A stretch of 64,000 bases of DNA from a virus. The position numbers and the translations under genes are program-made. Below the pieces are notes generated by a model. The model searched no databases. It saw only the letters and a program-made list of their open reading frames with translations, and was not told the origin of the DNA. How positions within the stretch are numbered: position 1 is the first letter of the stretch; the number at the start of each line of letters is the position of its first letter. Shown here piece by piece: positions 1-64,000 of this stretch. The stretch lies in the IMG/VR virus record IMGVR_UViG_3300026487_000001; one strand, written 5' to 3'.

Positions 1-1
1 C

Positions 2-76
2 TATGCCAAGATGTTCCGCTACAGCCCGGACTACTTCGGCAAGATTGCTGCTATCATCAAAGGTCACAGCTTCTAA
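2..76 (+). CDS. 3' end of an upstream gene (partial, product unknown)
   Basis: Open frame from window edge (...YAKMFRYSPDYFGKIAAIIKGHSF), TAA at 74-76, followed by a terminator hairpin. Confidence 0.4.
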   Translation, partial: YAKMFRYSPDYFGKIAAIIKGHSF

Positions 77-87
77 ACAAACCCTAA

Positions 88-116
88 AGGGAGCCTCGCG
101 GGGTTCCCTTTTTCGT
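88..116 (+). terminator. Intrinsic terminator hairpin
   Basis: AGGGAGCC / GGTTCCCT stem (one G.U) 88-109, then T-run and the box CGTTTCT. Confidence 0.7.
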
Positions 117-135
117 TTCTACTGAGGATTTTCAC

Positions 136-960
136 ATGGCGGCCATAAGCTTGGATGACATTGGCTCTTTCGCCCAGCCTGCAAAAGCATCTGCGAAAAA
201 GAGTAAAGCGAAAGTTAAAGCTAAGACCACCGTCAAGAAAGCTAAGACAGTTAGCAAAGGCGTTAAGGTCAAGAAGAAAAAGAAGTCCGACCCTTCGAAA
301 GACGTGCTGCCTAAACACATTGATCCCGATGACTTCTATTCGGATATTGCAGCATCTCAAAAGGCAATGCAGTCTCTGGATGAACCAAAGCCCAAGAAAG
401 CTAAGAAAAAGAAAGAGAATGCAGTAGATACCATCAAAAAGAAAAAGAAGAAGAAAGAGTCACGGAGTTTGAGCACCGATATGGTTGCTCTTGAGGGTCA
501 GTTCCTTGAGGTTATGGCTGATGTGCCTGACGTTATCAAACAAGAGAACGACCAGATTGCCGAGTACATGACGATGTTCAAGCAGTGTCAGTCAATGGCA
601 CGTATCTGTGAAGACGCCTATAAGGACAAGAAGCAGAGCCGTGATATTTACGCACTGATGCAACTCTATAACCAGATGCGTGAGATTATCGCTGACCTTC
701 GTGCGCTGCGTGACGTGTCGCAACTGGCAGAGATTCTCAACGAAGAAGTCATGGGACCTTTCGCTGAGTCTGCTGGTACAATTCTGGTTGGCGTATTCCA
801 CCAGATTAACGCATGGAATAAAAAGAATCTGCCTGTTGAAATGATTGCTGGTGCGCAGAATCAGACGCAAACGATCATTCGTAACGCTGCGAAAGATATT
901 GAGCAAGCCTATCAGGCGGGTCTATCGAAGACAGTTCAGATATTTAGCGCGAGCGCCTAA
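136..960 (+). CDS. Lysine-rich protein (histone H1-like low-complexity N-terminus, helical C-terminal domain), function unknown
   Basis: 274-aa ORF, GAGGA RBS 7 nt upstream. N-terminal ~110 aa are K/A/V-rich (KKSKAKVKAKTTVKKAK...KKKKKKKESR). Confidence 0.75.
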   Translation: MAAISLDDIGSFAQPAKASAKKSKAKVKAKTTVKKAKTVSKGVKVKKKKKSDPSKDVLPKHIDPDDFYSDIAASQKAMQSLDEPKPKKAKKKKENAVDTIKKKKKKKESRSLSTDMVALEGQFLEVMADVPDVIKQENDQIAEYMTMFKQCQSMARICEDAYKDKKQSRDIYALMQLYNQMREIIADLRALRDVSQLAEILNEEVMGPFAESAGTILVGVFHQINAWNKKNLPVEMIAGAQNQTQTIIRNAAKDIEQAYQAGLSKTVQIFSASA

Positions 961-962
961 GT

Positions 963-971
963 CTGTAAATA
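963..971 (+). promoter_or_regulatory. CTGTAAATA motif copy 1 (candidate phage early/middle promoter element)
   Basis: Exact 9-mer in the 33-nt gap before the HNH gene. Same 9-mer recurs 6 more times on this strand. Confidence 0.45.
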
Positions 972-993
972 GAACTGTATTTAGGAGATCATC

Positions 994-1359
994 ATGGCAT
1001 ACAGACCAAAAGGCGGTATTGCAGCAAGAACTATGGGTGGTCGTGGAAGAAGTATGTCCACTTCTCAACGTCTTGCTGGTGTTACGGGATTTGAACGTGC
1101 TCGCGCTGGTACTCACGTTCGCATGGACAGGAGTGATTGGACACGTCTCAAAATGAGCATCATCGACGAGCGTGGACAACAATGTGAGCGCTGTGGTACT
1201 CGTACTCCACAACTCATTCTCAACCACAAAGTTGGTCATGCGCAGGGTGGTTCGAATATGAAACATAACCTCGAACTGCTTTGCTATGACTGCGATAACA
1301 ATCAGATCGGCAGTAACAACCGACGTGGTTCAAGACTGCTGCATGGAGGTAGACGGTGA
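994..1359 (+). CDS. HNH endonuclease-like protein
   Basis: 121 aa, AGGAG RBS. CERCG...LNHKVGHAQGGSNMKHNLELLCYDCDNN resembles the HNH Cys/His-Asn-His core. Arg/Gly-rich N-terminus. Confidence 0.6.
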   Translation: MAYRPKGGIAARTMGGRGRSMSTSQRLAGVTGFERARAGTHVRMDRSDWTRLKMSIIDERGQQCERCGTRTPQLILNHKVGHAQGGSNMKHNLELLCYDCDNNQIGSNNRRGSRLLHGGRR

Positions 1360-2138
1360 GTCGTTTGCAGAAATATGGCTCAGACGTGGGATTGGACTTA
1401 CGCAACTTTCCTGACTGCGTTAGCCCTGAGTACATCGAGGCTTGGGGTGCGTACATCTCAACACAAACAGCGGTTGACCTCTTTCATTCGCTACCACAAC
1501 CTCTTGGTATGCAGCGCGTTGTAGAAGGGTTTATTTCTTCTCTGGCTCGTAGCAGCACAACGTACCTGTTACGTCCTATCCCACCGATCACCAAGCACTC
1601 TCTTGAGCAGGCAAAAGCGCTTCTCAAGGTCCAACAGGCTGACTTGAAAAGATGGCTGCAACGTATTGAGTTCAGCAATAAGTTCAGGCTGGCTGAGGTG
1701 CATAGTCGAACCAACAGCGACTACAATCGGGTTGCTAACTGCATCAACACCACGATCGATATTTATCTGGTGTATGTACCGCAGACAACGCGTGGTGGTA
1801 TTCCGAAAGTAGGTGAGATACTGCACAAGCAGGTTCCTTACTGGTTTTCGAACAAACAGCCTAAAGCCTTGTTCAAAACTGATAATTTGACGAAGAAACT
1901 GGCAAAGTCTCCTCTGCCTGTTGTGCCAGACACTTACCCAACAATTCAACAAGTGATGCTTGCGCCTCGTGCTTGGCATCCGTGGAGTATTGATTTGGGA
2001 GTTGACTGTGCGCGGGTTAAGGGTAACGCTATTGCGCTGCATCTGCAATCGCGCAGGCTAACCTGCTTCCTGTCCACGTACAAACGTCATGCTGTGGAGA
2101 AGAGGCTCAACACTTTGGTCAAGAGCATTTTTATTTAG
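1356..2138 (+). CDS. Hypothetical protein
   Basis: 260-aa ORF, GTG start overlapping the upstream TGA, GGAGG RBS. Confidence 0.7.
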   Translation: MSRLQKYGSDVGLDLRNFPDCVSPEYIEAWGAYISTQTAVDLFHSLPQPLGMQRVVEGFISSLARSSTTYLLRPIPPITKHSLEQAKALLKVQQADLKRWLQRIEFSNKFRLAEVHSRTNSDYNRVANCINTTIDIYLVYVPQTTRGGIPKVGEILHKQVPYWFSNKQPKALFKTDNLTKKLAKSPLPVVPDTYPTIQQVMLAPRAWHPWSIDLGVDCARVKGNAIALHLQSRRLTCFLSTYKRHAVEKRLNTLVKSIFI

Positions 2139-2148
2139 GAGAAGAACC

Positions 2149-2643
2149 GTGATTGACGTAAACTCGCGGCTTCATACTCTTTTGAAGGGCATCGCAGATA
2201 GCGGTAAGCTGTATGCTGGTGCTGCCGAAGGAATCATGAAGTCCATCTCTCAAGCGCGAGAGCCTATCCAACTTCCGCAGTCAGTCATCGAACTGCTGGG
2301 TCGTTCAAACGTGCCGGATATCACACCGTATGATCAGGCTGACCTGCTTCTGATTATGGACGCTCTTGCGAAAGCATTGTTGTCTATTCAGAGCATCCCT
2401 GATACCATGCCGGTTGATGACGGTAAGTACGGCACGTATCTGTCCGAGTATCGTGCGCAGTATCAGACACTGACCAACGAACAACTCACGTCTGTGTTTA
2501 CGCGCGACAAGTTCGAAGGGCTTAGTCCTCTTCGTGCTTACGCATTAGCCGTTGTGCTATCGGATATCGCCGCAGACCGTCGCTTGCCTGTACCGAGCGT
2601 GTGGCAGTCTATGATTGACAACTATACCAAACTGGGTGAATGA
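2149..2643 (+). CDS. Hypothetical protein
   Basis: In-frame GTG at 2149 preceded by AGGAGAAGAACC. The longer track ORF (2089) would overlap the upstream gene. Confidence 0.65.
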   Translation: MIDVNSRLHTLLKGIADSGKLYAGAAEGIMKSISQAREPIQLPQSVIELLGRSNVPDITPYDQADLLLIMDALAKALLSIQSIPDTMPVDDGKYGTYLSEYRAQYQTLTNEQLTSVFTRDKFEGLSPLRAYALAVVLSDIAADRRLPVPSVWQSMIDNYTKLGE

Positions 2644-5600
2644 TGAATCAGATGATTAGTACGTCAGCAACGGCTACCCAGCAAATTGCCGATACGTTTA
2701 ATCAGGCACTTGCTATCAAGCCCTTGCCGCCCGAATTCGACGCCAAGACGTCGAAGATGTACGCGACAGGGAAGTCCCGTCGTAACTATGAGGCGCTGGC
2801 TGTATTCACCGCTTCTACCGTAGCTCGCATCTACGCGGCCTTCGACCTGATCAACTACATCGTTACTAACGGTGCAGAGTTCGAAGATATGCTGGAAGTC
2901 TCTCCTGACGATTTCGTTAAGCGCATCAAGAACAACGTCGAAGCGTCCTCGCTGAAAATCAACATGATGTTGAACGGCGATAAGCTGAGTCGTGAGATCA
3001 AGACCGCTCTGGCCGAGCATCTGTCTGCATCTTCTGGCGCTATCATCGAAAACAGTACGCGCTTCCCTGGCGGCAAAGACATTATCATGTCTGGTACTCC
3101 GTGCCCCACCAGCCCGCTGGCTTCGAACGGTAACTTCAACGTTCTGAACAATCAGGGTAGCGACCGTCCTCGTGTTGATAACGACGCGAACTTCGAAAGC
3201 GCCAACCTGCGTACCTACAGCTCCGATATTGCGCAGTCTGCAATTCGTGTGGCGAAGACTATCTATAAGGATATCTTTGGCACTGAGCGCACTAACGCCA
3301 ACGCATTCGATACGAAGATGATTCGTATCCCGCTCGACAAAGACTGGTCTGTGTATAACGCTGCTCTGCGTTCTATTCACCCATCAATGAACGGCATTGA
3401 TATTGACCTGTTCCGCAACTTGGAAAAATCCGTAGTTGACGGCCTGGGCGATTTCATGACAATCGGCATCCGCTCTATCCCCGGCAAACAGATGATTGAT
3501 CGCAAGCTGCAAGCGATGAAGATCAGTCACGATACGCCTGTCGATTTCAACGAAGTAGCACTGGCAACCGACATTCGTGTCGAAGGTGGCCTGATTGTTA
3601 ACTTCGAAAAAGAGCTGGTGGAGTATATCTCTCAGGGTGCTGACACTCAGACCATGTGTCTGTATCGTTGGTTCCAGGGTTGGGCGAGCTACTACTTCCG
3701 TGTTGCTGGTTCTACTCGTACTGGTATCACCCGTGCTGCTCGTATTCCGCGTTATGTGACTTCTGCCACTTCTCTTCCTGAGTTGAAAAAGCTGCGTGAG
3801 AAATTCGGCTACGTGGTTAACGACGTGGTTGCTGATGAACACGGTATGACTATCATGCCTAACGGTACGATGGCTGTGCTGCCTCGTCGTGAAGACATTG
3901 ACATTGAGATGGTTAAGACCTACGAAACCACGCTCAACGGTGTCCTCGAAGACCTGTTCGAAAAAGGTGTGCCGCTATCTACTGAGCACGACACGCTGCG
4001 TACCAACATGTTCGCTATCCAGAACGGTAATCTGGACTTCGACCGTGATGTGCAGACGAAAGCCAAATCACTGTCTCGTTTCAGTGACGTGTGCATCGGT
4101 ATCGACCCTGACTTCTCTCTGATCGTGAACACCTCGAACGGCGGCGGGCTGGCAGTTAACGAAACTCGTACTGTCGGCATGAAGTCACCTAACTCTCTGG
4201 ACGTTGCTGATGCTCTCGGCTACGACTTTGCGGAGCCGGGTGAAGCGCCTAACTTCCGTTCTGCTGCGAACGTGATTGGTAACATTTATCACAATCAGGC
4301 ATCTGGTGGTATGGCTCTGTTCCGTCCGTCGTATGACACGCTGATTGAAGCTGCCAAAGTTGAGTCCGGTAGCGGTAAGTTGGTTGAGAGTGTGAGTGAG
4401 TCCACGATCAAATACAACTCCACAGAAGGTTCTAACCTGCCTGAGCTGCTGAACATCATCGCGCAGACCTGCCAGACCTACGAGTTCATGCTCAAGAACA
4501 AACAAGTTCCTGACCTGAAAACGCTGGTGGAGAATGCACGTAAAGCAATCGGCATGGACGCAGAAGATGCGGCTCTGTCTGAAAGCCCGATGGACAAAGA
4601 CCTCTATGAGAATCTGATCGCTAACGACTTCTCGGTACCAGACCTGTCTAACGAGCGCCCTGCTCTGACGATGCTGCGTATCATGATTCGTGTGCTGAAC
4701 GATGCTGCTGGTCTGCGTGGTTCTAACCTGATTGCAACTTCCATGAGCGAGATGGGAAGCATTCAGGCTGCCACCGAATCACTGCCGTCTCACACCCACT
4801 ACTTTGTGATGGGTGAGAAGTCCAAGCTGTCTGACATGGCACGCCTTAACAACTACTTCGGTGGTGCGGTGTACCGTGAAATGGCGCAGTCGCTTGTACG
4901 CGCCGATCGCAAGAAATTGTTTAGTTCTCTGATTGAAAGCGAACAAGCTCCAGGCTCAGGTCGTCTGCAACAGATCATCCTGCCATTCGCTACGATGTAC
5001 AGCGATGTGATTCCTAAGTCTCTTGAGATTTTCGAATCGGCCGAGACTGAGATCGAACGCCTGAAACCTGACAGCGGTATCACCATTGATGATATTCGCA
5101 TCCCAGGTCTGAAAGACGGTGCAGCATTACTGCCGCATCAGGTCGAAGCGCACAAAACTCTGCGTCGTCGTCCGCGCTTTGCAACAATCTTTATCGCGCC
5201 TGGCGGTGGTAAGACAATCATCGGTCTGACTGATATTGCAGCCACAATCAAAGAGCTGGATGACTTAGGTGAAGAAGGCATTCGCCCTCTGATCATCTGT
5301 CCTTCCAACCTCGTAGCGAACTGGTGTGACGACCTACACAAAATCGTTGACGGCTGGAACGCAGTGCCTATTACTGCTGATACCGTGAACACGTGGGGCG
5401 AAGAACGTATGTACGACGTGATCTCTCAGTCACCTCGTAACACTATCTTCATCGTCGGCCTGAGCTATTTGCAAACTGGTACGTTCAACGTTGACATTGG
5501 CGGTGTGCGTGTTCGTGTGCGTGGTGCTGTAGAGTTCGTTAACCGCTTCAAGTTCAGCTATGTGCTGCTCGACGAGTCGCATAAAGTGAAGAACTTCTCT

Positions 5601-8489
5601 GGTGGTCAGGCTGGCTCTCAGGTTCACTTCAACACCAAAGCGGTGTTCACTGCTCCGTCCGTTCGCTATGCACGTATCGCTACTGGTACGCTGGTAACTG
5701 ACCGTGTGCGTGATATTGTTGGTCAGGCTGCACTGATGACGCCTGCTATGTTCGGTGACTCACTGGACGTTGCATATGACGGCGCGAAAGACGACATTGA
5801 AATGATTCGTCGTGCGCACTCACGTATGGCAAACCATACAGCGTTCATCTCGTTCAAGCGTAAGCATTGGGCGTTCATGCTGCCGAACCCGATTGATACC
5901 TTCATTCAGGTTGAGATCGATGATCCGTCAGTTCCAAACTCTGCGCTGCACCAGGAAGTGTATAACGCAATGTACGCAGAAGTGCTGGAGAAGTTGGACG
6001 AAGCTGCCAAGTCTGCGAAGAAGAAAGCCGGTAGCAGCGATGACGATGACGACGAAGCTGGTGGTGCAGAAGCCACGGCCGCTGACGATATTGACGAAGA
6101 CGAGATCGAAGAGGGTGATGATTTAGGCGCACTGCTGGCAAGCAACGCTGACCTGAACATGTACTTCCAGCGCATGGAAATGATGCTGACTGACCCGATG
6201 GGTGATGACGTTGCTCGCATGACGTTTGAAGCCGCTGGCGTTACCAACTTCGTTTCTGCGAAAGTGCTGACCATCATCGACCGTATTCGTAAGCACTTCG
6301 AAGTGCAGCCAGAACGCGACCGCATGATCGGCGAGCAACAGATCTTCGAATGGAAGCCAGGCGTAGAGCCGCGTGAACTGGACATTGCTGTCTATAACGG
6401 TCAGAAGTATCTGGCACGTAAGCAGTCCGAAGAGTTCAAGCGTCAAGCGCTGCCGCCTTCAATGGTTCCGCCTCCGGACGATCCGGACTACTGGAAGCCA
6501 GAAGTACAGGGCAAGTTGATTGTCTTTACGCGTTACGTTCGTGCAGCAAACGCCATCTACAACGCACTGCCAGCCAACTATAAGAAAGTTGCTGTGGTGT
6601 ATCATGGTGAAGTTGGTAAGCTGGGTCAGAACAAAGACGCTAACCTCGACGCATTCAAAACTGACAACAACGTCCAGATTCTGATTGCGAACGAGCAGGC
6701 AATCTCCGAAGGCCACAACATGCAGATGGGTAGCCGCATCATCCGCTGCGATACTCCGTGGTCACCGGGTACTTACGATCAGTCTACTGCGCGTATCTTC
6801 CGTCCTGACGTTGCTGCTGCGAAGCTGGACGAGAACGGTAAGCCGGGTGACATGGCTCGTGAAGTTGTGTTCATCGACTGGGTTATGACGAACAAGACCT
6901 TGGAGGTTGGTAAGGTTGCTCGTCTGATGTGGAAAACTCTGGAGAAGACTCGCTTCGACGAGAAAGGCAACCAGCGTTACGAAGCACTCGATCAGTACAA
7001 GCTCGACCCGATCAAAATGAGCGCGAAGCTGCTGATCGACAACAACACGATGGAAGACTTCGGTGACTACTTCCTTGCGAAGCGTGACCTGAACGAAATC
7101 GAATCTCAAGAGTTCCAGGAGATGCGCCGTACAACGGTTGCAGCAATGCAGGCTCTGCCAGCTACTCCGGCTCTGACTGACTTCCGCGTGATGGATCAGA
7201 CTCCGCTTGTTGCTAACCAGAAGATCCCTGATCGTAATGGCTGGGGCACTGAGCGTCTGTTAGATTGGGCGCGTAACCGTAACTTCACTAGCGGCGAAGG
7301 GCTGAAAGATTCTCTGAATCGTGCACCTGTCGTGACTGAGTTCGGTAACGGTGTTGTCGTGTCTGTGACTGTGCGTATGGTTGACGGCAAGCTGCGTGGC
7401 GATAGTCCTATCAGTACCGTTCGTGTTCGTCTGGCTGGCTCTGGTGAGACCGTTGCAATTCCTGCGACCAAAGTTCACATTGCCACTAAGGTAGACAAGA
7501 ACGACCTGAAACGTTTCTTTGAACAGCGTAAGCCGTGGGCGAACGAGAAAGATCGCAAACGTGCAAACGCAGAAGCTAACCGTGTTGAAGTTGAAGACAC
7601 CGTTGCTGATGAAACGCAGACGGCTGATACGAAAGAGACAGAGAAGAAGGTTGAAGCTCAGGCGCGTAAAGCTGCCCGTGCTGCCAAACGCGCTTCGAAC
7701 AAAGAGACTGGTAAGCCAATCAACGAAGGTGTTGAAGAAGCTGCCAAGAAAGTTCGTCGCCGTAAGTCTGCTGACCTGCCTCCTTTGGCTAACACTACGA
7801 CTCGTATGAAGCCTGGTGCGAAAGCTGTTGCAGAAGCGACTGGTGCTGATATGGCACTGGAGCTGACTCCTACCGTGTACAACGGATTTGTGGCACTGTA
7901 TGCGAACGCGACTGACCCTGATGCGAAAGCACTCAAGGACTTCGAGTTCGTTGAGTTCGGCGATTACGTTTACTACGACTGTGCGTACTACGCTGACTTT
8001 GAAGCGATGCTGGACTTCATCGAAGTTAAGAAGAAGCTGGAATTCGACCGTATGTCGGAGAAGCGTCTGGAGTTCGTACTGGACTTCTTTGACGAGTCTA
8101 CTCCGCGTATGGGCTTCAACGTCAAGCTGGCAACGAAAGGTCAAGAGCAACTGCCGAAGTTCTTCCTCGTTCGTCACAAGTCTGCCTCCGATAAGAAACA
8201 CGTCAAGGCATACCCGATGATCATGGAAGACAGACTGCGTATCATGTTCGACCTGAAGACCAACCCGCAGATGAAACGCTTCGTCGGCACGAAAATCCCG
8301 AACACTCGTAAGTTCGGTACGTTCGACCAGGCGCCAGGTATGTGGATTGGGTTCGTGAAGAATGCGGCTACTGCAAAAGCACGTATCAATAAGATCGTGA
8401 AAGCAGGCTACACCGTCACGAACATCAAGAAGGTCACTGGCGCACTCGACAAGTTGAAATTGACCATGTCGAAAAACAAATCAGTCTAA
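2640..8489 (+). CDS. Giant SNF2-family (SF2) DNA-dependent ATPase/helicase-like protein, 1949 aa
   Basis: LLPHQVEAH, Walker A IFIAPGGGKTIIG (~5197-5217), DESH box LLDESHKVKN (5571-5582), ILIANEQAISEGHNMQ, RCDTPWSPGTYDQSTARIFRPD. Acidic insertion inside the core. ~830-aa N-terminal and ~500-aa C-terminal regions carry no motif I recognise. Confidence 0.85.
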   Translation: MMNQMISTSATATQQIADTFNQALAIKPLPPEFDAKTSKMYATGKSRRNYEALAVFTASTVARIYAAFDLINYIVTNGAEFEDMLEVSPDDFVKRIKNNVEASSLKINMMLNGDKLSREIKTALAEHLSASSGAIIENSTRFPGGKDIIMSGTPCPTSPLASNGNFNVLNNQGSDRPRVDNDANFESANLRTYSSDIAQSAIRVAKTIYKDIFGTERTNANAFDTKMIRIPLDKDWSVYNAALRSIHPSMNGIDIDLFRNLEKSVVDGLGDFMTIGIRSIPGKQMIDRKLQAMKISHDTPVDFNEVALATDIRVEGGLIVNFEKELVEYISQGADTQTMCLYRWFQGWASYYFRVAGSTRTGITRAARIPRYVTSATSLPELKKLREKFGYVVNDVVADEHGMTIMPNGTMAVLPRREDIDIEMVKTYETTLNGVLEDLFEKGVPLSTEHDTLRTNMFAIQNGNLDFDRDVQTKAKSLSRFSDVCIGIDPDFSLIVNTSNGGGLAVNETRTVGMKSPNSLDVADALGYDFAEPGEAPNFRSAANVIGNIYHNQASGGMALFRPSYDTLIEAAKVESGSGKLVESVSESTIKYNSTEGSNLPELLNIIAQTCQTYEFMLKNKQVPDLKTLVENARKAIGMDAEDAALSESPMDKDLYENLIANDFSVPDLSNERPALTMLRIMIRVLNDAAGLRGSNLIATSMSEMGSIQAATESLPSHTHYFVMGEKSKLSDMARLNNYFGGAVYREMAQSLVRADRKKLFSSLIESEQAPGSGRLQQIILPFATMYSDVIPKSLEIFESAETEIERLKPDSGITIDDIRIPGLKDGAALLPHQVEAHKTLRRRPRFATIFIAPGGGKTIIGLTDIAATIKELDDLGEEGIRPLIICPSNLVANWCDDLHKIVDGWNAVPITADTVNTWGEERMYDVISQSPRNTIFIVGLSYLQTGTFNVDIGGVRVRVRGAVEFVNRFKFSYVLLDESHKVKNFSGGQAGSQVHFNTKAVFTAPSVRYARIATGTLVTDRVRDIVGQAALMTPAMFGDSLDVAYDGAKDDIEMIRRAHSRMANHTAFISFKRKHWAFMLPNPIDTFIQVEIDDPSVPNSALHQEVYNAMYAEVLEKLDEAAKSAKKKAGSSDDDDDEAGGAEATAADDIDEDEIEEGDDLGALLASNADLNMYFQRMEMMLTDPMGDDVARMTFEAAGVTNFVSAKVLTIIDRIRKHFEVQPERDRMIGEQQIFEWKPGVEPRELDIAVYNGQKYLARKQSEEFKRQALPPSMVPPPDDPDYWKPEVQGKLIVFTRYVRAANAIYNALPANYKKVAVVYHGEVGKLGQNKDANLDAFKTDNNVQILIANEQAISEGHNMQMGSRIIRCDTPWSPGTYDQSTARIFRPDVAAAKLDENGKPGDMAREVVFIDWVMTNKTLEVGKVARLMWKTLEKTRFDEKGNQRYEALDQYKLDPIKMSAKLLIDNNTMEDFGDYFLAKRDLNEIESQEFQEMRRTTVAAMQALPATPALTDFRVMDQTPLVANQKIPDRNGWGTERLLDWARNRNFTSGEGLKDSLNRAPVVTEFGNGVVVSVTVRMVDGKLRGDSPISTVRVRLAGSGETVAIPATKVHIATKVDKNDLKRFFEQRKPWANEKDRKRANAEANRVEVEDTVADETQTADTKETEKKVEAQARKAARAAKRASNKETGKPINEGVEEAAKKVRRRKSADLPPLANTTTRMKPGAKAVAEATGADMALELTPTVYNGFVALYANATDPDAKALKDFEFVEFGDYVYYDCAYYADFEAMLDFIEVKKKLEFDRMSEKRLEFVLDFFDESTPRMGFNVKLATKGQEQLPKFFLVRHKSASDKKHVKAYPMIMEDRLRIMFDLKTNPQMKRFVGTKIPNTRKFGTFDQAPGMWIGFVKNAATAKARINKIVKAGYTVTNIKKVTGALDKLKLTMSKNKSV

Positions 8490-8495
8490 AAGGTA

Positions 8496-8520
8496 AGGGG
8501 CTTCGGCCCCTCCTTCTTTA
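8496..8520 (+). terminator. Weak terminator / stabilising hairpin
   Basis: AGGGGC-TTCG-GCCCCT hairpin right after the SNF2 stop. Downstream T-tract is poor (CCTTCTTTA). Confidence 0.4.
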
Positions 8521-8535
8521 ATAGGACAACACGTT

Positions 8536-9102
8536 ATGCTGAACAAATTCTATCAGAAGCTACAGGTCATCATGACCATGCTTGGTCTGTACGACGGTGC
8601 CTGCGATGGCGTCTGGGGCCCGAAGTGTATCGAAGCTAAACGTAAGTGGGAGATGATGGACGAGTTCGAGCCAGCTACTCCTTCTAATGGGCTGCCGTTC
8701 AATGGTCGCGGTAAGCTGCCGAAGGGCATGAACTATGGCTACAAGACTCTTGATATCCTGTGGGATCAATGGGATCAAGAGAAAGCAGATGCAATCCTGA
8801 AGGATAAGGGTGCGTTGCTTACCACTGACGTTATTCACGAACACGCTGTTGGTGAAGTAGCTAAAGCGCGTCAGGCCGTAGAGGCAGAGCCGGTTGCTAC
8901 TGTAAATACTGTGTCTCAGGCACCTCTCGCTGCGTCTGTGATGGAGACTACTCCTGTTAAACAGGCTGAACCGCAACCTGAGCCGGAGCAGGAAGTAGAT
9001 GACGTCGAGGAAGAGGAAGAAGACGCCGACGACGAAATCACGGAAGAGAACACCTCACCTGCGCCTGTTAAGCAGAACAACTGGACCAACAAGAAACGTT
9101 AA
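8536..9102 (+). CDS. Protein with peptidoglycan-binding-like N-terminal motif and acidic C-terminus
   Basis: 188 aa. LGLYDGACDGVWGPKCIEAKRKWE resembles the PG_binding_1 signature. C-terminus EQEVDDVEEEEEDADDEITEE. Confidence 0.6.
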   Translation: MLNKFYQKLQVIMTMLGLYDGACDGVWGPKCIEAKRKWEMMDEFEPATPSNGLPFNGRGKLPKGMNYGYKTLDILWDQWDQEKADAILKDKGALLTTDVIHEHAVGEVAKARQAVEAEPVATVNTVSQAPLAASVMETTPVKQAEPQPEPEQEVDDVEEEEEDADDEITEENTSPAPVKQNNWTNKKR

Positions 9103-9111
9103 GGAACAGCA

Positions 9112-10254
9112 ATGCACGAAATCACTCTCCCGTCCGGCACTGTTGTGTCGGTCTCTGCTGCGAACAAAACGCAGATCGCCAACGCTGAAATCCTTTTCGG
9201 TAAGAACGCAAAACTTATCGTTAAGAAGATTGACGAGCTGGTTAAAATCAAAGAGCTGGACACTGCGAAGCTGTCCGCTGTCCTTGACCTGCTGAACGAC
9301 GCAGAAGCAACTACCGCTCTTGCGAAGAAAGCTGCTGGCAAGAATCTTGTCACTGCGATGAAGAACCTGTATAAAGCCAAGACGCTGGTGGCTACCATTA
9401 ACGGTCTTCGTGCAATCAAGATCAAAGCAACTGACCCGAACAAAGTCGTCGCTAAGCCTCGTGCTGGGAAGCCGCAGGCTCCGGTAACTACCGTAGGCAC
9501 GTTCTCTCCTGCGTACTCCAGTCTGATCAGAAGCGATGCGCGTGACTATGCGCCTGACTTCATCCGCGCTGTTGAGCCTGTTGCGGGTGCTGGTAAGTTC
9601 TTATATGCTTCCGGCAAGCAGTTCTCTTTCCAGTATAAGAAACTGGAAGTGGCTGTTGTCATGCAGCAGAAAGGCTGGTTGATGACCTTCGTCGGTGACC
9701 ATCTTAAAAAGGTCAAGAAGGTTCAGATTCATCTGGGCGAACTGCGTTCAATCAAAAACGTCATCAAACTGCTGGCCACCAAAGATGCAACTGACGCTGA
9801 GATTGCTGCGGCCGCTAAGAAAGGCGAGCGCACTGCCGCTGAACTTCGAATGCCTAGCACCAGCAACGCATCGAGCGCTAACGGCTATGACTTCCTGTAT
9901 GCTGCGCTGATGAAGGGTGGTGATGGTGAGAACGTAAGAGCTATGTTCAAAGCCATGCAACTGCCTGCGCCGAAACGTAGCGTGACTGCTACCGTTGCTA
10001 ACATGGGTGGTGATGAAGATTGCATCCTTGTGATGGGTGCCGGTAGCAAGACGGGTGTTGTGTTCGGACCGACTGCGACAATGACTGGCTCTATCAAACA
10101 GGCTCGTGGTCGTGGTACGTTCACTGTTGCCAAGTATGATTCGTCCGCGGGCGCACCGAGCGATCTGCCTAAGTCTGCATTTGAGCAGCTGGGTACATTC
10201 TCTGATTATCAGAGCGCGTATCAGGTGTTTCGTGCGACCGTATCTACGCTGTAA
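9112..10254 (+). CDS. Hypothetical protein (abundant early/middle product?)
   Basis: 380-aa ORF, AAGGA RBS, followed by a strong terminator. No motif recognised. Confidence 0.75.
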   Translation: MHEITLPSGTVVSVSAANKTQIANAEILFGKNAKLIVKKIDELVKIKELDTAKLSAVLDLLNDAEATTALAKKAAGKNLVTAMKNLYKAKTLVATINGLRAIKIKATDPNKVVAKPRAGKPQAPVTTVGTFSPAYSSLIRSDARDYAPDFIRAVEPVAGAGKFLYASGKQFSFQYKKLEVAVVMQQKGWLMTFVGDHLKKVKKVQIHLGELRSIKNVIKLLATKDATDAEIAAAAKKGERTAAELRMPSTSNASSANGYDFLYAALMKGGDGENVRAMFKAMQLPAPKRSVTATVANMGGDEDCILVMGAGSKTGVVFGPTATMTGSIKQARGRGTFTVAKYDSSAGAPSDLPKSAFEQLGTFSDYQSAYQVFRATVSTL

Positions 10255-10267
10255 TATTTAACCAAAA

Positions 10268-10290
10268 GGGTGCCTTCGGGTGCCCTTTTT
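10268..10290 (+). terminator. Intrinsic terminator
   Basis: GGGTGCC-TTCG-GGTGCCC (two G.U pairs) + TTTTT + CATTTCT box. Confidence 0.75.
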
Positions 10291-10301
10291 CATTTCTAAA
10301 T

Positions 10302-10310
10302 CTGTAAATA
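10302..10310 (+). promoter_or_regulatory. CTGTAAATA motif copy (upstream of DNA polymerase)
   Basis: Exact 9-mer, 39 nt upstream of the PolA start and just after a terminator. Confidence 0.5.
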
Positions 10311-10349
10311 ACAGCCATCGATTTGCGTTACACACTCTGATAGGACTAG

Positions 10350-12218
10350 ATGGTGAAAATCAAGCACGTAGCTCTTGACTTCGATCCACCTGAACAGTTT
10401 GCTGACCAGCAGACGTATGACGGTGTTCGAATACTAAAACACATAAGTAAAAGTGCCAAAGGTGGTAAAGCACTTCTCGTCCTAGACCATATGCCTACCG
10501 AAGATTTGCGTAGCGGCAAAATATTCAGTAGTACGGAAGGTGAGTTGTTCCTGAATCAGATGCAGTATCTTGAAGATACGTTTCCGACCAAGACAACTCT
10601 TGACGACTGGAACTTCCTTGTTGTCTCGTACAACATGTTCAAGACGTATGACAAGGGCGAGCAGTTCAAAGAAGACGCAGACCAAGCGTTTGCGGATCGT
10701 ATTCGTGATTTGATTGTTGAGTACAAGCCAGACTATGTTCTGACTTTCGGCAAAGCGCCGTTCAAAGCACTGAACAGCGAGAAAATACAGTTCTCGAAAG
10801 ATCACTACGAGCACTGGTACGGTGTTGAGATTCCAACGAAGGTGAAGTACGACGGTAAGAAGCACAGCTTTATCCATGTGCCGAACGTCAGCTATCACAC
10901 CGTGTTGAACCCGATGCACATCAAAGGTTCATCGTATACGTTAGGCTACATGGCTCGCTGGATGTTGCCGTGGCTTAACAAGGGGATGCGCTATAAGATC
11001 GATGAAGTTACGTGTGGTAAGAAGCGTAACTGGGACCTCGTGTATGTAACGAAGGTCAAGCAACTTGAGAAAATCTTGAAGCGTATGAAGCGCGCCAAGA
11101 AGGTTGCAGTCGATACCGAAACAGAGAACCTGAATCGTATTAAGAATAAAATCTTGACGGTGCAGTTATCATCTGACGGTCAGAAGGCGTATGTTGTTCC
11201 TATCTATCACCGTGACAGTCCATTCAGTCCGAAAGAACTGCGTAGGGTAAGTGAGTTGTTCAAAGATTATTTCGAGGACAACGATAACAAGTATCAAATC
11301 TACACCAACGCGAAGTTCGACCTGAACGTAATGCGCTCTAACTTCGGCATTCGTAGTTATGCAGCAAACGTTTGGGATATTCAGGCGGGTGAGTTTGCGT
11401 TCGATGAAAACGCCAAGTCGTTGTTGAACGTTACCGGTAGCGGTTATTATAACTTGGCTAACCTGACGATGCAGTTTGGTTGTCAGGTGTACCACGAAGT
11501 GTCGTTCGGTAAAGAGATGCGAGCGACAATCGCAGACGTTGACCTCGACGAATCGGTGCAGGAGTATGCGGGTCTCGACGTTATCGTTCCGTTCCGTATT
11601 GCAGAGCAACAGCAAAAGCGAGCCAACGATATTAAATACAAGAAGTATGAGTCGATGGTCAGTGAGCAAATCTCCGACCAGATTCATGCGTTCTCGATTC
11701 TTGAAACGACAGGTGCAGGCGCAGACATTGATTACCTGTTTAAGCTCAACCTACCGAACAGCCCTATCAACGAAGAAATTCGAAACGTAGAGCGTGAGTT
11801 CATGAACAGCCCTGAGGTTAAGGCTGCGAACAAGGTTATTTGCAAAGACGACAATGTTCCTAAGATGGGTCTTATGGGCAAAGTCGAAGTGACCAAGTTC
11901 GATATGTCGAAGTCGGAACACAAACAGATTCTGTTCTTCGATGTGATGAAGCTCAAGCCTCTGAAAGAAGGGGAACAGTTACGTGAGAACGGCAAGAAGG
12001 CGGGTAAGCTCGACAAGGACTTCCAGGCAGCGTATGCTGATATACCGCTTGTGTCCCTCTACACCAAACTCGGTAAAGCGTACAAGCTCAAGAACGCCTA
12101 CGTTAACAGCCTGCTCAAGCTCTGGGGTGAATCAGAAGACTTCAAACATGACCGTTCAATCAGACCGACGTATGGTTATCTTGGAGTTGTAACGGGTCGT
12201 ACAAGCGCTAGTGATCCT
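10350..12218 (+). CDS. Family-A DNA polymerase, exon 1 (UDG-like N-terminal domain + 3'-5' exonuclease + first part of polymerase domain). 3' boundary model-dependent (12218 or 12234)
   Basis: Exo I VAVDTETENL (~11103-11132), YAGLDVIV, then ...VTGRTSASDP. The frame then runs into RLGFM-stop (TAG 12234-12236). Confidence 0.85.
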
Positions 12219-13438
12219 AGATTGGGCTTCATGTAGGAAACTGCATGTCGAAAGCTACCTAAACGGGGAAGAGCCTTACGCAGCGAATGTGTAAGGAGAA
12301 CCTACCGTGCTAAATGTCGGAAACGACTAAAAGCCTAACGACTATCCCGCGAGGGAGTAGAGTGACAAGCAAATGGTCACGCGAAATGGTAGCGTCCTAA
12401 GTTCTCGTTTGAGTCTGATATGCAAGCGCGTCAGACGAGAGAATAAGTCTATTCAGAATATTTTCAGAAATACCTCATTTGGGACTTGTTGACGATAATT
12501 AAAATGTATCATCGACAAAAGGTTCCATGAGGCAAATATGAAAAAAGTAAAAACGACCGTGAAGAAAGGCCGTGCTATTGCGCTCGTTGCAGAGCAGCAT
12601 CCTTTGCCGAAATATCTGAAACACTATATCGAAGCATGGGCGCCTAAATTCCTTCACGATCATCCAAACGTAAGCACTGCGTATTCACTAACCAACTTCA
12701 AATGTTGGAAGTCATACAGAGAGAACATCTTTGTCCATAAGACAGGTGTGTTCTTGATTGTTAGTGACGAAGGTGAAGTGCGTTTGACGATTGGGCGCAA
12801 ACATCCAAAAGGTTATTTATCTTTATGGATTCGCGGACCTCTTGCGCATCGTGTAGTTGCTACTGTTTGGAAGAAAAACAAACATCCTGAAACAAAGCCT
12901 ATGGTAAACCATCTTGATGGTATCAAAACAAACAACTGTGTTGATAACCTAGAGTGGTGCAGTAACTCACGCAATATTCTTCACGCCAGAGAGATGGGTT
13001 TGAACGTATATAATAAACCTACATCAGGCAAGAAGATTGGCGGACAGCGAAAAGGTGCATCGAAATACTTTGGTGTTCTCTTTGAGAAAGGTCGTCAGAA
13101 GTGGGTGGGCTTAGTGAGACACAACAAAATTGTTTATGGTCGTAGACGCTTTGACACAGAAGAAGCCGCAGCGATTCATTACAACAACGTGTGTGACCTG
13201 CTGGGTATTGATGATAAACCGAGAAATGATTTTCCGAAACAGAAGATTAAGAAAATCAAGAAAGGTAAAACTACAATACGCATGATTGGTTCAGGTGAGC
13301 ATTTGTTTTCTATTACTGAATAGCGGACTTGATATAGTCTCTTCCACATCGGTAAACGGTGTGGTGGTGTGTAAGACGAGGACTGTTGGTACTCGCATCA
13401 TCAGGGCGTGTGTTGCGAACACGTTTTAAGACCACAAA
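12219..13438 (+). mobile_element. Group I (IA2, T4 td-like) self-splicing intron with embedded homing endonuclease gene. Exact ends uncertain
   Basis: CTAAACGGGG 12258-12267. CCGTGCTAAATGTCGGAAACGACTAAAA 12305-12332. GNRA-capped hairpins at 12316-12327 and 12345-12356. GATATAGTC 13331-13339. P7 candidate GACTA 12325-12329 / TAGTC 13335-13339. Splits a conserved PolA motif. Confidence 0.75.
12538..13323 (+). CDS. HNH (I-HmuI-like) + AP2-domain homing endonuclease, intron-encoded
   Basis: [28 protein letters not shown] (HNH_3-type). [44 protein letters not shown] (AP2-type). GAGG RBS. AT-richer codons than neighbours. Confidence 0.85.
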
Positions 13439-14740
13439 AATCTCCAACAGGTACCGTCTCGTAGTGAGATGGGTAAGTTGATCAAACGTATTCTGATTGC
13501 GCGTAAGAATCGCCTGCTTATCAAGGTCGACTACTCGGCGCACGAAGTTCGTGGTTGGTCAATCATCTCAGGTGACCAGGGCGTTGCAGACGTATTTGAG
13601 CAAGGCCGTAAGCTGCGTCATCGTTTCCGTACAGTACCGGACCCATGGATTGAGCACCGCGTCGAAGCTGAGGGTGACGTTCACAAAATCAACGCCGCTT
13701 ACTTCTTCGGTATTCCAAACGTAATGGACGTAACCAAGTCCGTACGTAACGCGGTTAAGACCGTAATCTTCGGCCTGATCTATCAGCAGGGTGATAAAGG
13801 TCTTGCGAAGTCAACAGGGCGTGAAGTGTCTGAGATTGCAGAAATCAAAGGCAAGTTCTTAACACGATTCCCGGTAGGCTTAAAATGGTTCGATAAGATT
13901 AAGAAGTTTGCACATGAGAACTTCTTTGTTGAGTCGCCGGTTGGTCGTCGTCGCCATCTATGGGGCCTGATGTTACCTGAGTCGCATCGTGAAGCCAATA
14001 TGGTTCATGCAGCGTGTGACCGCCGTGCGGTAAACAGTCCAGTTCAGGGCTTCGGTTCTGACCTGATGATGTCCGCGATTCGTATTCTGGACCGTATGAA
14101 GTATGAGTATTGGAAAGCGAACGGCGAGTACCCTGACTTTGACATGAACGTATCTGTACACGACTCCTTGACCGTTGACTGCGATTACAAATGGATCTTC
14201 CTTGCGCTCGATATGATCGAACGTGCGATGACCAGCGCAGTGGTCGAAGTTGTGCAGAAGCGTCACGAAGGGTTTGAGTTCACGTCCGTACCTGAGATTG
14301 ACTTTGAAATCGGTGCGTCAGAGAAAGACGTGCAGGGTTGGAACTTCTCTTACGTTCAACTCAGGAAGCTCATTAAAGACGGACTTGAGATTAAGCGTGA
14401 CGAGCTGGGTGAGAAAGACCTCGATGTTGAGAAGACACTGGACAGCATTATGGAAGACCAGTATCATCTCATGTCCGATTGGATGAAGAAACAGCTTTGG
14501 GCTAACGATATTAAAATTCGTAGCATGGACAAAGTTAATCCTCTCACCAACAAGGACAAGAAGAACATCAAGGAGTGGCTGGCAGAACTTCCGAAGAACA
14601 TTAAAACGTTCGAGAAGTACAAAGCGGAAGAAGCTGCGAAGAAAGCCGCTGCATCTACAGAGGGAGCCGCGCCTAAGAAGAAAATCAAACTCAGTAAGTC
14701 TATGCTCAAATCTGCTCTTAAGGGGATTGCGAAAAAATGA
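13439..14740 (+). CDS. Family-A DNA polymerase, exon 2 (motifs A, B, C). 5' boundary model-dependent (13439 or 13431)
   Basis: NLQQVP + 30 aa + DYSAHEVR (motif A), RNAVKTVIFGLIYQQG (motif B), VHDSL (motif C). Conserved sequence starts upstream of the first ATG (13469). Confidence 0.85.
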   Translation, partial: NLQQVPSRSEMGKLIKRILIARKNRLLIKVDYSAHEVRGWSIISGDQGVADVFEQGRKLRHRFRTVPDPWIEHRVEAEGDVHKINAAYFFGIPNVMDVTKSVRNAVKTVIFGLIYQQGDKGLAKSTGREVSEIAEIKGKFLTRFPVGLKWFDKIKKFAHENFFVESPVGRRRHLWGLMLPESHREANMVHAACDRRAVNSPVQGFGSDLMMSAIRILDRMKYEYWKANGEYPDFDMNVSVHDSLTVDCDYKWIFLALDMIERAMTSAVVEVVQKRHEGFEFTSVPEIDFEIGASEKDVQGWNFSYVQLRKLIKDGLEIKRDELGEKDLDVEKTLDSIMEDQYHLMSDWMKKQLWANDIKIRSMDKVNPLTNKDKKNIKEWLAELPKNIKTFEKYKAEEAAKKAAASTEGAAPKKKIKLSKSMLKSALKGIAKK

Positions 14741-15030
14741 TGACGGCCGAAGATGTATGTTCATTCCTGAACAAGCATCTGGTAGAACGTCCGGCATTCA
14801 TGGGTGCTGCCTTGCGTACTGCTTGGCAGCTTAACCCGGGTGACGTGCCTGATGATATTTATGTTCACCAGATAGCACCTGACTGTTACAGCGCTGACTT
14901 CGTTGGCGTTCTGAATGGCCTGATTGCAGCATCCGGCAAACGCCTCAATGCTGTAAATATACAGGGCACACTACAATTTGTTTTAGAGGATAGAGATGAA
15001 GACTTGTCGATTGCCGAAGAACCCCGCTAA
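14737..15030 (+). CDS. Hypothetical protein
   Basis: 97-aa ORF, ATGA overlap with the PolA stop. Its 3' end contains a CTGTAAATA copy and overlaps the next gene by 35 nt. Confidence 0.55.
   Translation: MMTAEDVCSFLNKHLVERPAFMGAALRTAWQLNPGDVPDDIYVHQIAPDCYSADFVGVLNGLIAASGKRLNAVNIQGTLQFVLEDRDEDLSIAEEPR
14951..14959 (+). promoter_or_regulatory. CTGTAAATA motif copy (upstream of clamp-like gene)
   Basis: Exact 9-mer, 36 nt upstream of the ATG at 14996, embedded in the preceding ORF. Confidence 0.45.
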
Positions 15031-16174
15031 GAAATGCAGCCTAACGCTGAACGGTACGTTCCTGTCAGATATTCTTAAACGTGTTGATAGCGTAACGCGT
15101 TTCTCTGAGTCGGACGACAAGCTGACTCACATCCACCTGCTGGTGACGTATAAGTCCGACGTGTTCGTTCTGGGTCGTACTCCCGATACCTTCGTCGCTT
15201 ATCTCGTTCCCGGCGCGACCGCCGACGCTGACACGGTAATGAACATCGACCCGATTCAGTTGACCGGTCTGATCAGCAAGCGTAAAGAGCTGAACGTTGA
15301 GTTCGACGGTAAGACGTTGAACATCAGCGAACAGAAAGGCAAGTACAAAGCAGAAGTGAAACTGCGTCCGGTATCGGCCGAGCAGATTCCAATGGTCGAA
15401 CAGGGTCTGCATCACCATATCGAAGGTGGCCATGAGATGACGCGTGAAGTTATCGACGCGATGACTCAGGGCGTTAAGCTGACTCGGTTGAAAGATACAA
15501 TCACAGGCCAGACCGTGATGTGTCGTGTTATCTGTGACGGTGAGAGCCTGAGCCTCGTCAGTCCTGGTCACTGGACTTCATCTCGCTATCGCGCTGCACT
15601 GAAAAAGAAAGTGAAGCCGTTCCGTTTCAGTCTGACTGGCGAAATGTTCGATTTGATTTATCGCTTCTGCGGAGAAGAGAAGGTAACGTTCCACGTAGAC
15701 AGCAGTTCATTCGCAGCCGAAGCGGAGTCGTTTGTTCTGACACTGCCTCCGATTCAGGCAAGCGATGAAGACTATCGTTACATGGACAACATGATTGCAC
15801 AGCTCGGCAAGCCGCTGATTGGTTGTGTGATTAAGGGTGACCTGTCTGCACCGTTCGCCAACATCTCGACGTTGATTGAGAAGAAAGGTAACACGAACGC
15901 GAAGCTCCTAGTTAAGAAGCAAGAGTTCAAACTCAAGTTTGGTAACGATAGCGGTAGTGTGCAGGACAGCTTGAAGCTGGCGAAGCCTGTTGAGAAAGAG
16001 TTTAGTACCTCGCTTGACATGCGTATCATCCGTGAGTTGCTGCGTAACATCGGGCGTGAAGAACGACACAACATGGGCTTCCATGGTGCGAACATCAATA
16101 GCCTGAACGCATTCAGCCTGAACTATAAGTTCGACACGCACACGCTGTTGTACTTTGGGTATCTGCCAGCATGA
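14996..16174 (+). CDS. Putative DNA polymerase sliding clamp (DnaN/beta-clamp-like)
   Basis: 392 aa, GAGGATAGAG RBS. By-eye similarity to the beta-clamp layout (SLTLNGTFLSDILKRV..., ...KAEVKLRPVSAEQIPMVE at the position of the DnaN ..LPAADFP.. segment). Size and position next to the polymerase fit. Confidence 0.45.
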   Translation: MKTCRLPKNPAKKCSLTLNGTFLSDILKRVDSVTRFSESDDKLTHIHLLVTYKSDVFVLGRTPDTFVAYLVPGATADADTVMNIDPIQLTGLISKRKELNVEFDGKTLNISEQKGKYKAEVKLRPVSAEQIPMVEQGLHHHIEGGHEMTREVIDAMTQGVKLTRLKDTITGQTVMCRVICDGESLSLVSPGHWTSSRYRAALKKKVKPFRFSLTGEMFDLIYRFCGEEKVTFHVDSSSFAAEAESFVLTLPPIQASDEDYRYMDNMIAQLGKPLIGCVIKGDLSAPFANISTLIEKKGNTNAKLLVKKQEFKLKFGNDSGSVQDSLKLAKPVEKEFSTSLDMRIIRELLRNIGREERHNMGFHGANINSLNAFSLNYKFDTHTLLYFGYLPA

Positions 16175-16617
16175 CGGCACGTCTGGCCAAACTGGCTATT
16201 AAGAAAAACGTCCTCATTGGGGACGTTTGTTCGCTCATACATGATGTTCTGTATGAAATACCTAATGCCCCGCGCGGGCGTCGTCGTTTCTGTCTGATTT
16301 ATAAAGCTGTGTATGGTGACTCGCTGGATATTGATAGCGTTGCGCCTATAGAACATAGCTACCACTTCAAGCAATCGTATCTGCGCCTAGCCGACACTGT
16401 TGTTGGCTCACTGCTTGAAGTCTCCGCGAAGTGGTGTACGTTTAACGCAGTGACTGTAGGCTACATGCCTCCGCTCGAAAAACTATACAACTTCACCTGT
16501 CCTATCGAAGGTCCTTCTGGGGGTCTGCTAATTTATCGAGACGAGCATGGTAGTTTCTTTGCTATGCCACACAAGACTCCTGAGAGTCCTATTCTCGTAA
16601 CTGACAAAGGTGATTAA
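16171..16617 (+). CDS. Hypothetical protein
   Basis: 148-aa ORF, ATGA overlap with the upstream gene. Confidence 0.65.
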   Translation: MTARLAKLAIKKNVLIGDVCSLIHDVLYEIPNAPRGRRRFCLIYKAVYGDSLDIDSVAPIEHSYHFKQSYLRLADTVVGSLLEVSAKWCTFNAVTVGYMPPLEKLYNFTCPIEGPSGGLLIYRDEHGSFFAMPHKTPESPILVTDKGD

Positions 16618-17162
16618 TGGACGACCTAAAGCGCATTCGAATAAAGGTCAAGAACGACAAGCGCTATAAGAAGCTGAGAGATATTTATAAGACCAACGAT
16701 ATTTTTCAGCAACCTTTGGCCGAGCTGCAAGACGAAGCGCGTAAACTGTTTAAGATGCGTAAGGTCAGAACGTTAAACATCTCTGACCCGCAGGCACTGA
16801 ACAAAGTAGCCGAGTCGATAATTCAAGATCAATCGTACCGAAGCCGTATGACTGAGATTATGACGCATATCCATACAGCCTCGAAACTGTTAAATGATAT
16901 GTTGGAACGGTTTCAGGATTACGCCTCGGTCACGTATGCAAAAGATCTGAAAGCCGTCGGCGCTGCGAAAGAACGCGAGCGTTGTGTCAGAAACATTATG
17001 GCCGAATACTACCGCTACGCTGATCAGCTTGAGTTGCTCAAGGAAGAGCTTGACCTGTATATCAAGGACATTGATAAGTGCGGCTTCGCATACAGAGCAC
17101 TTGTCGATACGATGAACATCATCAATCAGCGTGAGTACGGTCTGCCGAACTCAAGGAAATAG
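16617..17162 (+). CDS. Hypothetical protein (predicted helical/coiled-coil)
   Basis: 181-aa ORF, TAATG overlap, AAGGTGA RBS. Confidence 0.7.
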   Translation: MDDLKRIRIKVKNDKRYKKLRDIYKTNDIFQQPLAELQDEARKLFKMRKVRTLNISDPQALNKVAESIIQDQSYRSRMTEIMTHIHTASKLLNDMLERFQDYASVTYAKDLKAVGAAKERERCVRNIMAEYYRYADQLELLKEELDLYIKDIDKCGFAYRALVDTMNIINQREYGLPNSRK

Positions 17163-17164
17163 AT

Positions 17165-18766
17165 GTGACTGCCAAAGTATTGGTCGATAGCCGTCTGCAC
17201 ATTCCAGTTAAGGTTGTGGACGCAGACAACATCATCAAGAAGATGACTCACTATGAGTTCGAAAATGCCGTGTGCAAGAACTGTGAGTTTCGTTCTATAC
17301 GACCGTCCGATGAATGCCGCCAGTGTTCAAAGGGCGGTCTGCTTGATATAACCGTGCTGGCGAAATACTCTGACATTAAGGGTAAGCGTTATGTGTCGAT
17401 TCCTTATGGTGAGATGCACCGTTTCGAAAAGACAGCAGGGTTAAGCCTGAAAGAAGTGAAGTTCGTTAACGGTACGTCGCGTGTGCCTTACGACTACAAA
17501 GTGAAGTTCACAGGCAAGCTGCGTGAATATCAGGAAGAGCCGTTCGAGAAGATGTTCGGCGAACTGTGTGGTGTATTCAAAGCACCGCCTCGTTCTGGTA
17601 AGACAGTTATCGGTACTGCTGGTGCATGTCACTCTGGATTCCGTACAGTCATTATGGCTGACCAGAAGGACTTCCTTGATGGTTTCTTAGAAACTATCGA
17701 AGCGATGACGAACTTGCCTGAGCTGGAAGAGAAGCACGGTAAGAAGCTGTATGGATTCCCGAAGACTCTGGACGACTATAAGAACTTCCAGATCATCCTC
17801 GTGACCTATCAGTCTCTGATCTCTGACAGTAAGAACTCGAAGAAGCGACTCAAGTTGCTGAACGAGAACTACGGTACGCTGTTCGTCGATGAATGTCACG
17901 CTGGTAACGCAAGCTGTTATAGCCGCGTACTGGCCTCTCTGAAAATGAAGTATCGCTTCGGTCTGACTGCAACGCCTAAACGTAAAGACGGACGTCACTA
18001 CCTGATTGAATCTATTTTCGGGCCTGTGATTGCCGAGGCGTTTGTTGAGGAGCTTGTGCCGAAAGTAACGCTGCATAAGACCTCAAACAGAGTGCAGTCG
18101 AAAGCGAACTACAACAACAAAAGTGGTTGGGTTCGATTCTGTAAGTTCCTTGCGAATCATCCAGACCGCAACGATAAGATCTTTGAATGGATTATCAAAG
18201 ACCTCGATGCCGGTCGAAGTATCGCAATCCCAATCATGTTCACTGATCAGGCGCGTCGTTTGGTGCAGCGTATCAATGAGCATTACATGGACGAAGTTGC
18301 TGCTGTGTTCCTTGGTGGCGCGAAAGAAGCGAAGAAGCGTAAGCCGATTATTGATGCAGCGCGTGAAGGTAAGATACGCTGCGTTGTCGGTATGCGTAAG
18401 CTGATGCAGCGCGGCCTGAACGTTCCTAAGTGGGACACGCTGTATTACATCATGCCGATGAACAACGAGCCGAACTGGAAACAGGAATCGTGTCGTATTC
18501 TGACGCCGATGGAAAACAAGCGCACACCTGTGATTCGTATGTTCATTGATCCAAAGATGGACCGCTCTATGCAGTGTGCTCGTTCCGTTCTCAAGATGTG
18601 CTGGAAGTTTGGTTACGCGAAAGCGAAGCGTACACCGAAGAAGCTGCGTGATTGGATGGGAGTTGTGTCGAGAGGTGAAGCGCTTGATAGCGAGTTGCCT
18701 GACTACTTCGAACCGGAAGCGAAAGTGAAAGGCCAGCCCTCTAACTTAGGCATGAGGCGATTCTAA
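17165..18766 (+). CDS. SF2 DExH-box DNA helicase with N-terminal Cys4 zinc finger
   Basis: CKNCEF...CRQCSKGG. Walker A FKAPPRSGKTVIG. LFVDECH. GLTATPKR. RGLNVPKWDTL. GTG start with AAGGA RBS. Confidence 0.8.
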   Translation: MTAKVLVDSRLHIPVKVVDADNIIKKMTHYEFENAVCKNCEFRSIRPSDECRQCSKGGLLDITVLAKYSDIKGKRYVSIPYGEMHRFEKTAGLSLKEVKFVNGTSRVPYDYKVKFTGKLREYQEEPFEKMFGELCGVFKAPPRSGKTVIGTAGACHSGFRTVIMADQKDFLDGFLETIEAMTNLPELEEKHGKKLYGFPKTLDDYKNFQIILVTYQSLISDSKNSKKRLKLLNENYGTLFVDECHAGNASCYSRVLASLKMKYRFGLTATPKRKDGRHYLIESIFGPVIAEAFVEELVPKVTLHKTSNRVQSKANYNNKSGWVRFCKFLANHPDRNDKIFEWIIKDLDAGRSIAIPIMFTDQARRLVQRINEHYMDEVAAVFLGGAKEAKKRKPIIDAAREGKIRCVVGMRKLMQRGLNVPKWDTLYYIMPMNNEPNWKQESCRILTPMENKRTPVIRMFIDPKMDRSMQCARSVLKMCWKFGYAKAKRTPKKLRDWMGVVSRGEALDSELPDYFEPEAKVKGQPSNLGMRRF

Positions 18767-19281
18767 TGCAGTTGCAAAACACACCGCAGCATAAACCGGG
18801 CAGTATCGAAGTGTCCCAAATGCTGCGTCAAGCCCTTAAGGAGAAGGGCTTTATTCTCACACCGCATCCTGATATGCGTGATGTTCACACGAAGATGGAT
18901 CTCAGACTGAACATCAACCTTTGTGGTGCTGCGACAAGTATCGTTGACGCGACATATGAGACATATGATCTGGAAAGTGATAACCCAGACGAGCCTCTGT
19001 CCATGCTGAAAGAGGTATTCGGCAATACGATTGTGTTGGTTGCATATGACTATGTTGAGCCTGTACATCTCACACCAACCAGCCCTGCGTCTGCATTCAT
19101 CTATCGCGGTTGTATTATTCATCGCGGTCGCGTCGAGCAGGAAGCGCCAAATATTCAAACAATCTATCTCGCAATGAAGGGCCAGTTCCCAAACATCCCT
19201 GCATATAGCGAGCTAACCTCAGAGCAGAAGACAATGATTACAAATCATATCGGTATGCTCGTCAACTACATTGAGGAATAG
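18766..19281 (+). CDS. Hypothetical protein
   Basis: 171-aa ORF, TAATG overlap. Confidence 0.65.
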   Translation: MQLQNTPQHKPGSIEVSQMLRQALKEKGFILTPHPDMRDVHTKMDLRLNINLCGAATSIVDATYETYDLESDNPDEPLSMLKEVFGNTIVLVAYDYVEPVHLTPTSPASAFIYRGCIIHRGRVEQEAPNIQTIYLAMKGQFPNIPAYSELTSEQKTMITNHIGMLVNYIEE

Positions 19282-19282
19282 C

Positions 19283-19756
19283 ATGTTCTCAGATCCGATT
19301 TTCAAACTGATTACTGACACGCTGCGCGCCAACGACAAGATCATCTATGATGGTCAGTACGACGTTGAAGGCGGCGAAACGTTCCGTGTAACATTCGTTG
19401 CTAAATCTCCTGCACCGGACAACAAGGCAGATATTGATCTGTCTGAGGTGTTTGCGCAATTCCCTGACGGCATAGCGATTCAGCGTATCGCAAACATCGA
19501 GCACACCAAAGTTCGTAACCCTGTTGGCGGGCCTGGCGGTCGTATCGTGGAGGAGTATCGCGGCACCTTCCTGTTAACTGTCACCAAAGCCAACTGGATG
19601 AAAGGAGAACTCGGCACGATTGAAAGCGTCCATCTGAGTACAGGCGAAGACGCCTCGTTAGAGGATATCCTCCAGCGCTATCGCAAGCTGCCTCAAAACA
19701 AACAACGTCAATTCCTGACCAGTGCGCGTTTACTGCTTAAGGGTCTCGCTCTCTAA
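19283..19756 (+). CDS. Hypothetical protein
   Basis: ATG at 19283 preceded by GAGGA. The track ORF start (19271) is a non-ATG extension. Confidence 0.65.
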   Translation: MFSDPIFKLITDTLRANDKIIYDGQYDVEGGETFRVTFVAKSPAPDNKADIDLSEVFAQFPDGIAIQRIANIEHTKVRNPVGGPGGRIVEEYRGTFLLTVTKANWMKGELGTIESVHLSTGEDASLEDILQRYRKLPQNKQRQFLTSARLLLKGLAL

Positions 19757-19794
19757 TTTATAGACTGTCTCTTTTGAAGCTATAAGGAGTTTAA

Positions 19795-20118
19795 ATGAAA
19801 GAGCGTTTACCGCACACTCTCGATATGGATATGTTGAGAAGTGAAGCAGCCCGCCTGTCGATGAACGTTAGCCTGTGGAACCAAGGCGATGAAGAACCGA
19901 CGAGTGAAGTAATGGTCCTCACTCTCGATTATTCTAACTTTGTGCATAGCGTGTCTGTCATGTCCAACCTGTTAATGGTGATGCGTGATAAACTCGAATG
20001 CACGAACGTCTGGCTTGTGTCTCATGAATGCCTACCGCATCCTGAACACAAAGATCACACGCGCATTAATGTGACAGTCTTCCCACGCACCATTAAGGAA
20101 CTATGCAATGCGTCTTGA
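19795..20118 (+). CDS. Hypothetical protein
   Basis: 107-aa ORF, TAAGGAG RBS. Confidence 0.65.
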   Translation: MKERLPHTLDMDMLRSEAARLSMNVSLWNQGDEEPTSEVMVLTLDYSNFVHSVSVMSNLLMVMRDKLECTNVWLVSHECLPHPEHKDHTRINVTVFPRTIKELCNAS

Positions 20119-20479
20119 TCAATTGCAGCGTTACATGAACGAGCACGGCATTCCACGCGCTGTCGCTCTGCACATGGGACTTAAACATCTCGACTGGATT
20201 TCCAAAGATACTGACATGCAGGCCGAACACTGGCAGAAGCATTCGTATTCGTGGGAAGTTCCAGAAGGTCCGTTTGATTTGGATAACTGGGCTATCAGCA
20301 TTGCTGACGCGCTCAAGTTGGAAGAAGCGTTCACTATCTATGACCCAACACTGGGTGAAGGTAGTACGGGCATCCTGATGTTCTATGGATATCGCTTCCA
20401 CAACAACCCTGAAGCTGCCTCTGGTTGGAACGTGGTGTTCTTGTACACCTACGTCGATCCAGAAATGCCACTGATGTAA
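20108..20479 (+). CDS. Hypothetical protein
   Basis: 123-aa ORF overlapping the upstream gene by 11 nt. Confidence 0.6.
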   Translation: MRLDQLQRYMNEHGIPRAVALHMGLKHLDWISKDTDMQAEHWQKHSYSWEVPEGPFDLDNWAISIADALKLEEAFTIYDPTLGEGSTGILMFYGYRFHNNPEAASGWNVVFLYTYVDPEMPLM

Positions 20480-20494
20480 TAATAGGAGAACACC

Positions 20495-20842
20495 ATGGAA
20501 TTTAGAACCGAGTATAATCTGACGCTCACTACTGCTGTTGGGCGGGCGTTAGTGAAAGCATTAGTGGAGTATCATGAGACAGTTCTTGGTACTGCAACTA
20601 CGCCCGGCAATCTGCCGACTGTGTTCGAGGTTCCTGGTGTTCTTCGTATTGACAATCTGGTGGTGATTGAGAGTCACACCTATGAATCTGTGCCCAATCC
20701 TGCTCATGCAGTCTTACCCCACGAAAGACCTGAGCATTTGCAGAAATACGCCTATCGCCACGACCCACGCGAAACAGCCTTGCGTGATGATCGTGCTCTG
20801 AATATCAGATTCGTTGTTTGGCAGCGCAGCCCAAATCTGTAA
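20495..20842 (+). CDS. Hypothetical protein
   Basis: 115-aa ORF, TAGGAG RBS. Confidence 0.65.
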   Translation: MEFRTEYNLTLTTAVGRALVKALVEYHETVLGTATTPGNLPTVFEVPGVLRIDNLVVIESHTYESVPNPAHAVLPHERPEHLQKYAYRHDPRETALRDDRALNIRFVVWQRSPNL

Positions 20843-20845
20843 ATA
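20837..20845 (+). promoter_or_regulatory. CTGTAAATA motif copy
   Basis: Exact 9-mer spanning the TAA stop of the preceding gene, 25 nt upstream of the GTG at 20871. Confidence 0.45.
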
Positions 20846-20870
20846 CCTGACATGAACAACGGAGGGTATT

Positions 20871-21491
20871 GTGTTAACATTCGATTTCGAACCTGCTGCG
20901 GCAAAGCAAATGCAAACGCTGGGTGTAGATCCCCAGCTACTGTTTGGCAAGCGTGAGACTTTTGATGTAGTTGAAGCTGCGCAGGACTATAAGCCAATGT
21001 CGCCTTACTTCAAAGGTCGTGTTGTCTCCAAAGCCAAACAGCTTACTCACCTTGCGAAGATGATTCAGAATCCGTTTGAGTCTGACCCGCGTATCACGGT
21101 GATTAGCAGTTTCCCGAATGACTATCGAGCGAAAATGGCAGCGTTGAATATCTTTAATGCTGCGGTAGAAGACAGCGTAGAGACAGCGCTCAAGCCTCGC
21201 TGGGTAACGTTGTACGGTGATCGCTTCGACTATGAACAACTCAAAAGCAAGCGACCATCATTGTTAGTGTTGACCAACGTAACGATGGACAGCACCAGCT
21301 ATAAGATTGAACGACTGCGAGACATCCTTGAGATGTTCCCGAAGATACCTCGAATCGTAGTGACAGGCGGTGGGCCTGACCCACTCGAACTGTTTACGAA
21401 ACGTATTCACCTGCAGGCGCACACTGGTATCTCTATCGGTCCTGCGCATGTGGTTTCAAATGTTCTCGAACTGATGACTTCTTCTCTTTAA
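20871..21491 (+). CDS. Hypothetical protein
   Basis: 206-aa ORF, GTG start with GGAGGG RBS. Confidence 0.65.
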   Translation: MLTFDFEPAAAKQMQTLGVDPQLLFGKRETFDVVEAAQDYKPMSPYFKGRVVSKAKQLTHLAKMIQNPFESDPRITVISSFPNDYRAKMAALNIFNAAVEDSVETALKPRWVTLYGDRFDYEQLKSKRPSLLVLTNVTMDSTSYKIERLRDILEMFPKIPRIVVTGGGPDPLELFTKRIHLQAHTGISIGPAHVVSNVLELMTSSL

Positions 21492-21500
21492 GGAAAAACA

Positions 21501-21695
21501 ATGTTGCTGAATGAACTGAATGCGCTGCTGGCCAAACACCGTGACGAACTTAAACTGCCCAGCTTTCGCGCTGAGGTGTCTTCGTCAGGTAACAACTTGC
21601 AGTGGTTGCACAAGAACTTAAAACGCAACCCTCAGTGCCCGCCGCGCATTGCAGAGCTGGTGGCTAAACCAATCTCGGAGCTTACTCGCCCATGA
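21501..21695 (+). CDS. Hypothetical small protein
   Basis: 64-aa ORF, TAAGGA RBS. Confidence 0.55.
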   Translation: MLLNELNALLAKHRDELKLPSFRAEVSSSGNNLQWLHKNLKRNPQCPPRIAELVAKPISELTRP

Positions 21696-22558
21696 CAAAT
21701 ACTCAGTTGATGGTTATCCCTCAACTTCCAGCACTGTTAGCTCAGTCCACTGAATTGGTGGACACACAGGAACTGGCGCAGTTTGAAGAGGAAGGCGGCG
21801 AAACGCTTGAAGAAGTCCTCGAAGAAGTAGCCGCACTCGAACTCCGCTACAGTGCTGATTGTGAACGCGTTACCAAAGTAATCGACAAGCTGAACAAAAA
21901 CAACAAGCCGATTATTATGGAGATTGAGCGACTCAACGCCGAACTCCAGGCCATCATTATCAACATGGCAGAGTCTGACGACCTCGAAGACAAAGCGAAT
22001 GCAGAAGACTTGCAGAAGCTGGTGGACGATAACTTCGAAGAAGACACTGACCACGAAGTGCGTGATAACGAAGGTGATGCAGACCAGCAGGCCGATCATG
22101 AGAAGTGGTCCCGTGCCGTCCTCGCTAAGAAGTGTAAGGCAATCTACAAAGCTATTGCACGTATGACGCACCCAGATAAGTGCCGCCGTATGCCTCAGGA
22201 GGAACAGCTTCGGCGCCGCGAATTGTTCCTGAACGCAAAGCTGGCTTTGGCTCGTTTGGACTATGAGGGTTTAGATGCAATTCACATTGAACTTGCTTCA
22301 AAATCTCACGATCCACTTAATTTAATTCAGCGTTTGTTACGTGCCCGCGAGCGTCGTGAAATTCTTTACCGTAAAATGGAAGCACTGCGCCAATCGAATG
22401 AATGGCAATTGTTTACTGTAGCATTCCATCACGGTGTGAACATTGCCGACGAACACTATCGCGATCACTTAGAACGGACGCTGGAGGGCTTGCGCCAGAT
22501 GGTTGCACATGCTCGCGCTGCCCAAACTGGAAACAATTCTAACAACCACTGGGTTTAG
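21692..22558 (+). CDS. J-domain (DnaJ-like) protein with acidic N-terminal region
   Basis: KAIYKAIARMTHPDKCRRM with the HPD tripeptide (22169-22177). ATGA overlap with the upstream gene. Confidence 0.65.
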   Translation: MTNTQLMVIPQLPALLAQSTELVDTQELAQFEEEGGETLEEVLEEVAALELRYSADCERVTKVIDKLNKNNKPIIMEIERLNAELQAIIINMAESDDLEDKANAEDLQKLVDDNFEEDTDHEVRDNEGDADQQADHEKWSRAVLAKKCKAIYKAIARMTHPDKCRRMPQEEQLRRRELFLNAKLALARLDYEGLDAIHIELASKSHDPLNLIQRLLRARERREILYRKMEALRQSNEWQLFTVAFHHGVNIADEHYRDHLERTLEGLRQMVAHARAAQTGNNSNNHWV

Positions 22559-22560
22559 TC

Positions 22561-23646
22561 ATGACTACACTTGTTGTCTATCATCAAGGATGTGCTGATG
22601 GCAGTTTCGCTGCGGCCATCACAGCACTTGCGTATTCCAATGATACGCTTCACTTCTATCCTGCTGTCTATGCAGAAAACCAAGGCGATATTGTTGACGC
22701 TAATGGTGTACTGCTGCAAGACCTGCCTGGTCTTGAGGGCATCAAGGATGATAAAGGTGAGTTCATCAAAGATCCCAAAGGTTACACCCGCGTTGTCGTA
22801 GTTGATTTCTCTCTGACTGAAAAGCAGATGGCTATCTTCACTAAACGCTTCGGCGCTGGTGGCTTTAAAGTTCTCGACCACCACGATGTTCGTGACCAAG
22901 AGAAGTATGCTGCCGAATGTGCTGCGCTCGACGTTTCTCCTGTGTCTCTGACGTTTGCTTCCGGCGGTAGCGGCGCACTGCTTGCCTACATGGCGCATGT
23001 CGGTGAGTTCCAGCAGCATCAATACTCCTGCACAGGCAACATCATCCGCTGTGCCCAACTGGTGTCTGACCGCGATCTGTGGATTCGTACTAACAAACGC
23101 GCATTCGCTTTCTACGAAGGTTATTCTAAGGACGTGTTTAGCGACGTTGAGAAGTGTGGTATCATCTACACCGATATGCCGCCCACCGTGCGCAAGGCAT
23201 ATAAGATTATCCTGTCTGGTGATATTGAGCAGATTATCAAACAGGGTGAAGCTGCAATCTCTGACCGTGATGCGAAGATTCGCCGCATGATCGACGAGAA
23301 CAGCAACTTCTCTGAGCCTAACGAGCTGGTCGGTGTTAAACATGCAGTTGTGCCTTGCGATAAGAACATCGCGTCTGAAACTGGCGCACACGTCTACGAA
23401 AACTATCCGCACTTCCAAACAGTGCTGCTGGTGCGTAAAGGTCACCGCGACCCGGACCGTGTGTATGTTAGCTGCCGTTCTCAAGGATATCCGGAAGGCC
23501 ACAAAGGCAGTGCTCGCTACATTGCGCGTACTCGTGGCGGTGACGGGCATCCAAGTGCCGCAGGTTTCAATATGCCTCTGACGGAGTTTAATGAACTCTA
23601 TCCGGGACTGAAATTGGACTTCGATTCCGTAGGTTGCGATTGTTAA
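22561..23646 (+). CDS. DHH/DHHA1-family phosphoesterase (NrnA/RecJ-like)
   Basis: HQGCADGSFAAA (motif I), VVVDFS (II), VLDHHD (III, DHH at 22876-22884), GGDGHPSAAGF (DHHA1 GGGH..AAG). Confidence 0.75.
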   Translation: MTTLVVYHQGCADGSFAAAITALAYSNDTLHFYPAVYAENQGDIVDANGVLLQDLPGLEGIKDDKGEFIKDPKGYTRVVVVDFSLTEKQMAIFTKRFGAGGFKVLDHHDVRDQEKYAAECAALDVSPVSLTFASGGSGALLAYMAHVGEFQQHQYSCTGNIIRCAQLVSDRDLWIRTNKRAFAFYEGYSKDVFSDVEKCGIIYTDMPPTVRKAYKIILSGDIEQIIKQGEAAISDRDAKIRRMIDENSNFSEPNELVGVKHAVVPCDKNIASETGAHVYENYPHFQTVLLVRKGHRDPDRVYVSCRSQGYPEGHKGSARYIARTRGGDGHPSAAGFNMPLTEFNELYPGLKLDFDSVGCDC

Positions 23647-23652
23647 AACAAA

Positions 23653-23676
23653 GGGGTGGCTTCGGCTGCCCCTTTT
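23653..23676 (+). terminator. Intrinsic terminator
   Basis: GGGGTGGC-TTCG-GCTGCCCC (two G.U) + TTTT + GCGTTTCT box. Confidence 0.75.
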
Positions 23677-23698
23677 GCGTTTCTAGTCTCTTATACGA

Positions 23699-23706
23699 TA
23701 ATTTCA
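23699..23706 (+). promoter_or_regulatory. TAATTTCA motif copy (candidate late promoter element)
   Basis: Exact 8-mer in an intergenic gap, 24 nt upstream of the sheath-paralog ATG. Confidence 0.45.
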
Positions 23707-23730
23707 GACAGTCATATAAGGAGACAAATC

Positions 23731-25407
23731 ATGCCCGTTAACTCAACGCATTCCTCTGCTGGTGTTTATACTGGTGTACGGGATCTCTCCGTTGGTGCAA
23801 CGTCTTTATCTACGGCAGTAGTAGGCATTGTTGGTCAGGCTCGTCGCGGCCCTGTAAACCAGCGTGTTGATGTGCGTAATAAAGATGATTTGAAAAACAT
23901 CTTCGGTGCAAAAGATCCCAAGTATGGCCTCGGCCTGTATCTCGCGCTGCCTGTTGCTAAACAGACTAACCAGCTCAAATTCGTCCGTATCACTAAGAAC
24001 GCAAAATACGCGGTCGGTGTGGTTACTGTCGATGACGCGTCTGCTGTTCAGCCTGTAGTGCGTATCACCCCATACACCGATCAAGATGGTAACATCGTCG
24101 GTGTAGATTCTCCTGATCAGCTGGGCTTCCTGCCTACTGACCCGTTGAATGATAACATCATCGGTTACGTTATTCTGGAAAACCCAGGTGACTGGAACAA
24201 CCAGATGGCGTTACAGATTCGTCCGGCCTGTCCTAAGGGTCTCGACCCATTTGACGACCGTAAGTCGTATAACACGAAGCTGTTTTATATCGACGAGTAC
24301 GAGAACTATCAGAACGGCAGCAATCCGGTAAACTCTTACCAGTGCAGCCTGTATGATTATGCGGATGAGTTTGACCGCCAGTATCGTATCGATCACGCGA
24401 TGGAAAACGAAAGCTCCAACTTCCGCTTCGTGCGCAACCCGTACTTCACCACCGATATCGACTTCTTCACCACCGACTTCATCTTCTTCCAGGGCGGTGC
24501 TGACGGTGACACTTGTACTTCTGATGACTTTGCGAAAGCGTATCAGGAATACTTCGGTGACCCGGAAGAAGTTCGTGTGACGCTGCTGATTAGTCCTACT
24601 CAGGATTACATCATCCACCGCGGCATGAAAGCTGCGGCTGCTGCGCACGTTAACTGCTTCGTTATTTGTGGCATCCCGTCGTCCGAGCAGTCTGTGTCTA
24701 AAGCGATTCGTTATCGCCGTCAGACGTTGAACGTCAACGACACCAACATGGCTCTGTATACGCCTGATATCAAAATCTTCGACGAAGACACTGGCCGCTA
24801 TTTGTGGACTGCGTGTGTTGGTCAGATTTGTGCTGTGTTTGCCTACACGGATAACAACCGTGGTAGCTGGTTCGCACCTGCGGGTATCACTGCATCAGGT
24901 CCTCTCGACTTCCATGCTATCGCTCAGAAGTATGATCAGGACGACCGTGATGCAATGACGCGCGAGCAGGTCAACTACATCCGTAAGCTGCCTGATATTA
25001 TGGGCGGTGGCTATGCGGTGTGGGAAGCGAGCACTCAGTACAATCAGAACTCTGCTTTCCAGCAGATTCAGATTCAGCGTATGGTGGGCTACGTGCTTGA
25101 AGTCTGTCAGCGCACTTGCCGCGTTGGCCTGTTTGACCCGAACGATAGCATCCTGCGTGGCTATCTGAAAGGTATTGTCGAGAAGTTCCTCGAAGAAATC
25201 AAGCTGGCACGCGGTCTGCGTAGCGGTAGCTCCGGTTCTCAGGGCTATCAGGTTGTCTGTGACGAGAACAACAACACCAACCAGACTATCGCTAATGGCG
25301 ACCTGATTCTGGATATCGTGTTGGACCCGACGCGTACTACGAAGCGTCTGATCTATCGTTTCAACATCAACCCGACAGGCAGTACCTCCACAACTCTGAG
25401 TCAGTAA
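23731..25407 (+). CDS. Tail sheath-like protein, paralog 1 (outside the tail module)
   Basis: 558 aa from the ATG with TAAGGAG RBS. SSAGVYTGV, SWFAPAGITASGPLDF, YAVWEAST and LDIVLDPTRTTKRLIYRF mirror the motifs of the sheath at 53472. Confidence 0.7.
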   Translation: MPVNSTHSSAGVYTGVRDLSVGATSLSTAVVGIVGQARRGPVNQRVDVRNKDDLKNIFGAKDPKYGLGLYLALPVAKQTNQLKFVRITKNAKYAVGVVTVDDASAVQPVVRITPYTDQDGNIVGVDSPDQLGFLPTDPLNDNIIGYVILENPGDWNNQMALQIRPACPKGLDPFDDRKSYNTKLFYIDEYENYQNGSNPVNSYQCSLYDYADEFDRQYRIDHAMENESSNFRFVRNPYFTTDIDFFTTDFIFFQGGADGDTCTSDDFAKAYQEYFGDPEEVRVTLLISPTQDYIIHRGMKAAAAAHVNCFVICGIPSSEQSVSKAIRYRRQTLNVNDTNMALYTPDIKIFDEDTGRYLWTACVGQICAVFAYTDNNRGSWFAPAGITASGPLDFHAIAQKYDQDDRDAMTREQVNYIRKLPDIMGGGYAVWEASTQYNQNSAFQQIQIQRMVGYVLEVCQRTCRVGLFDPNDSILRGYLKGIVEKFLEEIKLARGLRSGSSGSQGYQVVCDENNNTNQTIANGDLILDIVLDPTRTTKRLIYRFNINPTGSTSTTLSQ

Positions 25408-25413
25408 TCAATG

Positions 25414-25438
25414 AGGAGGGCTTCGGTCCTCCTTTTTT
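25414..25438 (+). terminator. Intrinsic terminator
   Basis: AGGAGGGC-TTCG-GTCCTCCT hairpin + TTTTTT. Confidence 0.75.
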
Positions 25439-25454
25439 CGTATTGTGAGGTTCT

Positions 25455-26150
25455 ATGCTTACTTTGACCATTCAAGGTAACTTGGAATACTGCTTCTCGC
25501 TGCGTAATAAAGAACTGCGATTCTTAGTCGCAATGGATAATCCGCCTTTGCGTGGTACACTCCAGATTGAGAATGCAGCGGGTACAGTGCTCAAGAAACT
25601 TGACCTGCCTACTTCTGGAACGACTGCATATTTCGACTTCACTCTGCCTTTTGATACAGGCGAGCATGACCTTGTGGCTAAGGCGTATAACGTCAGCACC
25701 ACTCTCAATGCTACGTCGAACAAGGTTAGAGTGTCTGTGCCGTTCAGTGGTGAATATGGTCCTCGCTTTGGCATACACGATAAAGTGTTGTCGATTCAAG
25801 ACTACAACGATACCTTCTTCCGTTCTCTGACTACTATTCTCGGTGAATCGAGTCCTCAAACAATCACTTGCCCACCGAATGAATCTACGTCTGATAACAA
25901 CCGCTTCTTCTACGTCGCATGGCCAAAGCGTTTGCTCTATGGATATTTTCAAGAGACCGCGCAGGGATTCTCTGGATCATGGGATGGCGCTATGGAGTTC
26001 AATGACTTCAACTTCCAAGGCGCAGCGGAAGTCAGTCTCGGTGGCTTTGATTATGTTGTCTATCGCAATGACTTCCCGTTCGATAGCCTGGATTATATGT
26101 TCCGTATTAAATACGGTTCTACCAGTCCTAAGTCAGGCGACCCTGTATAA
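25455..26150 (+). CDS. Structural (fiber-associated?) protein. Its C-terminal ~130 aa are shared with the 1336-aa Ig-repeat protein
   Basis: 231 aa. C-terminus FFYVAWPKRLLYGYFQETAQGFSGSWDGAMEFNDFNFQGAAEV..YRNDFPFD is homologous to 31084-31473. Confidence 0.7.
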   Translation: MLTLTIQGNLEYCFSLRNKELRFLVAMDNPPLRGTLQIENAAGTVLKKLDLPTSGTTAYFDFTLPFDTGEHDLVAKAYNVSTTLNATSNKVRVSVPFSGEYGPRFGIHDKVLSIQDYNDTFFRSLTTILGESSPQTITCPPNESTSDNNRFFYVAWPKRLLYGYFQETAQGFSGSWDGAMEFNDFNFQGAAEVSLGGFDYVVYRNDFPFDSLDYMFRIKYGSTSPKSGDPV

Positions 26151-26184
26151 TTTTAACCACCGCTTCTGGTAAACGGAGAACACA

Positions 26185-26823
26185 ATGGAACTGAAACTTG
26201 AACAGTTCATCAGTAACGTTGAGTTGCTTACGAATATCCACCAGCAGAACAAAAACCCAATCATGTTCCGTCTGCCTAAAGATGGTTCGCAGTTAGGTCT
26301 GTTGTTCTACTGCTCGTATGCAGTTCCACGTTATGTAGTCCTTCCGATCAATGCGATCTGGATTGACTACGACCCTGAGTCGCCTACTTTCCGCACTGCG
26401 TTTAAGCGCACAACGAAAGACCTGGCTGACCCGTACAAAGATGTTTGGACTGCGCTGTACTTCTATGACGATGCCATGGGAGACCAGACGTATGACCCAA
26501 ACGATCTGAAAATCATCAACCAGACTCTGCCTCCGCTTGCTACTTCGATTACTCGTGGTATCGGCTATCTGTCGTACCCAGAGGCTGAGTCGCGCGTTGT
26601 GCTTGAGGGTGATGAAACGTTGTCTAACAATCGTGACCCGAAAGACCACACGCACCCTGAGAAGCCTGCTACTATGATCTCTATCAACGGTAGCTACGGT
26701 GAAGAACATGTGCCTATCAAAGACCAGCTGGTTCCTGCTGTGAATCAGGTTATGGTGCTTGAAGACAATACGCTTCAATGGCGTAAGGTGCGTGAATCTG
26801 AACTCGGCCAACCTACTGACTAA
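26185..26823 (+). CDS. Fiber-like protein, member 1 of a three-member N-domain family
   Basis: 212 aa. VLPINAIWIDYD... and GIGYLSYPEAES...NNRDPKDHTHPEKP are shared with 26834 and the N-terminus of 27463. Confidence 0.7.
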   Translation: MELKLEQFISNVELLTNIHQQNKNPIMFRLPKDGSQLGLLFYCSYAVPRYVVLPINAIWIDYDPESPTFRTAFKRTTKDLADPYKDVWTALYFYDDAMGDQTYDPNDLKIINQTLPPLATSITRGIGYLSYPEAESRVVLEGDETLSNNRDPKDHTHPEKPATMISINGSYGEEHVPIKDQLVPAVNQVMVLEDNTLQWRKVRESELGQPTD

Positions 26824-26833
26824 CGGAGCGGTT

Positions 26834-27466
26834 ATGACTACACTGAATGAAATCGCTGCTGCTCTGTTGGCTGTTACGGGCTTTATGGATGATACGTCGA
26901 AAGACCAAATCGTTCGTCAGATTAACCCGACACTCAACATCAGTTGTACGTTCATCACCGCCTCAGCCGAGCCTGTTGGTGTTGTGTTGCCGATGAACGT
27001 TGTGTGGCTTTGCATGGATGTGAACAGCGCGTTCTATCGCAAGTTCCTTGCACGTAAATCCAAAGAGCCTGCTGGTGGCTACAAAAATACGTGGGAAGAA
27101 GTGAAGAACTTCAACTCTCTGTGGGCTCCGCAGTATTATGATCCTGCTGACATTAGTGGTGGTAGCGATATTCCTAACGCGTCTGTTGACGAATACGGTA
27201 TTGCTCGCCTGACCACTGAGCCTGCTACTGTCGGTCGTCCTACGTTCGTGTCTGTCTCTGACCCACGTAACACCGATAAGCGCACACCACTGCCTCACGA
27301 TGAAATGCACGCCGAGAAGCCTCTGGTCGAAGTGAAGACCGTGCAGGACAAAGTGAACATGGACGCAGACGTAGGCGACAATGGTTCTACCTTCATCGCT
27401 GATACGTCCGTGAAAGCATCATACGGCCATCTGATTGCGACCGACATTCTGGAGAATAATGAATGA
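26834..27466 (+). CDS. Fiber-like protein, member 2 of the N-domain family
   Basis: ATG at 26834 with GGAG RBS. VLPMNVVWLCMD..., YGIARLTTEPAT...SDPRNTDKRTPLPHDEMHAEKP. Confidence 0.7.
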   Translation: MTTLNEIAAALLAVTGFMDDTSKDQIVRQINPTLNISCTFITASAEPVGVVLPMNVVWLCMDVNSAFYRKFLARKSKEPAGGYKNTWEEVKNFNSLWAPQYYDPADISGGSDIPNASVDEYGIARLTTEPATVGRPTFVSVSDPRNTDKRTPLPHDEMHAEKPLVEVKTVQDKVNMDADVGDNGSTFIADTSVKASYGHLIATDILENNE

Positions 27467-30400
27467 GCGTAACCACGATCGACGGCTTTGCTAAACAGTA
27501 TATCGCTCTGGCTCGTACTCGCGGTCTGACGCCACGTAACCCAATCACTTTCTTGTTCCGTCCTAACGCGAACGATCAAACGGAAGTGCATCAGGTTGTT
27601 GTGTCTCTGACTGAGCCATCGTTTTCTGAGAAGCCGTACAACCTGATTTGGATTGACGCGAACACTGGTAGCCCTCAGTACCAGTATGTGCTGCGTCGTA
27701 CCTCTGCTGTATCTGACGGCAATCACCGTGGCTCATGGGTAACCGTGACTGACTACGCGCAGTTGTTTGCTCAGAAACAGTTCTTCCGTTTCGTTGTGGA
27801 GAATGCTGCTGATCTGGGTATCGAAGTAGGTGATCTGGAAATCGCACATGCGACCACCAGCCGTCTGGGTAGTGTTGTCACTAAGACTGACCCGACTGAC
27901 CCTGATATGCCTATCGCTGTGTCAAGCTCTGACCCACGTATGGCTGATGCGCGTTATCCAACTAATCACGATCATCCTGATTATGCGCGTACCATGATTC
28001 GCCTGAACTCCACAGCATTCGTTGAAGTCGCAAGCTCTAACGAACCGCAGCCTGGGTATGTTCTGGCGATTGTCGATCAGGACCCTGTTAACCCGAACAA
28101 GTATATCGGTAAGTGGGTCAAGCCCAACGCCGATAACGTCGAGTGGGAATCACCTCACTTGATTAACTTGCGTATCAGCCTGCCGGGCAACGCGAGCTAC
28201 ATGTCGGATAACAGTAGCGTCAAGCTGAACATCGACGCAGAATGGTCTAACAGCATCGAACACAACCCTACTGGCGTTGAGTGGTCCATTGAAGAGAACG
28301 TTATCGGTGTGACTATCGACCAAGGCGGTACTGTGTCTGCGCCTGACCTAGCTGCTGACGTTGTGCTGAAAGTCACTGCACGTAAGCGCGACCCTGTGTA
28401 TGGCAACTGGGTAACTGCTACCTACGACCTGCTGATCAAGAACGCATTCATCCCTGACGACGAGCTGGTATCTATCTCTATTGTTGGTGCGGACACGCTG
28501 TTCTATAAGCAGAAAGAGACCTATACCGTGACTGCTCGCTACAAGTCCGGTAACGTCGCAACTATCATGCCGTCGAACTTCACGGTGGATAACGCGAACG
28601 CTCTGTCTCTCGTCGGCCTGCAGGGTACTGCGAAGAAAGTCTCTACTGATACAGTTGTCAAACTGACTGCTACTTATCAGTATAACGGCCTGACCTTTAG
28701 CGCGACGAAGAACGTCACCGTTAAGGCTCAGTTGATCACGCTGCTCGAAGTGCTGGGTTCTTCCACCATTGCTTCTCAGCAAAGTGAAGCCTACACGTTT
28801 AAGATTACGTGGTCGAATGGCGACACTGAAATGATTACGCCGAACTCTTTCGTTGCTGCACCTACCACTTACACCACCATCAGTGGCAACGTGGTGACTG
28901 CGAAGAAAGAGACAACGCAGGACCGCAGCATCGTCCTGACTGCGACGTACATCACGGCAGATCAGACCGTCACTGGTAACAAGAACGTTACTATCCTGAA
29001 AGAGACTGCTGCGGTAACGCTGACCTCTCTTGCTATTCAGGGTGCGAACACTATCCGCAGTGAAGAGAGCGCGAACTATACGTTCCTCGCTACGTACTCT
29101 GACGGCCACACCAAGCTGGTTGACCCGACTACGTTTACGGCTGACCGACTGGATATTGTTACTATCGTGAACAAGACCGTCAACGCAGGCAAAGTGTCTT
29201 CTGACATTCCTGTGAAGCTGTCTGCAACGTACACGGAGAACGGTATCACGAAGACCGCAACGCTCGATATTACAATCGTGAATGTTGTACCTGTCGTTGA
29301 CCTGTCGAGCATTAAGATCGTCGGCCCGTCGTCTGTTCAAGAGAAGACAACCACTCCGTATACAGTGCTGGCTACTTACTCTGACGGACACACCGCAACG
29401 ATCAGCCCTAACGAGTTCCGTTTGCAGCAGGCTTCGAACTACGCAACGTTTGATAAGTCTGAACTGATTGTTGGCGCTGTTCCTATCGCTAACACCAGCG
29501 TAACGTTGTACGCTTCGTACACTGAGAACGGCATCACGAAGACTGCCACCCTGCCTGTGTCCATCGTTGGTAACCCACCGACTGTGACCTCTCTGGAGAT
29601 TCGCGGTAACGATTCGATGAACGAGAACACTACTGCGCAATACACCGCGTGGGAAATTCTCTCTGATGGTACTGACCGTCAGGTAGCTTCACCGACGTGG
29701 TCTGTGATTCAGGGTAGTGCAGTCGCAAGCATCGCACAAACTGGTGTGCTGTCTGCTGGTGAAGTGACTCAGGACACAACTGTTCTGATTCGTGCAACCT
29801 ACGACGGACGTAACGCCCAGAAGTCCGTGCTGGTTAAGAACATCATCGTTATCAGCCTGCTGTCTGTTCAGCCGCAAGCGCCATCGCCTGTGTATGACTT
29901 CGGTACTGCTGTCGGTGTGACTCGCGACCTGCATAGCGTTCTGACGTTCTCTGACTCTACTACTCGTGAGGGTACTAGCGGCGAACTGTCTTACACGCTG
30001 TCCACCGCGGCTCAAGAATACTTTGAGATCGTTGCTGGTGGAACAACTGGCTGGCGCATTCGCACCAAGAAAGCACTGAGCGGCTTCTACGGCACTCTGA
30101 CTTTCCAGCTCAACGTAGCTGCGACTGTTGGTACTGTATCGAAGACCGGTAACGTGCAGTTCACCGTTGTTGGACCAACCGATGACGTGTCGAAAGTGGA
30201 AATCATCGGTGATGACTCTATCACTGAGGGCACTGTATCTGGTGATTACTTCGTGCGTGTTACTCGCCTGTCGGGTGCAACAAACGAGTACGCCTCACTG
30301 CCAACGTGGTCACTGCCTCAGGGCGCTGCGTATGCAACTATGTCTGTCGGTTCTACTTCAACTCGCGTGAAGCTGACCGTACCTGCTAACTCGATTAGCC

Positions 30401-31473
30401 AGAACCAGACTGCTACGCTCCGTGCTGCTGCCGTTACCGTTGATGGTAAGACCTACGCTCCTGAAAAAGTGATTACGCTTATCAATCAGGCTGCAACGAT
30501 CACTAAGCGCGAGCTGATTGGTCCTGCCGCTGTGAACAAAGGTGAGACTGGTACCTACATTCTCCGCCTGACGTTCTCTGATAGTACCACTGTCGACCTG
30601 ACGCCTGTTATCACACGTAGCTCTGGTTCTACTACAGCGTTCACGTACCCAGGCAATAACACCATCATCGGTAACACGGTAAGCACCGTGCAGAGCGCAA
30701 TCATCACTGGTACTGCTTCGTACAACAGCCAATCGCAAACTGCGAACCTGACTGTAACGAACACGCCAGCGCCTGCGACTCCTGACTCTGTGACCATCAC
30801 TGGTCCTTCGTCAATCATCGGTGGTGTGACTACCGCGTACACTGCGACTGCTACGCTGTCTGACGGCACTACGCCTGACGTGACTGCTGATAGTGGCACA
30901 ACGTGGGCGGTGGCTGTGAAGTCCGGCACCGCAACTGGCCTGAGCGTTACTGGCGGTTCGTTGAAGTCTAACGCTGTGACTGCTGATGCTGTGGTGACTA
31001 TCACCGTTACTTACGTTAAGAACGGTAAGACAGTTACTGCAACCAAAGACGTTACGCTCAAACCGCAACAGTCTTCCGACTTGGGTGCTCGCTTCGGCTC
31101 TCACTCTAAGATCAAATCTGTAGCTGGCTATGATGCTGCGTTCGTACAGGGCCTGCAAACCGCGCTGACTACGACTGGACAACAGCTCCTGAACTGTCCT
31201 GCAAACACCAGTACCTCAACGAACAACGTGTTCTTCTACGTTGCGTGGCCGAAGTCTCTCGGCTACGGTTACTTCGTTGAGTCAGTACAGGGCTTTGCTG
31301 GTTCATGGGATGGTGCGTTGGAGTTTGATGACTTCAACTTTGCTGGTCCTGCCGAGGTGACTATCAACGGTGTTGATTACGTTATCTATCGTAACGACTT
31401 CCCGTTCGATAATCTGGCGTATACGTTTAAACTGACCTACGGTTCATCGAACCCAGGTTCTGGTATCGCGTAA
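27463..31473 (+). CDS. Large fiber/decoration protein: family N-domain + ~10 bacterial Ig-like (BIG2-type) repeats + shared C-terminal domain
   Basis: 1336 aa. N-terminus NLIWIDANTGSP..., SRLGSVVTKTDP...SSDPRMADARYPTNHDHPDY. Repeated ~90-aa units (...VTARYKSGNV..., ...LATYSDGHT...). C-terminus homologous to 25758-26150. Confidence 0.8.
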   Translation: MSVTTIDGFAKQYIALARTRGLTPRNPITFLFRPNANDQTEVHQVVVSLTEPSFSEKPYNLIWIDANTGSPQYQYVLRRTSAVSDGNHRGSWVTVTDYAQLFAQKQFFRFVVENAADLGIEVGDLEIAHATTSRLGSVVTKTDPTDPDMPIAVSSSDPRMADARYPTNHDHPDYARTMIRLNSTAFVEVASSNEPQPGYVLAIVDQDPVNPNKYIGKWVKPNADNVEWESPHLINLRISLPGNASYMSDNSSVKLNIDAEWSNSIEHNPTGVEWSIEENVIGVTIDQGGTVSAPDLAADVVLKVTARKRDPVYGNWVTATYDLLIKNAFIPDDELVSISIVGADTLFYKQKETYTVTARYKSGNVATIMPSNFTVDNANALSLVGLQGTAKKVSTDTVVKLTATYQYNGLTFSATKNVTVKAQLITLLEVLGSSTIASQQSEAYTFKITWSNGDTEMITPNSFVAAPTTYTTISGNVVTAKKETTQDRSIVLTATYITADQTVTGNKNVTILKETAAVTLTSLAIQGANTIRSEESANYTFLATYSDGHTKLVDPTTFTADRLDIVTIVNKTVNAGKVSSDIPVKLSATYTENGITKTATLDITIVNVVPVVDLSSIKIVGPSSVQEKTTTPYTVLATYSDGHTATISPNEFRLQQASNYATFDKSELIVGAVPIANTSVTLYASYTENGITKTATLPVSIVGNPPTVTSLEIRGNDSMNENTTAQYTAWEILSDGTDRQVASPTWSVIQGSAVASIAQTGVLSAGEVTQDTTVLIRATYDGRNAQKSVLVKNIIVISLLSVQPQAPSPVYDFGTAVGVTRDLHSVLTFSDSTTREGTSGELSYTLSTAAQEYFEIVAGGTTGWRIRTKKALSGFYGTLTFQLNVAATVGTVSKTGNVQFTVVGPTDDVSKVEIIGDDSITEGTVSGDYFVRVTRLSGATNEYASLPTWSLPQGAAYATMSVGSTSTRVKLTVPANSISQNQTATLRAAAVTVDGKTYAPEKVITLINQAATITKRELIGPAAVNKGETGTYILRLTFSDSTTVDLTPVITRSSGSTTAFTYPGNNTIIGNTVSTVQSAIITGTASYNSQSQTANLTVTNTPAPATPDSVTITGPSSIIGGVTTAYTATATLSDGTTPDVTADSGTTWAVAVKSGTATGLSVTGGSLKSNAVTADAVVTITVTYVKNGKTVTATKDVTLKPQQSSDLGARFGSHSKIKSVAGYDAAFVQGLQTALTTTGQQLLNCPANTSTSTNNVFFYVAWPKSLGYGYFVESVQGFAGSWDGALEFDDFNFAGPAEVTINGVDYVIYRNDFPFDNLAYTFKLTYGSSNPGSGIA
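28458..31065 (+). repeat. Tandem array of Ig-like domain coding repeats (about 270 nt each, diverged)
   Basis: Recurrent pattern V.I.G...v.e....Y...a.ysdG....v.p......n...a.i...G.v.a. The closest pair is ~29221-29280 vs ~29518-29577 (YTENGITKTATL in both). Confidence 0.7.
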
Positions 31474-31483
31474 GGAGAATAGG

Positions 31484-32269
31484 ATGCCGGTTAACATGAC
31501 TTCGTTCCTGTTGCCAGCATCCGCAGCACTCCCATACCTCCTTGAGGATAAATATCTTCGAGGGGGTATGCGCTGTCTGCCTACGCTCAATGATCGTGAT
31601 ACAATGTCTGTCGGCAATAAAAAGCCTGGGATGTTGTGCTACGTCACTGAGACCAAGACGATGTATCAGCTTGGTGCAGATAACGTAACGTGGGAAGAAG
31701 CGAAATTCGGTGGCTCTGAATATAAGTTCGAGTCGCCGTTCGTGACTGCTGTGGATGAAACAGGTCTGACAATTGTAGGCCTCGACCCTAGTAAGCAAGT
31801 GCCTGAACCTCAGTATGCGGGTATGACCCTCATGTCTGGTGCTAACGGTACGATGTTCTGGGTTGATATGAGTGGTAATGAACAGGCTGGTGTGCGTAAG
31901 ACTGTAGAGTACGAAGCCGCCAACTATATCACTCCTGGCCAACAGCTTGATTTCGATCTGGCAATGAATAAAACGGTTATGCTCCTTTCTGTTAAACTCA
32001 ATGCCTTTGATGTGGAACTTACCGCATATCAAAGTTCACTGAGAGACGACAGAAACCCGTATATATTCCGTTCCTCTGCTAATTTTCTCGAAGATGATGG
32101 TGTGTTTGCGGATGAAGATAGCGAAGGCAATCCAATCATTCGTAAGCTGCGTCGATACTCCTTCCTGTCTAACAAAGACAATACGCCTACGATTTCGTGG
32201 CGCATGAAGAACATCGGCACATCACCGTCGAAACCGAAACTCACTGTAACCTATCTGGTAATGGAGTGA
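31484..32269 (+). CDS. Structural protein, unknown function
   Basis: 261-aa ORF, TAAGGAG RBS. Confidence 0.7.
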   Translation: MPVNMTSFLLPASAALPYLLEDKYLRGGMRCLPTLNDRDTMSVGNKKPGMLCYVTETKTMYQLGADNVTWEEAKFGGSEYKFESPFVTAVDETGLTIVGLDPSKQVPEPQYAGMTLMSGANGTMFWVDMSGNEQAGVRKTVEYEAANYITPGQQLDFDLAMNKTVMLLSVKLNAFDVELTAYQSSLRDDRNPYIFRSSANFLEDDGVFADEDSEGNPIIRKLRRYSFLSNKDNTPTISWRMKNIGTSPSKPKLTVTYLVME

Positions 32270-32276
32270 TAACCGT

Positions 32277-33263
32277 ATGGCTATTCAACGTGTAACTGCT
32301 ACTAAGCTCGTGGGTCTGGAAGCTCTGACTCGCGATCTGGTTAGCAAAATGATTACGGCCGGCTTCACGCTGATTGCTGTTGACGGCAAGACCGGAAGCA
32401 CCGTAACACCGACCGCTAAGTCTTTCTATCTGGAAGCATCCGATGCGGTTGACCCCCTGTATGACACTCAGAAGTGGGGCATTATCCTCGCTGCTGACAA
32501 CACAGGTAAAACCCTGTCGATCAACGTCTTGCCTGACAATCAGGTAAATCAGACTGACTTCACTGCCGCTAAACGTTCTGCAACTGTAGAAGTTGGCCGT
32601 ATGTCCAAGTCTGGTCTGGCTACGAACTTCTTCATCGATCTGGTCAACGACTGGAAGATGGACACGACCGCTGACCTGTCTGCATACCCGCTGACGTATG
32701 ACTTCATCACTACCGACCACGGTATTGCTCTGCATATCAACGCAGAAGGCTTCGACAACACCGGTACTGCATTTAGCTGGTTTGTTGTTCAGCGTGGCGT
32801 ACAGGCTAGCGACACTACGCCTGGCGATCACAGCCCGCTGTTCGCCATCTTCTCCTGCGGCGGCGGACTTGGTGGTGACCCTGATACCATCAAGCCAGAA
32901 GCTATTCAGCGTTACACTGTAATCGAAGAGGGTATTTACTCTGCTACGGTTCCACTGTCTGCTGTTCAGCCTACGCCTGACTCTGCTCCTATCATCAACC
33001 CGCTCCAGCAGGTTATGATCGCAGAAGGCAACCGTGCTATCGTTCTGTTCCCGCAGATGATCAACACTCAGCGCTATGTGTACTTCGCTACACTGGACAT
33101 GCTGGGTTATACGTCTGCTGACGTTCTCTCCGCTGGTTCCGAAGTGCAGTTGAACCCTCTGAAAGCAACGAACAAAACCAAATACCTGGGCATGAACGCT
33201 AACGGTAAAGACAACCGTGGTATGCGTCTGATGCTTCCTATCGGCCTGGGCGACGCGGCTTAA
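32277..33263 (+). CDS. Structural protein, paralog A of a pair
   Basis: 328 aa. Shares TDHGIALHINAEGFD / QRYVYFATLDMLGYTSADVLS blocks with 33282. Confidence 0.7.
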   Translation: MAIQRVTATKLVGLEALTRDLVSKMITAGFTLIAVDGKTGSTVTPTAKSFYLEASDAVDPLYDTQKWGIILAADNTGKTLSINVLPDNQVNQTDFTAAKRSATVEVGRMSKSGLATNFFIDLVNDWKMDTTADLSAYPLTYDFITTDHGIALHINAEGFDNTGTAFSWFVVQRGVQASDTTPGDHSPLFAIFSCGGGLGGDPDTIKPEAIQRYTVIEEGIYSATVPLSAVQPTPDSAPIINPLQQVMIAEGNRAIVLFPQMINTQRYVYFATLDMLGYTSADVLSAGSEVQLNPLKATNKTKYLGMNANGKDNRGMRLMLPIGLGDAA

Positions 33264-33281
33264 TTAAGGGGATAACAACTC

Positions 33282-34463
33282 ATGAACAAACTGATCGTGA
33301 AATCTGGCTTCACCAGCAACCTGAAAATGTGGAAATCAATCCTGCAGGATTTGGTTGATAACGGCTTCAAGCTGGTGAGTGTCAACGGCACTATTTCTTC
33401 AACTATCCCTTCGACTGACCTCCAGTCGTTTGTTGTTGAAGCGACTAACACCATCGACCCGATCGCTGGTACTGGTGCAGGCCAACAGCGCTGGCGTCTG
33501 GCGATGAAAGGCTCAGAGAAGCGTACTCAGCTTTTCTGTGCTGCGCCTGAGCAGATCTCTGACACGGGCACCATCTCTAAGACTGGTGCCGTGAACGTTG
33601 GTGGTACTACCATCAACGAATACGCTGGCCAGATTGGTGGGCGTTCTACCAGCAGCCAGTTCAACGCCAGTTCTGGTGACAACGAAGTGTACTTCTGGCA
33701 TCGCGGTATCGCCAACCAGGGTAACACCACGTTCTACGCAGGCACCATGGCATATCCGCCTGCTACTACTCAGCCTACTGGCCAGACCAGCTCTGATAGC
33801 CTTGTGTTCGCTGACCCGGAAGCTACTCCGTTCACGTACCACATCGCTCTGTCTGATCACGGCGTTGCGATTCACATTCAGATTGAAGGTCGTGACTCTG
33901 ATGGCTGCCGCGGCGCGTGGCTGGTAATTCAACGTGCTATCAACTCTGATGGTACTGTGGTTGTCGATGGTAAAGCTCCTCTGTTCTGCATGTTCTCTGT
34001 GAACGGCGGTGGCTCCATGAACAACAACGACGAAGTGCGTCCTGTCCCGGGCAGCCCTGGCTCGTACCAGATCATGCGCTATACCGTGCGTGAGTCTGAT
34101 GTGAACGCACCGACTCTGCCGGCACCTGCGCATGTCCACAGCGCGGATAGCTCTGCTGTGCTGAACCCGTATCAGATGGTTCCGTTCTCCGAAGATAACC
34201 ACTTCGACTTCCGTCTGCCTGCTGGCTTCAACACTCAGCGCTATAGCTATCCGTACGAAATGGATATGGTTGGTTATGCGTCTGCTGACGTTATCTCCAA
34301 CGGTACTCTGATCGACGTTCAGGTCTATAACGAGACCGAAGACGACGGCAGCACTGCGAAGAAGCGTACCTACAAAGCTCTGACTGCTAACAGTCCGAAC
34401 AACACCGGTATGCGTATCTTCTTCCTGCAAGGCTATAAAGCCCCAGAAGGCGCCGGAGCCTAA
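33282..34463 (+). CDS. Structural protein, paralog B of a pair
   Basis: 393 aa. SDHGVAIHIQIEGRD / QRYSYPYEMDMVGYASADVIS. Strong codon bias, followed by a terminator. Confidence 0.7.
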   Translation: MNKLIVKSGFTSNLKMWKSILQDLVDNGFKLVSVNGTISSTIPSTDLQSFVVEATNTIDPIAGTGAGQQRWRLAMKGSEKRTQLFCAAPEQISDTGTISKTGAVNVGGTTINEYAGQIGGRSTSSQFNASSGDNEVYFWHRGIANQGNTTFYAGTMAYPPATTQPTGQTSSDSLVFADPEATPFTYHIALSDHGVAIHIQIEGRDSDGCRGAWLVIQRAINSDGTVVVDGKAPLFCMFSVNGGGSMNNNDEVRPVPGSPGSYQIMRYTVRESDVNAPTLPAPAHVHSADSSAVLNPYQMVPFSEDNHFDFRLPAGFNTQRYSYPYEMDMVGYASADVISNGTLIDVQVYNETEDDGSTAKKRTYKALTANSPNNTGMRIFFLQGYKAPEGAGA

Positions 34464-34471
34464 TCCTCACA

Positions 34472-34494
34472 GGGTGCCTTCGGGCGCCCTTTTT
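34472..34494 (+). terminator. Intrinsic terminator
   Basis: GGGTGCC-TTCG-GGCGCCC + TTTTT + AGTTTCT box. Confidence 0.75.
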
Positions 34495-34518
34495 AGTTTC
34501 TGTTTCGTGAGGTGAACA

Positions 34519-37500
34519 ATGGCTGAAATGATTCCTGTTGTATCAGCTACCGGTGTTCAGTCCTGGTCTGGTAACGTAACAGTTTCAGGTCATACTGATA
34601 CACTAACGTTCCGTGTGTCTGGCGGTACGTTTGCTGATTCGACTACCGAAAAGGATATCGCGCCGAGTTCTGGTTCTGACTATGCTGTTGCTCTCGCTGC
34701 TACAGTAACGGTCTCTGCCTCTGCAACGCAACCTGTTCTGCTGTATTACAAGGACGGTGATTTGTGGGTGCTTGTGCATTCACTGTCTCGCATCTTCGTC
34801 AGACCACAGACGAAAGAGCTGGACTATCGCCTTGTGACGAAAGGTATGGATGCAATGCCTTTGGGCGCTGCTGTCAACCCTACCTACGGCGGGCTTGTAC
34901 TTGGTGGGGGTGTTCGAATCCCTACCGTACAAGATATGCAGCAAGGCAGCGTGGCCAAGTTCTCGGACTTTGATTCCACGTTCTTTGATTTAACCAAGCC
35001 TGTATCAATCGTCCACGACCGTGCGGCTCGTACTCTGTATTACATCCACACTGACGGTGACGTGTCGAATACGAAAATCTTCGGCGGCATGTACGACGTT
35101 GATATTGCAGGCTATAAGATCAGTTACGACTCTACAGGTAAGCGTAGCGCCGTTGTCTTCCACGAGTCCGGTCAGATTGACGTGCTTGATGAAGCGATGA
35201 CGCAGTTCGGTGAACCTAAGCAACTCGGATATGAAGTCAACCGTGTTGTGTGTCGTCGTGCGGGTGTTGGTTCAAACACTGTTGATAGCTATGTTGCGTT
35301 TGACAAGGAAGGACGTGCGCATTACCTGAATGCCTCGTTTGCTGAAACGTCTGTTAAGTCAGACTACTTCTACGTTAACGGCTCTGACAGTTACGATGTG
35401 CTTTCAACGCTTGATGGTAGACTGATTGGCGGTAACACTGCCGCTGCACCTGCATCAGTCTTCTGGTATCAGTTCGTCCCAAGTTCATTGCTGGTATTCG
35501 GCCATGATGGTACGAACATCTATCAGTTCAACCTGCGTGATAACGTACAGAACGTAGCGGCTCGTCCTATGGTGGCGAATGACCTCGTTGTGTTTAACAC
35601 GACTGCATCATGGACCTCAGCCGGTGGTAAGTTAGTTGCTGGTATGGACACGAACGGCAGCAATGCTTTGTTCGATTTCACTACTGCTGATACGCCTACT
35701 CAGACGCGCTCTGGTTGGCCGTATATCGAACTCCTGACGCCGCCGTACAGTCAGGAAGATACGTATGACCGTCTGTTCTATTATGCAGCGCGTCCTACTA
35801 CTGGCTTGAAGCATATCGCTATCCGTGATTACACGGTGAACATGCCTGACATGAGTGCTATCAACTTAGGCCAGACTGTTACGTTCAAAGTGGTTGTTGA
35901 CGCTGGTGACCCTGATATCGGTCTTCCTATCACTGCGCCTGCAGGTGTGACCGTTGCTGCAACGATTGATGTTATCACGACTGATATTGTTGACGGCAAA
36001 GAGGTTACGACTACCACGACCGTACCTGTAACGAAAGTGTTCGACGGTCAGGAAGTTACTATCACGCTGAGCCATGCGTATATCACCAGCACGTCATTCC
36101 CGATTTCTATCGGTCGATCTGTTTATCAGTTCGAGATGAAAGCTGACGATACGCCTAACGCTTTTGCGTGGCAGAACATCTTAGGCATCGACAATGATAC
36201 ATGGAACCGCACCGAAGATGTTACCATCAGTGGCATCAACGTGTCCGTGCCTGTATCTGTGCTGGTGGATGGTGTAGAGGACTATGACCGAGTTAAGATT
36301 TATGTGGATGGTGTGCAAGCAGCAATGCCTGTATTCATTCGCAACAATCAAAAGCTGGGCTTTGAAGTTCTCCACGCTAACGACACCACGCATATTGATG
36401 TAACGGTAGGTCAAGGCAGTTCTCGCTTTGGTTTGTTTACCGTTGTCGAAGCGCAGATTGAAGTGGGTCGTCATTGGGCATATATGCCTGTCGGTAAGCA
36501 AGTTCAGTCGGATGTGTTCAAGAACACTGGCACAATCCCTCTGACGTTGACTATCGACACGACTGATGCAGAGTTCGCTCAAGGTGGCCAGTCGGTTACC
36601 CTGCCTGTGAACGGCACTACCAACATCAAGTTCACGCCCACAGAGAATAAGCAGTACACGATTAAATTCCATTCTGACCAGTATAGCTATGAATGGTACG
36701 TGTGGGCTGATGCTCAGTGGCTTGGTACGCCAGCTCCTACTAAACGCGCAGAGCGTTATGTCATGGGCGATAGTGGTGACCTGTTTGTCGATAACATCCC
36801 AGATAACTTCTGGACGTACATCACCGTTCCTGCAGGTATGTTGCTTGACGTTGATGGTGTGCGTGTCGAACAGGAACTTGATTCGCGTGGTGTGTACAAA
36901 GAGCAGGGCCTGCATATCGGTCCGTTCGAGTGTGCCGACACAATGCTCAAGATATACGGGCTGCCGTCACACGATCAACCGCACACGTTAATGTTTGGTA
37001 ATGCACCGTTCGGCTGGCTGTATGATATGACGGTTGATCCGTCGTACACTGCTTACGCTGAACACTCCGTTCAAGAGTTCGATGCCTCATACGTCGATGG
37101 TGTAGCACAGGCATTCGATGCGTTCGCCACCAGATCGTATGAAGCGCAAGGCAGCGCTGTGGTTGTTGTCACGCCTGTGTATGACCCTGAGCTTGACAGA
37201 CAGCTACAATGGCTTGAGTTCGAAGACGCGCAGACGCACGTTGGGGATTCTACTGGCCGTACGATTGAGAGTGATTCTGCTATCATCGGTCAGACAGTTG
37301 CGGGTCCTGAGTTCATCACTGGGCATAAATACTTTGTGGATAACTTCCGCATGGTTGATCTTATTGCTCGCTCGGACATTGTACTCGACAAGTTCGACCT
37401 GTTCGAGCTTACGCAAGGCCAGAAGGACGTTATTACAACGACACCTCTTCCTGCGTTTGTCGATAAGACCGAGAGCGTTACCTCAGACACCTTCCCTCTG

Positions 37501-38655
37501 TTTGAACTGACGCAAGGCACTGTTGATACACCAGACTCATTCCCACTGTTCGAGGCAATCGAAGGTCCTGCTGTCGTCTCAGATACGTTCTGGCCTGACT
37601 TCACTGAGGCTCTTTACGTTGTTAGTGACACGTTCATCAACAACTTCATTGAGCATCTGGATGAAGCACCTCAGTATTTCGAAGTGCGTAAGCCTCAGTA
37701 CCGCTCTGGCATCAAGGCTAAGTCTGATCAGATATTGCCGAAGTACACGCAGCCTAAGGGTGTTTATCCTGCTGATGGTCTTGTGCCGAGATACGTTACG
37801 GATCTGGGCCTAAATCATGTTGACCCACTTGTGCCACGCCAAGCATCTGTTGGTGGTGTGTATTCACAAGAGATGACCGAAGCGCGTTATGTTCCACCAG
37901 CTGCGGTATATCATGTTGGGTGGGCAAGACCTCAATGGATAGCAGAGTCACCGACATACAAAGTAGACGCAATGATTGCTGCGTATGTTGACCCTATCTA
38001 CCATCCGATTGTTCTGTTCTTGCCTGAGATTCCGTTTGTGCGTCGCGCACCTATCTCACCAATCTATCATCTGGACCCTTCGACGCCTGAGCGTTCTGAG
38101 CATCCTGTGTGGTACAAGGTAGATACGGCAAAAGGCGATTGGTATCAGACGAAGCTGATTGCTGGACAAGTAGAGGCGTATGGTCCTGCTGCGTATGACA
38201 ACCCTATCGTGTATCGTCACCTGATCGAAGGTCAGAACATCGGTACAAGTCAGTCCGCCAAGACTGATCAGATGAAGGGACGTCAGATCAACTCAAGCAA
38301 GGTCATCGCTGTTGCTCGTCAGGCAGGTAATCCTGTTACGCCTAAGCCTATTCGTGTTGAGATTCAGAAGACGCGTAAGGCTAACAGTAAAGTCTATGCA
38401 GTTCTTGCGCCTGTAGTTGAGGCGTGGACTGTAGAGCCTAACCACGGTTCGATTGATAAGCCTCTTGAAGAGGGCTATTTTGCTACGGAACTTGAGGCGC
38501 TACAAAACGCTACTCAGGTCTGGGGCTTCGATCCTTCTGTGGTATATGCTATCCAGCAGCCTAATGGTTACTGGACTTGGGCGCAGATTACCGTGTGCGA
38601 AGAATCTTGTGGTTCTATGTCCTGTGCCGCGAGAGGATATTTAAGCGGGGGTTAA
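34519..38655 (+). CDS. Large virion-associated protein (1378 aa), function unknown
   Basis: Long ORF with GTGAGGTG RBS. Short tandem peptide repeats F-[DP]-L-F-E-L-T-Q-G around 37384-37640. No catalytic motif recognised. Confidence 0.75.
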   Translation: MAEMIPVVSATGVQSWSGNVTVSGHTDTLTFRVSGGTFADSTTEKDIAPSSGSDYAVALAATVTVSASATQPVLLYYKDGDLWVLVHSLSRIFVRPQTKELDYRLVTKGMDAMPLGAAVNPTYGGLVLGGGVRIPTVQDMQQGSVAKFSDFDSTFFDLTKPVSIVHDRAARTLYYIHTDGDVSNTKIFGGMYDVDIAGYKISYDSTGKRSAVVFHESGQIDVLDEAMTQFGEPKQLGYEVNRVVCRRAGVGSNTVDSYVAFDKEGRAHYLNASFAETSVKSDYFYVNGSDSYDVLSTLDGRLIGGNTAAAPASVFWYQFVPSSLLVFGHDGTNIYQFNLRDNVQNVAARPMVANDLVVFNTTASWTSAGGKLVAGMDTNGSNALFDFTTADTPTQTRSGWPYIELLTPPYSQEDTYDRLFYYAARPTTGLKHIAIRDYTVNMPDMSAINLGQTVTFKVVVDAGDPDIGLPITAPAGVTVAATIDVITTDIVDGKEVTTTTTVPVTKVFDGQEVTITLSHAYITSTSFPISIGRSVYQFEMKADDTPNAFAWQNILGIDNDTWNRTEDVTISGINVSVPVSVLVDGVEDYDRVKIYVDGVQAAMPVFIRNNQKLGFEVLHANDTTHIDVTVGQGSSRFGLFTVVEAQIEVGRHWAYMPVGKQVQSDVFKNTGTIPLTLTIDTTDAEFAQGGQSVTLPVNGTTNIKFTPTENKQYTIKFHSDQYSYEWYVWADAQWLGTPAPTKRAERYVMGDSGDLFVDNIPDNFWTYITVPAGMLLDVDGVRVEQELDSRGVYKEQGLHIGPFECADTMLKIYGLPSHDQPHTLMFGNAPFGWLYDMTVDPSYTAYAEHSVQEFDASYVDGVAQAFDAFATRSYEAQGSAVVVVTPVYDPELDRQLQWLEFEDAQTHVGDSTGRTIESDSAIIGQTVAGPEFITGHKYFVDNFRMVDLIARSDIVLDKFDLFELTQGQKDVITTTPLPAFVDKTESVTSDTFPLFELTQGTVDTPDSFPLFEAIEGPAVVSDTFWPDFTEALYVVSDTFINNFIEHLDEAPQYFEVRKPQYRSGIKAKSDQILPKYTQPKGVYPADGLVPRYVTDLGLNHVDPLVPRQASVGGVYSQEMTEARYVPPAAVYHVGWARPQWIAESPTYKVDAMIAAYVDPIYHPIVLFLPEIPFVRRAPISPIYHLDPSTPERSEHPVWYKVDTAKGDWYQTKLIAGQVEAYGPAAYDNPIVYRHLIEGQNIGTSQSAKTDQMKGRQINSSKVIAVARQAGNPVTPKPIRVEIQKTRKANSKVYAVLAPVVEAWTVEPNHGSIDKPLEEGYFATELEALQNATQVWGFDPSVVYAIQQPNGYWTWAQITVCEESCGSMSCAARGYLSGG

Positions 38656-38666
38656 TCCCCGCTTTA
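38644..38666 (+). terminator. Hairpin enclosing the stop codon (weak terminator candidate)
   Basis: AGCGGGG-GTTAA-TCCCCGCT with TAA (38653-38655) in the loop, followed by TTTACCTT. Confidence 0.4.
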
Positions 38667-38678
38667 CCTTGCGCAAGC

Positions 38679-38686
38679 TAATTTCA
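38679..38686 (+). promoter_or_regulatory. TAATTTCA motif copy
   Basis: Intergenic, 31 nt upstream of the ATG at 38718. The flank GCTAATTTCAT is identical to the copy at 53421-53431. Confidence 0.45.
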
Positions 38687-38717
38687 TCGTGTGTTTGTAC
38701 AACATAGAGACAATAAC

Positions 38718-40607
38718 ATGGTACTTTCCGTATCTGCATCTTATCAGGATGCCGTGTCGAAGTACGCGTGGATGAAGTATACAGGTCCTCGTGGAAAAGA
38801 AGTCGCACAACGAACGCATAAGCGCATGATTCGTGAAGGCGATATATTCGGCATCCTTCCGCTGAGAAATGGCGGACGCTACACTCTCATTTTCCCAGAT
38901 ATGCCGCACGTTGACTTCCCGCTCGATAAAGCAACTGGCCTGTTCCTGATGGAACGCGCATCTAAACTGCGTAAAGTGCCAGACGTTGTTAATCGTGATG
39001 GCAAGCGCACCAAGACTGCTGGTGCACAGACGCTACAGCGTCAGTTGATGCGCTCTCAGTTTGATGCCGCACGTTTCAGCCCGCGTAAGGTCAAGTCAGA
39101 AGCTGTTTACGGCATCGACTTTGACAACTACCAGTGGCGCATGGTCGCAAGTCCTGAATACCCTGTGAAGACTTCTAAGGGTATCACCAAGCTGTACAAG
39201 AACGATATGATTGGTGTTCGTTTCTTGCGTCAGGGTAAAGGCGGCATCGTCATTAACTCTGAGGGCATGTTCCTGAAAGTTGACGACGCGCAATACGACC
39301 TGTTGATTCATGACACCAATATTCTTCCTATGAATGACTGGCCGAAAGGCACTGTTGACGTAGATACGATTAAGGCTTATCGTCGTGTTGTGCGTCGTGC
39401 TCGTCGTCGTTCTCAGGAAGAGCAGGAAGAAGCAACACGCTTGGCCAACAACGCAAAAGTTCTGGAGCAGAAGCAACAACGCAAAGAACTCCAGAAAGAA
39501 GCGCGTAAGAAAGCCTTAGAGCGTTCTGCTGAAATGCGTGACCTGCGTAACAAGGTTAAGTCAGGTGAGATCGAAGCACCTAAAGCCGAAGTGCGTACTG
39601 TCTACGAAGATGGTATCGACCGTCGCGGTAAGCGTATTCGTGTGGTTGAAGAAGAAATTCTGGATGACGAGATCGAAGAAGTAGGTATCGATCTTGATCT
39701 TGACGAGCAGAAGCTGGAAGATATTCTGTCTCGCAGTCCATTCGCTGGCGATGCGTTCAACATCGAAGATTCTGTAGGCTCACTGTTTGGTGGTGATGAC
39801 TCAGAAGACCACGAAGAACCTTCTCTCGACCTGTCTGATATTGACGAACCGGAAGAAGATGAGGAAGATACACCTCCGCCTAAGGTTCGTGCTAAAGGCA
39901 AGAAAGCTGCGCCTGCTCCGGCCGAAGAAGAGGATGAGGAAGAAGAACCTTCAGAAGATGAAGACACTTCCGAAGATGGCGGCGAAGAAGAGGAAGACAC
40001 CGATGTGGAAGAAGACTCTGACGATAGCGATACAGACGATTCTGATGAGGGAGATGACTCCGACGACGAATCCGTGGATGATGACGATGCCGACGACGGA
40101 GGAGCTGATTCAGAAGGTGAAGATGACGCAGAAGGTGACGACAGCGACGAAGATACCTCCGATGCCGAGGATGATGCAGACGCATCTGATGCAGTAGACG
40201 AAACTTCCGCTGACGAAGACACGGACTCTGATGTTGCTGCCGCCGAGCAGGAATCGAAAGAGACAGCGAAGAAAATCGCTGCTGCCAACAAATCTACTCC
40301 AAGCGCTCGCGCAGAAGAGGCAGAAGAAGGCGACGTGCTCCAGTTCCGCGCTGACGCTAAGTTGAAACGTGATTGGGTTGTGCTGCGTGTTAGCACTCAC
40401 TCCAAGTCCGACAACATCGTTATCTATACGCTGTACGATATTACCAACAGTCCTGATGAAGTGCGTCAGGTACGTGTTAACCGTGCACGTAAACAGAACC
40501 TCTTTGACTATGCAGAACATGTGAAGGATATGGCGCCTAAGCTGTTCAATCGTGTGCTCGACATGGCCGAAGATTATCCCGTCAACAAAGACCCAATCGC
40601 CAGCTAG
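38718..40607 (+). CDS. Hyperacidic protein with two N-terminal copies of a recurrent small domain
   Basis: ATG at 38718 (the GTG at 38691 is also possible). K/R/E-rich helical stretch, then a ~200-aa D/E/S tract (~39648-40250), then a C-terminal domain. Confidence 0.75.
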   Translation: MVLSVSASYQDAVSKYAWMKYTGPRGKEVAQRTHKRMIREGDIFGILPLRNGGRYTLIFPDMPHVDFPLDKATGLFLMERASKLRKVPDVVNRDGKRTKTAGAQTLQRQLMRSQFDAARFSPRKVKSEAVYGIDFDNYQWRMVASPEYPVKTSKGITKLYKNDMIGVRFLRQGKGGIVINSEGMFLKVDDAQYDLLIHDTNILPMNDWPKGTVDVDTIKAYRRVVRRARRRSQEEQEEATRLANNAKVLEQKQQRKELQKEARKKALERSAEMRDLRNKVKSGEIEAPKAEVRTVYEDGIDRRGKRIRVVEEEILDDEIEEVGIDLDLDEQKLEDILSRSPFAGDAFNIEDSVGSLFGGDDSEDHEEPSLDLSDIDEPEEDEEDTPPPKVRAKGKKAAPAPAEEEDEEEEPSEDEDTSEDGGEEEEDTDVEEDSDDSDTDDSDEGDDSDDESVDDDDADDGGADSEGEDDAEGDDSDEDTSDAEDDADASDAVDETSADEDTDSDVAAAEQESKETAKKIAAANKSTPSARAEEAEEGDVLQFRADAKLKRDWVVLRVSTHSKSDNIVIYTLYDITNSPDEVRQVRVNRARKQNLFDYAEHVKDMAPKLFNRVLDMAEDYPVNKDPIAS

Positions 40608-40608
40608 A

Positions 40609-40617
40609 CTGTAAATA
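40609..40617 (+). promoter_or_regulatory. CTGTAAATA motif copy (upstream of ligase)
   Basis: Exact 9-mer in the intergenic gap, 28 nt upstream of the ATG at 40646. Confidence 0.5.
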
Positions 40618-40645
40618 CCAGTGTTACTGACGAATGGAGAATAAC

Positions 40646-42592
40646 ATGCAAATCTCTTTGAAGCGGCTCGAAAAGAATCCTGATAAGATTCTCGACACGC
40701 TCAATTTGACGCAGGCAACGAAACTTGTGGCGCATCTTGATGATGCGTTCCACACTGATTCGGAAGGTCTGATATCGGACGCGGTGTACGATTACATCCG
40801 TACATACATAGACAAGCGCTGGCCTAAGTCTAAGCTGGCGCGTAAAGTCGGTGCGCGTGATGACTCTGACGTTAAGCTGCCTGTGCCAATGGCAAGTCTT
40901 GACCAGTTCACACTTGGTGGTAAGCAATTAACAAAAGCTCTCGCCGAAGACGTGGACTGGATTCTGACTGACAAGCTCGACGGCCTGAGTATTGAAATCG
41001 TCTACGAAGGTGGCGTACCTGTTCGTGCGCTTACTCGTGGTGATGCAACTCACGGCAAAGACGTGTCGCAGCATCTGCCTGCAATGCGTATTCCTCAGAA
41101 AATCTCTGAGAAGGGCCAAGTGGTGTTACGCTGTGAAGCGTTAATCCCATACAAGACCTTTATGGCAAAGCTGCATGAGTCTGCTGGTGGTCGCTTCAAA
41201 GCCGCACGTAACGCTGCATCGGGTCTTGTTCGTAACTTCGAAACAGCCAAAGAGTTCAAGTACGTCCACATGGTGTGCTTCGGTATCATCGGCGGTAAAG
41301 GTGCTACGCTCAAACAGTCTTCGCAGTTCAAGCTGCTGGAGAAATGGGGATTCGAAGTAGTTCGCCACTTCGGCCCTATGCGTTTTGAGTCGGAAGAAGA
41401 ACTCATTCCGTGGCTGGATAAACGCATCGCTAAGGCGAAGTATGAACTCGACGGCATCGTAATGACCCGTGATGTTCCTACGCCGAAAGCTACTGCGAGC
41501 AATCCTAAACACGCTTTCAAGTTCAAGATGAACGTTGAGTCAGACACTGTTAACGTGACTGTCAAAGACGTAATCTATCAAGAGTCCAAGTACGGTGTGC
41601 TGGCTCCTGTTGCAATCTTCCCGCCTACTGTTATGCCTGGCGGTGTTACGGTTGAACGTGCTTCTGCGCACAACGGTTTCTACGTTGAGCACGGCTATCT
41701 CAAGCCGAAGAAGAAAGGTGCTGTCATGGGACCTAAGCGTCCTCTTGGCCCAGGTGCTAAGGTTAAGTTGATTCGAAGCGGCAAGGTAATCCCATACATC
41801 ATGGAGATTCTCAAGCCTGCTAAGAAGCCTAAGCTGCCTGACGTACAGTACAAGATCAATGGCGTTGAGTTCGTTGCTAAGACGAAGACCAGTGCTGCTG
41901 ACTCTCGTATGCTTGGCTCGTTCTTGAAAGGGCTTGACGTTGCGAACACTGGACCGAGTACGTGTAAGCTGCTTGTTGCTTCTGGCGTTAAAACTCCTCA
42001 GCAATTGTTCATGACTCCTATGGCAACGCTGCGTGAGATCGTTGGTGACTCTCGTGGTCGTCAACTTGCCAAAGACCTGAAAGCGTTGAAAGCTGGCGTG
42101 CCGATGAATACGTGGCTTAAAGCTACCGCTTCATACTTCATGCGCGGCGCTAACACAACGTTTGATAAGGTTGTTGATGCTGTGCCTAACCTCGAATCTT
42201 ATTTGAAGAAAGGTAATACTGCTGACCTAGCAACAAAGATTAGCAGTATGCACGGTGTTGATAAGCTGGCGCCACAGATCGCAGATGCGGCCATTAAGTC
42301 TTATCTGATGGCTGTTGAGATGGAAGTGACTCTCGTTGCTCCGAAGAAGGTGAAGGTGGTTAGCGCCAAACTGAAAGGGATTAACGTAGCATTCACCGGC
42401 ATCCGCGATAAAGAATTGATGCAGCGTATTGTCCAACTTGGCGGTACGGCGTCTGACAGCATGAAAGCTGATACGACGATACTGATCGCTAAAGACCCTG
42501 GCTCTGGTTCCGCGAAGCTACAGAAAGCGATTGACAAGGGCATTCCTGTTATGAGCATTGCGGAGTTCAAGAGCAAATACAAACTGGAGTGA
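40646..42592 (+). CDS. NAD-dependent DNA ligase (LigA-type)
   Basis: Adenylation motif TDKLDGLS (KxDG 40973-40984). Domain order is LigA-like. C-terminal BRCT-like GINVAFTGIRDKELMQRIVQLGG...IAKDPGSGSAKLQKA. GGAGA RBS before the second ATG. Confidence 0.85.
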   Translation: MQISLKRLEKNPDKILDTLNLTQATKLVAHLDDAFHTDSEGLISDAVYDYIRTYIDKRWPKSKLARKVGARDDSDVKLPVPMASLDQFTLGGKQLTKALAEDVDWILTDKLDGLSIEIVYEGGVPVRALTRGDATHGKDVSQHLPAMRIPQKISEKGQVVLRCEALIPYKTFMAKLHESAGGRFKAARNAASGLVRNFETAKEFKYVHMVCFGIIGGKGATLKQSSQFKLLEKWGFEVVRHFGPMRFESEEELIPWLDKRIAKAKYELDGIVMTRDVPTPKATASNPKHAFKFKMNVESDTVNVTVKDVIYQESKYGVLAPVAIFPPTVMPGGVTVERASAHNGFYVEHGYLKPKKKGAVMGPKRPLGPGAKVKLIRSGKVIPYIMEILKPAKKPKLPDVQYKINGVEFVAKTKTSAADSRMLGSFLKGLDVANTGPSTCKLLVASGVKTPQQLFMTPMATLREIVGDSRGRQLAKDLKALKAGVPMNTWLKATASYFMRGANTTFDKVVDAVPNLESYLKKGNTADLATKISSMHGVDKLAPQIADAAIKSYLMAVEMEVTLVAPKKVKVVSAKLKGINVAFTGIRDKELMQRIVQLGGTASDSMKADTTILIAKDPGSGSAKLQKAIDKGIPVMSIAEFKSKYKLE

Positions 42593-42594
42593 TT

Positions 42595-43512
42595 ATGCTC
42601 TCTTTGCCTTGTACGTTCGACTACTGGCGTAACTATAAGCCACTGGCTCCGAACCTGACAGTGCGGGTGCGTAACTCAGGTGAAACTGAGATAACACTCG
42701 AAAAGATCTTACAGGGCGCTCGTGATGAGGTGACACTGCATAGCCCGACTGAGGGTGTGCTTGATAAGGTGCCAGCTCAAAGAGGTTGGCGCCTTTCTGC
42801 TATTAAGGTCAATGACCCTATGGTAGGCACTGTGCGGCTAAACACTTTCAACGAAGCGTTTATCTACAGTCCGAGAAGTGGTTACGTTGGTGCTGACTGC
42901 TTCTCCTACATCCTGACTAACGGTACGCAACAGTCTGACTCAGGAACGATTACCCTTGATGTTTATCAGTGGTACACGTACCAGATTCTGCTTTACCGAT
43001 TGAACACGCAGAAGACATACCACCGTTTCACTGCGAAGCCGTTCATGAAGTATGCTGCTGGTCAGGAGACTTTGGAGCCTGTTAAGTTTGCGCAGATAAA
43101 CTGGTACTACAATCAGTACCGCGCAGAGACAGACAGCAAAGGTGTAACACGTATCTACAAGCGACGTGTACCTCTTCAATCAACCGTTGCGGATTACACG
43201 TCCTACTATAACCGTCAGACGTATGCGCCGACCGTGATTAATACTGCGGAAGAAATTCGTGCGTACACTTACTTTGACGACTCTCTTGGTGCGGGCTTTG
43301 ATGGAGACTTCTCCAGTCCGTTCGTACCGAAGAACTCACAAGGCGACATTGAACTGGAGATTAGACTCTACACTGAGGAGAAAACAGTTTGGAGTCCTTC
43401 ATTGATGCGAACCATAACGCAAGTCGACCTTGACCTGCCACTTATTCTTGACTATCGCCTGTCTGATATTTACGGCAAGCAGTGGTGGGATAGCGGCAAC
43501 ATTTTAGTATAA
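42595..43512 (+). CDS. Protein with cadherin/Ig-like segment, function unknown
   Basis: GTVRLNTFNEAFIYSPRSGYVGADCFSYILTNGTQQSDSGTITLDV resembles the G.v....G.f.Y.P..g..G.D.F.Y pattern of bacterial cadherin-like domains. Confidence 0.6.
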   Translation: MLSLPCTFDYWRNYKPLAPNLTVRVRNSGETEITLEKILQGARDEVTLHSPTEGVLDKVPAQRGWRLSAIKVNDPMVGTVRLNTFNEAFIYSPRSGYVGADCFSYILTNGTQQSDSGTITLDVYQWYTYQILLYRLNTQKTYHRFTAKPFMKYAAGQETLEPVKFAQINWYYNQYRAETDSKGVTRIYKRRVPLQSTVADYTSYYNRQTYAPTVINTAEEIRAYTYFDDSLGAGFDGDFSSPFVPKNSQGDIELEIRLYTEEKTVWSPSLMRTITQVDLDLPLILDYRLSDIYGKQWWDSGNILV

Positions 43513-43528
43513 CCCAAATGAGGCATGT

Positions 43529-44782
43529 ATGAGAATCTGCGTAGCGGCTATTTGCCGTAATGAAGAAAAGAACATCGGTGAGTGGTTGAAGCACGTTGCT
43601 GGTGCTGATGCAATCAGTATCGTTGACACTGGTAGCGAAGACCAAACCACAAACATCATCTCGGCGTTCACGCACCCTAACCTGTATCATGTGTTCGACG
43701 TATCAGAGGAACGCAATCTAGGTGCGAGTCGTGAACTGGCCGCTACGCCGTTCTCCGAGGACGACCTCGTTGTGTGGCTTGACATTGACGAACGTTTCGA
43801 TGACCCTAATTGGGTTGAGACACTTCGCAATACCAAACACATCAAACATGCCGAAGCTGTTTGGATTATGATGCGTAACGGTGACAGTCATTACCAGCAG
43901 ATGAAAGCGTATCGTCGTCGCTCTTACTTCTGGAAGTATCGTGCGCATGAAGTCCTGTCGTCTCGCAAACCCGATCAGCGTCTGCGTACTGTAGAGGCAA
44001 CGTTCGCAACTGACCACTACCCTGACAACACAAAGCCGCGCGGTTATCTGCTTGAGCTTGGTCTGGACGTGGGTGATTATCCACATGATGATCGTTGCAG
44101 TTTCTACTATGCGCGTGAACTCTGCTATGCCGTGTGCTACGGTGATCGTGCTGACCTGCTTGATGATGCTCGTCGTGAAGTAGATCGCCTCGCTGGCATT
44201 GCTCGCTGGGCTGACTATGTGGCTATCGCTAATATTGAACTGGCGAAAGCGACATTCAAACAGGGATTCACTCAGGAGTCTATCTTTGCGTGTTACCGCG
44301 CGATTGCATTCCGCCCTGATCGCGTTGAGTGCTACGGTATGCTCGCTGACATTTTCTATCGCCACAACGATATGATGAATGCGGTGGGCATGGCCATTCA
44401 AGGCATCGAAGCGACCAAGCAGAATCCAAAAAGTTTCTTGTTTGACCAGACCTCTATTAATTTAGACCTATGTTACGAAACAGCTTATTGGGGCTGTCGT
44501 AATCTCGGTATGGTTGAACCTGCTCTCAACTACCTTGCTCAACTTACCATGCACCGTGGTGAAGATTTGGGTGAAGCAATTCAGAACTCTGGTTTGCTTG
44601 CTTACATGCAGCAGCCTGCTACTCAGGAACAAACAAATGACAGTAAAGCGATTGGTGAGATCGACGTCGGGAGTACGCCGACTGGAGAAAACGCCTCAAC
44701 AGGGGATAGTGAGCAGCGCGGAGCTGACGACTATCAAGTTAGGCGAGTCGTTGACGGCAGCGAACAAAGCCAGCCTGATTAA
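43529..44782 (+). CDS. Family-2 glycosyltransferase fused to TPR-like helical repeats
   Basis: RICVAAICRNEEKNIGEWLKHV..ISIVDTGSEDQT and VWLDIDERF (DxD). Helical-repeat C-terminal half. Confidence 0.7.
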   Translation: MRICVAAICRNEEKNIGEWLKHVAGADAISIVDTGSEDQTTNIISAFTHPNLYHVFDVSEERNLGASRELAATPFSEDDLVVWLDIDERFDDPNWVETLRNTKHIKHAEAVWIMMRNGDSHYQQMKAYRRRSYFWKYRAHEVLSSRKPDQRLRTVEATFATDHYPDNTKPRGYLLELGLDVGDYPHDDRCSFYYARELCYAVCYGDRADLLDDARREVDRLAGIARWADYVAIANIELAKATFKQGFTQESIFACYRAIAFRPDRVECYGMLADIFYRHNDMMNAVGMAIQGIEATKQNPKSFLFDQTSINLDLCYETAYWGCRNLGMVEPALNYLAQLTMHRGEDLGEAIQNSGLLAYMQQPATQEQTNDSKAIGEIDVGSTPTGENASTGDSEQRGADDYQVRRVVDGSEQSQPD

Positions 44783-45518
44783 CGCTTTCGAATTGGCCGC
44801 GCGTAAAAAGCTCGGCCAGCCTATTAAGCCGGAAGATATTCTGAGCGTGGCGAAACGTACTGTTGTTCCTGCCATCGCTGCGCGTATCTACACAGAGATT
44901 GCTAACTCGACCGAGAAGCAGACGTTCATGACTCTTGCGCGTCTGGCTATCGGCCTGTCTGAAATCTACTGTAAGAAGGCTGGCCTGACTGCTGGTTCAC
45001 AAGGCACTCAGATGCCTGTGATCTTAGGCGGCTACTTCCTTAATCGTGTGCTGGAAGACAGCTCCAGCACTATCGCACAAATCAACGCAATCGAACTTCC
45101 TATTGAGCAGAAGTTTGCCGCGCTGTTTGAATCTTTCTGGGGTTCGCTTGATGTTGAAGCAATCAAAGAAAAGATGATGCCACGTTCTGAGTCATCGTCG
45201 CGTGTGACCTTCAAAACGCTCAAGGCCTCTGACATTTATAAAGGCACTGAGCAGGTCAGTTATGCGATTAACGCTGGTGGGCGTGTGTGCGGTAAGATTG
45301 CGTGGGACAAAGCCTGTGGTGAATGCTCTGATAAATCCACTGGCTGGGTAGTGACGCTGTTTGATGGATTCAATGAAGCTGCCTATCGTTCTGGCCGCAG
45401 TCAGAATCCTCATGAGCCGTTCACTGCCGTCCACAAAGGTGAAGTCAAACTTCATAACCCGACGCGTATGACTCTGGCTCTCGCTAAGTCGTGGGCGCGT
45501 GGTGCGCTGCGAGGTTAA
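44709..45518 (+). CDS. Hypothetical protein (start uncertain)
   Basis: ORF open from 44514. GTG at 44709 preceded by AGGGGA. Overlaps the end of the glycosyltransferase gene. Confidence 0.5.
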   Translation: MSSAELTTIKLGESLTAANKASLINAFELAARKKLGQPIKPEDILSVAKRTVVPAIAARIYTEIANSTEKQTFMTLARLAIGLSEIYCKKAGLTAGSQGTQMPVILGGYFLNRVLEDSSSTIAQINAIELPIEQKFAALFESFWGSLDVEAIKEKMMPRSESSSRVTFKTLKASDIYKGTEQVSYAINAGGRVCGKIAWDKACGECSDKSTGWVVTLFDGFNEAAYRSGRSQNPHEPFTAVHKGEVKLHNPTRMTLALAKSWARGALRG

Positions 45519-45519
45519 C

Positions 45520-45930
45520 ATGCCGCAATTCTCTTTTGCCTACAACATAGGCGACATTGTTTCTTTCGAAATTCCTTCGGAGCTGTGTTCGCCGTGTATT
45601 TTGCGTGGCACTATCAACTCTATCCTTATCGGTAAGGAAGAGGCGATCTATATGATAAGCAGCCGCTACGCCCAGCACCCTGTTTGTGAATCTGCTATAG
45701 TTAAACCGATATTCAGCACGAAGTCCTTTGATGTGTTCTACCCAGGCGTCGAAGTATTAGTGAAGACAAAAGAAGGCTTCGAAATTCCCGCATTTGTCGA
45801 AAGTGCAGTAATTTCTAATGGCCGCTTACGTTACTGGCTGAACAGCGTTAATGGCCTCGACTGCTTCCAAGCAGATGAAGGTCAGGTGCGTTTAACCAAT
45901 ACGCAGAGCAATATCGACAAATTCCAATAG
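45520..45930 (+). CDS. Hypothetical protein
   Basis: ATG at 45520 preceded by GAGG, 136 aa. Confidence 0.65.
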   Translation: MPQFSFAYNIGDIVSFEIPSELCSPCILRGTINSILIGKEEAIYMISSRYAQHPVCESAIVKPIFSTKSFDVFYPGVEVLVKTKEGFEIPAFVESAVISNGRLRYWLNSVNGLDCFQADEGQVRLTNTQSNIDKFQ

Positions 45931-45940
45931 GGAGTACACG

Positions 45941-46720
45941 ATGGACCAGTCCATTCGCTCCGAGTCGTTTGATACCTCGGACATGGGCCTCGTCGGACTG
46001 AACGCGATTGATATGCACAAGGAAGATGTTAGCCGTACAGCTAAGTCTATCCGTGTGGATGCGTCGCGTTTCGGTATTGAGACAGGCTCTTTTAATCTTG
46101 ACGTGAACGTGTGGCTGCCTAAAGCGGCTGAGATGTATAACACGTCACGCAACATCCGCGACTACATCATCGTGCCTGTTCCGGTAAACATCACTGAATT
46201 GCCGAACACGAATGGTGATGCGTTTAGCCTGCAGGAGTGGTTAACGTTCAACCCTGACCAGGGCCGTCTTGCATATCAGACGTTCATTGGTAAGCCGACG
46301 TTTATCGAACACAACAACAAAGACTACCGCCAAGCCATGGGCATGATCTTCGACAGTAACTTGTCTAAGCTCAAGAACTTCCGTGGTGATCATGCGCGTC
46401 TGACGTTGCTGCTGGCCTTCGACCGTTCTCGTTGCCCTGAGCGCTGTGATCGTATCATGAGCGGTGAACTGAACACGTACAGCAAAGGCACAACCTACCG
46501 TGCGTATAAGTGCAGTATCTGTGGTCAGTTGGTTACGCCTAAACATCGTAACTTCTGTTCGCATACGGCGTTCAACAAACCAACGTATCTTGATGCGCGT
46601 ACTGGCCGATTGGTCTATCGTGATTGCAAGATGCTGACAGGCTTTGAGTGCAGTAGCGTGGACGACCCAGCGTTCGCGTGTGCTGCAACATACAAAGAAC
46701 ATCTGTTAAGGATGGCCTGA
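45941..46720 (+). CDS. Putative prohead maturation protease (HK97/S78-like) with C-terminal Cys cluster
   Basis: IIVPVPVNITELPNTNGDAFSLQEWLTFNPDQGRL..GKPTFIEHNNKD resembles the N-terminal pattern of prohead proteases. Position upstream of scaffold/MCP fits. CSICGQ...CSH. Confidence 0.45.
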   Translation: MDQSIRSESFDTSDMGLVGLNAIDMHKEDVSRTAKSIRVDASRFGIETGSFNLDVNVWLPKAAEMYNTSRNIRDYIIVPVPVNITELPNTNGDAFSLQEWLTFNPDQGRLAYQTFIGKPTFIEHNNKDYRQAMGMIFDSNLSKLKNFRGDHARLTLLLAFDRSRCPERCDRIMSGELNTYSKGTTYRAYKCSICGQLVTPKHRNFCSHTAFNKPTYLDARTGRLVYRDCKMLTGFECSSVDDPAFACAATYKEHLLRMA

Positions 46721-47844
46721 TGTCACAAGGTTTAGCAATAGCTGACTATTCGTACTATCGCTATCTCGGTCAGGCGGCAATGATCTCAAACGGAGTCCAC
46801 ATGGAACCGCGCGAGGTCATTGGCCTTCTCAAAGTGAACAGCGACCTGTACTACATAGCCCATCCTAAATACGATCAGGCATATGCAATCAGTGGAGAAG
46901 ACGGTGACAAGCTCATTCAGAACAGTCGCCCATTCACTGCAAAACCTGATGCGCTCTTTAAGCCTGGCTTTGACTTCACTCCTTATGAGGAGAAGCAGAA
47001 GAAGCCTGCGCCACCAGCACCAAAACCCAAACCAGTTTCTATTAAGAAAAAGCCTGCACCAGAACCTGAGCCGGAAGCACCTGTTGAGGACTCTGCTGAG
47101 GAAGACACACCTGATTCATTAAAGGCTATTCAGCGCCGTGTTGGCGATATGCCTGATTTTGGTAATTTCAAACCACTGCAATATGCCTCAGCAATTTATC
47201 CGGGTGGTACGCCAAACAACTACGCCACCAAGCCTGTTAAGAAGTGCGGTAAAGTGCATCTTGAAATAATGGGTATGGATGACCTGCGTGTGCCTGGCGT
47301 TACGCTTGAGAAGAACGGCGTTAGTCCTCCTGATTATGTTCTTAAAGACATTCAGGAAAACGTCATGCCTGGCATTGGTCTGAACATAGCACTGCCATTC
47401 AAACGTCTGTATGTTGGCCTGTTAAAAGCTAACTCGGATAGTGGTGGTAGCCATATCGCAACGTATCGCGTACACGGCTTCCTGTATGGCGCTATTTCAA
47501 TCCATCCTGCGCAGTTGGTGCATCTACTTGGTGGCTATAATAGTCTGAGTATGGCTCACGTTATTACTCACGAACTGGCCCATTTTGTGGACCATACGAT
47601 GATTCGTAACGTTGACCGCATGAAGTTCGATCAGGCTATCAAGGGCAAGAAAATCCATCCAGATTCGCTTAACGCGCGAACCATTAGTTCGGTACCCGCC
47701 GAGCACTTCGCAACGCTTGCGGAGCTGATGGTTTGGGGATATAGTCTGCGCAACGTATATACCTTAAATGGTGTTGAAATTGTCTCGAAATACTTCGAAA
47801 ACAGATATATTCCTCAAACTGACATTGATAGCAGAAAAATTTAA
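46720..47844 (+). CDS. HExxH zinc-metallopeptidase-like protein with recurrent N-terminal domain and Pro/Lys linker
   Basis: ATG overlapping the upstream TGA. VITHELAHFVDH (HELAH at 47569-47583). KKPAPPAPKPKPVSIKKKPAPEPEPE linker. Confidence 0.6.
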   Translation: MSQGLAIADYSYYRYLGQAAMISNGVHMEPREVIGLLKVNSDLYYIAHPKYDQAYAISGEDGDKLIQNSRPFTAKPDALFKPGFDFTPYEEKQKKPAPPAPKPKPVSIKKKPAPEPEPEAPVEDSAEEDTPDSLKAIQRRVGDMPDFGNFKPLQYASAIYPGGTPNNYATKPVKKCGKVHLEIMGMDDLRVPGVTLEKNGVSPPDYVLKDIQENVMPGIGLNIALPFKRLYVGLLKANSDSGGSHIATYRVHGFLYGAISIHPAQLVHLLGGYNSLSMAHVITHELAHFVDHTMIRNVDRMKFDQAIKGKKIHPDSLNARTISSVPAEHFATLAELMVWGYSLRNVYTLNGVEIVSKYFENRYIPQTDIDSRKI

Positions 47845-47865
47845 AAATACCTGAATTTTTTCTGC
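47831..47865 (+). promoter_or_regulatory. AT-rich inverted repeat / weak terminator spanning a stop codon
   Basis: GCAGAAAAATT (47831-47841) vs AATTTTTTCTGC (47854-47865), one bulge, 12-nt loop. Confidence 0.35.
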
Positions 47866-47871
47866 ATATTT

Positions 47872-47879
47872 TAATTTCA
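47872..47879 (+). promoter_or_regulatory. TAATTTCA motif copy
   Basis: In the AT-rich intergenic gap, 41 nt upstream of the ATG at 47921. Confidence 0.45.
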
Positions 47880-47920
47880 ACCTGTCGATTCAACGACTAA
47901 ATTCTATGAGGGTTTTAACC

Positions 47921-49939
47921 ATGCCAAAGATTACCCAACTCGCGGGTATCCTGTGTGTCGGTCAAAACCATAATCAGGCAGTAGAGAATTTTCGCCGCAC
48001 TGCAACCGGTCAGAACCTGATGATTTATGGTTCTACTGAAGGTGTAGGCTTTGCTTCGCAAAGTGGCGCTGACCTCTACAATCCGAACGGCGGTGAAGAA
48101 CTGCTGGTGGAGCATCCTGATTTGGTTGAGAAAGCCGAAGTCCAGTCGCAGTCTTCTGCTGGTGATGTGAAAGCTCATTACACCATCTGTCTTGATGGTT
48201 GTGGTAGCCACGTTATCTCTGATTCTGCCGCGCTGGTTCAGGGCTGCTGCCCATCGTGCTCTGCTGACCTGTCCGAAATCACCGACGAACGTGTTACTCA
48301 GTTCCTGGCCGAATCCGCTTCTGCTGACGAACAGATTGAACACGCTGGTCTGGTTGCTACCGGCGAGACTGCCGAAGCTGCACAACGCAACTTCGCTCTG
48401 GCTCTGAGCAACGCACACGCGTTTACCGCACTGTCTGGTACTGGTAGCTTCAACGCTGCTACTACCGTAAACTTCGACCCGTACACCGGCCAGGCCGTTG
48501 AGAACTGCGAAGCGCAGGAAGCTCCAGAAGCTATCACTGCTCTGTCCAGCAACGCGGCCAATGGCGAAGTCGAAGCGCACATCTATAGCTGCTCCGCTAA
48601 CTGCGAACAGCCGTTCACTGTAAGCTCTGATGAAGAGCCTGTGTTCTGTGCGCATTGTTCTGCCGCGCTGGTCGACGAGCCGATTGCATCCCAATCTGGC
48701 GACGACGATAGCGACATTGATATTATCGAAGAAGAAGACCTCGAGGACGAAGATGATTCGTCTGATGACGAGGACGAAGACTTCGACTCTGAATCGTCTA
48801 ACGATGATGAAGATGATATTGATGACGAAGACGACCTCGACGATGAAGATCTGGATGAAGACGATCTGGACGACATTGACGATGAAGATCTGGAAGATGA
48901 CGAAGACCTGGACGACCTCGAAGAAGAAGACGAGGACGAGGACTTCGATTCAGAATCCAGCTCTGACGACGATCTCGACGAAGAAGACGACATTGACGAG
49001 GACGATGAAGACCTCGATGATGAAGACCTCGACGACGAGGAAGAACTGGAAGAAGATGATCTCGACGTCGATGACGAAGATGATTTTGATTCTGAAAGCA
49101 AATCCGTCAGCCGCGTCTTCAACAGCCTGTCCACTGCGCAAGCACAACACGGCACGCTTGACCCTCAGCTGGTTAGCCTGAGCCGCGCTGTTGGTAAGCT
49201 CGACACTGTACATATGTACTATGACGGCCAGCCGATTGCTCGCGCAACATTCGCTTCTGTGTCTGGTGCAGTTGGCGAAGAAAACGCTGCGAAATCTTTC
49301 GCATCTGATAATTTCATCCGTGCAGTATCACACTCGCTTAACAGCGCTGGCGTGACCGGTACTTGTGAAGCATTCGGCTTTATGCCGTATCAGATCGAAA
49401 TGCCGGTAGATGCACTGCTGGTGGCAGAATCTGACGCACGTATTAGCGAAGCTACTGCGAACGTTACGGGCACTATCGAAGAAGCGACCTCAGCTTACAC
49501 TGATCGTTTCGTCGCTGCTCTGTCTGCATCCCAGCTGGGCGTTACCAAAAACTTCTGGGGTGATGTGCGTAACCCAATCGTCGAAAGCCTGGTTAGCTCG
49601 CTGTCCGCAGCAGGCATCAAAGAACCACGCGCTGTAGTAGAACGCGCATTCATCGCCCACGGCAAAGACTTCCTGACGACCGCGCTGTCAAAAGCGATGG
49701 ACCTGATGAATAAGTCCGAAGTCGCGCAGAACGAAATCTCTGAGTCTATCGACGCGGCTGCTGGTACTGTTACCGCAGAACGTGCTCCAGTTGTTCAACA
49801 GCAAGTTGTAGCCGCGCAGCCTAAAGCTCCGGTCAACGCCGCTGAACTGCTGACTCAGAGCGACGTACCTGTTCAATCCCAGAGTTCAGCTTCCACTGGC
49901 TCATTCGAAGATAAGCTGTCCCGTCTGCGCCGCATGTAA
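47921..49939 (+). CDS. Scaffold-like protein: duplicated zinc-ribbon module + hyperacidic repeat tract + C-terminal domain
   Basis: ATG at 47921 with GAGGG RBS. CLDGC..(17)..CPSC (~48188-48262) and CSANC..(15)..CAHC (~48591-48665). A ~130-aa D/E tract. Sits just upstream of the decoration-like and capsid genes. Confidence 0.6.
   Translation: MPKITQLAGILCVGQNHNQAVENFRRTATGQNLMIYGSTEGVGFASQSGADLYNPNGGEELLVEHPDLVEKAEVQSQSSAGDVKAHYTICLDGCGSHVISDSAALVQGCCPSCSADLSEITDERVTQFLAESASADEQIEHAGLVATGETAEAAQRNFALALSNAHAFTALSGTGSFNAATTVNFDPYTGQAVENCEAQEAPEAITALSSNAANGEVEAHIYSCSANCEQPFTVSSDEEPVFCAHCSAALVDEPIASQSGDDDSDIDIIEEEDLEDEDDSSDDEDEDFDSESSNDDEDDIDDEDDLDDEDLDEDDLDDIDDEDLEDDEDLDDLEEEDEDEDFDSESSSDDDLDEEDDIDEDDEDLDDEDLDDEEELEEDDLDVDDEDDFDSESKSVSRVFNSLSTAQAQHGTLDPQLVSLSRAVGKLDTVHMYYDGQPIARATFASVSGAVGEENAAKSFASDNFIRAVSHSLNSAGVTGTCEAFGFMPYQIEMPVDALLVAESDARISEATANVTGTIEEATSAYTDRFVAALSASQLGVTKNFWGDVRNPIVESLVSSLSAAGIKEPRAVVERAFIAHGKDFLTTALSKAMDLMNKSEVAQNEISESIDAAAGTVTAERAPVVQQQVVAAQPKAPVNAAELLTQSDVPVQSQSSASTGSFEDKLSRLRRM
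48695..49100 (+). repeat. Imperfect tandem repeats encoding a D/E tract
   Basis: Three copies of ..EDEDFDSES[SK].. anchors (about 48775, 48940, 49080) separated by (D/E)n-L/I units. Confidence 0.65.
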
Positions 49940-49990
49940 TTGCGGCCTGCACGACAGTTAATTTTTAATCTCTCTTATTGGAGAAACATC

Positions 49991-50698
49991 ATGCTGTTTC
50001 AAAATGCTACCGATATCGTACAGACCCAGGAAGCTGACCTGCTGCCGGGCGAAGTAATCCACGAAGAAGGCGTTGCACTGGTTTGGGCCCGCGAAGGCGG
50101 TCACTCTTACCTGCGTCTGTCTACTGGCGCTGCCGAAGAAGTCTTCGCTGGCTTCGCACTGGCTCGCTCTATGCCTCCTTCGCACATGAACCGCGTGGAA
50201 GAGTTCGTTATTGACTCTACCAAAAAGTTCACTGCATCTCGCGTACCGACCGCTGGCGCTATGCTGGTTAAAGTCGACGGCGCTAAAGCCGAGCAGGAAG
50301 CTACCGCTTCTGCCTCTGCTGCCGGTAAAGTTGGTGTGCAGGGCGCTGACCTGTACTTCCACGCTGACGACGTAGGTAAGAAAGTTCGCATCCAGTATGG
50401 TTACGAGCTGACTGTTACCGAAGCGCGTTCTTACACTGCTGACGCCCCTATCGGCGGCCTGGCTTCTAACATCGCTGGTCGTATCGGTTATATCAAACTG
50501 GGTAACATCGCTACCTCTATGTTTGACCCGACTGCTGACTGGTCTGCTGACAACGTGATGCACCCGAGCCTGGGTCCGGACGGCCTGCTGACTATCGGCG
50601 GTGCTGGTACCGAGCTGAAAGGCTGCATCATCAAAGAAGCGCCTACTTCTGAGCGCGGCTTCCTTGTCATCGAAATGTCTTCCTCTTACGGCGCCTAA
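49991..50698 (+). CDS. Putative capsid decoration / accessory head protein
   Basis: ATG at 49991 with GGAGA RBS, 235 aa, strong codon bias, immediately upstream of the MCP. Confidence 0.45.
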   Translation: MLFQNATDIVQTQEADLLPGEVIHEEGVALVWAREGGHSYLRLSTGAAEEVFAGFALARSMPPSHMNRVEEFVIDSTKKFTASRVPTAGAMLVKVDGAKAEQEATASASAAGKVGVQGADLYFHADDVGKKVRIQYGYELTVTEARSYTADAPIGGLASNIAGRIGYIKLGNIATSMFDPTADWSADNVMHPSLGPDGLLTIGGAGTELKGCIIKEAPTSERGFLVIEMSSSYGA

Positions 50699-50756
50699 TC
50701 GTCGCGCACCGTAACTGTTTGAACTGAAACTACGAGATTATTCTCAGGAGCAACTA

Positions 50757-51857
50757 ATGAACAATTCCTTAATGCGCGGCGCTAAAGTAACTCTGCGTAA
50801 CGGTGCCCCAATCGAAGACCTGCGCTTCGGTGGTAAAGGCGATCTGGCTCTGAGTGAGAGCACCGGCGAAATCAACGCCTACTCGAACAAAGACCTCCTG
50901 CGTAACATCAGCCGTCTGATGGAAGAAGCTGCCAACGGCAACATCGTTCACTCACACTCCGGCGCTCAGAACGGTCTGACCGACGCTGAGAAAGTTGAGC
51001 TGATTCAGGAAGCTGTTGCTGATAGCAGCGGCGAGAAGTGGGCTTCTCTGGGTGCTTCTATCGTTGCATCTATCGAAGACCGTGCTGAACGTGCGGGCCT
51101 GCTGCGCAAAGTTTGTAAAGGCGCTACCGTTCGTCAGGGCGACATTGCTCGTATCGAACTGAAAATCCACCAGGCAGAAGCTGTAATCGCGACCGGTCCT
51201 ACTGACTTCGGTTACCGTCAATTCCGCGGCCGTGTTTACACGCCTGCTGAGTTCGAACTGAAATCTAACATTCGTGTTAGCAAAATGGACCTGGACCAAA
51301 TCAACGGCGATCTGCTGGACCGCGCTCAACAGGACGGCCTGTCTTCTATCATGGTTGCAGAAGACCGTCTGTGGAAACGCGCTTGTGACCAGGCAGTCGG
51401 TGTTGCTAACCCGATCACCTGGGTTCACGGTGACCTGACTCCGCGTCTGCTGTCTACTCTGAAAAATTCTGTGTCTTCATGGCCGCTGCCTGTTAGCACC
51501 GCTGTGATGGCGCAGGACTACTGGAACGATATCGTTGGTAACGATCAGTTCTCCTCTGCTCTGGACCCGGTAAGCAAATACGACCTGATCACCACTGGTC
51601 GCCTGGGTACCCTGCTGGGTATGGAACTGGTAACTGACGGCTTCCGCGCTCCGGAACACCGCGTACTGCACGACGGCGAACTGTACGTTCTGGCCGACCA
51701 GGACTACCACGCAGTGTACACCACTCGTGGCGGCACCCAGTCTACCCCGACTTCCGGTGCGAACCAGGGTAACACCGACCGCGGCTGGCTGCTGTCTAGC
51801 ACCTTCTCCTTCACTCTGGCGAACGTGCGCTCTGTAGCTAAAGCTGTTCGTGGTTAA
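50757..51857 (+). CDS. Major capsid protein (HK97-fold type)
   Basis: 366 aa, AGGAG RBS, very strong codon bias (CTG/CGT/GGT/ACC), typical MCP-like C-terminal half (..TTGRLGTLLGMELVTDGFRAPEHRVL..), flanked by an RNA hairpin. Confidence 0.7.
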   Translation: MNNSLMRGAKVTLRNGAPIEDLRFGGKGDLALSESTGEINAYSNKDLLRNISRLMEEAANGNIVHSHSGAQNGLTDAEKVELIQEAVADSSGEKWASLGASIVASIEDRAERAGLLRKVCKGATVRQGDIARIELKIHQAEAVIATGPTDFGYRQFRGRVYTPAEFELKSNIRVSKMDLDQINGDLLDRAQQDGLSSIMVAEDRLWKRACDQAVGVANPITWVHGDLTPRLLSTLKNSVSSWPLPVSTAVMAQDYWNDIVGNDQFSSALDPVSKYDLITTGRLGTLLGMELVTDGFRAPEHRVLHDGELYVLADQDYHAVYTTRGGTQSTPTSGANQGNTDRGWLLSSTFSFTLANVRSVAKAVRG

Positions 51858-51869
51858 CGATTGATTGCC

Positions 51870-51891
51870 GAGGGTGGCTTATGCTGCCCTC
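51870..51891 (+). other. RNA hairpin of the terminator family but without a U-tract (processing/stability element?)
   Basis: GAGGGTGGC-TTAT-GCTGCCCTC directly after the MCP stop, followed by ACTACTGAGG (the RBS of the next gene). Confidence 0.5.
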
Positions 51892-51908
51892 ACTACTGAG
51901 GACCAAGC

Positions 51909-52322
51909 ATGAAGACTTTATCTGGTTCCTTAGCTGCACTGGCAATCGTCGCGGCGCGTGAAGGACAGTGGACTGACGTTGCGCGTTTGCTCTCGCAAGC
52001 TGCGTATGCGCCGGACGCTGAGGACTTTCTCGAATGCGAACTCGCGGATAACTTCCAGGCTTCTTGCTTGGTAAACTCTGTGAGCAACGCGTCTGGACTG
52101 AACGAATCCGTCGCTGCGTTATCCGCTGCTTTAGAGCTTAATGCCGAGGAAGAAACAGCCGTGTCGTTGTGCGACGACGAAGTTATCAGCCTTAACTCTG
52201 ATAGCGACGAAGAAGACGAATTTGAGGACGAGCTTAGTGATGAAGAAGAGGACGATGCAGATGATGCAATCGAATCCGATTCATCCGCCCCTTCCTCATT
52301 GATTCGTTTACGACTCGACTAA
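51909..52322 (+). CDS. Small protein with acidic C-terminus
   Basis: 137 aa, GAGGA RBS. DSDEEDEFEDELSDEEEDDADD. Bracketed by two hairpins. Confidence 0.65.
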   Translation: MKTLSGSLAALAIVAAREGQWTDVARLLSQAAYAPDAEDFLECELADNFQASCLVNSVSNASGLNESVAALSAALELNAEEETAVSLCDDEVISLNSDSDEEDEFEDELSDEEEDDADDAIESDSSAPSSLIRLRLD

Positions 52323-52345
52323 CACCCGATTAAGGGTAACCAAAA

Positions 52346-52369
52346 GGGTGGCTTCGGCCGCCCTTTTTT
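52346..52369 (+). terminator. Intrinsic terminator
   Basis: GGGTGGC-TTCG-GCCGCCC + TTTTTT + CGTATCT box. Confidence 0.75.
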
Positions 52370-52387
52370 CGTATCTGGAGCAAGAAA

Positions 52388-53071
52388 ATGAGCGCTAACC
52401 TTGCAGGTATGCTCAAGAACAGTACGTCACTGAAAGCTACCTTGTTTGGCTTTCAACGTCAGTTCCGCCAAGGGTTCAACTTAAAGCGTTTTGTTTGGTC
52501 TGTGCATAACAACCCGAAACAGGGTATTCGTGCAACGAACAATCAAAGCACTGACTATCCGTATGGATGGTTCAAGTTGCCTACAATGGCATTCAACCGT
52601 GACGAGTCTGTTCCGATCAAGAACATTGCACGACACGGCTCAGGCTGGGCATTAGGCAACGATGATACTAACGCCATCGTTGTGACGAACTACTACTTTC
52701 CTGTGACACTCACTGGTTCGTTGTTCGTTAAGTTCATGAACATCGACGATGCCTTGCTGTTTGTGCAGCAGGCTCTTATCGCAGGCCTGACTGATCTCAT
52801 GAGCTTCTCTATCGAGATGCCTACCGCCAAATGGACTGTGCGTGTTAAACTCGATGACTCTATCCCTCTGCCTAACATTGATGACCTCGATGACGGCAGC
52901 ACACCAGGTAGCTTCGAGCTTGAGATCCCAATTACGATTCATACCAAGATTGGTTTTAATATGGAGCAGGCGAAGATCAACAACTACGGTGAAATCACTG
53001 ATAACGTTGAGATCGATATGGACTTAGGTCCTCGCGCCAACGCTGTCGAAGACGAGGAGGAAGTAGACTAA
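52388..53071 (+). CDS. Neck/tail-completion-region protein (function unknown)
   Basis: 227-aa ORF, GGAG RBS, first gene of the tail module. Confidence 0.6.
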   Translation: MSANLAGMLKNSTSLKATLFGFQRQFRQGFNLKRFVWSVHNNPKQGIRATNNQSTDYPYGWFKLPTMAFNRDESVPIKNIARHGSGWALGNDDTNAIVVTNYYFPVTLTGSLFVKFMNIDDALLFVQQALIAGLTDLMSFSIEMPTAKWTVRVKLDDSIPLPNIDDLDDGSTPGSFELEIPITIHTKIGFNMEQAKINNYGEITDNVEIDMDLGPRANAVEDEEEVD

Positions 53072-53415
53072 TGTACACACGCGAGAAGTATCGTAAGCTG
53101 GATCGTACTCTGGTCATTGATAGTCGTGTACGTGCTGTCACTTCTAACCAGAACTCTATCCTAAAACGACAATCACACGCTGTGGGTATTCCCCTCTGTG
53201 GTGAATATCAGATGCAGAGTATCATCGTCGGCCCTAAAGGATATGCGCTGCCTGAGATTAAAGGTCTGCTGTACATTGATACCGCAGAGCCTATCATTCT
53301 CCAGTTCGCTGGTGGTCAAATGATTATCGAAGGGCAATTCACCCTGACAGGAAAGATGGCACAATCCGTTCTGGTAAGTGACGTGGATCAGCGAGTTAAT
53401 CTGGTTTGCTATTGA
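53071..53415 (+). CDS. Hypothetical tail-module protein
   Basis: 114-aa ORF, TAATG overlap. Confidence 0.6.
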   Translation: MYTREKYRKLDRTLVIDSRVRAVTSNQNSILKRQSHAVGIPLCGEYQMQSIIVGPKGYALPEIKGLLYIDTAEPIILQFAGGQMIIEGQFTLTGKMAQSVLVSDVDQRVNLVCY

Positions 53416-53423
53416 GTTCTCGC

Positions 53424-53431
53424 TAATTTCA
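53424..53431 (+). promoter_or_regulatory. TAATTTCA motif copy
   Basis: Intergenic, 40 nt upstream of the sheath ATG. Confidence 0.45.
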
Positions 53432-53471
53432 TACAGTCGTTACACGATGCCCATTCTTATGGAGATTCACG

Positions 53472-55157
53472 ATGTTACAACCTAATCACCCCTCTCCGGG
53501 GGTCTATTCGCAGGAGAATGATCGCAGCAACCAAGCGTCACTTGTGCAGTACGGCATGTGTACTCTGGTTCTGCCATTCCCTCGCGGACCTGTGGGTGTT
53601 AACACAACTGTTACCTCTAAGGATGAGATCGACGCAATTTTTGGTCCAGCAACGGGGCAGTACGCTAACAACGTCCAGAACGCAAAACTTCTGATGACGA
53701 AAGCAACCAAGCTGAACATTACGCGTGTCGCTCTCTCCGTGAAATACGCAGGTGTGTATATCACAACTTATAACAACTTCGCCACCTGCCGCCCTCTGGG
53801 TGACGCTGGACTTGTAGACCCTGAGCAGATTGCCTTCTCTGATCGTGATATTTGTTTGGTCTATGCAATGTCTCAGTACGCAGCGGCGAACGATATGTAC
53901 ATCACGTTTGAACCTGACGTGACTGATGCGCTGGGCATTAAGTCCATCATCAAAGTGTACCGTATCGGTTATCTGACTCCTCTTGAGTCTCATACCGTGA
54001 CTACGCGCTACTACAAAGACGAAGCGGGCAATCAGTTCTTCCTCGAAGACGTGATCAACGTTAACTCCAAGTACATCCGCGTTAAGCTGAACGAAAACCA
54101 CTATAAGCTGCTGGAAGACCCGAACTATGTGGTTATCAACTCCATCGGCGGTGGCCCGGCTGACCCAACGAACCCGACTGCTCCTAATGGTCAGTTCACT
54201 GGCGGTAGCGACGGCGCTGTTATCGACGTAGATCATTCTGATGCGACTATCGCTAACCAGAGTCTGTCTGCTGTGTTGACTGCGTGGGATAACTACCGAG
54301 ACTGGGAAGACGTTCAGGCAGGCATTCTGTGTGCTGGTGGCCTTGAGCATCCTGTGATTGCGAACAAGATCGATGAACTGGCTGAGAGCCGCATGGACTG
54401 TATCGCTACTCACGGCGTCCCTGTCAGCCTGCAAGCGCGTGACAATGCTGTGGCGTATCGCCGTGGCAACAAACCGTATCAGCAAGCAGAGTTCTCCATC
54501 ATTGGTTCTTGGTCGGCTATCTCGAATGCTGACGTTAAGGCCCGTGACAACGACAATGCGCGTGACTACTACGTGCCTGCATCTGTCTGTATGGCATACT
54601 GCATGTTGACTGCCGACCAAGTAGCATCGTGGTTAGCACCAGGCGGTCTGAATCGTGGTAAGCTGGACTTCGCTACTGACGTGCGCTATCGCTTTAAACA
54701 AGGCGACCGCGACGTTCTGGTAGACAACCAGATTAACCCGATTGCTGTATTCGACGGCGAAGGCATCTTCATGTGGGGTGCTGATACAACGTACACCACT
54801 AAGAGCCCGCTGCAGGATATCGGTATTCGTCGCCTGTTGGCAATGCTTCATGCTTCTGCTCGTGCAAACAACCTGAGTGCCGTGTTCGAACCGAACGATG
54901 ACATTCTGAAACAGCGCCAGAAGTCTGCGATGGAAGCAATCCTCGAACCGATTAAGACCGGTCGTGGTTTGCGTTGGTATGCAGTCCAGTGTGACTACAA
55001 GAACAACACCGCAGAAGACGAAGCGCGTGGCGATCTGATCATCGACGTGTTCCTTGACCCGACTCGCTACACTAAACGCATTCACGTAACTGCTATCGTA
55101 CCGCCTGTCGGTGATATTCAGTACGCGCTGCAACTGATTAACTCTGGTGCACTCTAA
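53472..55157 (+). CDS. Tail sheath protein (paralog 2, in the canonical position upstream of tube)
   Basis: 561 aa. PSPGVYSQE, SWLAPGGLNRGKLDF, GIFMWGADTT, IDVFLDPTRYTKRIHVTAIV. Followed by the tube gene. Confidence 0.85.
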   Translation: MLQPNHPSPGVYSQENDRSNQASLVQYGMCTLVLPFPRGPVGVNTTVTSKDEIDAIFGPATGQYANNVQNAKLLMTKATKLNITRVALSVKYAGVYITTYNNFATCRPLGDAGLVDPEQIAFSDRDICLVYAMSQYAAANDMYITFEPDVTDALGIKSIIKVYRIGYLTPLESHTVTTRYYKDEAGNQFFLEDVINVNSKYIRVKLNENHYKLLEDPNYVVINSIGGGPADPTNPTAPNGQFTGGSDGAVIDVDHSDATIANQSLSAVLTAWDNYRDWEDVQAGILCAGGLEHPVIANKIDELAESRMDCIATHGVPVSLQARDNAVAYRRGNKPYQQAEFSIIGSWSAISNADVKARDNDNARDYYVPASVCMAYCMLTADQVASWLAPGGLNRGKLDFATDVRYRFKQGDRDVLVDNQINPIAVFDGEGIFMWGADTTYTTKSPLQDIGIRRLLAMLHASARANNLSAVFEPNDDILKQRQKSAMEAILEPIKTGRGLRWYAVQCDYKNNTAEDEARGDLIIDVFLDPTRYTKRIHVTAIVPPVGDIQYALQLINSGAL

Positions 55158-55168
55158 GGAGCTTTTAG

Positions 55169-55681
55169 ATGCCAAAGGTAACTCTTGACGAATTTGCGTC
55201 TACGAAAGATCCGTTACTCGATGACAACTTCGAGTTCCTGATCCCTAACCCGCCTGTCGGTGGTACGGACTATGCGCGTACTCTGCGTCTGTTCTGTAAG
55301 ACTGGCGTTAAGCCTGGTTCAACGCTCGAAGAAGTTCTGAAAGAAGCGTTCGGCCACCAGCTTAACTACGCTGGCCGTAAGATCTTCTCTCACGCTCTGT
55401 CCACTGAGTACAACGAAAACTCAGAGATGGCCGTGTACAAACAACTGGAAGAGTGGCACCAGTTTGTGCGTAACACTCAAACCCAGCTGGGCGCACGTAA
55501 GGCAGACTACGCAACGAAAGGAATCTTCCGTATCTTCGATATGGACGGTTCTGTAGTTGCTGAGTACAACATCTACGGTGTGTGGCCGAAACAGGTTCCT
55601 GATTTGCAGTTCTCTGGTGCTGCACAGGCTGTTCCGGTATCAATCGAATGGTCCTTCGACTACGCCGAACTCGCATCGTAA
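55169..55681 (+). CDS. Tail tube protein (T4 gp19-like family)
   Basis: 170 aa. FEFLIPNPP..., ..YNIYGVWPKQVPDLQFS...VSIEWSFDY is typical of contractile-tail tube proteins. Followed by a terminator. Confidence 0.7.
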   Translation: MPKVTLDEFASTKDPLLDDNFEFLIPNPPVGGTDYARTLRLFCKTGVKPGSTLEEVLKEAFGHQLNYAGRKIFSHALSTEYNENSEMAVYKQLEEWHQFVRNTQTQLGARKADYATKGIFRIFDMDGSVVAEYNIYGVWPKQVPDLQFSGAAQAVPVSIEWSFDYAELAS

Positions 55682-55690
55682 GAAACACAA

Positions 55691-55717
55691 GGGCCAAGAT
55701 TCGTTCTGGCCCTTTTT
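55691..55717 (+). terminator. Intrinsic terminator
   Basis: GGGCCA(A)GA...TCTGGCCC hairpin + TTTTT. Confidence 0.7.
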
Positions 55718-55732
55718 CGTTTTGGAGAGACT

Positions 55733-56407
55733 ATGCTTATTCTACTGAGCGAAAGCGCACGTAAGACACCTGCCGTAGGTATTCAAGACTGCGACTGGTA
55801 TCGCTTCGAAGGTAAGCGCAAGGTAAGCATTGAGAACAAGGAGCATGAAGCCGATATCGAGGAAAAAGATGTATTCGGTATCTTGGCTGCAAAGCGCAAC
55901 AAGTTCTATGTGCTGCATAAGGATGACCCGTCAGTAGTGTTTGAAGTCGATGCGCCTACAGCACGTTCGTTGCTTGGCCGCAGTCGTCCGTTCACTGGTA
56001 CAGTGTCCGGCATTCGCATTAAGAAGGCGAGTGACAAGAATACTCCAGCGCGTGAGAAACTTCCTGCTGCACCGAAAGAACCACAACCAAAGAAACCATT
56101 CAAAGCTGTTCCTGGCTCTAAAGCAGAGAACACGAAGCTGACTCAAGAGCTACGTAAGGCCAAGTTTAAGAACGCTGGTCGTATTGAGTTCCTTGCTCGA
56201 ATCCCAATGCCAACTGGCGGAACGTATAACTACTACGACGCGTCAGAAACGTTTGATGGCTACAAAGCCAATCAGCGTGACAAGTGGGAAACGGACTACG
56301 AGAAAGCAGTCGTTAAGCAGATTGAGAGTGGTGGCTATCTGGTTGGTGCTACGTTCCTCAAGTTCGACGATGCCGTTAGGCCTGTGCTTGTTATTGTAGA
56401 GGACTAA
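55733..56407 (+). CDS. Tail-module protein with recurrent N-terminal domain and basic linker
   Basis: 224 aa. DVFGILAAKRNKFYVLHKDDPSVVFEVD..SRPFTG is shared with 38718 and 46720. KKASDKNTPAREKLPAAPKEPQPKKPFK. Confidence 0.65.
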   Translation: MLILLSESARKTPAVGIQDCDWYRFEGKRKVSIENKEHEADIEEKDVFGILAAKRNKFYVLHKDDPSVVFEVDAPTARSLLGRSRPFTGTVSGIRIKKASDKNTPAREKLPAAPKEPQPKKPFKAVPGSKAENTKLTQELRKAKFKNAGRIEFLARIPMPTGGTYNYYDASETFDGYKANQRDKWETDYEKAVVKQIESGGYLVGATFLKFDDAVRPVLVIVED

Positions 56408-56409
56408 TC

Positions 56410-56922
56410 ATGCCGCTGCCGACGCTTGATGACCTGAATGATTCTTCTGCTCCTGGCCTTGACGATCCCTTCATGCAAGACAAGTGGCGTGTGCGAGAAT
56501 TTCCTGTTATTGGTAATATATCGTTAAGCCCGTTCGCGTGTGAAGAAGTAGACTTGCCATTCTCCGTCTATCAATCGAAATCAAAAGAAGTGGCCACGGT
56601 GCAAATCAACTGGCCACATGGTTCGAGCGTTGACGGATTCAGTCTGCTATTTGGTATCGACCAGAAGCTCGCAGTGATGAAATATTTCAATGCGTGGCAG
56701 AGTCTGATTCAGAATCCGTACACGGGTGGCTTCCGTCTGCCGTCTGTGTATAAGAAAAACCTTATCATTGAGCTATACGACAACCAAGGGCAAATGGTTG
56801 GCGAACAACAGCTACGCAACTGCTGGCCTATCGGTGGTCAAAGCATTCAGCTTAACGGCACCGGCGGTAGAGGCATGTGGTCTGTGCAAATGGCTCTTGA
56901 TGTTTCCCGACCAATGATGTGA
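56410..56922 (+). CDS. Tube-like paralog (tube initiator/terminator candidate)
   Basis: 170 aa. ..LRNCWPIGGQSIQLNGTGGRGMWSVQMALDV parallels the C-terminal block of 55169. Confidence 0.5.
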   Translation: MPLPTLDDLNDSSAPGLDDPFMQDKWRVREFPVIGNISLSPFACEEVDLPFSVYQSKSKEVATVQINWPHGSSVDGFSLLFGIDQKLAVMKYFNAWQSLIQNPYTGGFRLPSVYKKNLIIELYDNQGQMVGEQQLRNCWPIGGQSIQLNGTGGRGMWSVQMALDVSRPMM

Positions 56923-56932
56923 GATAACAACT

Positions 56933-57616
56933 ATGGAAATTCAAACAGCGAGTTTACCTTCTCGTGGCTATAAGGCTGAACTGCCTACAGCTTTTGAGAT
57001 GCGTCGTTTCGGCGGTAAAGAGAACCGTGCTATTGCTAAGGCTATTGATGCAAAGGATATGAAGTACATCCTGCTCGATGCTCTGGCGCCGTGTCTCAAT
57101 ATCAAACTCGAAGAACTGACCGTGCCTGATGCGTTTGCTTTGGTCTTCCAGCAGCGTATGTGGATGAACACTGTTATGCCACTGCGTACATACTGGAACT
57201 GCAAGAAGCCGCTGTTTGAATATTCCGACGGCATTGTGAATGAGTTGCGTCCTGAAGGTGGCGTTATCAATACGTTCCCTTGCGATGCAAACAACGTTGG
57301 CGTGATTGATGAAACGTCAATGACCATCGCAATGCTTAACGCAGAGCACGAACACTTTGACCTTCCTCGTATGCGTCACTATGAACGTGCATCGGAAGAT
57401 ATGTTTAGCTGGCACGTAGCTCACATGGGTCGTAACTTCGATGCCAACGTAGCACGTCTGGAAGAACAGTCCGACCTAACTCTCTGGCTTGAACTGTCTG
57501 AGTGGGTACGTGCTTCCCGCCATGGACTGCTGACTGATATTGAACTTCTGTGCCCGCACTGCCAACGCCGCAGCACACGCGCATGGGATCTTAACCCAGC
57601 GGTCTTTGTCAACTAA
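56933..57616 (+). CDS. Tail assembly chaperone / hub-assembly-like protein (paralog 1)
   Basis: 227 aa. N-terminal LPSRG and C-terminal CPHC motif. Located upstream of the tape measure. Confidence 0.4.
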   Translation: MEIQTASLPSRGYKAELPTAFEMRRFGGKENRAIAKAIDAKDMKYILLDALAPCLNIKLEELTVPDAFALVFQQRMWMNTVMPLRTYWNCKKPLFEYSDGIVNELRPEGGVINTFPCDANNVGVIDETSMTIAMLNAEHEHFDLPRMRHYERASEDMFSWHVAHMGRNFDANVARLEEQSDLTLWLELSEWVRASRHGLLTDIELLCPHCQRRSTRAWDLNPAVFVN

Positions 57617-58461
57617 TGTTAGAGATCTATCTCCCTTCAGGCAGGTCAGATTGTCGTATCAGCCAAATAACGGCAGATGCAATGTCGAGTCTGTTTAACG
57701 CGCAGAAACACAAACTGCCTGAACTCTTTGTTGATACGTTGCAGCGATTCACCAACGTGAAGGTCAGAGAGATGTACCTCGAAGACTTCCGCTATATGCT
57801 GGCAATGTTCGACAGAAATAGTTGGCCGCAATCGCATCGTCTGTATGAATGGCGATGCACCACGCCCTTCTTTGTTGATATGCGTGGTGAGCGTTACTAC
57901 GATAGGCCAAGAGGCTGCAAGTTCGTTGAAGTAGACTGCGGCCTGCTCAACACCGAAGAAGTCATGCGACAAAGAATAGTTCAGCACAAATGGCGCGACC
58001 TTCCAAAGGGCTTGCGCCATCCTACTGTTCAGCGTTGGATTGATGCAGAGTTGCTGGCTGAGCATGAGAACCGTACTCAGGTAATGAACGCGATGTATAT
58101 CGACAGCGATATTCCTCTTGCGCAGACACTTGAGTATGCAGACCCAATCGAACTGCTTAACGCCAGTAACTACGTGTATGTGAGTTGCGAACTGGAGACC
58201 ACCCACAAGTGCAACCGTTGCTTCCGTACATACACCTACAAAAGTCCAATTGATATTCTCGGCTACTTCCGTGTGTTCTCTGACACGTCAATGATGAACA
58301 TGACGCTTGACCTCGCCAGCGCCAAGAACATCTACGTGCCAGACGATATAACGATCAACAAATTGCTTTACTGGCATAGTGCTTATGTTCACGATAAGAA
58401 CAAAGCCGAAGAACAGCGAGCACTTGCGTTAGCAGCGCAGAGAGGCCGTAGAGGTGGATAA
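57616..58461 (+). CDS. Tail assembly chaperone / hub-assembly-like protein (paralog 2)
   Basis: 281 aa. N-terminal LPSGR and C-terminal CNRC motif. TAATG overlap. Confidence 0.4.
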   Translation: MLEIYLPSGRSDCRISQITADAMSSLFNAQKHKLPELFVDTLQRFTNVKVREMYLEDFRYMLAMFDRNSWPQSHRLYEWRCTTPFFVDMRGERYYDRPRGCKFVEVDCGLLNTEEVMRQRIVQHKWRDLPKGLRHPTVQRWIDAELLAEHENRTQVMNAMYIDSDIPLAQTLEYADPIELLNASNYVYVSCELETTHKCNRCFRTYTYKSPIDILGYFRVFSDTSMMNMTLDLASAKNIYVPDDITINKLLYWHSAYVHDKNKAEEQRALALAAQRGRRGG

Positions 58462-61151
58462 TGGCTAAGCCACAAGAAAAAGAGTTGTCCGCACTCGAAC
58501 TAATGATCGAACATGCGGACAGCGTTAGTCCTTCTGTAGCGGGTATGCCTAAAGCTCGTCGCAAACGTAAGGCTGCGAATGATTATCCTACGCAGGCTGA
58601 TTACGAACGCGATTACGACCCAGAGATGTACGAAGAAGAAGTTGTCTACGTCGGTCCTGGATCAAGAGCGAAGAACCGTGCAGCGAAAGCTATGCGCGAG
58701 AAGATGGCCAATCAGCGTGTGCGCTATGTCAATGATAGCGAAGCGATACCAACATCTCCTCGTCCTGTAGCACAACAACCTAATTCCCGCGAAGTAGAGT
58801 CAGCACTCGAAGACCTGTTCATTGCAGGCGAGAAGTCTGGTGACGATATTGTTAAGGCAATCAAAGAAGGCAATGCAGTCTCTACCAAGACGCAGAAAGC
58901 TCTCGAAGATTGGCTTGAGTGGGAAAAGCGCGAGGCATTCAAAGAGAAGAATCGCGCTAAGTCAGATCCACATGGACAACAGCCTGGTGCTGGTGGTCCT
59001 AACACGGGTGCTAATGATGACGACAACGGCCCGGATAATGATAGCGGTAGTGATCTCGGTGATTCTGGTAACGATAATCGTCGTCGCCGTACCGGTCGTC
59101 GTAATCGCCGTGGCAGACGTTACGGTAGAGGCGCCGGTAATCGTAGAGGACCCGGACGCAATCTCCCACGTTCTCGCTTCCCGCGACTGAGAGGCAAAGC
59201 TGGTGCGTTAATGGCACTGGTTGGTATTGGTGCTGCAACTGCTGGTGGCTTGTGGTTGAAAGAAAGATCACAAGAGAAGTTTGAGCAGGACAACGCAGAG
59301 AACTCTGGTGCAGGTATGCCAGAAGCTCCGGCCCAGCCTCAGCCTGTAGCACAGCCCCAAGAAGTTCAACGTGCCGAAGAAGCTGCTAAGGGTGATACGC
59401 CTCAGCCTCCTTCACAAGCACAAGATGCTGCTGTAGCTGGCGCTTCAATGTTGCTGGCTGGTGCGTCTAAGAAGATTCCTGTCATCGGTCCTGCTTTAGG
59501 TAACAGTATCGGCCTTGCGAATGATATGCAGCACATCGACGCAGACGAAACTCTTACTGACGCTGAGAAGGCGCACGAGAAGAAGAAAGCGACTGGCGGA
59601 GCTATTGGCGGTACTGCTGGTGGTACAACAGGCGCTATTGCTGGTGCGTGGATTGGCGGTACGCTGGGTTCAGTTGTTCCTGTCGTTGGTACCGCTGCCG
59701 GTGCTGCTCTTGGCAGTCTGTTGGGGGGCATCTTGGGTGACTACTTCGGTAACTCTGTCGGCGAATACGTTGCTGACAAGATAACTGATGAAACCGACAC
59801 GATGCTTGCTGACGGCGAGAAAGACCGTAAAGAGAAGATGGAGGATTACAACAAGACCACTGACGAGAACGAGAACAAGTCCAAGTTCCCGCAGCCCACT
59901 GTCTCACCTTTCAGCTTTATGGGTATGATGGGAATGGGTGCTGGTGTCGGAGGCGGTGGTGGTCAGTATCAAGGACCGATGCGAGCGCAGCCTGCCAAGC
60001 GATATGACAGCAAACAGGTAACTGATATTGCCAACAAAGCGATTGCTGAGGGCGGTCTTGGTTCTGTTAGTGAGCAGTTCGAGTCTGGTGGTCGAGGCGT
60101 CAGCACTGTATCTACTGGTAAAGGTGACTACGGCGGTGTGTCGTATGGTAAGCACCAGCTAGCCACAAACAACGGCAGTATGATGAACTTCCTGAACAGC
60201 CCTGAAGGTAAACCGTTCTTAGAACGCTTCGGTGGCCTTGCTCCGGGAACGTCTCAGTTCAACTCCGTATATAAAGATGTGGCAAACACTCAGGGTGAGG
60301 CTTTTGATAAAGCGCAGTCTGACTATATCACGCGTACTCACTATGCGCCGCTTGCTGCGAAGATGCAGAACGAAGTAGGTGTTGACCTGACGAAGCGTGG
60401 TGCAGGTGTTAAAGAGCTGATGTATAGCACGGCCGTTCAGTACGGAGCAGGCACCAGCGTTATCTCGAATGCGCTGCAAGGCAAAGACGTTAACAGCATG
60501 TCCGACGATGAACTGATTAAGACCATCCAGGATTATAAAGCTGCAACGACTGACAAATACTTCAAGTCCTCTGATGCTCAGACAAGGCAGTCCGTTGCCA
60601 CGCGAGCGCAGAACGAGAAGGACGTATTGCTCAAGGTAGCTGAGGCAGATCGTCAGAAGAAAGCTGTAAATACTCCTAAGCCGGCTGAAACGGAAGCGGA
60701 GCAGGATGCACGTATTGCTGCTCGATTCCCAGACCTGCCTAAGGGTGAACCTCAGACGTATTCTGAAACTGATCCCAATTCGCTGCCTGACTTCACAGGT
60801 AGAGGACCTGTAGCACCTAAGTCCTCACCAGAAGAGCATGAGCGTCGCTTGAATGACCTTGTTGCCGCGGCTGCACCTGATGTTAAACGCATTGAGCCTA
60901 CAGTCAAGCCGGAAGAAACTGTTGCGAGACAGCCACTCGTTACTGAGGGTGATATTGCTCGTACAGAAGCACCTGCTCCGCCACCACCAGCTCAAGCACC
61001 TGCGCCTGAGATGCCGAAAGGTGGCGCTGTGTCTCGTCCAAGCTCTAGCGGTTCAAGCAACGCAAGTCCTAGTAACTCACATTCGCTCGACTCAATTCCA
61101 GTGTTTATGGATGATCCGATGATGAACATGATTACTATGGGCTACATGTGA
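58461..61151 (+). CDS. Tape-measure-like protein with Gly-zipper membrane segments and lysozyme-like domain
   Basis: 896 aa. RRRRTGRRNRRGRRYGRG. GGAIGGTAGGTTGAIAGAWIGGTLG. ESGGRGVSTVSTGKGDYGGVSYGKHQLATNNGSM resembles muralytic domains. Pro-rich C-terminus. Confidence 0.6.
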   Translation: MAKPQEKELSALELMIEHADSVSPSVAGMPKARRKRKAANDYPTQADYERDYDPEMYEEEVVYVGPGSRAKNRAAKAMREKMANQRVRYVNDSEAIPTSPRPVAQQPNSREVESALEDLFIAGEKSGDDIVKAIKEGNAVSTKTQKALEDWLEWEKREAFKEKNRAKSDPHGQQPGAGGPNTGANDDDNGPDNDSGSDLGDSGNDNRRRRTGRRNRRGRRYGRGAGNRRGPGRNLPRSRFPRLRGKAGALMALVGIGAATAGGLWLKERSQEKFEQDNAENSGAGMPEAPAQPQPVAQPQEVQRAEEAAKGDTPQPPSQAQDAAVAGASMLLAGASKKIPVIGPALGNSIGLANDMQHIDADETLTDAEKAHEKKKATGGAIGGTAGGTTGAIAGAWIGGTLGSVVPVVGTAAGAALGSLLGGILGDYFGNSVGEYVADKITDETDTMLADGEKDRKEKMEDYNKTTDENENKSKFPQPTVSPFSFMGMMGMGAGVGGGGGQYQGPMRAQPAKRYDSKQVTDIANKAIAEGGLGSVSEQFESGGRGVSTVSTGKGDYGGVSYGKHQLATNNGSMMNFLNSPEGKPFLERFGGLAPGTSQFNSVYKDVANTQGEAFDKAQSDYITRTHYAPLAAKMQNEVGVDLTKRGAGVKELMYSTAVQYGAGTSVISNALQGKDVNSMSDDELIKTIQDYKAATTDKYFKSSDAQTRQSVATRAQNEKDVLLKVAEADRQKKAVNTPKPAETEAEQDARIAARFPDLPKGEPQTYSETDPNSLPDFTGRGPVAPKSSPEEHERRLNDLVAAAAPDVKRIEPTVKPEETVARQPLVTEGDIARTEAPAPPPPAQAPAPEMPKGGAVSRPSSSGSSNASPSNSHSLDSIPVFMDDPMMNMITMGYM

Positions 61152-61163
61152 TAAGGAGTTTGT

Positions 61164-61970
61164 GTGGCTAACTATTTAATGCCTGCCGATGGTGGGCAAG
61201 CCACTGCTGTAGGTAGCACACGGTCGCGTGACGATATTATCTCTGTCGATAACATGTATCGTGTGAAGATCTACAACAAGAGTGGTACAATCAAGTTCAC
61301 TGGTTTCATTCCACCAGACTTCTCGTTCAGCCTGTCTTCTCAGTGGGACGCACCATTTGCTAACACTTCACTTGCTGACGTTGCCGCTAAAGGCGGTGAT
61401 GCTCTGTCAACTGTAGGTGGTAAGTTGGGTGCCGCCGGTGCATTCATCGGCAACAATGCTGGTGCAATGGATAAAGCGCTGCGATTCGCTGGCGCCAGTT
61501 CTATGCACAAGTTGGCGAGTGCTCGCGTATGGGGAGGTCCGAGTTATCTATCAATCGACCTTCCTATCTTCGTCGATGCCTACTCTGACACTAAAAGCGA
61601 AGTTGTTGATACGACCATCAACCTGCTGTCGCTATGTGCACCTTCTGAGAACGGCGGCCTGTTGATGCCTCCTGGCCCAAGCCCGTTAAAATCAGTCAGT
61701 ATGGAAACACTCACACTGGCTGCTGGTGGCGGGGGTGCTGATGCGGCTAACGCTGCAATAGGTAACATCTTAGAGGACAGCGAGGCGTTCTTCGTTGATA
61801 TTGGTAATTTCTTCTCCATGAGTCCGTGTGTTGTTGATAGCGTGAGCGCTAACTTCGATAACGTGTGGGAAGATGGTACTGGTAACCCTATCAGCGTGGA
61901 CTTCATCCTGCAGGTCAGTAGCTACTTTGCTGTAACGCGAGAGGACTTGAAGAAATGGCTGAAACAATAG
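61164..61970 (+). CDS. Baseplate/tail protein, unknown function
   Basis: 268-aa ORF, GTG start with TAAGGAG RBS. Confidence 0.6.
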   Translation: MANYLMPADGGQATAVGSTRSRDDIISVDNMYRVKIYNKSGTIKFTGFIPPDFSFSLSSQWDAPFANTSLADVAAKGGDALSTVGGKLGAAGAFIGNNAGAMDKALRFAGASSMHKLASARVWGGPSYLSIDLPIFVDAYSDTKSEVVDTTINLLSLCAPSENGGLLMPPGPSPLKSVSMETLTLAAGGGGADAANAAIGNILEDSEAFFVDIGNFFSMSPCVVDSVSANFDNVWEDGTGNPISVDFILQVSSYFAVTREDLKKWLKQ

Positions 61971-62248
61971 GCGTGATCGACAAGTGGGGAATTGACCCTC
62001 TAAGTATGAAGGTGTTTGAGGATGCAGACACGGCGCTGTATACCACGCCAACTCGAATCGACGCCTCAATGGAGGGCAATCCTCAACTATTGTCGCACAT
62101 TACATACGGCTCGAACGCTAACTGGGTGTTGTTGCTTATTGCGAACGCTCTGCTTCATCCATCTGAGATGCAGGCAGGGATGCTCATGGCGATACCTCAG
62201 AAGCGTCCGAGTTCTGCTATCAAGAAAGTTAAGAGGACGCAAATCTAA
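61955..62248 (+). CDS. LysM-like small tail protein (P2 gpX-like?)
   Basis: 97 aa. ..NWVLLLIANALLHPSEMQAGMLMAIP.. resembles a LysM/gpX C-terminal pattern. Position next to the hub fits. Confidence 0.35.
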   Translation: MAETIGVIDKWGIDPLSMKVFEDADTALYTTPTRIDASMEGNPQLLSHITYGSNANWVLLLIANALLHPSEMQAGMLMAIPQKRPSSAIKKVKRTQI

Positions 62249-62661
62249 TGGCAATGGTTAACGGCAAAATCGTAGGCGCTAAGGCAAAGAAGATCAAAGA
62301 CAGTTTGAAAAAGAAGTCTAAGCCTCTTACCGAGAAAGACACTGAACTCAAGCGTCCTAAGGAAAAGAAAGCCAAGAAAGAAGAGAAGCCGCAAAAGGCC
62401 AAGAAGAAAACTCGTGTAGAGACTTCTGAGCCTGAGCTGTTTCGTATTCAGATTGGCGCACATGGCTTCCTGTCTGTAGATCTCGTCAATGACGATGCCG
62501 GTAACCGTGTCGTGGAAGTGCGTAAGTGGTACAACACCAAGAACGATTCTGAAATCAAGCCCGGTCGTGGTGGCTTTAACATGCAAGCGAAGTCTGCCGA
62601 TATTAAGCTGCTCGCTGCGAAGCTGAAAGCCATTGCGATTGAGCTTGACGCTGAGGGTTAA
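62248..62661 (+). CDS. Lys-rich protein with PC4/Sub1-like ssDNA-binding domain
   Basis: LFRIQIGAHGFLSVDLV..GNRVVEVRKWYNTKNDSEIKPGRGGFNM aligns by eye with the PC4 core [27 protein letters not shown]...EMKPGRKGISL. Confidence 0.6.
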   Translation: MAMVNGKIVGAKAKKIKDSLKKKSKPLTEKDTELKRPKEKKAKKEEKPQKAKKKTRVETSEPELFRIQIGAHGFLSVDLVNDDAGNRVVEVRKWYNTKNDSEIKPGRGGFNMQAKSADIKLLAAKLKAIAIELDAEG

Positions 62662-62663
62662 TC

Positions 62664-64000
62664 ATGTCTGATCAAGCTACTTCTGGTGGCGTAAAGGATC
62701 AAGGTTACTTCGGTATTCTGTTAGACGGCAAAGCACCGCCGTCTATGCCTAACCTTATCCGCTCCGTTCATGTGTACGAAAACACATTTGCATTGCCCTG
62801 CGCTCTGATCATATTCTCTGACCAGACGAACGTATTACGATCCACTCACGCGATTGTAGACGGCACGAAGATAACAATGGTGATGGGTCCTGATCAGGAG
62901 TCAGCGTCTACGCTTACGTTCTCTGTCTATGCAGTCAGGGAGTACGGTGAAGGCGGAACACCAATGCTTAACGTGTTGTGTATTCTCGACGCTCCCGCCT
63001 TCATCTTCGATACGCGTAGCTTTAGCATTCGCGGAACCTCCATTGACGCTCTGAAACAAGTTGCCTCGTTCGGTGGCTTAACGCCTGACTTCGGTGATGT
63101 GCAAACGTCGGATATCATGAACTGGGTATCTGCAACGTGCTCGCCTAAGAAGTTTGCGCATGAGATCGAACAGCATATGTGGATCTCGGAAGAAGCGTTG
63201 CCGAAGATGTTCATTACGGCAGACAAGCGCATGGTCGTGCGTGACATAAACAAACTCTTTGACGAAGACCCTAAGGCGTACTGGCTGTTCAACCATAAGC
63301 CTATTGGCGAATCTCCTCTGTACAATCTGCATGAGTTCCGTCCGAAGTCAATGAGTGGTATCTTTAACGGTATGTCCAACTACGGTGAGAAGCTGTTGTG
63401 GACTGATTCGAGTGGCAAGACGAATGAGCTTGCAACCGTTACCGTTAAGAGCCGCGATCCTCTGAACATTAACAGCGACGTTCGTGGTGATATTGCTGGG
63501 ACACGTAAAGCGTATGCCAGGCCCACCAACGATATAAACATCCATGACAAGTACATGCAGGCATACTACTCGAACAAACGTCAGTCTATGGCGTATACCG
63601 AGACTGCTCGCGCTCTTGTTCTTGGCGGCTGCCCTGAGGTAGACCTGTTTGATATTGTTGACGTATCTGCTGGTGTGATAAACGGTAAGCGTGAAGTTGA
63701 GACTGACATTAAGCTGTCAGGCAAGTGGCTTGTGATTGGTCGTACACGCGTTTACGTTGGTGGCATGTACAGTGAAGCCTTCCTGCTGAGTCGCAACTTT
63801 ACTCCTGTTGAAGGCACGTCAAACATTGGTGGTGGCTCAAACATCATTCAAACGCCATTGTCCACTGTTGCGAATATTCTGCGTCCATTCCAGATCAACT
63901 CGAACATCAAACAGGCGCTCGATGGCTCGAACCCTATCGACTGGCTAGCGCAGACACATAGCCTACAGCTTGACGTTATGCTCGACCAGTTCCAGACTGA
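62664..64000 (+). CDS. Baseplate hub / late-control-D-like protein (partial, runs off the window)
   Basis: ATG at 62664, open to the window end (not in the ORF track because no stop is present). Translation MSDQATSGGVKDQGYFGILLDGK... read by hand without stops. Confidence 0.5.
   Translation, partial: MSDQATSGGVKDQGYFGILLDGKAPPSMPNLIRSVHVYENTFALPCALIIFSDQTNVLRSTHAIVDGTKITMVMGPDQESASTLTFSVYAVREYGEGGTPMLNVLCILDAPAFIFDTRSFSIRGTSIDALKQVASFGGLTPDFGDVQTSDIMNWVSATCSPKKFAHEIEQHMWISEEALPKMFITADKRMVVRDINKLFDEDPKAYWLFNHKPIGESPLYNLHEFRPKSMSGIFNGMSNYGEKLLWTDSSGKTNELATVTVKSRDPLNINSDVRGDIAGTRKAYARPTNDINIHDKYMQAYYSNKRQSMAYTETARALVLGGCPEVDLFDIVDVSAGVINGKREVETDIKLSGKWLVIGRTRVYVGGMYSEAFLLSRNFTPVEGTSNIGGGSNIIQTPLSTVANILRPFQINSNIKQALDGSNPIDWLAQTHSLQLDVMLDQFQT

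What the first reader, a model, noticed from the sequence alone, without database searches (positions are those of the whole stretch)
2640..8489. 1949-aa SNF2-family ATPase as the largest gene of the replication block
A complete SNF2-type motor lies at about 5130-6810: Q-like LLPHQ, GGGKT, DESH, motif V EGHNMQ and motif VI QSTARIFR. It is split by an acidic insertion (SSDDDDDEAGGAEATAADDIDEDEIEEGDD). About 830 N-terminal and 500 C-terminal residues flank it with no motif I recognise, apart from a K/R/E-rich stretch around 7500-7800. Phage SNF2 proteins of this size are rare. The gene is co-oriented and translationally coupled (ATGA) with two small unknown genes upstream. Its role is open. It could be a nucleoid or defence-protein remodeller, a replication-fork or transcription translocase, or an injected protein.
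Basis: partly seen in the sequence, partly recalled or inferred. Interest (0 to 1): 0.65.

Follow-up and report, generated by a model that had tools for sequence, protein, structure and literature searches.

The report
Giant SNF2 motor, probably virion-carried
The largest gene in this Erwinia jumbo-phage window encodes a 217 kDa SNF2 DNA-translocating ATPase flanked by two large modules of unknown fold, and because its Pseudomonas-phage homologue is a visible component of purified virions, it is more likely a motor delivered with the DNA than an ordinary replication helicase.

Summary
ORF 2640..8489 (+) encodes 1949 aa with every SNF2 motif at the stated coordinates, the acidic insert and the ATGA overlap. 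The window is an Alexandravirus (Erwinia jumbo phage), and the protein is 100% identical to phB78 "DNA helicase".

New findings:
- The N-terminal 830 aa fold confidently (pLDDT 86.5) into a fold with no PDB match. It occurs only in about 80 clusters of collinear giant proteins.
- The C-terminal 520 aa are basic and also unmatched.
- The ATPase motifs are conserved family-wide, and inteins sit in Walker A and motif V of some relatives.
- The PaBG homologue gp202 (30% identity, full length, syntenic) is band 1 of the published virion gel.
- In phiRSL1 and BcepSaruman the gene lies between the connector and the head protease and major head protein genes.
- Against this, the operon carries a promoter-like motif (CTGTAAATA) shared with the PolA, clamp and ligase genes, not the motif upstream of structural genes.

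Best reading (about 0.45): an active dsDNA translocase packaged in the head and ejected with the genome. Rivals are an intracellular replication/transcription remodeller or an HNH-linked packaging helper. It is not DarB-like. I rate it a new variant of a known kind, with moderate interest.

The parts
86..111 (+). Terminator-like hairpin (11-bp stem plus T-run) that closes the preceding unit, 24 nt before gene 136
   Evidence: the same GGGxGCCTTCGGGxxCCC-T-run architecture recurs at other operon boundaries
136..960 (+). First gene of the unit (274 aa, phrog_23026, unknown function). Conserved in the same position in AD1 (gp179), PaBG (PaBG_00198) and the Xanthomonas phage
963..971 (+). Promoter-like motif CTGTAAATA, 22 nt before the HNH start. 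The same exact 9-mer precedes the PolA, clamp, small polymerase-like and NAD-ligase genes
   Evidence: 7 exact hits, all on the + strand, against 0.38 expected
994..1359 (+). Small HNH endonuclease (121 aa). Always upstream of the giant SNF2 gene in AD1, JA11, PaBG, Xanthomonas PhiXhv-16, phiRSL1 and BcepSaruman
1356..2138 (+). Small gene (260 aa, phrog_38822, unknown function). Conserved in JA11
2150..2643 (+). Small gene (about 164 aa from GTG 2150, phrog_31715), translationally coupled (ATGA) to the SNF2 gene. A conserved neighbour in JA11 (1e-32) and PaBG_00201 (1.4e-5)
2640..8489 (+). Giant SNF2-family ATPase gene, 1949 aa, 216.8 kDa, pI 5.8. Full-length member of phrog_21391
2640..5129 (+). 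N-terminal module (residues 1-830): compact mixed alpha/beta fold, acidic (pI 5.1), no TM segment, no catalytic-looking conserved constellation. An orphan fold confined to this family
   Evidence: pLDDT 86.5, pTM 0.78; no PDB match; BFVD: family members only; 80 collinear hits
5127..6809 (+). SNF2 ATPase core (residues 830-1390): Q motif, Walker A GGGKT, DESH, TGT, motif V and motif VI, all conserved at 85% or more across 74 family members
6033..6122 (+). Acidic low-complexity insert between the two RecA-like lobes. It lies in the least conserved stretch of the core (residues 1101-1200 have a net charge of about -21)
7242..7529 (+). Small beta-rich domain (residues ~1535-1630, pLDDT ~80-87) with a weak Tudor/SAWADEE/KOW-like barrel resemblance only
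   Evidence: probability ~0.7, E>0.2: not significant
7545..7709 (+). K/R/E-rich single long helix (residues ~1636-1690)
7857..8459 (+). C-terminal alpha/beta domain (residues ~1740-1940), strongly basic at the end (net +16 over the last ~100 residues). Conserved out to the Xanthomonas and BcepSaruman homologues
8496..8511 (+). Terminator-like GC hairpin 7 nt after the SNF2 stop. It closes the unit before the next genes and PolA
8536..9102 (+). Downstream gene (188 aa), homologous to PaBG_00203 'putative lysozyme' (31% identity, 2e-15). No Pfam or PHROG hit here

Best explanation
The gene encodes an enzymatically active SNF2-type, ATP-driven double-stranded-DNA translocase (not a strand-separating helicase). 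The motor sits between two family-specific modules: an 830-residue acidic N-terminal module of orphan fold, and a 520-residue basic C-terminal region made of a beta-barrel, a long charged helix and a basic alpha/beta domain. The most likely life history has three steps. First, a few copies are built into the head during assembly. Second, they leave the virion with the 260 kb genome at infection. Third, the motor works on the incoming phage DNA before any phage protein has been made. It could help reel the long genome in, or it could strip host DNA-binding, restriction or defence proteins or stalled RNA polymerase from it. By analogy with N4 virion RNA polymerase, the flanking modules would serve encapsidation/ejection and DNA or partner binding. 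What is shown: the SNF2 identity, conservation of the catalytic motifs, the orphan status of the flanks, family distribution and synteny, and virion presence of the PaBG homologue. What is inferred: virion presence in this phage, ejection into the cell, and the specific task after entry.
For: (1) SNF2 core. Pfam SNF2-rel_dom plus Helicase_C. The family profile hits SsoRad54 (1e-16), Rad54, ISWI, DDM1, RapA and ZorD, and only in the core. All catalytic motifs are conserved at 85% or more in 74 members that are only ~22-30% identical elsewhere. Canonical inteins (Cys...His-Asn) sit inside Walker A (GGGK|T) in 5 representatives and inside motif V in 2 (LAGLIDADG domain in P0019), which is typical of indispensable active sites. 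(2) Virion association of a homologue. PaBG_00202 is the full-length, syntenic homologue (BLASTP 29.7% identity over 1968 columns, 726 bits; tblastn; context). Its computed mass of 221,159 Da equals band 1 (221,161.95 Da, 'gp202') of the Coomassie-stained SDS-PAGE/MALDI proteome of CsCl-purified PaBG particles (PMC7412058). (3) Head-module linkage. In phiRSL1 and BcepSaruman the homologue (ORF129 and gp088, phrog_62) lies between connector/HNH and the head maturation protease, ATPase and major head protein. In Alexandravirus and PaBG the upstream half of this linkage (connector...HNH...SNF2) is kept, and the whole window is a co-oriented, mainly structural cluster. (4) Architecture. A central enzyme sits between large non-enzymatic modules. 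The N-terminal module is confidently folded, has no match in the PDB, and is found only at the N-terminus of these giant proteins. The C-terminus is basic, pI 9.5. N4 vRNAP has the same layout, an N-terminal injection region, a central enzyme and a C-terminal encapsidation region (PMC5512222). (5) Precedent. P1 DarB, a head-packaged SWI2/SNF2-containing protein encoded next to the portal gene, acts in cis on injected DNA.
Against: The virion evidence is for a homologue only 30% identical, from a single gel-band table. The authors did not discuss it, and no copy number or ejection data exist. No proteomics for any Alexandravirus, Y3, Lu11 or phiRSL1 could be read here. A DNA-bound enzyme could be carried into heads passively. 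The operon's only recognisable promoter-like element (CTGTAAATA at 963) belongs to the class that precedes the PolA, clamp, ligase and recombination-endonuclease genes. A different motif (TAATTTCA) precedes tail-sheath and head genes, which suggests co-expression with DNA-metabolism genes. In three lineages the gene lies one or two genes upstream of PolA. No capsid-targeting or protease-processing signal was identified, and there is no membrane segment. The mechanism after entry is entirely inferred.
Confidence: 0.45

Rival explanations
1. An intracellular DNA-transaction remodeller. The protein works in the infected cell alongside the replication/recombination or transcription machinery: Rad54/UvsW-like branch or fork remodelling, or RapA-like recycling of host RNA polymerase (these phages depend on host RNAP). 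Its presence in PaBG particles is incidental carry-over on packaged DNA.
For: It shares the CTGTAAATA promoter-like motif with the PolA, clamp, ligase and recombination-endonuclease genes, which differs from the motif upstream of structural genes. It is adjacent to PolA in Alexandravirus, PaBG and the Xanthomonas phages. Iyer et al. 2021 proposed that jumbo-phage Snf2 ATPases act in recombination or with RNAP (PMC7824862). There is a weak Tudor/KOW-like barrel, and RapA is among the profile hits. phiRSL1 has a sigma-70-like promoter directly upstream of ORF129.
Against: The phage already encodes a UvsW-type helicase in the replication cassette. A Coomassie-visible 221 kDa band in CsCl-purified particles is more than trace carry-over. 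In phiRSL1 and BcepSaruman the gene sits between the connector and the protease/major head protein, far from replication genes. About 1350 residues of family-specific non-catalytic modules are unusual for a fork or RNAP remodeller. The RapA model scores 11.5 bits against a cutoff of 576.
Confidence: 0.3
2. A genome-maturation/packaging helper acting with the conserved HNH nuclease. The SNF2 motor translocates along concatemeric DNA to clear bound proteins or branches ahead of the terminase, or it delivers the HNH nuclease to its cutting sites. It ends up trapped in the filled head.
For: The HNH, small ORF(s) and SNF2 gene order is conserved across every lineage examined. The genes are linked to connector/head genes. 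Small HNH proteins next to packaging genes are known terminase cofactors (established knowledge of HK97-like phages). This would explain both the virion presence and the DNA-metabolism-type promoter.
Against: The large terminase gene is elsewhere (PaBG_00108). No interaction evidence exists. Conservation of the small HNH could simply reflect a stable homing-endonuclease site. Nothing here distinguishes this reading from the best explanation except where the ATPase is used.
Confidence: 0.15
3. A DarB-type anti-restriction polyvalent protein: a head-packaged methyltransferase-helicase dyad that modifies incoming DNA in cis.
For: It is a giant, SNF2-containing protein, a homologue is in virions, and the gene is near head genes, as with P1 darB next to the portal gene.
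Against: There is no methyltransferase or any other second enzymatic domain in the window protein or in 24 diverse relatives. There is no significant BLASTP similarity to P1 DarB (best E=0.59). DarB falls in a different PHROG (phrog_1685, against phrog_21391 and phrog_62).
Confidence: 0.05

Closest known systems
Pseudomonas phage PaBG gp202 (PaBG_00202) and the phrog_21391 family (Alexandravirus, Salmondvirus, Yoloswagvirus, Baikalvirus, Lu11, phage NCTB)
   Same: Full-length collinear homologues of 1930-2050 aa with the same three-part architecture and the same gene order (HNH, small ORFs, SNF2, small ORF, PolA). PaBG gp202 is band 1 in the virion gel.
   Different: Only about 30% identical to PaBG gp202. 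No member has been studied functionally, and all are annotated merely as 'DNA helicase', 'RuvB helicase-like' or hypothetical.
phiRSL1 ORF129 / BcepSaruman gp088 family (phrog_62)
   Same: Sister family of giant SNF2 proteins (about 1535-1625 aa) in related jumbo phages. The core and the extreme C-terminal domain align, and the Motura homologue's N-terminal model matches the N-terminal fold weakly (E 9e-7, TM 0.33). An HNH gene lies upstream.
   Different: The N-terminal region is shorter and barely alignable by sequence. The gene is embedded in the head module (followed by the head protease and major head protein) rather than followed by PolA.
P1 DarB and other 'polyvalent' virion-delivered proteins (Iyer et al. 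2017, PMC5512222)
   Same: A giant phage protein containing a SWI2/SNF2-type ATPase, encoded next to head genes, with virion packaging (shown for DarB; shown here only for the PaBG homologue). The likely site of action is the incoming DNA.
   Different: No adenine methyltransferase or any second enzymatic domain, no sequence similarity to DarB, and a different PHROG. It fails the defining 'several disparate activities in one polypeptide' criterion on present evidence.
Coliphage N4 virion RNA polymerase gp50
   Same: The same design logic: a central nucleic-acid enzyme flanked by a ~1000-residue N-terminal region (injection) and a large C-terminal region (encapsidation), in a giant packaged protein.
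   Different: The enzyme is unrelated (a single-subunit RNAP against an SNF2 ATPase). There is no homology, and the roles of the flanks here are untested.
Prokaryotic SNF2 ATPases: SsoRad54-like (PDB 1Z63), RapA, and the defence-system motors DrmD, ZorD and DpdE
   Same: The same catalytic core and presumably the same dsDNA-translocation chemistry.
   Different: Hits cover only the core and lie far below the family cutoffs (for example DpdE 34 against 500 bits, RapA 11.5 against 576). The accessory domains and genomic context are different.

Membership tests
SNF2/SWI2 family of SF2 ATPases | Two RecA-like lobes recognised by SNF2-rel_dom (PF00176) and Helicase_C (PF00271) above the gathering score | tested here: met
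   PF00176 27.9 bits (cutoff 24.9) and PF00271 31.9 bits (cutoff 23.5). 23 of 25 and 25 of 25 diverse relatives match. The family profile hits SsoRad54 at 1e-16.
SNF2/SWI2 family of SF2 ATPases | Intact catalytic motifs: Q, I (GxGKT), II (DExH), III, V and VI (QxxxRxxR) | tested here: met
   PHQ 832-834, GGGKT 855-859, DESH 978-981, G1016-T1017, E1357/G1358/N1360/Q1362 and Q1381/R1385/R1388 are conserved at 85% or more in 74 members.
SNF2/SWI2 family of SF2 ATPases | dsDNA-stimulated ATPase with translocation but no strand separation | not testable with these tools
   Needs a biochemical assay (ATPase with dsDNA and ssDNA, triplex displacement, unwinding).
phrog_21391 (giant jumbo-phage 'DNA helicase') | Full-length match to the family profile | tested here: met
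   E=0, 2808.9 bits, residues 4-1947 against profile positions 42-2021 of 2021. PaBG gp202 matches the same profile at 3230.9 bits.
Virion (head-packaged, ejected) proteins | Physical presence in purified particles | tested here: inconclusive
   Shown only for the PaBG homologue (band 1, PMC7412058). No proteomics for this phage or its genus could be found.
Virion (head-packaged, ejected) proteins | Gene embedded among, and co-regulated with, late morphogenesis genes | tested here: inconclusive
   Synteny with connector, protease and major head protein genes supports it. The promoter-like motif class matches DNA-metabolism genes, not structural genes.
Virion (head-packaged, ejected) proteins | Transfer into the host cell at infection | not testable with these tools
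   Needs labelled-virion or early-infection proteomics.
DarB-like methylase-helicase dyad / polyvalent proteins | N6-adenine methyltransferase (or another disparate enzymatic domain) fused to the SNF2 module | tested here: not met
   No such domain in Pfam, NCBIfam or PADLOC for the window protein or for 24 relatives.
DarB-like methylase-helicase dyad / polyvalent proteins | Sequence relationship to P1 DarB | tested here: not met
   BLASTP best E=0.59. DarB is in phrog_1685, not phrog_21391 or phrog_62.
RapA (RNAP-recycling SNF2) | Match to the RapA equivalog model, including the N-terminal RNAP-binding domains | tested here: not met
   NF003426 scores 11.5 bits against a cutoff of 576, over lobe 2 only. 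The N-terminal model has no PDB match, RapA structures included.
Defence-system SNF2 motors (DISARM DrmD, Zorya ZorD, Dpd DpdE, PLD-helicase) | Score above the family cutoff and the system's partner genes nearby | tested here: not met
   Scores of 17-36 bits against cutoffs of 500-1500, covering lobe 2 only. The neighbours are phage head and replication genes.

The most novel reading that the evidence does not exclude
A virion-borne SNF2 motor is co-ejected with the DNA, anchors at the entry site through its orphan N-terminal module, and actively reels the 260 kb genome into the cell. It may clear host DNA-binding or defence proteins as it goes. This would be a new class of enzyme-driven genome internalisation, distinct from the transcription-driven entry of T7 and N4. 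It would also explain why this jumbo-phage lineage, which lacks a virion RNA polymerase, keeps a 217 kDa packaged ATPase.
Probability: 0.12. Interest if true: 0.85.

Novelty: new variant of a known kind. Interest (0 to 1): 0.55.

Why it matters
Jumbo phages of the PaBG / Lu11 / phiRSL1 / Alexandravirus lineage have no virion RNA polymerase and no phage nucleus. How they protect and start up a 260 kb genome in the first minutes of infection is unknown. A conserved, catalytically intact SNF2 translocase that travels in the virion would be a concrete candidate for that step, whether by DNA pull-in, clearing host proteins, or countering restriction and defence. It would also extend the short list of enzymes that phages deliver together with their DNA.

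The 830-residue N-terminal module is predicted confidently yet matches nothing in the PDB, so it is a clean target for structural work. At a practical level, the universal database label 'DNA helicase' is probably misleading twice over: SNF2 enzymes translocate rather than unwind, and this one may not be a replication protein at all.

Tried and rejected
1. Sequence-level annotation of the flanks found nothing outside the SNF2 core. This covered Pfam on five sub-fragments at E<=10, NCBIfam, PADLOC, PDB phmmer, and a family-profile hmmsearch against the PDB. The one weak hit, VMAP-M20 at 17 bits, is below its cutoff and was ignored.
2. Foldseek on the C-terminal model returned no significant hit. 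The Tudor/SAWADEE/KOW-like barrel (E>0.2) is kept only as a weak hint.
3. Foldseek on the N-terminal model returned no PDB hit. The top hits, AcrB-type efflux pumps with TM<0.1 and rmsd>40 A, are noise.
4. The DarB hypothesis was tested directly and rejected as family membership.
5. The 'split helicase' of the Dickeya JA phages (Day et al. 2018) is a different gene. JA11's copy of this gene is intact.
6. Searches for proteomics of closer relatives (Y3, Lu11, phiRSL1, BcepSauron, P. putida and Xanthomonas jumbo phages, Alexandravirus) found nothing readable.
7. The word-indexed homologue search with the single protein, and again with the diverse alignment, returned only the same 27 close relatives and no informative names. 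The exhaustive HMMER search was the one that reached distant members.
8. An Rfam scan of the PolA insertion gave no intron-family hit.
9. The generic sigma-70 promoter scan was no better than chance (7 found against 8.0 expected).

Full report
**1. What is there**

The window is a piece of an Erwinia jumbo phage of the genus Alexandravirus. The 5850-nt query is 99.8% identical in DNA, and 100% identical in protein, to 'DNA helicase' XJP11767 of phage phB78. It is 84-97% identical to about 45 other Erwinia and Dickeya jumbo phages.

ORF 2640..8489 (+) is the longest ORF of the window at 1949 aa, 216.8 kDa and pI 5.8. The ATGA overlap with the upstream gene is real.

**2. Anatomy of the protein**

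*Core.* Pfam recognises only SNF2-rel_dom (854-987) and Helicase_C (1290-1388). A profile of 25 diverse family members hits only Snf2-family structures in the PDB (SsoRad54 at 1e-16, Rad54, ISWI, DDM1, RapA, ZorD), and only within the core. In an alignment of 74 family members that are about 22-30% identical outside the core, all catalytic motifs are conserved at 85% or more.

Twelve longer relatives carry large insertions. In five representatives these are canonical inteins (Cys start, His-Asn end) exactly inside Walker A (GGGK|T), and in two they are inside motif V. The Yersinia phage copy has a LAGLIDADG domain. Inteins persist at indispensable catalytic sites, so the ATPase is functional and important. 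It is not a decayed structural relic.

The acidic insert lies between the two lobes, in the least conserved stretch of the core.

*N-terminal 830 residues.* There is no hit in Pfam even at E<=10, nor in NCBIfam, PADLOC or PDB sequences. With a 23-sequence alignment, AlphaFold2 gives a compact, confident mixed alpha/beta model with mean pLDDT 86.5 and pTM 0.78. Foldseek finds nothing in the PDB: best E 0.35, probability 0.03, TM<0.1. In the viral BFVD library it finds only two unnamed entries with a near full-length structural match (TM 0.75-0.77), which I take to be family members, and more weakly the Motura 'helicase'.

An exhaustive HMMER search of 1.84 billion representative proteins finds 80 hits. 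Nearly all are 1850-2750 aa, with the match at the same N-terminal position. So the module exists only in this architecture. Its deeply conserved positions are mostly G, P, W and Y, with few polar residues (D147, Q332, R386, E429, D491) and no recognisable catalytic constellation. There is no membrane segment. I read it as a non-enzymatic scaffold or interaction module of orphan fold.

*C-terminal 520 residues.* This region is basic (pI 9.5, against about 5.1-5.2 for the rest). The model is of medium quality overall (pLDDT 68), but it has three confident parts:
- a small beta domain at about 1535-1630;
- an alpha/beta domain at about 1740-1940 with a very basic tail.

Foldseek gives no significant PDB match. 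A Tudor/SAWADEE/KOW-like barrel appears only at E>0.2. The extreme C-terminal domain is conserved out to the Xanthomonas and BcepSaruman homologues.

**3. Family and context**

The protein is a full-length member of phrog_21391 (E=0). phrog_62, the second hit, turned out to be the phiRSL1 ORF129 family, a sister family of 1535-1625-aa giant SNF2 proteins. All members found are from jumbo phages of one broad lineage, or from metagenomic relatives: Alexandravirus, Salmondvirus, Yoloswagvirus, Baikalvirus/PaBG, Lu11, NCTB, the Xanthomonas PhiXhv phages, phiRSL1, Motura, and BcepSauron/Saruman.

Gene order is conserved. A small HNH endonuclease and one or two small ORFs always precede the SNF2 gene. 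The small gene that is translationally coupled to it (2150..2643, phrog_31715) is kept in JA11 and, weakly, in PaBG.

In phiRSL1 and BcepSaruman the gene lies inside the head module, in this order: head-tail connector, HNH, small ORFs, SNF2, two small ORFs, head maturation protease, ATPase, virion structural protein, major head protein. In Alexandravirus the same protease-ATPase-major-head-protein block lies about 37 kb downstream on the same strand. A replication cassette (PolA, clamp, UvsW-type helicase and others) and tail genes lie in between. So the window is one co-oriented, mostly structural supercluster, and the SNF2 gene sits at the boundary between the connector/HNH genes and the embedded replication cassette.

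**4. The key external fact**

The PaBG paper (PMC7412058) lists as band 1 of the structural proteome of CsCl-purified particles (SDS-PAGE, Coomassie, MALDI) a protein of 221,161.95 Da: gp202, 'RuvB helicase-like protein'. PaBG_00202 is the full-length syntenic homologue of the window protein. BLASTP gives 29.7% identity over 1968 columns and 726 bits. Its computed mass is 221,159 Da, and the sequence in the paper's supplement matches my translation.

A homologue is therefore physically present in virions at Coomassie-visible level. The authors did not comment on it. I could not read proteomics for any closer relative (see the tried-and-rejected section).

**5. Counter-evidence from regulation**

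The three strongest terminator-like hairpins of the first 10.5 kb lie in intergenic gaps at 86-111, at 8496-8511 (7 nt after the SNF2 stop) and at 10264-10289. These delimit a unit 136..8489 that is insulated from PolA.

Within that unit, the exact 9-mer CTGTAAATA lies 22 nt before the HNH start. The same 9-mer occurs 7 times in the window, always on the + strand, against 0.38 expected. Five copies lie 16-39 nt upstream of start codons: HNH, PolA, the clamp, a small polymerase-like gene, and the NAD-dependent ligase. In AD1 it precedes the same genes plus a recombination endonuclease. PaBG has ACTGTAAATG before PolA. phiRSL1 and BcepSaruman have GTAAATAG directly before their SNF2 genes.

A different 8-mer, TAATTTCA (6 hits against 1.67 expected, + strand only), lies upstream of tail-sheath genes and of the ATPase that precedes the major head protein. 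Both motifs were chosen after looking at the data, so the statistics are optimistic. Still, the pattern suggests that the SNF2 operon is co-regulated with DNA-metabolism genes rather than with the bulk of the structural genes. This keeps the intracellular reading alive.

**6. Most likely mechanism**

*Shown:* an intact SNF2 motor. By established knowledge of the family, that means an ATP-driven translocase on duplex DNA that remodels protein-DNA complexes and does not unwind. It is embedded between two large family-specific modules, one acidic and of orphan fold, one basic. A homologue is in virions, and the gene is linked to head genes.

*Inferred:* a few copies are packaged in the head and leave with the DNA. 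The motor then acts on the entering genome before phage proteins exist. It could help internalise 260 kb of DNA, or it could strip host nucleoid, restriction or defence proteins or RNA polymerase from it. The design resembles N4 virion RNAP, with its N-terminal injection region, central enzyme and C-terminal encapsidation region. The general idea resembles P1 DarB (PMC5512222). P1 darB likewise sits next to the portal gene.

I put about 0.85 on 'active SNF2 translocase', about 0.55 on 'virion-associated in this phage', and about 0.45 on the combined statement.

*Rivals:*
- An intracellular replication, recombination or transcription remodeller, with incidental packaging (0.30).
- An HNH-linked helper of concatemer processing or packaging that gets trapped in heads (0.15).
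- A DarB-type anti-restriction dyad (0.05, and rejected as family membership).

**7. Comparison with known families**

Membership in the SNF2 family and in phrog_21391 was tested and met.

DarB/polyvalent membership was tested and not met. There is no methyltransferase or second enzymatic domain in this protein or in 24 relatives. There is no similarity to DarB, and DarB is in a different PHROG.

The RapA and defence-motor models (DrmD, ZorD, DpdE, PLD-helicase) match only lobe 2, at scores 10-50 times below their cutoffs. The protein works like a packaged DNA-acting enzyme but belongs to none of the characterised packaged-protein families.

**8. Novelty and verdict**

The sequence and its family are already in the databases under an uninformative, and probably misleading, name. 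One homologue's virion presence is published but unremarked. What is new here:
- the link between that datum and this family;
- the head-module synteny;
- the orphan, confidently folded 830-residue module;
- the intein evidence for an essential ATPase;
- the two promoter-like motif classes.

I rate it a new variant of a known kind, namely virion-delivered nucleic-acid enzymes and phage SNF2 motors. Interest is 0.55. It is not categorically new, but it is a concrete and testable candidate for the unexplained first minutes of infection in jumbo phages that lack a nucleus and a virion RNA polymerase.

Noticed in passing
window 10350..14740 (insertion ~12203-13444; HNH ORF 12538..13323): The family-A DNA polymerase gene is split in this window into 10350..12236 (628 aa) and 13469..14740 (423 aa). 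A ~1242-bp insertion carrying an HNH homing-endonuclease ORF separates the two parts. It sits exactly inside the conserved 'SASDP|NLQQVP' motif. phB78 and AD1 have one uninterrupted ~3170-nt gene. This is probably a mobile group I intron or a free-standing homing-endonuclease insertion. Rfam gave no intron hit.
   Followed up: partly
window 963, 8900, 10302, 14951, 20837, 40609, 60664 (+ strand): The exact 9-mer CTGTAAATA occurs 7 times, on the + strand only (0.38 expected). Five copies lie 16-39 nt upstream of DNA-metabolism genes (HNH, PolA, clamp, small polymerase-like gene, NAD ligase). It is conserved in AD1 and phB78, with related forms in PaBG, phiRSL1 and BcepSaruman. It resembles the T4 late-promoter box TATAAATA and is a candidate phage promoter class.
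   Followed up: partly
window 23699, 38679, 47163, 47872, 49309, 53424 (+ strand): The 8-mer TAATTTCA occurs 6 times, on the + strand only (1.67 expected). Four copies are intergenic, upstream of structural genes (tail sheath-like, a 638-aa protein, the ATPase before the major head protein, tail sheath). It is a candidate second (late?) promoter class. The motif was chosen post hoc.
   Followed up: partly
homologues P0019, P0042, P0079, P0100, P0102 (Walker A); P0056, P0093 (motif V); P0074 (near DESH): Inteins of about 400-520 residues interrupt the SNF2 ATPase of several relatives at catalytic motifs, including the Yersinia phage fHe-Yen9-02 copy (2458 aa, LAGLIDADG domain). The window copy is intein-free.
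   Followed up: partly
window 86-111, 8496-8511, 10264-10289, ~25415-25440, ~34470-34495, ~52345-52375, ~55690-55715: A recurring intergenic hairpin family (GGGxGCC-TTCG-GGCxCCC followed by a T-run, often then CGTTTCT) marks operon boundaries throughout the co-oriented cluster. PaBG has the same type of hairpin.
   Followed up: no
window 9112..10254: This 380-aa ORF between the SNF2 unit and PolA matches AD1 gp173 (325 aa) at 91% identity over the first 105 residues but only 52% over a later stretch of 126 residues, with different lengths. It is a locally hypervariable gene with no Pfam or PHROG hit.
   Followed up: no
window 8536..9102: The gene just after the SNF2 terminator is homologous to PaBG_00203, annotated 'putative lysozyme' (31% identity, 2e-15). 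No lysozyme family is detectable here by Pfam or PHROGs, so the PaBG label is unverified.
   Followed up: no
homologue P0010: An 82%-identical copy is recorded from a 266 kb contig labelled Salmonella enterica serovar Infantis. The PaBG paper also mentions a PaBG-related viral genome in an S. Infantis assembly. This suggests an Alexandravirus-like jumbo phage carried in, or contaminating, a Salmonella isolate.
   Followed up: no

Follow-up and report, generated by a model that had tools for sequence, protein, structure and literature searches.

The polymerase gene in the DNA analyzed here (a 64,000-nt stretch, hereafter the window; IMG/VR record IMGVR_UViG_3300026487_000001) raises the question of how one protein could be made from two separated reading frames. 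The host of the interruption is an Erwinia jumbo phage, whose family-A DNA polymerase (PolA) gene is split by a 1220-nt insert with boundaries at 12218/12219 and 13438/13439 (all features are on the plus strand). We consider it probable that 12219-13438 is a mobile, self-splicing group I intron of subgroup IA2 and T4 td type that ends in A. Both the kind of intron and its insertion site are already known. What is unusual is the A at its end; to our knowledge, the terminal nucleotide is G in nearly all known group I introns.

The interrupted gene and its probable splice junction

The PolA frame opens at 10350. Exon 1 (10350..12218) encodes the N-terminal domain, the 3'-5' exonuclease domain (Pfam DNA_pol_A_exo1, E 1e-16), and the first part of the polymerase domain, up to ...VTGRTSASDP, while exon 2 (13439..14740) begins with NLQQVPSRSEMGK and matches DNA_pol_A with an E value of 1.8e-40. 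The DNA_pol_A profile ends at position 128 in exon 1 and resumes at position 127 in exon 2, and thus the two halves abut exactly. Both exons are colinear with the gene of the sister phage phB78 (98.7% identical), which reads without interruption through ...TSASDP/NLQQVPSRSE, and an insertion between DP and NLQ was absent from the intron-less homologues compared. Taking out 12219-13438 leaves a 3171-nt open reading frame (ORF) with 7 amino acid differences from phB78, none of them near the junction. As an earlier, sequence-only reading had described, the upstream frame stops at 12236 (TAG 12234-12236, five codons, RLGFM, past the end of exon 1), the continuation NLQQVPSRSEMGKLIKRILIARKNRLLIKVDYSAHEVR lies in frame from 13439, and the first ATG of the downstream part is at 13469. 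The in-frame TAA that it placed directly against 13439 is instead at 13427-13429, three codons (GAC CAC AAA) upstream.

The same reading regarded the splice sites as ambiguous between two models. Comparison with relatives resolves them in favor of the first, in which the 5' site follows U12218 and the 3' exon starts at A13439, giving the SDP/NLQQVP junction of phB78. The pairings proposed for it exist. In P1 (12213..12229), exon nucleotides GAUCCU (12213-18) pair with the internal guide GGGCUU (12224-29), including CCU with GGG and the U12218.G12224 wobble; in P10, AGAUU in the loop (12219-23) pairs with AAUCU at the start of exon 2 (13439-43). P1 (GAUCCU or AAUCCU with GGGCUU), the U.G pair at the splice site, and the 5-bp P10 are kept in 14/14 introns; P1 is paired in 100% of alignment cells, with its outer pair changing from G.U to A-U, and P10 in 97%. 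The position of the 5' splice site is also homologous to that in relatives with unambiguous junctions, namely Pseudomonas phage CRC2, L008, and L017-L028.

The second model, with the 5' site after U12234 and the 3' site after G13430, was refuted. Its P1 is the conserved P2 hairpin (12230..12247, CAUGUAG-GAAA-CUGCAUG), which contains the UAG stop of the exon 1 frame, appears in the minimum-free-energy (MFE) fold, has 4/7 pairs changed on both sides across homologues, and is intronic in relatives with unambiguous junctions, where it occurs in the compensatory variants CGUAUAGGAAACUAUACG, CUUGUGAGAAAUCGCAAG, and CACAUGGGAAACUAUGUG. The distance from G13430 to the exon is 8 nt in three copies and 9 nt in two (L015 and L022), and this variable distance argues that the stretch is intronic and that G13430 cannot be the 3' splice site.

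The ribozyme fold

Homology and covariation bear out the reading's claim that PolA is split at ...DP/NLQ... by a td-like group I intron that carries an HNH-AP2 endonuclease gene in one of its peripheral loops. Across 14 homologous copies, helices P1 to P9.2 were paired in 97.3% of cells, compared with 34 to 50% when the partners were slid, 41/88 pairs had changes on both sides, and none of 500 shuffles matched the observed values. A 7-sequence alignment that included td, CRC2, and U1G gave 89% pairing, with 40/88 pairs altered on both sides, and the MFE fold of a window construct without the ORF reproduced most helices. The covariance-model search that had been proposed as a check returned no Rfam hit in the window, which formally speaks against a group I fold, but Intron_gpI matched L008, a natural ORF-less copy, over its full length (30.6 bits, E 7e-6); the miss in the window stems from the limits of the model in the face of the ~0.9-kb insertion in P8.

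The 5' core (12254..12393) is delimited by covariation, by the MFE fold, and by BLAST, in which 12327-12370 matched the td introns of T4-like phages. It consists of P3 (12254-59 with 12388-93), P4 (12263-68 with 12303-08), P5 (12274-81 with 12289-96), P6 (12309-10 with 12333-34), P6a (12316-19 with 12324-27, GAAA loop), the P7 5' strand (GACUAU, 12340-45), P7.1 (12346-48 with 12353-55, GCGA loop), and P7.2 (12362-66 with 12376-80). The presence of P7.1 and P7.2 between P7 and P3' is an IA2 hallmark (PMC3428280). The core resumes at 13325..13339, where the P8 3' strand (GGAC, 13325-28), which pairs with GUCC (12394-97) and shows compensatory change in 3/4 pairs among the 14 copies, directly follows the UAG stop of the endonuclease gene. 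The P7 3' strand, GAUAUAGUC (13331-39), does not differ from that of the T4-type td intron and includes the helix that binds guanosine; P7 is invariant in 14/14 copies and in 3 more distant homologues. In the 3' peripheral domain (13344..13426), helices are 96 to 100% paired, with compensatory change in 7/8 pairs of P9 (13344-51 with 13357-64), 6/9 of P9.1 (13366-69 with 13399-402 and 13375-80 with 13392-96), and 3/8 of P9.2 (13404-11 with 13419-26), which has a conserved NUUGCGA loop. A single-stranded tail, UAAGACCACAAA (13427..13438), places A13438 at the omega position. A P9.0 pairing proposed to help dock the terminal A was unsupported (54% paired in the 14 copies).

The terminal A and competing outcomes

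As the reading had recognized, its first model implies a non-G terminal nucleotide. A13438 precedes the 3' exon, and no G occurs closer upstream than G13430. In twelve relatives with an intron at this site of the polymerase gene, the omega nucleotide is a G directly before AAUCU or AACCU. In the 14 aligned rows the omega column holds A in 4 and G in 10, and L022, outside the alignment, also has A. The window's clade thus has A in five genomes or assemblies, whose tails come in three variants (...CACAAA, ...CACAAAA, and ...CCGAAAA), and we therefore conclude that it is not an error. Within this A-ending clade, the endonuclease gene is under purifying selection (pS 0.58, dS about 1.1, dN/dS 0.10), and the ribozyme shows 0/185 differences in the 5' core and 3-4/115 in the 3' core, the latter in loops or from G.U to A-U. 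An unchanged 5' core next to a dS of about 1.1 suggests that the A-ending intron is maintained and functional, although recent gene conversion, as opposed to selection over the long term, could account for part of the perfect 5' core identity among clade members.

In the splicing pathway that we propose from these sequence features, the P1-P9.2 ribozyme would form in the polymerase pre-mRNA, and exogenous guanosine would attack after U12218, at the wobble with G12224. The 5-bp P10 would then align the freed 5' exon with the 3' exon, and attack on the bond after A13438 would yield GAUCCU/AAUCUC and a seamless polymerase carrying the junction peptide TSASDPNLQQVPSR. In Tetrahymena mutagenesis, replacing the omega G with A greatly impairs exon ligation in a ribozyme with a wild-type G-binding site. 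P7 in the window is the same as in G-ending relatives, and thus a compensating change for the omega A is not visible; the second step would be expected to be slower and to lean on P10 for positioning.

By analogy with that mutagenesis, the omega A would be expected to block exon ligation, and the best-surviving alternative, which we regard as unlikely, is that splicing is no longer completed and that the polymerase is made as two polypeptides: residues 1 to 628 (...SDPRLGFM) and a C-terminal piece from the ATG at 13469. Gene 43 of some T4-like phages, which is split, would be a parallel; the UAG at 12234-36 closes the exon 1 frame just inside the intron, and the 423-aa ORF beginning at the ATG is annotated by gene callers as a separate gene. 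However, that piece would lack NLQQVPSRSE, part of a highly conserved family-A motif, and there is no start codon between the TAA at 13427 and 13469. The 10 codons before the ATG keep their amino acids in 5/5 A-ending copies across many nucleotide differences, AGT-to-TCT serine changes among them, although this synonymous-only variation may predate the intron invasion. P1 and P10 are also intact, and the ribozyme core has changed far less than the synonymous sites of the embedded gene, which is hard to explain if splicing is dispensable.

Less probable still is that G13430 (UUUUAAG followed by ACCACAAA...) is the terminal nucleotide, with the extra 8 nt handled by a -1 slip on ACA AAA A (TTK insertion), by a 5' site at U12222, or by one at U12234 (8-aa insertion). 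The tail contains no other G, the two nucleotides before G13430 are AA, as they are before the genuine omega G in several relatives, and the five-A run lets tRNA-Lys re-pair in the -1 frame. The 9-nt distance in L015 and L022 would be in frame (TTK or TEK), but with 8 nt in the other three genomes, among them the named isolate pEa_SNUABM_40, no single rule puts all five copies in frame. AGAUU and ACCAC lack P10 complementarity, neither U12222 nor U12228 has a guide sequence as pairing partner, U12234 depends on the covarying P2 hairpin, any of the insertions would be one that no intron-less homologue compared contains, and an unstimulated frameshift on A AAA A would be an inefficient way to express the only family-A polymerase gene of the genome. 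It is very improbable that the insert is a degenerate intron remnant or a free-standing endonuclease cassette in a pseudogenized polymerase, with another enzyme replicating the genome: jumbo phages may have several replication proteins, but both exons are intact ORFs close to the uninterrupted phB78 gene, all but four of 3217 matching phage records (every listed Alexandravirus genome included) have a single PolA place, the helices are intact and covarying, and the endonuclease gene is under purifying selection.

Probable mobility and comparison with known introns

The P8 loop holds a gene for a 261-aa HNH homing endonuclease (12538..13323; PHROG 59, E 1e-24) with an I-HmuI-like nuclease as its N-terminal part and an AP2-like DNA-binding domain as its C-terminal part. 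Its family profile matched I-HmuI (PDB 1U3E, E 1.8e-17) and AP2/ERF (7ET4, E 0.025), and Pfam HNH_3 was found in 18/18 family members and AP2 in 8/18. The P8 extension (12394..12537) forms a structured 5' untranslated region (12404-12545, -41.7 kcal/mol, z -5.0), in which the GAGG ribosome-binding site (12526-29) is occluded within a predicted hairpin (12473-12532).

Evidence of horizontal spread of the intron comes from near-identical copies in diverged exons: between the window and pEa_SNUABM_40 the intron is ~100% identical and the exons only 84 to 88%. The end of exon 1 (12201..12218), which is also the exon strand of P1, reads ACA AGC GCT AGT GAT CCT, compared with ACC TCA GCG TCT GAC CCG in the intron-less allele, and 13 of the 55 mismatches to phB78, all synonymous, fall within -16 to +8 of the junction. 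This flank looks like a co-conversion or endonuclease-resistance tract. The endonuclease would presumably nick or cut intron-less polymerase alleles and so spread the intron by gene conversion, which would carry 15 to 25 nt of recoded exon along.

At the same PolA site, L008, a 319-kb IMG/VR contig, CRC2, and L017-L028 share P1, P10, and a homologous, covarying core, but unlike the window they all end in G. The endonuclease ORF is absent from L008; an HNH ORF lies in P6 in the 319-kb contig and CRC2, and in P8 in L017-L028. This distribution suggests that the ORF invaded the ribozyme independently more than once. These close G-ending sisters offer a natural matched comparison for the A-ending intron.

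The T4 td intron (IA2, I-TevI) shares with the window the P3, J3/4, and P4 strings CUAAACGGGGAA and is identical to it in J6/7 and P7 (CCUAACGACUAUC) and in the P7 3' strand. Both introns contain P7.1 and P7.2, cap P9 with a GNRA loop, and place a tail of ~11 nt after a P9.2 hairpin. The td intron differs in its thymidylate synthase host gene, in carrying a GIY-YIG endonuclease in P6 rather than an HNH enzyme in P8, and in its canonical G end (...AUAAUG). We take the proline before NLQ to be residue 674, counting from E. coli D705, which places the insertion at the same hotspot as the "site 674" introns of phage PolA genes. Those introns encode HNH nicking endonucleases and occur in SPO1 (I-HmuI), SP82 (I-HmuII), Bastille (I-BasI), and Pf-WMP3 (I-PfoP3I); further introns of this group sit at 676 in phiL7 and at 881 in PhiI and W31 (PMC3428280, PMC11878797). 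Like the intron described here, they are IA2, lie in the PolA finger subdomain, and accompany an I-HmuI-like enzyme, and PHROG 59 is the family most often seen in the polymerase introns of Bastillevirinae (PMC11878797). In contrast, the intron family described here occurs in Gram-negative jumbo phages (Alexandravirus and uncultured relatives) and in N4-like phages, the endonuclease carries an AP2-like domain at its C terminus, and the window's clade ends in A.

A natural A-ending group I intron is known in hexacoral mitochondria (ND5-717; PMC6545197), and one of two Coxiella burnetii 23S rRNA introns, in the words of a title (Raghavan 2007, cited in PMC3428280), "lacks the canonical Omega G." The two differ from our intron in subgroup and host (an organelle mRNA and a bacterial rRNA), and resemble it in combining a conventional core with a non-G end in an essential gene, kept across a clade.

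Polymerase gene interrupted by an insert

The source is a jumbo phage of Erwinia, genus Alexandravirus. Its family-A polymerase (PolA) ORF starts at 10350 and runs into a TAG stop (12234-36) five codons past the conserved ...VTGRTSASDP. The conserved continuation, NLQQVPSRSEMGK..., is in frame again from 13439, with the first ATG only at 13469, and a 261-codon ORF (12538-13323) lies between the two halves. Exon 1 matched positions 33-128 of the Pfam DNA_pol_A profile and exon 2 matched 127-360, so that the halves abut. Deletion of 12219-13438 left a contiguous DNA_pol_A domain and a 3171-nt ORF. The sequence-only reading had proposed alignment with an intron-less polymerase as a check, and the spliced ORF proved colinear with PolA of phB78, the nearest intron-less relative (98.7% identity), which reads ...TSASDPNLQQVPSRSE....

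Between the spliced ORF and that of phB78 there are 55 nucleotide and 7 amino acid differences. A cluster of 13 of these nucleotide changes, every one synonymous, occupies the stretch from −16 to +8 around the junction: phB78 has ACC TCA GCG TCT GAC CCG/AAC TTG CAG, whereas the window has ACA AGC GCT AGT GAT CCT/AAT CTC CAA (slashes mark splice junctions throughout). The exon flank in the window is thus recoded relative to the phB78-type intron-less target, ACCTCAGCGTCTGACCCGAACTTGCAGCAG. A 25-nt tract of this sort would be expected if gene conversion had introduced the intron along with flanking exon sequence of foreign origin. The intron is also nearly identical between phages whose exons are 84 to 88% identical. 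Both features are indirect pointers to homing into the intron-less allele. A further group of mismatches to phB78, about 30 in number, lies in exon 2 at about 13790-14045 (+350 to +605 from the junction) and holds six of the seven amino acid differences, the remaining gene being 99% identical; it looks like a separate recombination patch. Polymerase residues 1 to ~230 (10350-11040), upstream of the 3'-5' exonuclease domain, had no credible Pfam match, only a weak one to DUF5301 (E = 0.008).

Among related genomes, the polymerase was uninterrupted in 48 and carried the same insert in one, pEa_SNUABM_40. In the deposited record of that phage (MZ443780.1, 471-4864) neither polymerase nor intron is annotated, and exon 1, endonuclease and exon 2 stand as three separate "hypothetical proteins", an example of how annotation pipelines call such a gene as unrelated pieces.

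Group I fold and the encoded endonuclease

BLAST searches with the 5' part of the intron recovered the td introns (T4 thymidylate synthase, subgroup IA2) of T4-like phages and, from the N4-like Pseudomonas phages CRC2 and CL, a homologous intron that occupies the same PolA site, while the 3' domain, searched against phage genomes, matched pEa_SNUABM_40 only. Further copies were reached with degenerate DNA patterns and intron-ORF homologues in IMG/VR, JGI, ENA and Logan assemblies; among these, L008 is a naturally occurring copy of the intron that has no ORF.

An Rfam search of the window returned no group I match, either at the gathering score or at E ≤ 10, which we ascribe to the approximately 0.9 kb in the P8 loop. 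The covariance-model check suggested by the sequence-only reading was therefore turned to L008, with which Rfam Intron_gpI aligned end to end (30.6 bits, E = 7e-6, under the gathering score of 50). Helices were assigned with td as the guide, and pairing was scored in two alignments. In the alignment of 14 PolA-site copies, 97.3% of 1,232 cells were paired over 88 pairs, and 41 of these pairs had changed on both sides; none of 500 shuffles reached the observed values, and slid partners were 34 to 50% paired. In a seven-sequence alignment that included td, CRC2 and Escherichia phage U1G, 89% of cells were paired and 40 of 88 pairs had changed on both sides. Here again 0/500 shuffles reached the values, except for further pair types (11/500), and slid partners gave 34 to 48%.

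Helices P1 to P9, comprising the P3-P8 and P4-P6 domains and the P7 pseudoknot, are supported by covariation. P7 (GACUAUC with GAUAUAGUC) is identical to that of td, and the IA2 hallmark, P7.1 and P7.2 between P7 and P3', was found. Both of these helices were 100% paired in the 14 copies, with compensatory changes in one of three pairs of P7.1 (12346-55) and four of five pairs of P7.2 (12362-80). The minimum free energy fold of the ORF-deleted window sequence gave P2 to P6a, P7.1, P7.2, P8, P9 and P9.2. The intron ORF occupies the P8 loop and ends in a UAG stop immediately next to the P8 3' strand. Homology and covariation together bear out the earlier proposal of a polymerase gene split by a td-like group I intron.

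Two further pairings were considered and set aside. A clade-specific helix of ACCAC (13431-35) with GUGGU (13364-68), which would present the intron tail, was dropped because GGUG (13366-69) is the homologous P9.1 basal stem, which pairs with CAUC and covaries. A P9.0 pairing of UU (13342-43) with AA (13436-37) was unsupported, with 54% of cells paired. The string GATATAGTC occurs exactly three times in the window against 0.26 expected. The two matches elsewhere, at 47738-47746 (+) and 60321-60329 (−), were rejected as introns: they lie in ordinary coding sequence without other intron elements around them and are probably due to chance.

The endonuclease ORF belongs to PHROG 59 (E = 1e-24). 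A profile of its 18-member family matched the I-HmuI structure 1U3E (E = 1.8e-17, positions 48-164), and the HNH motif residues H104, N124, H125, N137, N146 and H149 are invariant in the family alignment. Pfam HNH_3 was matched by all 18 members; as a single sequence, the window protein scored 18.5 bits against a cutoff of 24.8. The HNH assignment is solid. Pfam AP2 was matched by 8 of the 18 (best E = 1e-6) and gave no match to the window protein itself; the family profile matched the AP2/ERF domain of TEM1 (7ET4) with E = 0.025 over 157-218. By homology, the window copy likely carries an AP2 tail. The GAGG ribosome-binding site (12526-29) and the AUG region are sequestered in a long stable hairpin (12461-12544), the fold of 12404-12545 having −41.7 kcal/mol and a z score of −5.0, an arrangement that recalls how translation of the T4 intron endonucleases is controlled. 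A similarly built hairpin, different in sequence, is kept in relatives.

Since the endonuclease gene is absent from L008, lies in P6 in CRC2 and a 319-kb IMG/VR contig, and lies in P8 in the window and most other copies, endonuclease genes appear to have invaded one ribozyme separately. On the 319-kb contig, a second P7'-like string, ACGTGATATAGTCTTAAC, lies upstream of the P6 HNH ORF (about 9830-9870) and opens the inserted segment; it may be the footprint of an endonuclease cassette acquired from another intron. In N4-like coliphages, other genes are interrupted by related td-like introns that have an HNH-AP2-type ORF in P6, namely in U1G (about 2990-3890), where the CDSs on either side are listed as separate hypothetical proteins, and in Gamaleyavirus NAN33P5 (about 2300-3140). 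Both introns end in G.

Splice sites and the terminal nucleotide

The sequence-only reading had left two junctions open. One placed the 5' splice site after U12218 and the 3' exon at A13439, with an intron ending in A; the other placed the sites after U12234 and G13430, at the cost of an eight-residue insertion. The context of the first 5' site, (G/A)AUCCU/AGAUUGGGCUU, recurs in every homologous copy, with P1 fully paired and the U12218.G12224 wobble at the splice site present as U.G in 14 of 14 copies. P10, formed by AGAUU with the first five exon 2 nucleotides, is 97% paired across the 14 copies. P1 and P10 specify the polymerase-restoring junction at the homologous 5' site, and the first model is the right one. 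The second model is wrong: its "P1" (12230-47) turned out to be P2, which covaries and is intronic in every relative with an unambiguous junction.

We then considered whether another junction could restore a terminal G. If the 5' exon were to end at 12217 or 12219, the mRNA would be identical or equivalent, yet the terminal A would stay and the U at the site would be lost. A 3' site at G13450, which would delete NLQQ in frame, is disfavored because NLQQ is conserved and the equivalent G lies at a different distance in the Logan run L015. G13430 is the one G close by; three copies have it 8 nt from the exon and two have it 9 nt away. The segment therefore cannot be translated in every copy and must be intronic, which makes the junction CCU/ACCACAAA unlikely. 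No combination of a U-ending 5' exon and a G-ending intron was in frame consistently across the clade. Splicing would accordingly be predicted to join GAUCCU/AAUCUCCA with A13438 as the terminal nucleotide, and the product would be a full-length polymerase of about 120 kDa with the tryptic junction peptide TSASDPNLQQVPSR.

The omega G, the substrate of the single nucleoside-binding site of the ribozyme in the second step, is treated as universal, and its replacement by A in model ribozymes severely slows exon ligation. In the window intron this G is absent, and A13438 directly precedes the 3' exon. Twelve relatives have G directly before AAUCU or AACCU at the intron end (for example ...GAAUAAAG/, ...ACAAAAG/, ...AGUUUG/ and ...AACAGG/). 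An A was found at omega in the window, pEa_SNUABM_40, a 268-kb IMG/VR contig, the Logan runs L015 and L016, and the homologous copy L022, and in all five members counted for the window's clade, whose tails come in three variants (GACCACAAA/, GACCACAAAA/ and GACCGAAAA/). A search for a compensating change in the G-binding helix found none, P7 and J6/7 being identical between A-ending and G-ending copies. The terminal A departs from a near-universal group I feature but leaves the intron within the class, since exceptions have been described in nature: in hexacoral mitochondria the ND5-717 intron has an A at its end (PMC6545197), and a title cited in PMC3428280 describes a Coxiella 23S intron that "lacks the canonical Omega G."

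A more distant copy, L019 (Logan SRR25399828, about 1060-1090), has the end ...GAGCGAGA/AAUCUACAG, in which G and then A precede the Asn codon, on a contig that stops short of the 5' half. Provided that its 5' exon has the terminal CCU of all the others, it would be a second, independently derived A-ending intron.

Functionality and comparison with known introns

Between the window and either the 268-kb contig or L015, the endonuclease gene has diverged to pS 0.58 (dS about 1.1, dN/dS 0.10), and the ribozyme shows 0/185 differences in the 5' core and 3 to 4 differences over 115 positions of the 3' core, which lie in loops or are G.U-to-A-U changes. By the yardstick of its own endonuclease gene, the A-ending clade is an old one. 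The first ten codons of exon 2, up to the first ATG, keep NLQQVPSRS in all five copies, despite many nucleotide changes. A single PolA place was found in all but four of 3,217 matching phage records, including every listed Alexandravirus genome, and pEa_SNUABM_40, a named phage with a complete deposited genome, carries the A-ending intron. Core constraint, kept exon codons and the single PolA place all point toward a functional A-ending intron. Homogenization by gene conversion could also produce the identity of the ribozyme cores, and part of the exon variation before the first ATG may predate the invasion. Function is further qualified by the unchanged P7 and by the slowed ligation that an omega A causes in model ribozymes. 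Our confidence is high for the boundaries and for the assignment to group I, and moderate for splicing at the terminal A, as deduced from comparative sequence; the account as a whole we regard as probable.

More speculatively, and in our view improbably, the terminal A might be a selected feature of the clade rather than a tolerated defect, tuning the polymerase at the second splicing step. It would then slow or gate exon ligation, possibly with the assistance of a phage or host factor, and abolish the G-dependent side reactions (3'-splice-site hydrolysis and full-length circle formation), so that polymerase output or timing in the jumbo-phage infection cycle would be set at that step. On this reading, L019 as a possible second, independent A-ending copy would fit an intron family unusually permissive at omega by virtue of a strong 5-bp P10.

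To our knowledge, within a non-exhaustive search, this is the first A-ending group I intron in a phage or in subgroup IA2. It represents a td-type clade in the apparent sole family-A polymerase gene of its phage, and the G-ending close relatives, with the same site, P1, P10 and P7, provide a ready-made matched pair. That pair bears on how a wild-type G-binding site can process a terminal A, on how far P10 can stand in for omega recognition and on whether a slow second step has any regulatory value. Software that predicts splice sites on the assumption of a terminal G would put the junction in the wrong place.

Counting from D705, we take E. coli residue 674 to be the Pro before NLQ, which makes it the same insertion site as that of the window intron. 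"Site 674" (E. coli numbering) is common to the introns of Pf-WMP3, SPO1, SP82 and Bastille (PMC3428280). Among the endonucleases of Bastillevirinae polymerase introns, PHROG 59 is the most frequent family (PMC11878797), and IA2 introns with HNH nicking endonucleases are described in PolA of SPO1, SP82, Bastille, Pf-WMP3, phiL7, PhiI and W31 (PMC3428280, PMC11878797). HNH-carrying group I introns in phage polymerase genes are thus well known, and the element as a whole is an ordinary one of this kind, its 3' end being the unusual part.

Follow-up and report, generated by a model that had tools for sequence, protein, structure and literature searches.

A second full-length tail-sheath gene beside the fibre genes of an Alexandravirus jumbo phage is an ortholog of PaBG gp213

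The gene at positions 23731..25407 of the analysed DNA (a stretch of 64,000 nucleotides, referred to here as the window; all features given below lie on its plus strand) was identified as an Alexandravirus gene orthologous to gp213 of PaBG, which supplies the second subunit of a published "two-component tail sheath," and it can be annotated with confidence as a gp213-type second sheath subunit. That expression reportedly comes from the title of the PaBG study of Kurochkina et al. 2018 (Virology 515:46). The gene is called sheath A here, and its tube-linked paralog at 53472..55157 is called sheath B. The window derives from an Erwinia jumbo myophage of the genus Alexandravirus; its nucleotide identity is 98.9% with phB78 (an Erwinia phage) and 89% with AD1 (a Dickeya phage), both of which belong to that genus. 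The best overall explanation, to which we assign a probability of roughly 0.6, is that sheath A is a gp213-type subunit that co-polymerises with sheath B and bears fibres in hairy tails. The original prediction held that no standard annotation scheme accounts for a second sheath; the twin-sheath arrangement is, in fact, already known as a published trait of the jumbo phage group of PaBG, Lu11, Y3, and AD1, a lineage that also takes in the JA phages. Twin sheath genes have been published as a common trait of the "hairy Myoviridae" lineage, all members of which have two sheath proteins with the sole exception of phiRSL1 (PMC6143709), the second sheath of the PaBG lineage has been traced to a duplication (Evseev et al. 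2020, PMC7412058), and two sheath proteins have been listed as a trait of the genus Alexandravirus (PMC9686651). New relative to this literature are the counts of gene neighbourhoods in IMG/VR, in which B-type sheath genes are followed by tube genes and A-type sheath genes by a gp214-like fibre-anchor gene.

The sheath A open reading frame runs from an ATG at 23731 to a stop codon at 25405-25407 and encodes 558 amino acids. Its product matched PHROG 23 "tail sheath" over its whole length (residues 5-553; E 2e-67) and sheath chains of the PDB in sequence searches (E 1e-19 to 1e-14). Pfam PF04984 scored 31.0 bits on sheath A, just below the 31.4-bit cutoff, and both PF04984 and PF17482 were present in close orthologs. 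In the AF2 model (pLDDT 87.5, pTM 0.81), the sheath fold covered the whole chain, and Foldseek matched it to T4 gp18 (9mkb; E 2e-31, TM 0.71) and P1 gp22 (TM 0.70-0.71); the structural check proposed in the original prediction therefore came out in favour of a sheath fold. As modelled, sheath A is a complete T4-gp18-type sheath protein. The monomer model placed residues 1-14 below pLDDT 50, predicting disorder there, and the N-terminal SxGVY segment was conserved, as were the C-terminal strands, which in model and alignment formed the region most common to sheaths A and B. Sheath A is under strong purifying selection, with a dN/dS relative to AD1 of 0.053, compared with 0.038 for sheath B, 0.068 for the tube, and 0.109 for the major capsid protein. 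A literature search turned up neither a cryo-EM study nor a stoichiometry for any phage with two sheaths, and no Alexandravirus proteome; the PDB contained no solved structure of a member of the lineage, the nearest entries by Foldseek having 18-19% identity.

Sheath B (561 amino acids) is the canonical tube-linked tail sheath and the ortholog of PaBG gp76. It matched PHROG 23 over its whole length (E 2e-61), and its AF2 model (pLDDT 86.9, pTM 0.82) matched T4 gp18 with a TM of 0.72. The top PDB matches were the same for both models, namely, T4 gp18, the Klebsiella phage KP1 sheath, and P1 gp22 (TM 0.63-0.73, query-normalised), with Foldseek E values against T4 gp18 of 1e-31 to 1e-35. Since the two products also aligned end to end in BLASTP (26% identity, 151 bits, E 8e-44), the predicted paralogy was confirmed, and all of the sheath motifs quoted in support of it were present in both proteins: SAGVY in sheath A and SPGVY in sheath B, GSWFAPAGITASGPLDF and ASWLAPGGLNRGKLDF, VWEAST and MWGADT, and, at the C terminus, IVLDPTRTTKRLI and VFLDPTRYTKRIH. 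Both paralogs thus retain the N-terminal SxGVY segment and the C-terminal LDPTRxTKR strand; conservation within each clade was alike for A and B, and agreement between A and B peaked in the C-terminal block. The sheath B gene starts 28.1 kb after the sheath A stop codon. It is followed by the tail tube gene at 55169..55681 (PHROG 45; ortholog of PaBG gp75, 41% identity), a terminator-like hairpin with a T-run at 55689..55725 that closes the sheath B-tube unit (centroid -14.7 kcal/mol, z -2.1), and a second tube-like paralog at 56410..56922 (homologous to PaBG gp74, 32% identity, E 3e-19). As had been predicted, no tube gene follows sheath A, the genes downstream of which are fibre related. Sheath-tube adjacency is the usual gene order and no strict requirement of the sheath family.

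Other candidates for sheath genes were rejected. BLASTP with A, B, and three PaBG "tail sheath" proteins against the window open reading frames of at least 80 amino acids matched only A and B. Two further window proteins, of 328 and 393 amino acids, carry a "tail sheath" label in RefSeq and PHROG 12249; the hhalign probability against the sheath alignment was 0.15%, and neither had a sequence match in the PDB, leaving the label unsupported. Likewise, PaBG O152_gp093, which is annotated as "tail sheath," had no BLAST similarity to gp76 or gp213.

Reciprocal best hits linked sheath A to PaBG gp213 (338 bits, 37% identity, versus 259 bits for gp76) and sheath B to PaBG gp76 (279 bits, versus 179 bits for gp213). 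A neighbour-joining tree with 200 bootstraps recovered an A clade (86%) and a B clade (90%). In a midpoint-rooted neighbour-joining tree of database homologs, PaBG gp76 fell closer to the A side; we put this placement down to a long-branch effect, given that the enterobacterial B clade evolves fast and that the A/B orthology comes out the same by reciprocal best hits, by synteny, and in the bootstrapped tree. Common to the window, PaBG, and Lu11 is the gene order DNA polymerase, sheath A, gp214-like gene, long fibre gene, NAD ligase, glycosyltransferase, and head protease. These data show that the tube-linked sheath gene was duplicated to give sheath A before the Pseudomonas phages (PaBG and Lu11) and the enterobacterial phages (Alexandravirus, Yoloswag, and JA) diverged, and that the duplicate later moved beside the fibre gene cluster. 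A third metagenomic lineage (L024 and L028) may represent a second, independent duplication or gene conversion.

Another idea is that A and B are alternative, redundant sheath proteins, the duplicate being kept for dosage or for host- or condition-specific use. Both are full length and have similar expression signals, and a passage of PMC6357053, citing Kurochkina 2018, reports polysheaths formed from recombinant PaBG sheath proteins. However, both copies have been retained as separate clades across Pseudomonas and enterobacterial phages, each has its own fixed gene neighbourhood, and both are under strong selection, yet they have just 26-40% mutual identity. Together, these features argue for distinct, nonredundant roles of A and B, and redundancy appears very improbable.

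The block of genes headed by sheath A encodes fibre-related proteins similar to PaBG gp214 and gp215, as had been predicted in part. The first is a 231-amino-acid protein (25455..26150; PHROG 36080 and 14098), a spare fibre-tip module whose C-terminal 131 amino acids are 58% identical to the C terminus of a 1,336-amino-acid fibre encoded downstream. It is followed by two gp214-like proteins of 212 amino acids (26185..26823; 32% identity to gp214, E 3e-30) and 210 amino acids (26834..27466), which sequence comparison showed to have the same fibre-anchor ("dock") domain. The 1,336-amino-acid long fibre (27463..31473; PHROG 14098 "tail protein") is a homolog of the PaBG gp215 "long tail fibre" (29% identity over 814 amino acids), and its N-terminal approximately 200 amino acids, by similarity to the 212- and 210-amino-acid proteins, are also a dock domain. 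Next comes a 261-amino-acid homolog of the PaBG "endosialidase chaperone" (31484..32269; 29% identity, E 5e-27), the gene for which follows the long fibre gene in PaBG as well. The "Ig-repeat proteins" claimed for this block were not borne out: Pfam found no Ig-like or other domains in the 1,336-amino-acid protein and just a weak, subthreshold Plug match in the 1,378-amino-acid protein, and BLASTP self-comparison found no internal repeats in either. No PDB sequence match was found for the 1,336-amino-acid protein, and no relatives of the dock domain were found in Pfam or the PDB. The dock domain was also considered as a disguised tube, such that A and dock would form a second sheath-tube pair, and this was rejected at an hhalign probability of 0.14%.

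The neighbourhood survey covered 80 IMG/VR loci, with B-type loci counted where there was enough downstream DNA. Tube genes followed the B-type sheath in 42 of 42 loci, none of which had a dock gene in that place. In the clear A-type contexts, which span 97% to 33% identity to sheath A, one to three dock-domain genes lay within approximately 2 kb in 19 of 20 cases, and a tube gene in 0 of 20; the 20th context (L024) had a dock gene at +5.5 kb. Among the closer loci (L009-L020 and L027), identity to sheath A was 66-97%. From this consistent pairing of A-type sheaths with fibre-anchor genes and of B-type sheaths with tube genes, sheath A would be the subunit of a mixed sheath that bears the fibres. 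Among the three roles proposed in the original prediction, a scaffold for sheath-attached fibres fits the pairing best, and a separate contractile structure is not supported, since sheath A has no tube of its own around which it could form.

The dock domain was found in 65 phage records of the same genera, and the search for sheath genes likewise gave 65 more matching places than records. All co-occurrence of A with dock genes falls within one phage lineage, and shared descent is a confounder.

The same pairing, together with the missing tube partner and the strong divergence of A from B (26% identity), would also suit a protein that has left the tube and been recruited elsewhere, at the baseplate periphery or collar, as a scaffold or adaptor holding the gp214/gp215-like fibres. 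Against this stand the strong purifying selection on the sheath fold throughout, on its inner domains as well as on the conserved terminal segments that would serve in lattice formation, and the publication of the PaBG paralogs as sheath components that form polysheaths. Such a relocation seems improbable, and a place for sheath A within the sheath itself is preferred.

The signals flanking sheath A resemble those of a major structural gene. An intrinsic-terminator-like hairpin with a T-run (GGGGUGGC-UUCG-GCUGCCCC; 23650..23684) ends the upstream DHH phosphoesterase gene; its stem-loop (23650-23675) had an RNA fold of -18.3 kcal/mol (z -3.2), and the element is identical in phB78 and AD1. The promoter-like motif TAATTTCA lies at 23699..23706, 24 nucleotides before the ATG, as originally described, and the motif search located another copy before sheath B at 53424..53431. 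The window contained six copies, all on the plus strand, against 1.7 expected, and none of 100 shuffles reached six; four of the six were intergenic and directly 5' of genes, the sheath B copy at 53424 among them. Related TAATTT[ACT][ACT] motifs were found 5' of sheath A in AD1, PaBG, and Lu11 and 5' of sheath B in PaBG. A ribosome-binding site, AAGGAG, was read from the sequence at 23718..23723. After sheath A, RNA folding identified a terminator-like hairpin with a T-run (GAGGAGGGC-UUCG-GUCCUCCUU; 25413..25441), of which positions 25413-25434 folded at -14.8 kcal/mol (z -3.5) with a UUCG loop; the hairpin closing the sheath B-tube unit has a weaker z than both of those around sheath A.

The second of these hairpins probably terminates transcription only in part, as the next gene has no motif of its own and begins 14 nucleotides on; the interval from the sheath A stop codon to that ATG is 47 nucleotides and contains no promoter-like motif. 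In JA11-like and other metagenomic relatives (L018-L023 and L076), the next open reading frame begins 4-12 nucleotides past sheath A without a terminator, and the gp214 gene of PaBG (11 nucleotides past the annotated end of sheath A) and the homologous gp214-like gene of Lu11 (4 nucleotides past) likewise follow without one. The predicted insulated, monocistronic unit therefore stood in part: UUCG hairpins with T-runs do flank sheath A in the window, whereas the relatives have neither gap nor terminator, and the monocistronic status is an interpretation of the hairpins. Most likely, the hairpin after sheath A would serve not to insulate the gene but to adjust how much sheath transcript is made relative to fibre transcript.

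In the proposed mechanism, sheath A would be expressed late and at a high level from the TAATTT-type promoter-like element that it has in common with sheath B, and would co-polymerise with B around a single tube to give one contractile sheath. Its diverged outer domains would offer attachment sites for fibres with the common N-terminal anchor domain, that is, the gp214/gp215-like proteins of 212, 210, and 1,336 amino acids, and fibre-carrying A could in this way account for the tails decorated with fibres ("hairy" tails) that have been reported in Y3, AD1, the JA phages, and Lu11. We infer co-polymerisation and fibre docking from fold, gene order, and expression signals only. A stricter version, held tentatively, is that A and B form an ordered heteropolymer in one contractile sheath, for example as alternating rings or strands, in which A supplies periodic dock sites for the gp214-like fibres. 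If so, the hair-like tail decoration in the "hairy" jumbo lineage would have its structural basis in the second sheath gene, and what fixed the duplication would have been the spacing of bulky fibres along a lattice still able to contract.

Evidence from virions comes from PaBG, in which gp213, gp76, gp214, and gp215 are all among the 14 Coomassie-detectable virion bands (PMC7412058, Table 1). Absence from virions, which the original prediction named as a possible refutation, is thus contradicted for the PaBG ortholog. The visibility of gp213 beside gp76 also weighs against sheath A as a minor, position-specific protein that makes up a single ring or a small number of rings at either the baseplate end or the neck end, where fibres would attach, with B forming the rest. 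Terminal adaptor rings of this kind are established for the multiparalog sheaths of AFP and PVC, both of which were among the PDB matches, PaBG micrographs describe appendages at the tail end only, and sheath A adjoins fibre genes, not a tube gene. However, sheath A has the B-type promoter-like motif, a strong ribosome-binding site, and a terminator, as expected for a major structural gene; it keeps both terminal segments and the length of B, whereas in AFP and PVC the minor paralogs are not of the same size as the main subunit and are encoded beside it; and it matched T4 gp18 (TM 0.71) far better than Afp3, Pvc3, or Pvc4 (about 0.40-0.43). A minor-ring role is therefore considered unlikely. 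Two observations count against sheath A as a fibre-bearing component of the main lattice: PaBG possesses sheath A, gp214, and gp215, yet its description is that of a typical A1 myovirus, whose tail end has small appendages, and not that of a hairy phage; and for CBB, a hairy phage of the Rak2-like group, just one gp18 homolog is listed, implying that hairs form without a second sheath in some lineages.

Phage contractile sheaths are normally homopolymers. A contracting lattice of two full-length paralogs would be structurally unusual. The pairing of A with a family of fibre-anchor genes suggests a specific explanation, open to testing, for the retention of the duplicate and for the place where the tail "hairs" attach. 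The lineage includes biocontrol candidates against fire blight and soft rot, for which the identity of the carriers of host-contact fibres is of some applied interest; the practical gain from the present analysis is modest.

Among known contractile systems, T4 gp18 was the best structural match of both A and B (TM 0.71-0.72, query-normalised), with a sequence identity of only 17-18%. T4 has a single sheath gene, which adjoins its tube gene. The type VI secretion system also builds a contractile sheath from two gene products, TssB/TssC (VipA/VipB). TssB and TssC are two pieces that jointly make one sheath protomer; a split sheath of this type was rejected for A and B because each models as a complete protomer alone. 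The extracellular contractile injection systems, like the window, have several sheath-fold paralogs per particle (Afp2/3/4 and Pvc2/3/4), which are detectable homologs (E 1e-9 to 1e-4). Their paralogs are adjacent genes of unequal sizes, the minor ones forming baseplate-proximal rings only, whereas those of the window are equal sized and 28 kb apart, both have the expression signals of major genes, and both are nearer T4 gp18. By its distance from B, its equal length, and its better match to T4 gp18, sheath A does not resemble a terminal adaptor of the Afp3/4 or Pvc3/4 type.

The closest parallel is PaBG, which likewise has two full-length sheath paralogs, gp213 and gp76, orthologous to A and B, respectively. 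The neighbourhoods match: in the interval from DNA polymerase to ligase, A adjoins fibre genes of the gp214 and gp215 types, and B adjoins two tube genes. Similar TAATTT motifs lie 5' of both sheath genes. The PaBG paralogs are 39% identical, compared with 26% for the more diverged A and B of the window. Between A and the dock genes, the window carries a terminator and an additional gene, encoding 231 amino acids, neither of which is present in PaBG; it also has two gp214-like genes where PaBG has one, and its block includes three further genes (encoding 328, 393, and 1,378 amino acids). The same twin sheath genes occupy the same positions in Alexandravirus, Yoloswagvirus, and Salmondvirus (Y3, Alexandra, AD1, Yoloswag, and JA11/13/29) and in Lu11; in Lu11 and the phages of the JA11 type, unlike in the window, no terminator separates sheath A from the dock gene, which directly abuts it, and there is otherwise no essential difference.

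Database comparison bore out the original prediction that sheath A (+ strand, 23731-25407; ATG at 23731, stop codon at 25405-25407; 558 aa) and sheath B (+ strand, 53472-55157; 561 aa) are tail-sheath paralogs. BLASTP aligned the two proteins from one terminus to the other (26% identity, 151 bits, E 8e-44), both matched PHROG 23, "tail sheath," over their full length (E 2e-67 for sheath A and E 2e-61 for sheath B), both matched solved sheath proteins by sequence, and all of the motifs quoted in that prediction were found in them. AlphaFold2, run on a 120-sequence alignment, gave models with a pLDDT of 87.5 and a pTM of 0.81 for sheath A and a pLDDT of 86.9 and a pTM of 0.82 for sheath B, and both models retrieved the T4 gp18 (query-normalised TM, 0.71-0.72), Klebsiella phage KP1, and haloarchaeal CIS sheaths and P1 gp22. 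The near-invariant SxGVY motif sits in a disordered N-terminal segment of both models, and the C-terminal strands, where agreement between the A and B clades is highest, are conserved in both proteins. The possibility that the product of 23731-25407 lacks a sheath fold, on which the prediction could have failed, is thus at odds with a predicted model that retrieves gp18 at a TM of 0.71. The lattice-forming segments are retained in sheath A, which argues against its being a non-sheath scaffold elsewhere in the virion, a reading that we consider improbable. Comparison of the window with AD1 gave dN/dS values of 0.053 (sheath A), 0.038 (sheath B), 0.068 (tube), and 0.109 (major capsid protein), which places sheath A under the same level of constraint as the core virion genes.

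The best match of sheath A in phage PaBG was gp213 (37% identity, 338 bits, versus 259 bits with gp76), that of sheath B was gp76 (33% identity, 279 bits, versus 179 with gp213), and reverse searches from PaBG confirmed both pairings. PaBG, Lu11, and the window share the order DNA polymerase, sheath A, gp214-like gene, gp215-like gene, NAD ligase, glycosyltransferase, and head protease, and in all three, two tube-like genes come after sheath B. Neighbor-joining of the IMG/VR sheaths together with reference sheaths recovered the A group in 86% and the B group in 90% of 200 bootstrap replicates; the duplication is therefore older than the divergence of the Pseudomonas branch from the enterobacterial one. 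Such long, separate conservation of both copies counts against the scaffold and also against simple redundancy of the two sheaths, which is highly improbable. The placement of a third metagenomic lineage (loci L024 and L028) was split, with 36% versus 26% bootstrap support. Both kinds of sheath, dock-linked (L024) and tube-linked (L049), occur on one distant metagenomic jumbo phage contig, 3300025288_000012 (190.9 kb), whose dock-linked copy resembles its own lineage's tube-linked type (54%) about as closely as it does PaBG gp213 (51%); the paralogs may have undergone gene conversion there, or a second duplication may have occurred.

Two paralogous proteins of the window (29% identity by BLASTP), of 328 aa (32277-33263) and 393 aa (33282-34463), are also labelled "tail sheath" in RefSeq records and PHROG 12249; they proved unrelated to sheath proteins (hhalign probability, 0.15%) and had no PDB match, and the label looks like a propagating annotation error. 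RefSeq gives the same name to a third PaBG protein, O152_gp093 (541 aa; PaBG locus L003, 18241-19866), for which neither BLAST similarity to gp76 and gp213 nor a homolog in the window was found; judged by mass, this protein probably corresponds to virion protein gp94, "tail assembly protein," of Evseev et al. HOU09_gp126 of AD1 (AD1 locus L008, 1404-1697), annotated "tail sheath" and located downstream of a VgrG-like gene, is too small at 97 aa for a sheath subunit, and its label is doubtful.

The genes that follow the two sheaths differ consistently. Sheath B is followed after 11 nt by the tail tube gene (170 aa; PHROG 45), and a second tube-like paralog, a homolog of PaBG gp74, lies 0.7 kb past the main tube gene (56410-56922); the tube fold is thus duplicated within the sheath-B module as well, and the second product may be a tube initiator or terminator. 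Downstream of sheath A, three consecutive genes encode a PaBG gp214-like fibre-anchor domain, the dock domain, in their N-terminal ~200 aa (26185-26823, 26834-27466, and 27463-28080): it is common to a 212-aa protein, a 210-aa protein, and the first ~200 aa of a 1336-aa protein, and its homologs in PaBG are gp214 and the N-terminal part of gp215. No relatives of the dock domain were found in Pfam or the PDB, and it is not tube-like, so that a role as a tube protein was rejected. Its conserved motif is DPRLSDAR-x-P-x2-H-x-H-P-E (also written DPRLSDAR..P..H.HPE.PAT); HxH motifs act as metal-ion ligands in certain trimeric phage fibres.

When IMG/VR was scanned with the sheath alignment and the 80 returned loci were classed by best hit, tube genes lay downstream of each of the 42 B-type sheaths whose loci extended 1.5 kb or more past the sheath gene, and a dock gene followed none of them. 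Conversely, 19 of the 20 clear A-type sheaths, ranging from 97% down to 33% identity to sheath A, had one to three dock genes within ~2 kb, and a tube gene was present in 0 of 20; in the remaining context, L024, the dock gene lies 5.5 kb downstream. The dock domain was present in 65 phage records (Erwinia, Dickeya, Pseudomonas, Yersinia, Salmonella, phage NCTB, and one Alcaligenes match of 13% coverage), and in a sheath search of the phage genome collection, sheath-matching places exceeded records by 65 too. Together, these counts make sheath A and its fibre-anchor genes a gene pair as fixed as sheath B and the tube, and the co-occurrence of the paralog with downstream fibre genes, proposed earlier as a comparative check, holds.

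Between sheath A and the anchor genes lies the gene for a 231-aa protein (25455-26150) that shares 58% identity over its last 131 aa with the C-terminal tip of the 1336-aa fibre (27463-31473). It is devoid of that fibre's N-terminal anchor domain and has the appearance of a fibre-tip module that is spare or exchangeable. The Alexandravirus, Y3, and Yoloswag-like loci (L009-L017 and L027) have the ~0.7- to 0.8-kb gap that holds its position; the JA11-like loci, PaBG, and Lu11 lack it. A 261-aa protein matches the chaperone-like gene downstream of the long fibre in PaBG.

The flanks of sheath A were as originally described. A UUCG-loop hairpin with a T-run (23650-23675; -18.3 kcal/mol, z -3.2) ends the upstream DHH phosphoesterase gene, TAATTTCA (+ strand, 23699-23706) stands 24 nt before the ATG, the ribosome-binding site AAGGAG occupies 23718-23723, and a second UUCG hairpin with a T-run (25413-25434; -14.8 kcal/mol, z -3.5) lies past the stop codon; a terminator-like hairpin also closes the sheath B-tube pair. 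TAATTTCA occurs six times in the window versus 1.7 expected, on the + strand only. Four copies lie 24 to 41 nt upstream of start codons, namely, those before sheath A (23699), the 638-aa protein (38679), a gene starting near 47921 (47872), and sheath B (53424, 40 nt before the gene); the copies at 47163 and 49309 are within genes. The 638-aa protein (38718-40607), encoded within the structural gene block, contains the Pfam KMPT-N domain (KTSC and metallopeptidase N-terminal fusion domain; E 2e-18) and is a homolog of the PaBG gene immediately before the NAD ligase. Copies of the looser TAATTT[ACT][ACT] stand before the ORF at 19795 and, at 26148, before the 212-aa gene; another, at 49959, falls just within the listed ORF that comes before the capsid gene. 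The TAATTT core is kept upstream of sheath A in AD1, PaBG (CTAATTTAC), and Lu11 (GTAATTTAA) and upstream of sheath B in PaBG (CTAATTTCT). This motif, also kept in PaBG and Lu11, is a candidate late promoter element; its conservation fits a late promoter used across the lineage, possibly together with the sigma factor that the PaBG annotation lists as phage-encoded.

The insulated monocistron did not hold as a general trait. The dock ORF starts 4 to 12 nt past sheath A in JA11-like and other metagenomic relatives, and the dock gene starts 11 nt past the annotated sheath A end in PaBG and 4 nt past it in Lu11, with no terminator between in any of these. In the window, 47 nt separate the sheath A stop codon from the next ATG, with no motif of its own between, and reduced read-through into the fibre genes is the likelier effect of the hairpin.

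Only 14 PaBG virion proteins were abundant enough for Coomassie staining, and they include gp213 and gp76 (both "tail sheath protein") and gp214 and gp215 ("long tail fibre") (PMC7412058, Table 1). Virion presence at the Coomassie level, which the original prediction had named as a point of possible failure, is accordingly taken for sheath A from its ortholog gp213 (PMC7412058). Were sheath A a terminal adaptor ring of the AFP and PVC type, this abundance and the major-gene expression signals of sheath A would be hard to explain, as they would for a scaffold or a redundant copy; the retained lattice-forming segments and separate conservation speak against the ring and redundancy too, and the ring is unlikely. 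With its homology, fold, orthology, constraint, and conserved neighbourhood established, sheath A is best explained as a gp213-type second subunit of a two-component contractile sheath. Sheaths A and B would co-polymerise around a single tube, and the outer domains of sheath A may hold the dock-domain fibres, giving the tails of Y3, AD1, the JA phages, and Lu11 their hairy look. Against this fibre-holding step, PaBG carries the whole module, yet its description is that of an ordinary A1 myovirus whose appendages are confined to the tail end, and the hairy Rak2-like phage CBB lists one gp18 homolog. The coupling of sheath A to dock genes offers a concrete, testable hypothesis for fibre carriage. 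No cryo-EM study or stoichiometry for any member of the lineage was found in the literature searched.

The window region shares 98.9% identity with Erwinia phage phB78 and ~89% with Dickeya phage vB_DsoM_AD1, both 262-kb jumbo myophages of the genus Alexandravirus, in whose records the sheath A gene is already labelled "putative tail sheath protein." AD1, the JA phages, Y3, Lu11, and PaBG have been described as one "hairy Myoviridae" lineage (Day et al. 2018, PMC6143709), and two sheath proteins, arising from gene duplication, as a distinguishing trait of the group (Evseev et al. 2020, PMC7412058, where Kurochkina et al. are among the works cited). A review of sheath evolution likewise notes two sheath copies in some phage genomes and, citing Evseev et al. 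2020, a duplication origin in several jumbo phages (PMC9230969). The earlier claim that the gene is unaccounted for in any annotation scheme was therefore wrong. The two-sheath phenomenon is already known, published, and part of the genus description; what is new here is the pairing of sheath A with dock genes across loci.
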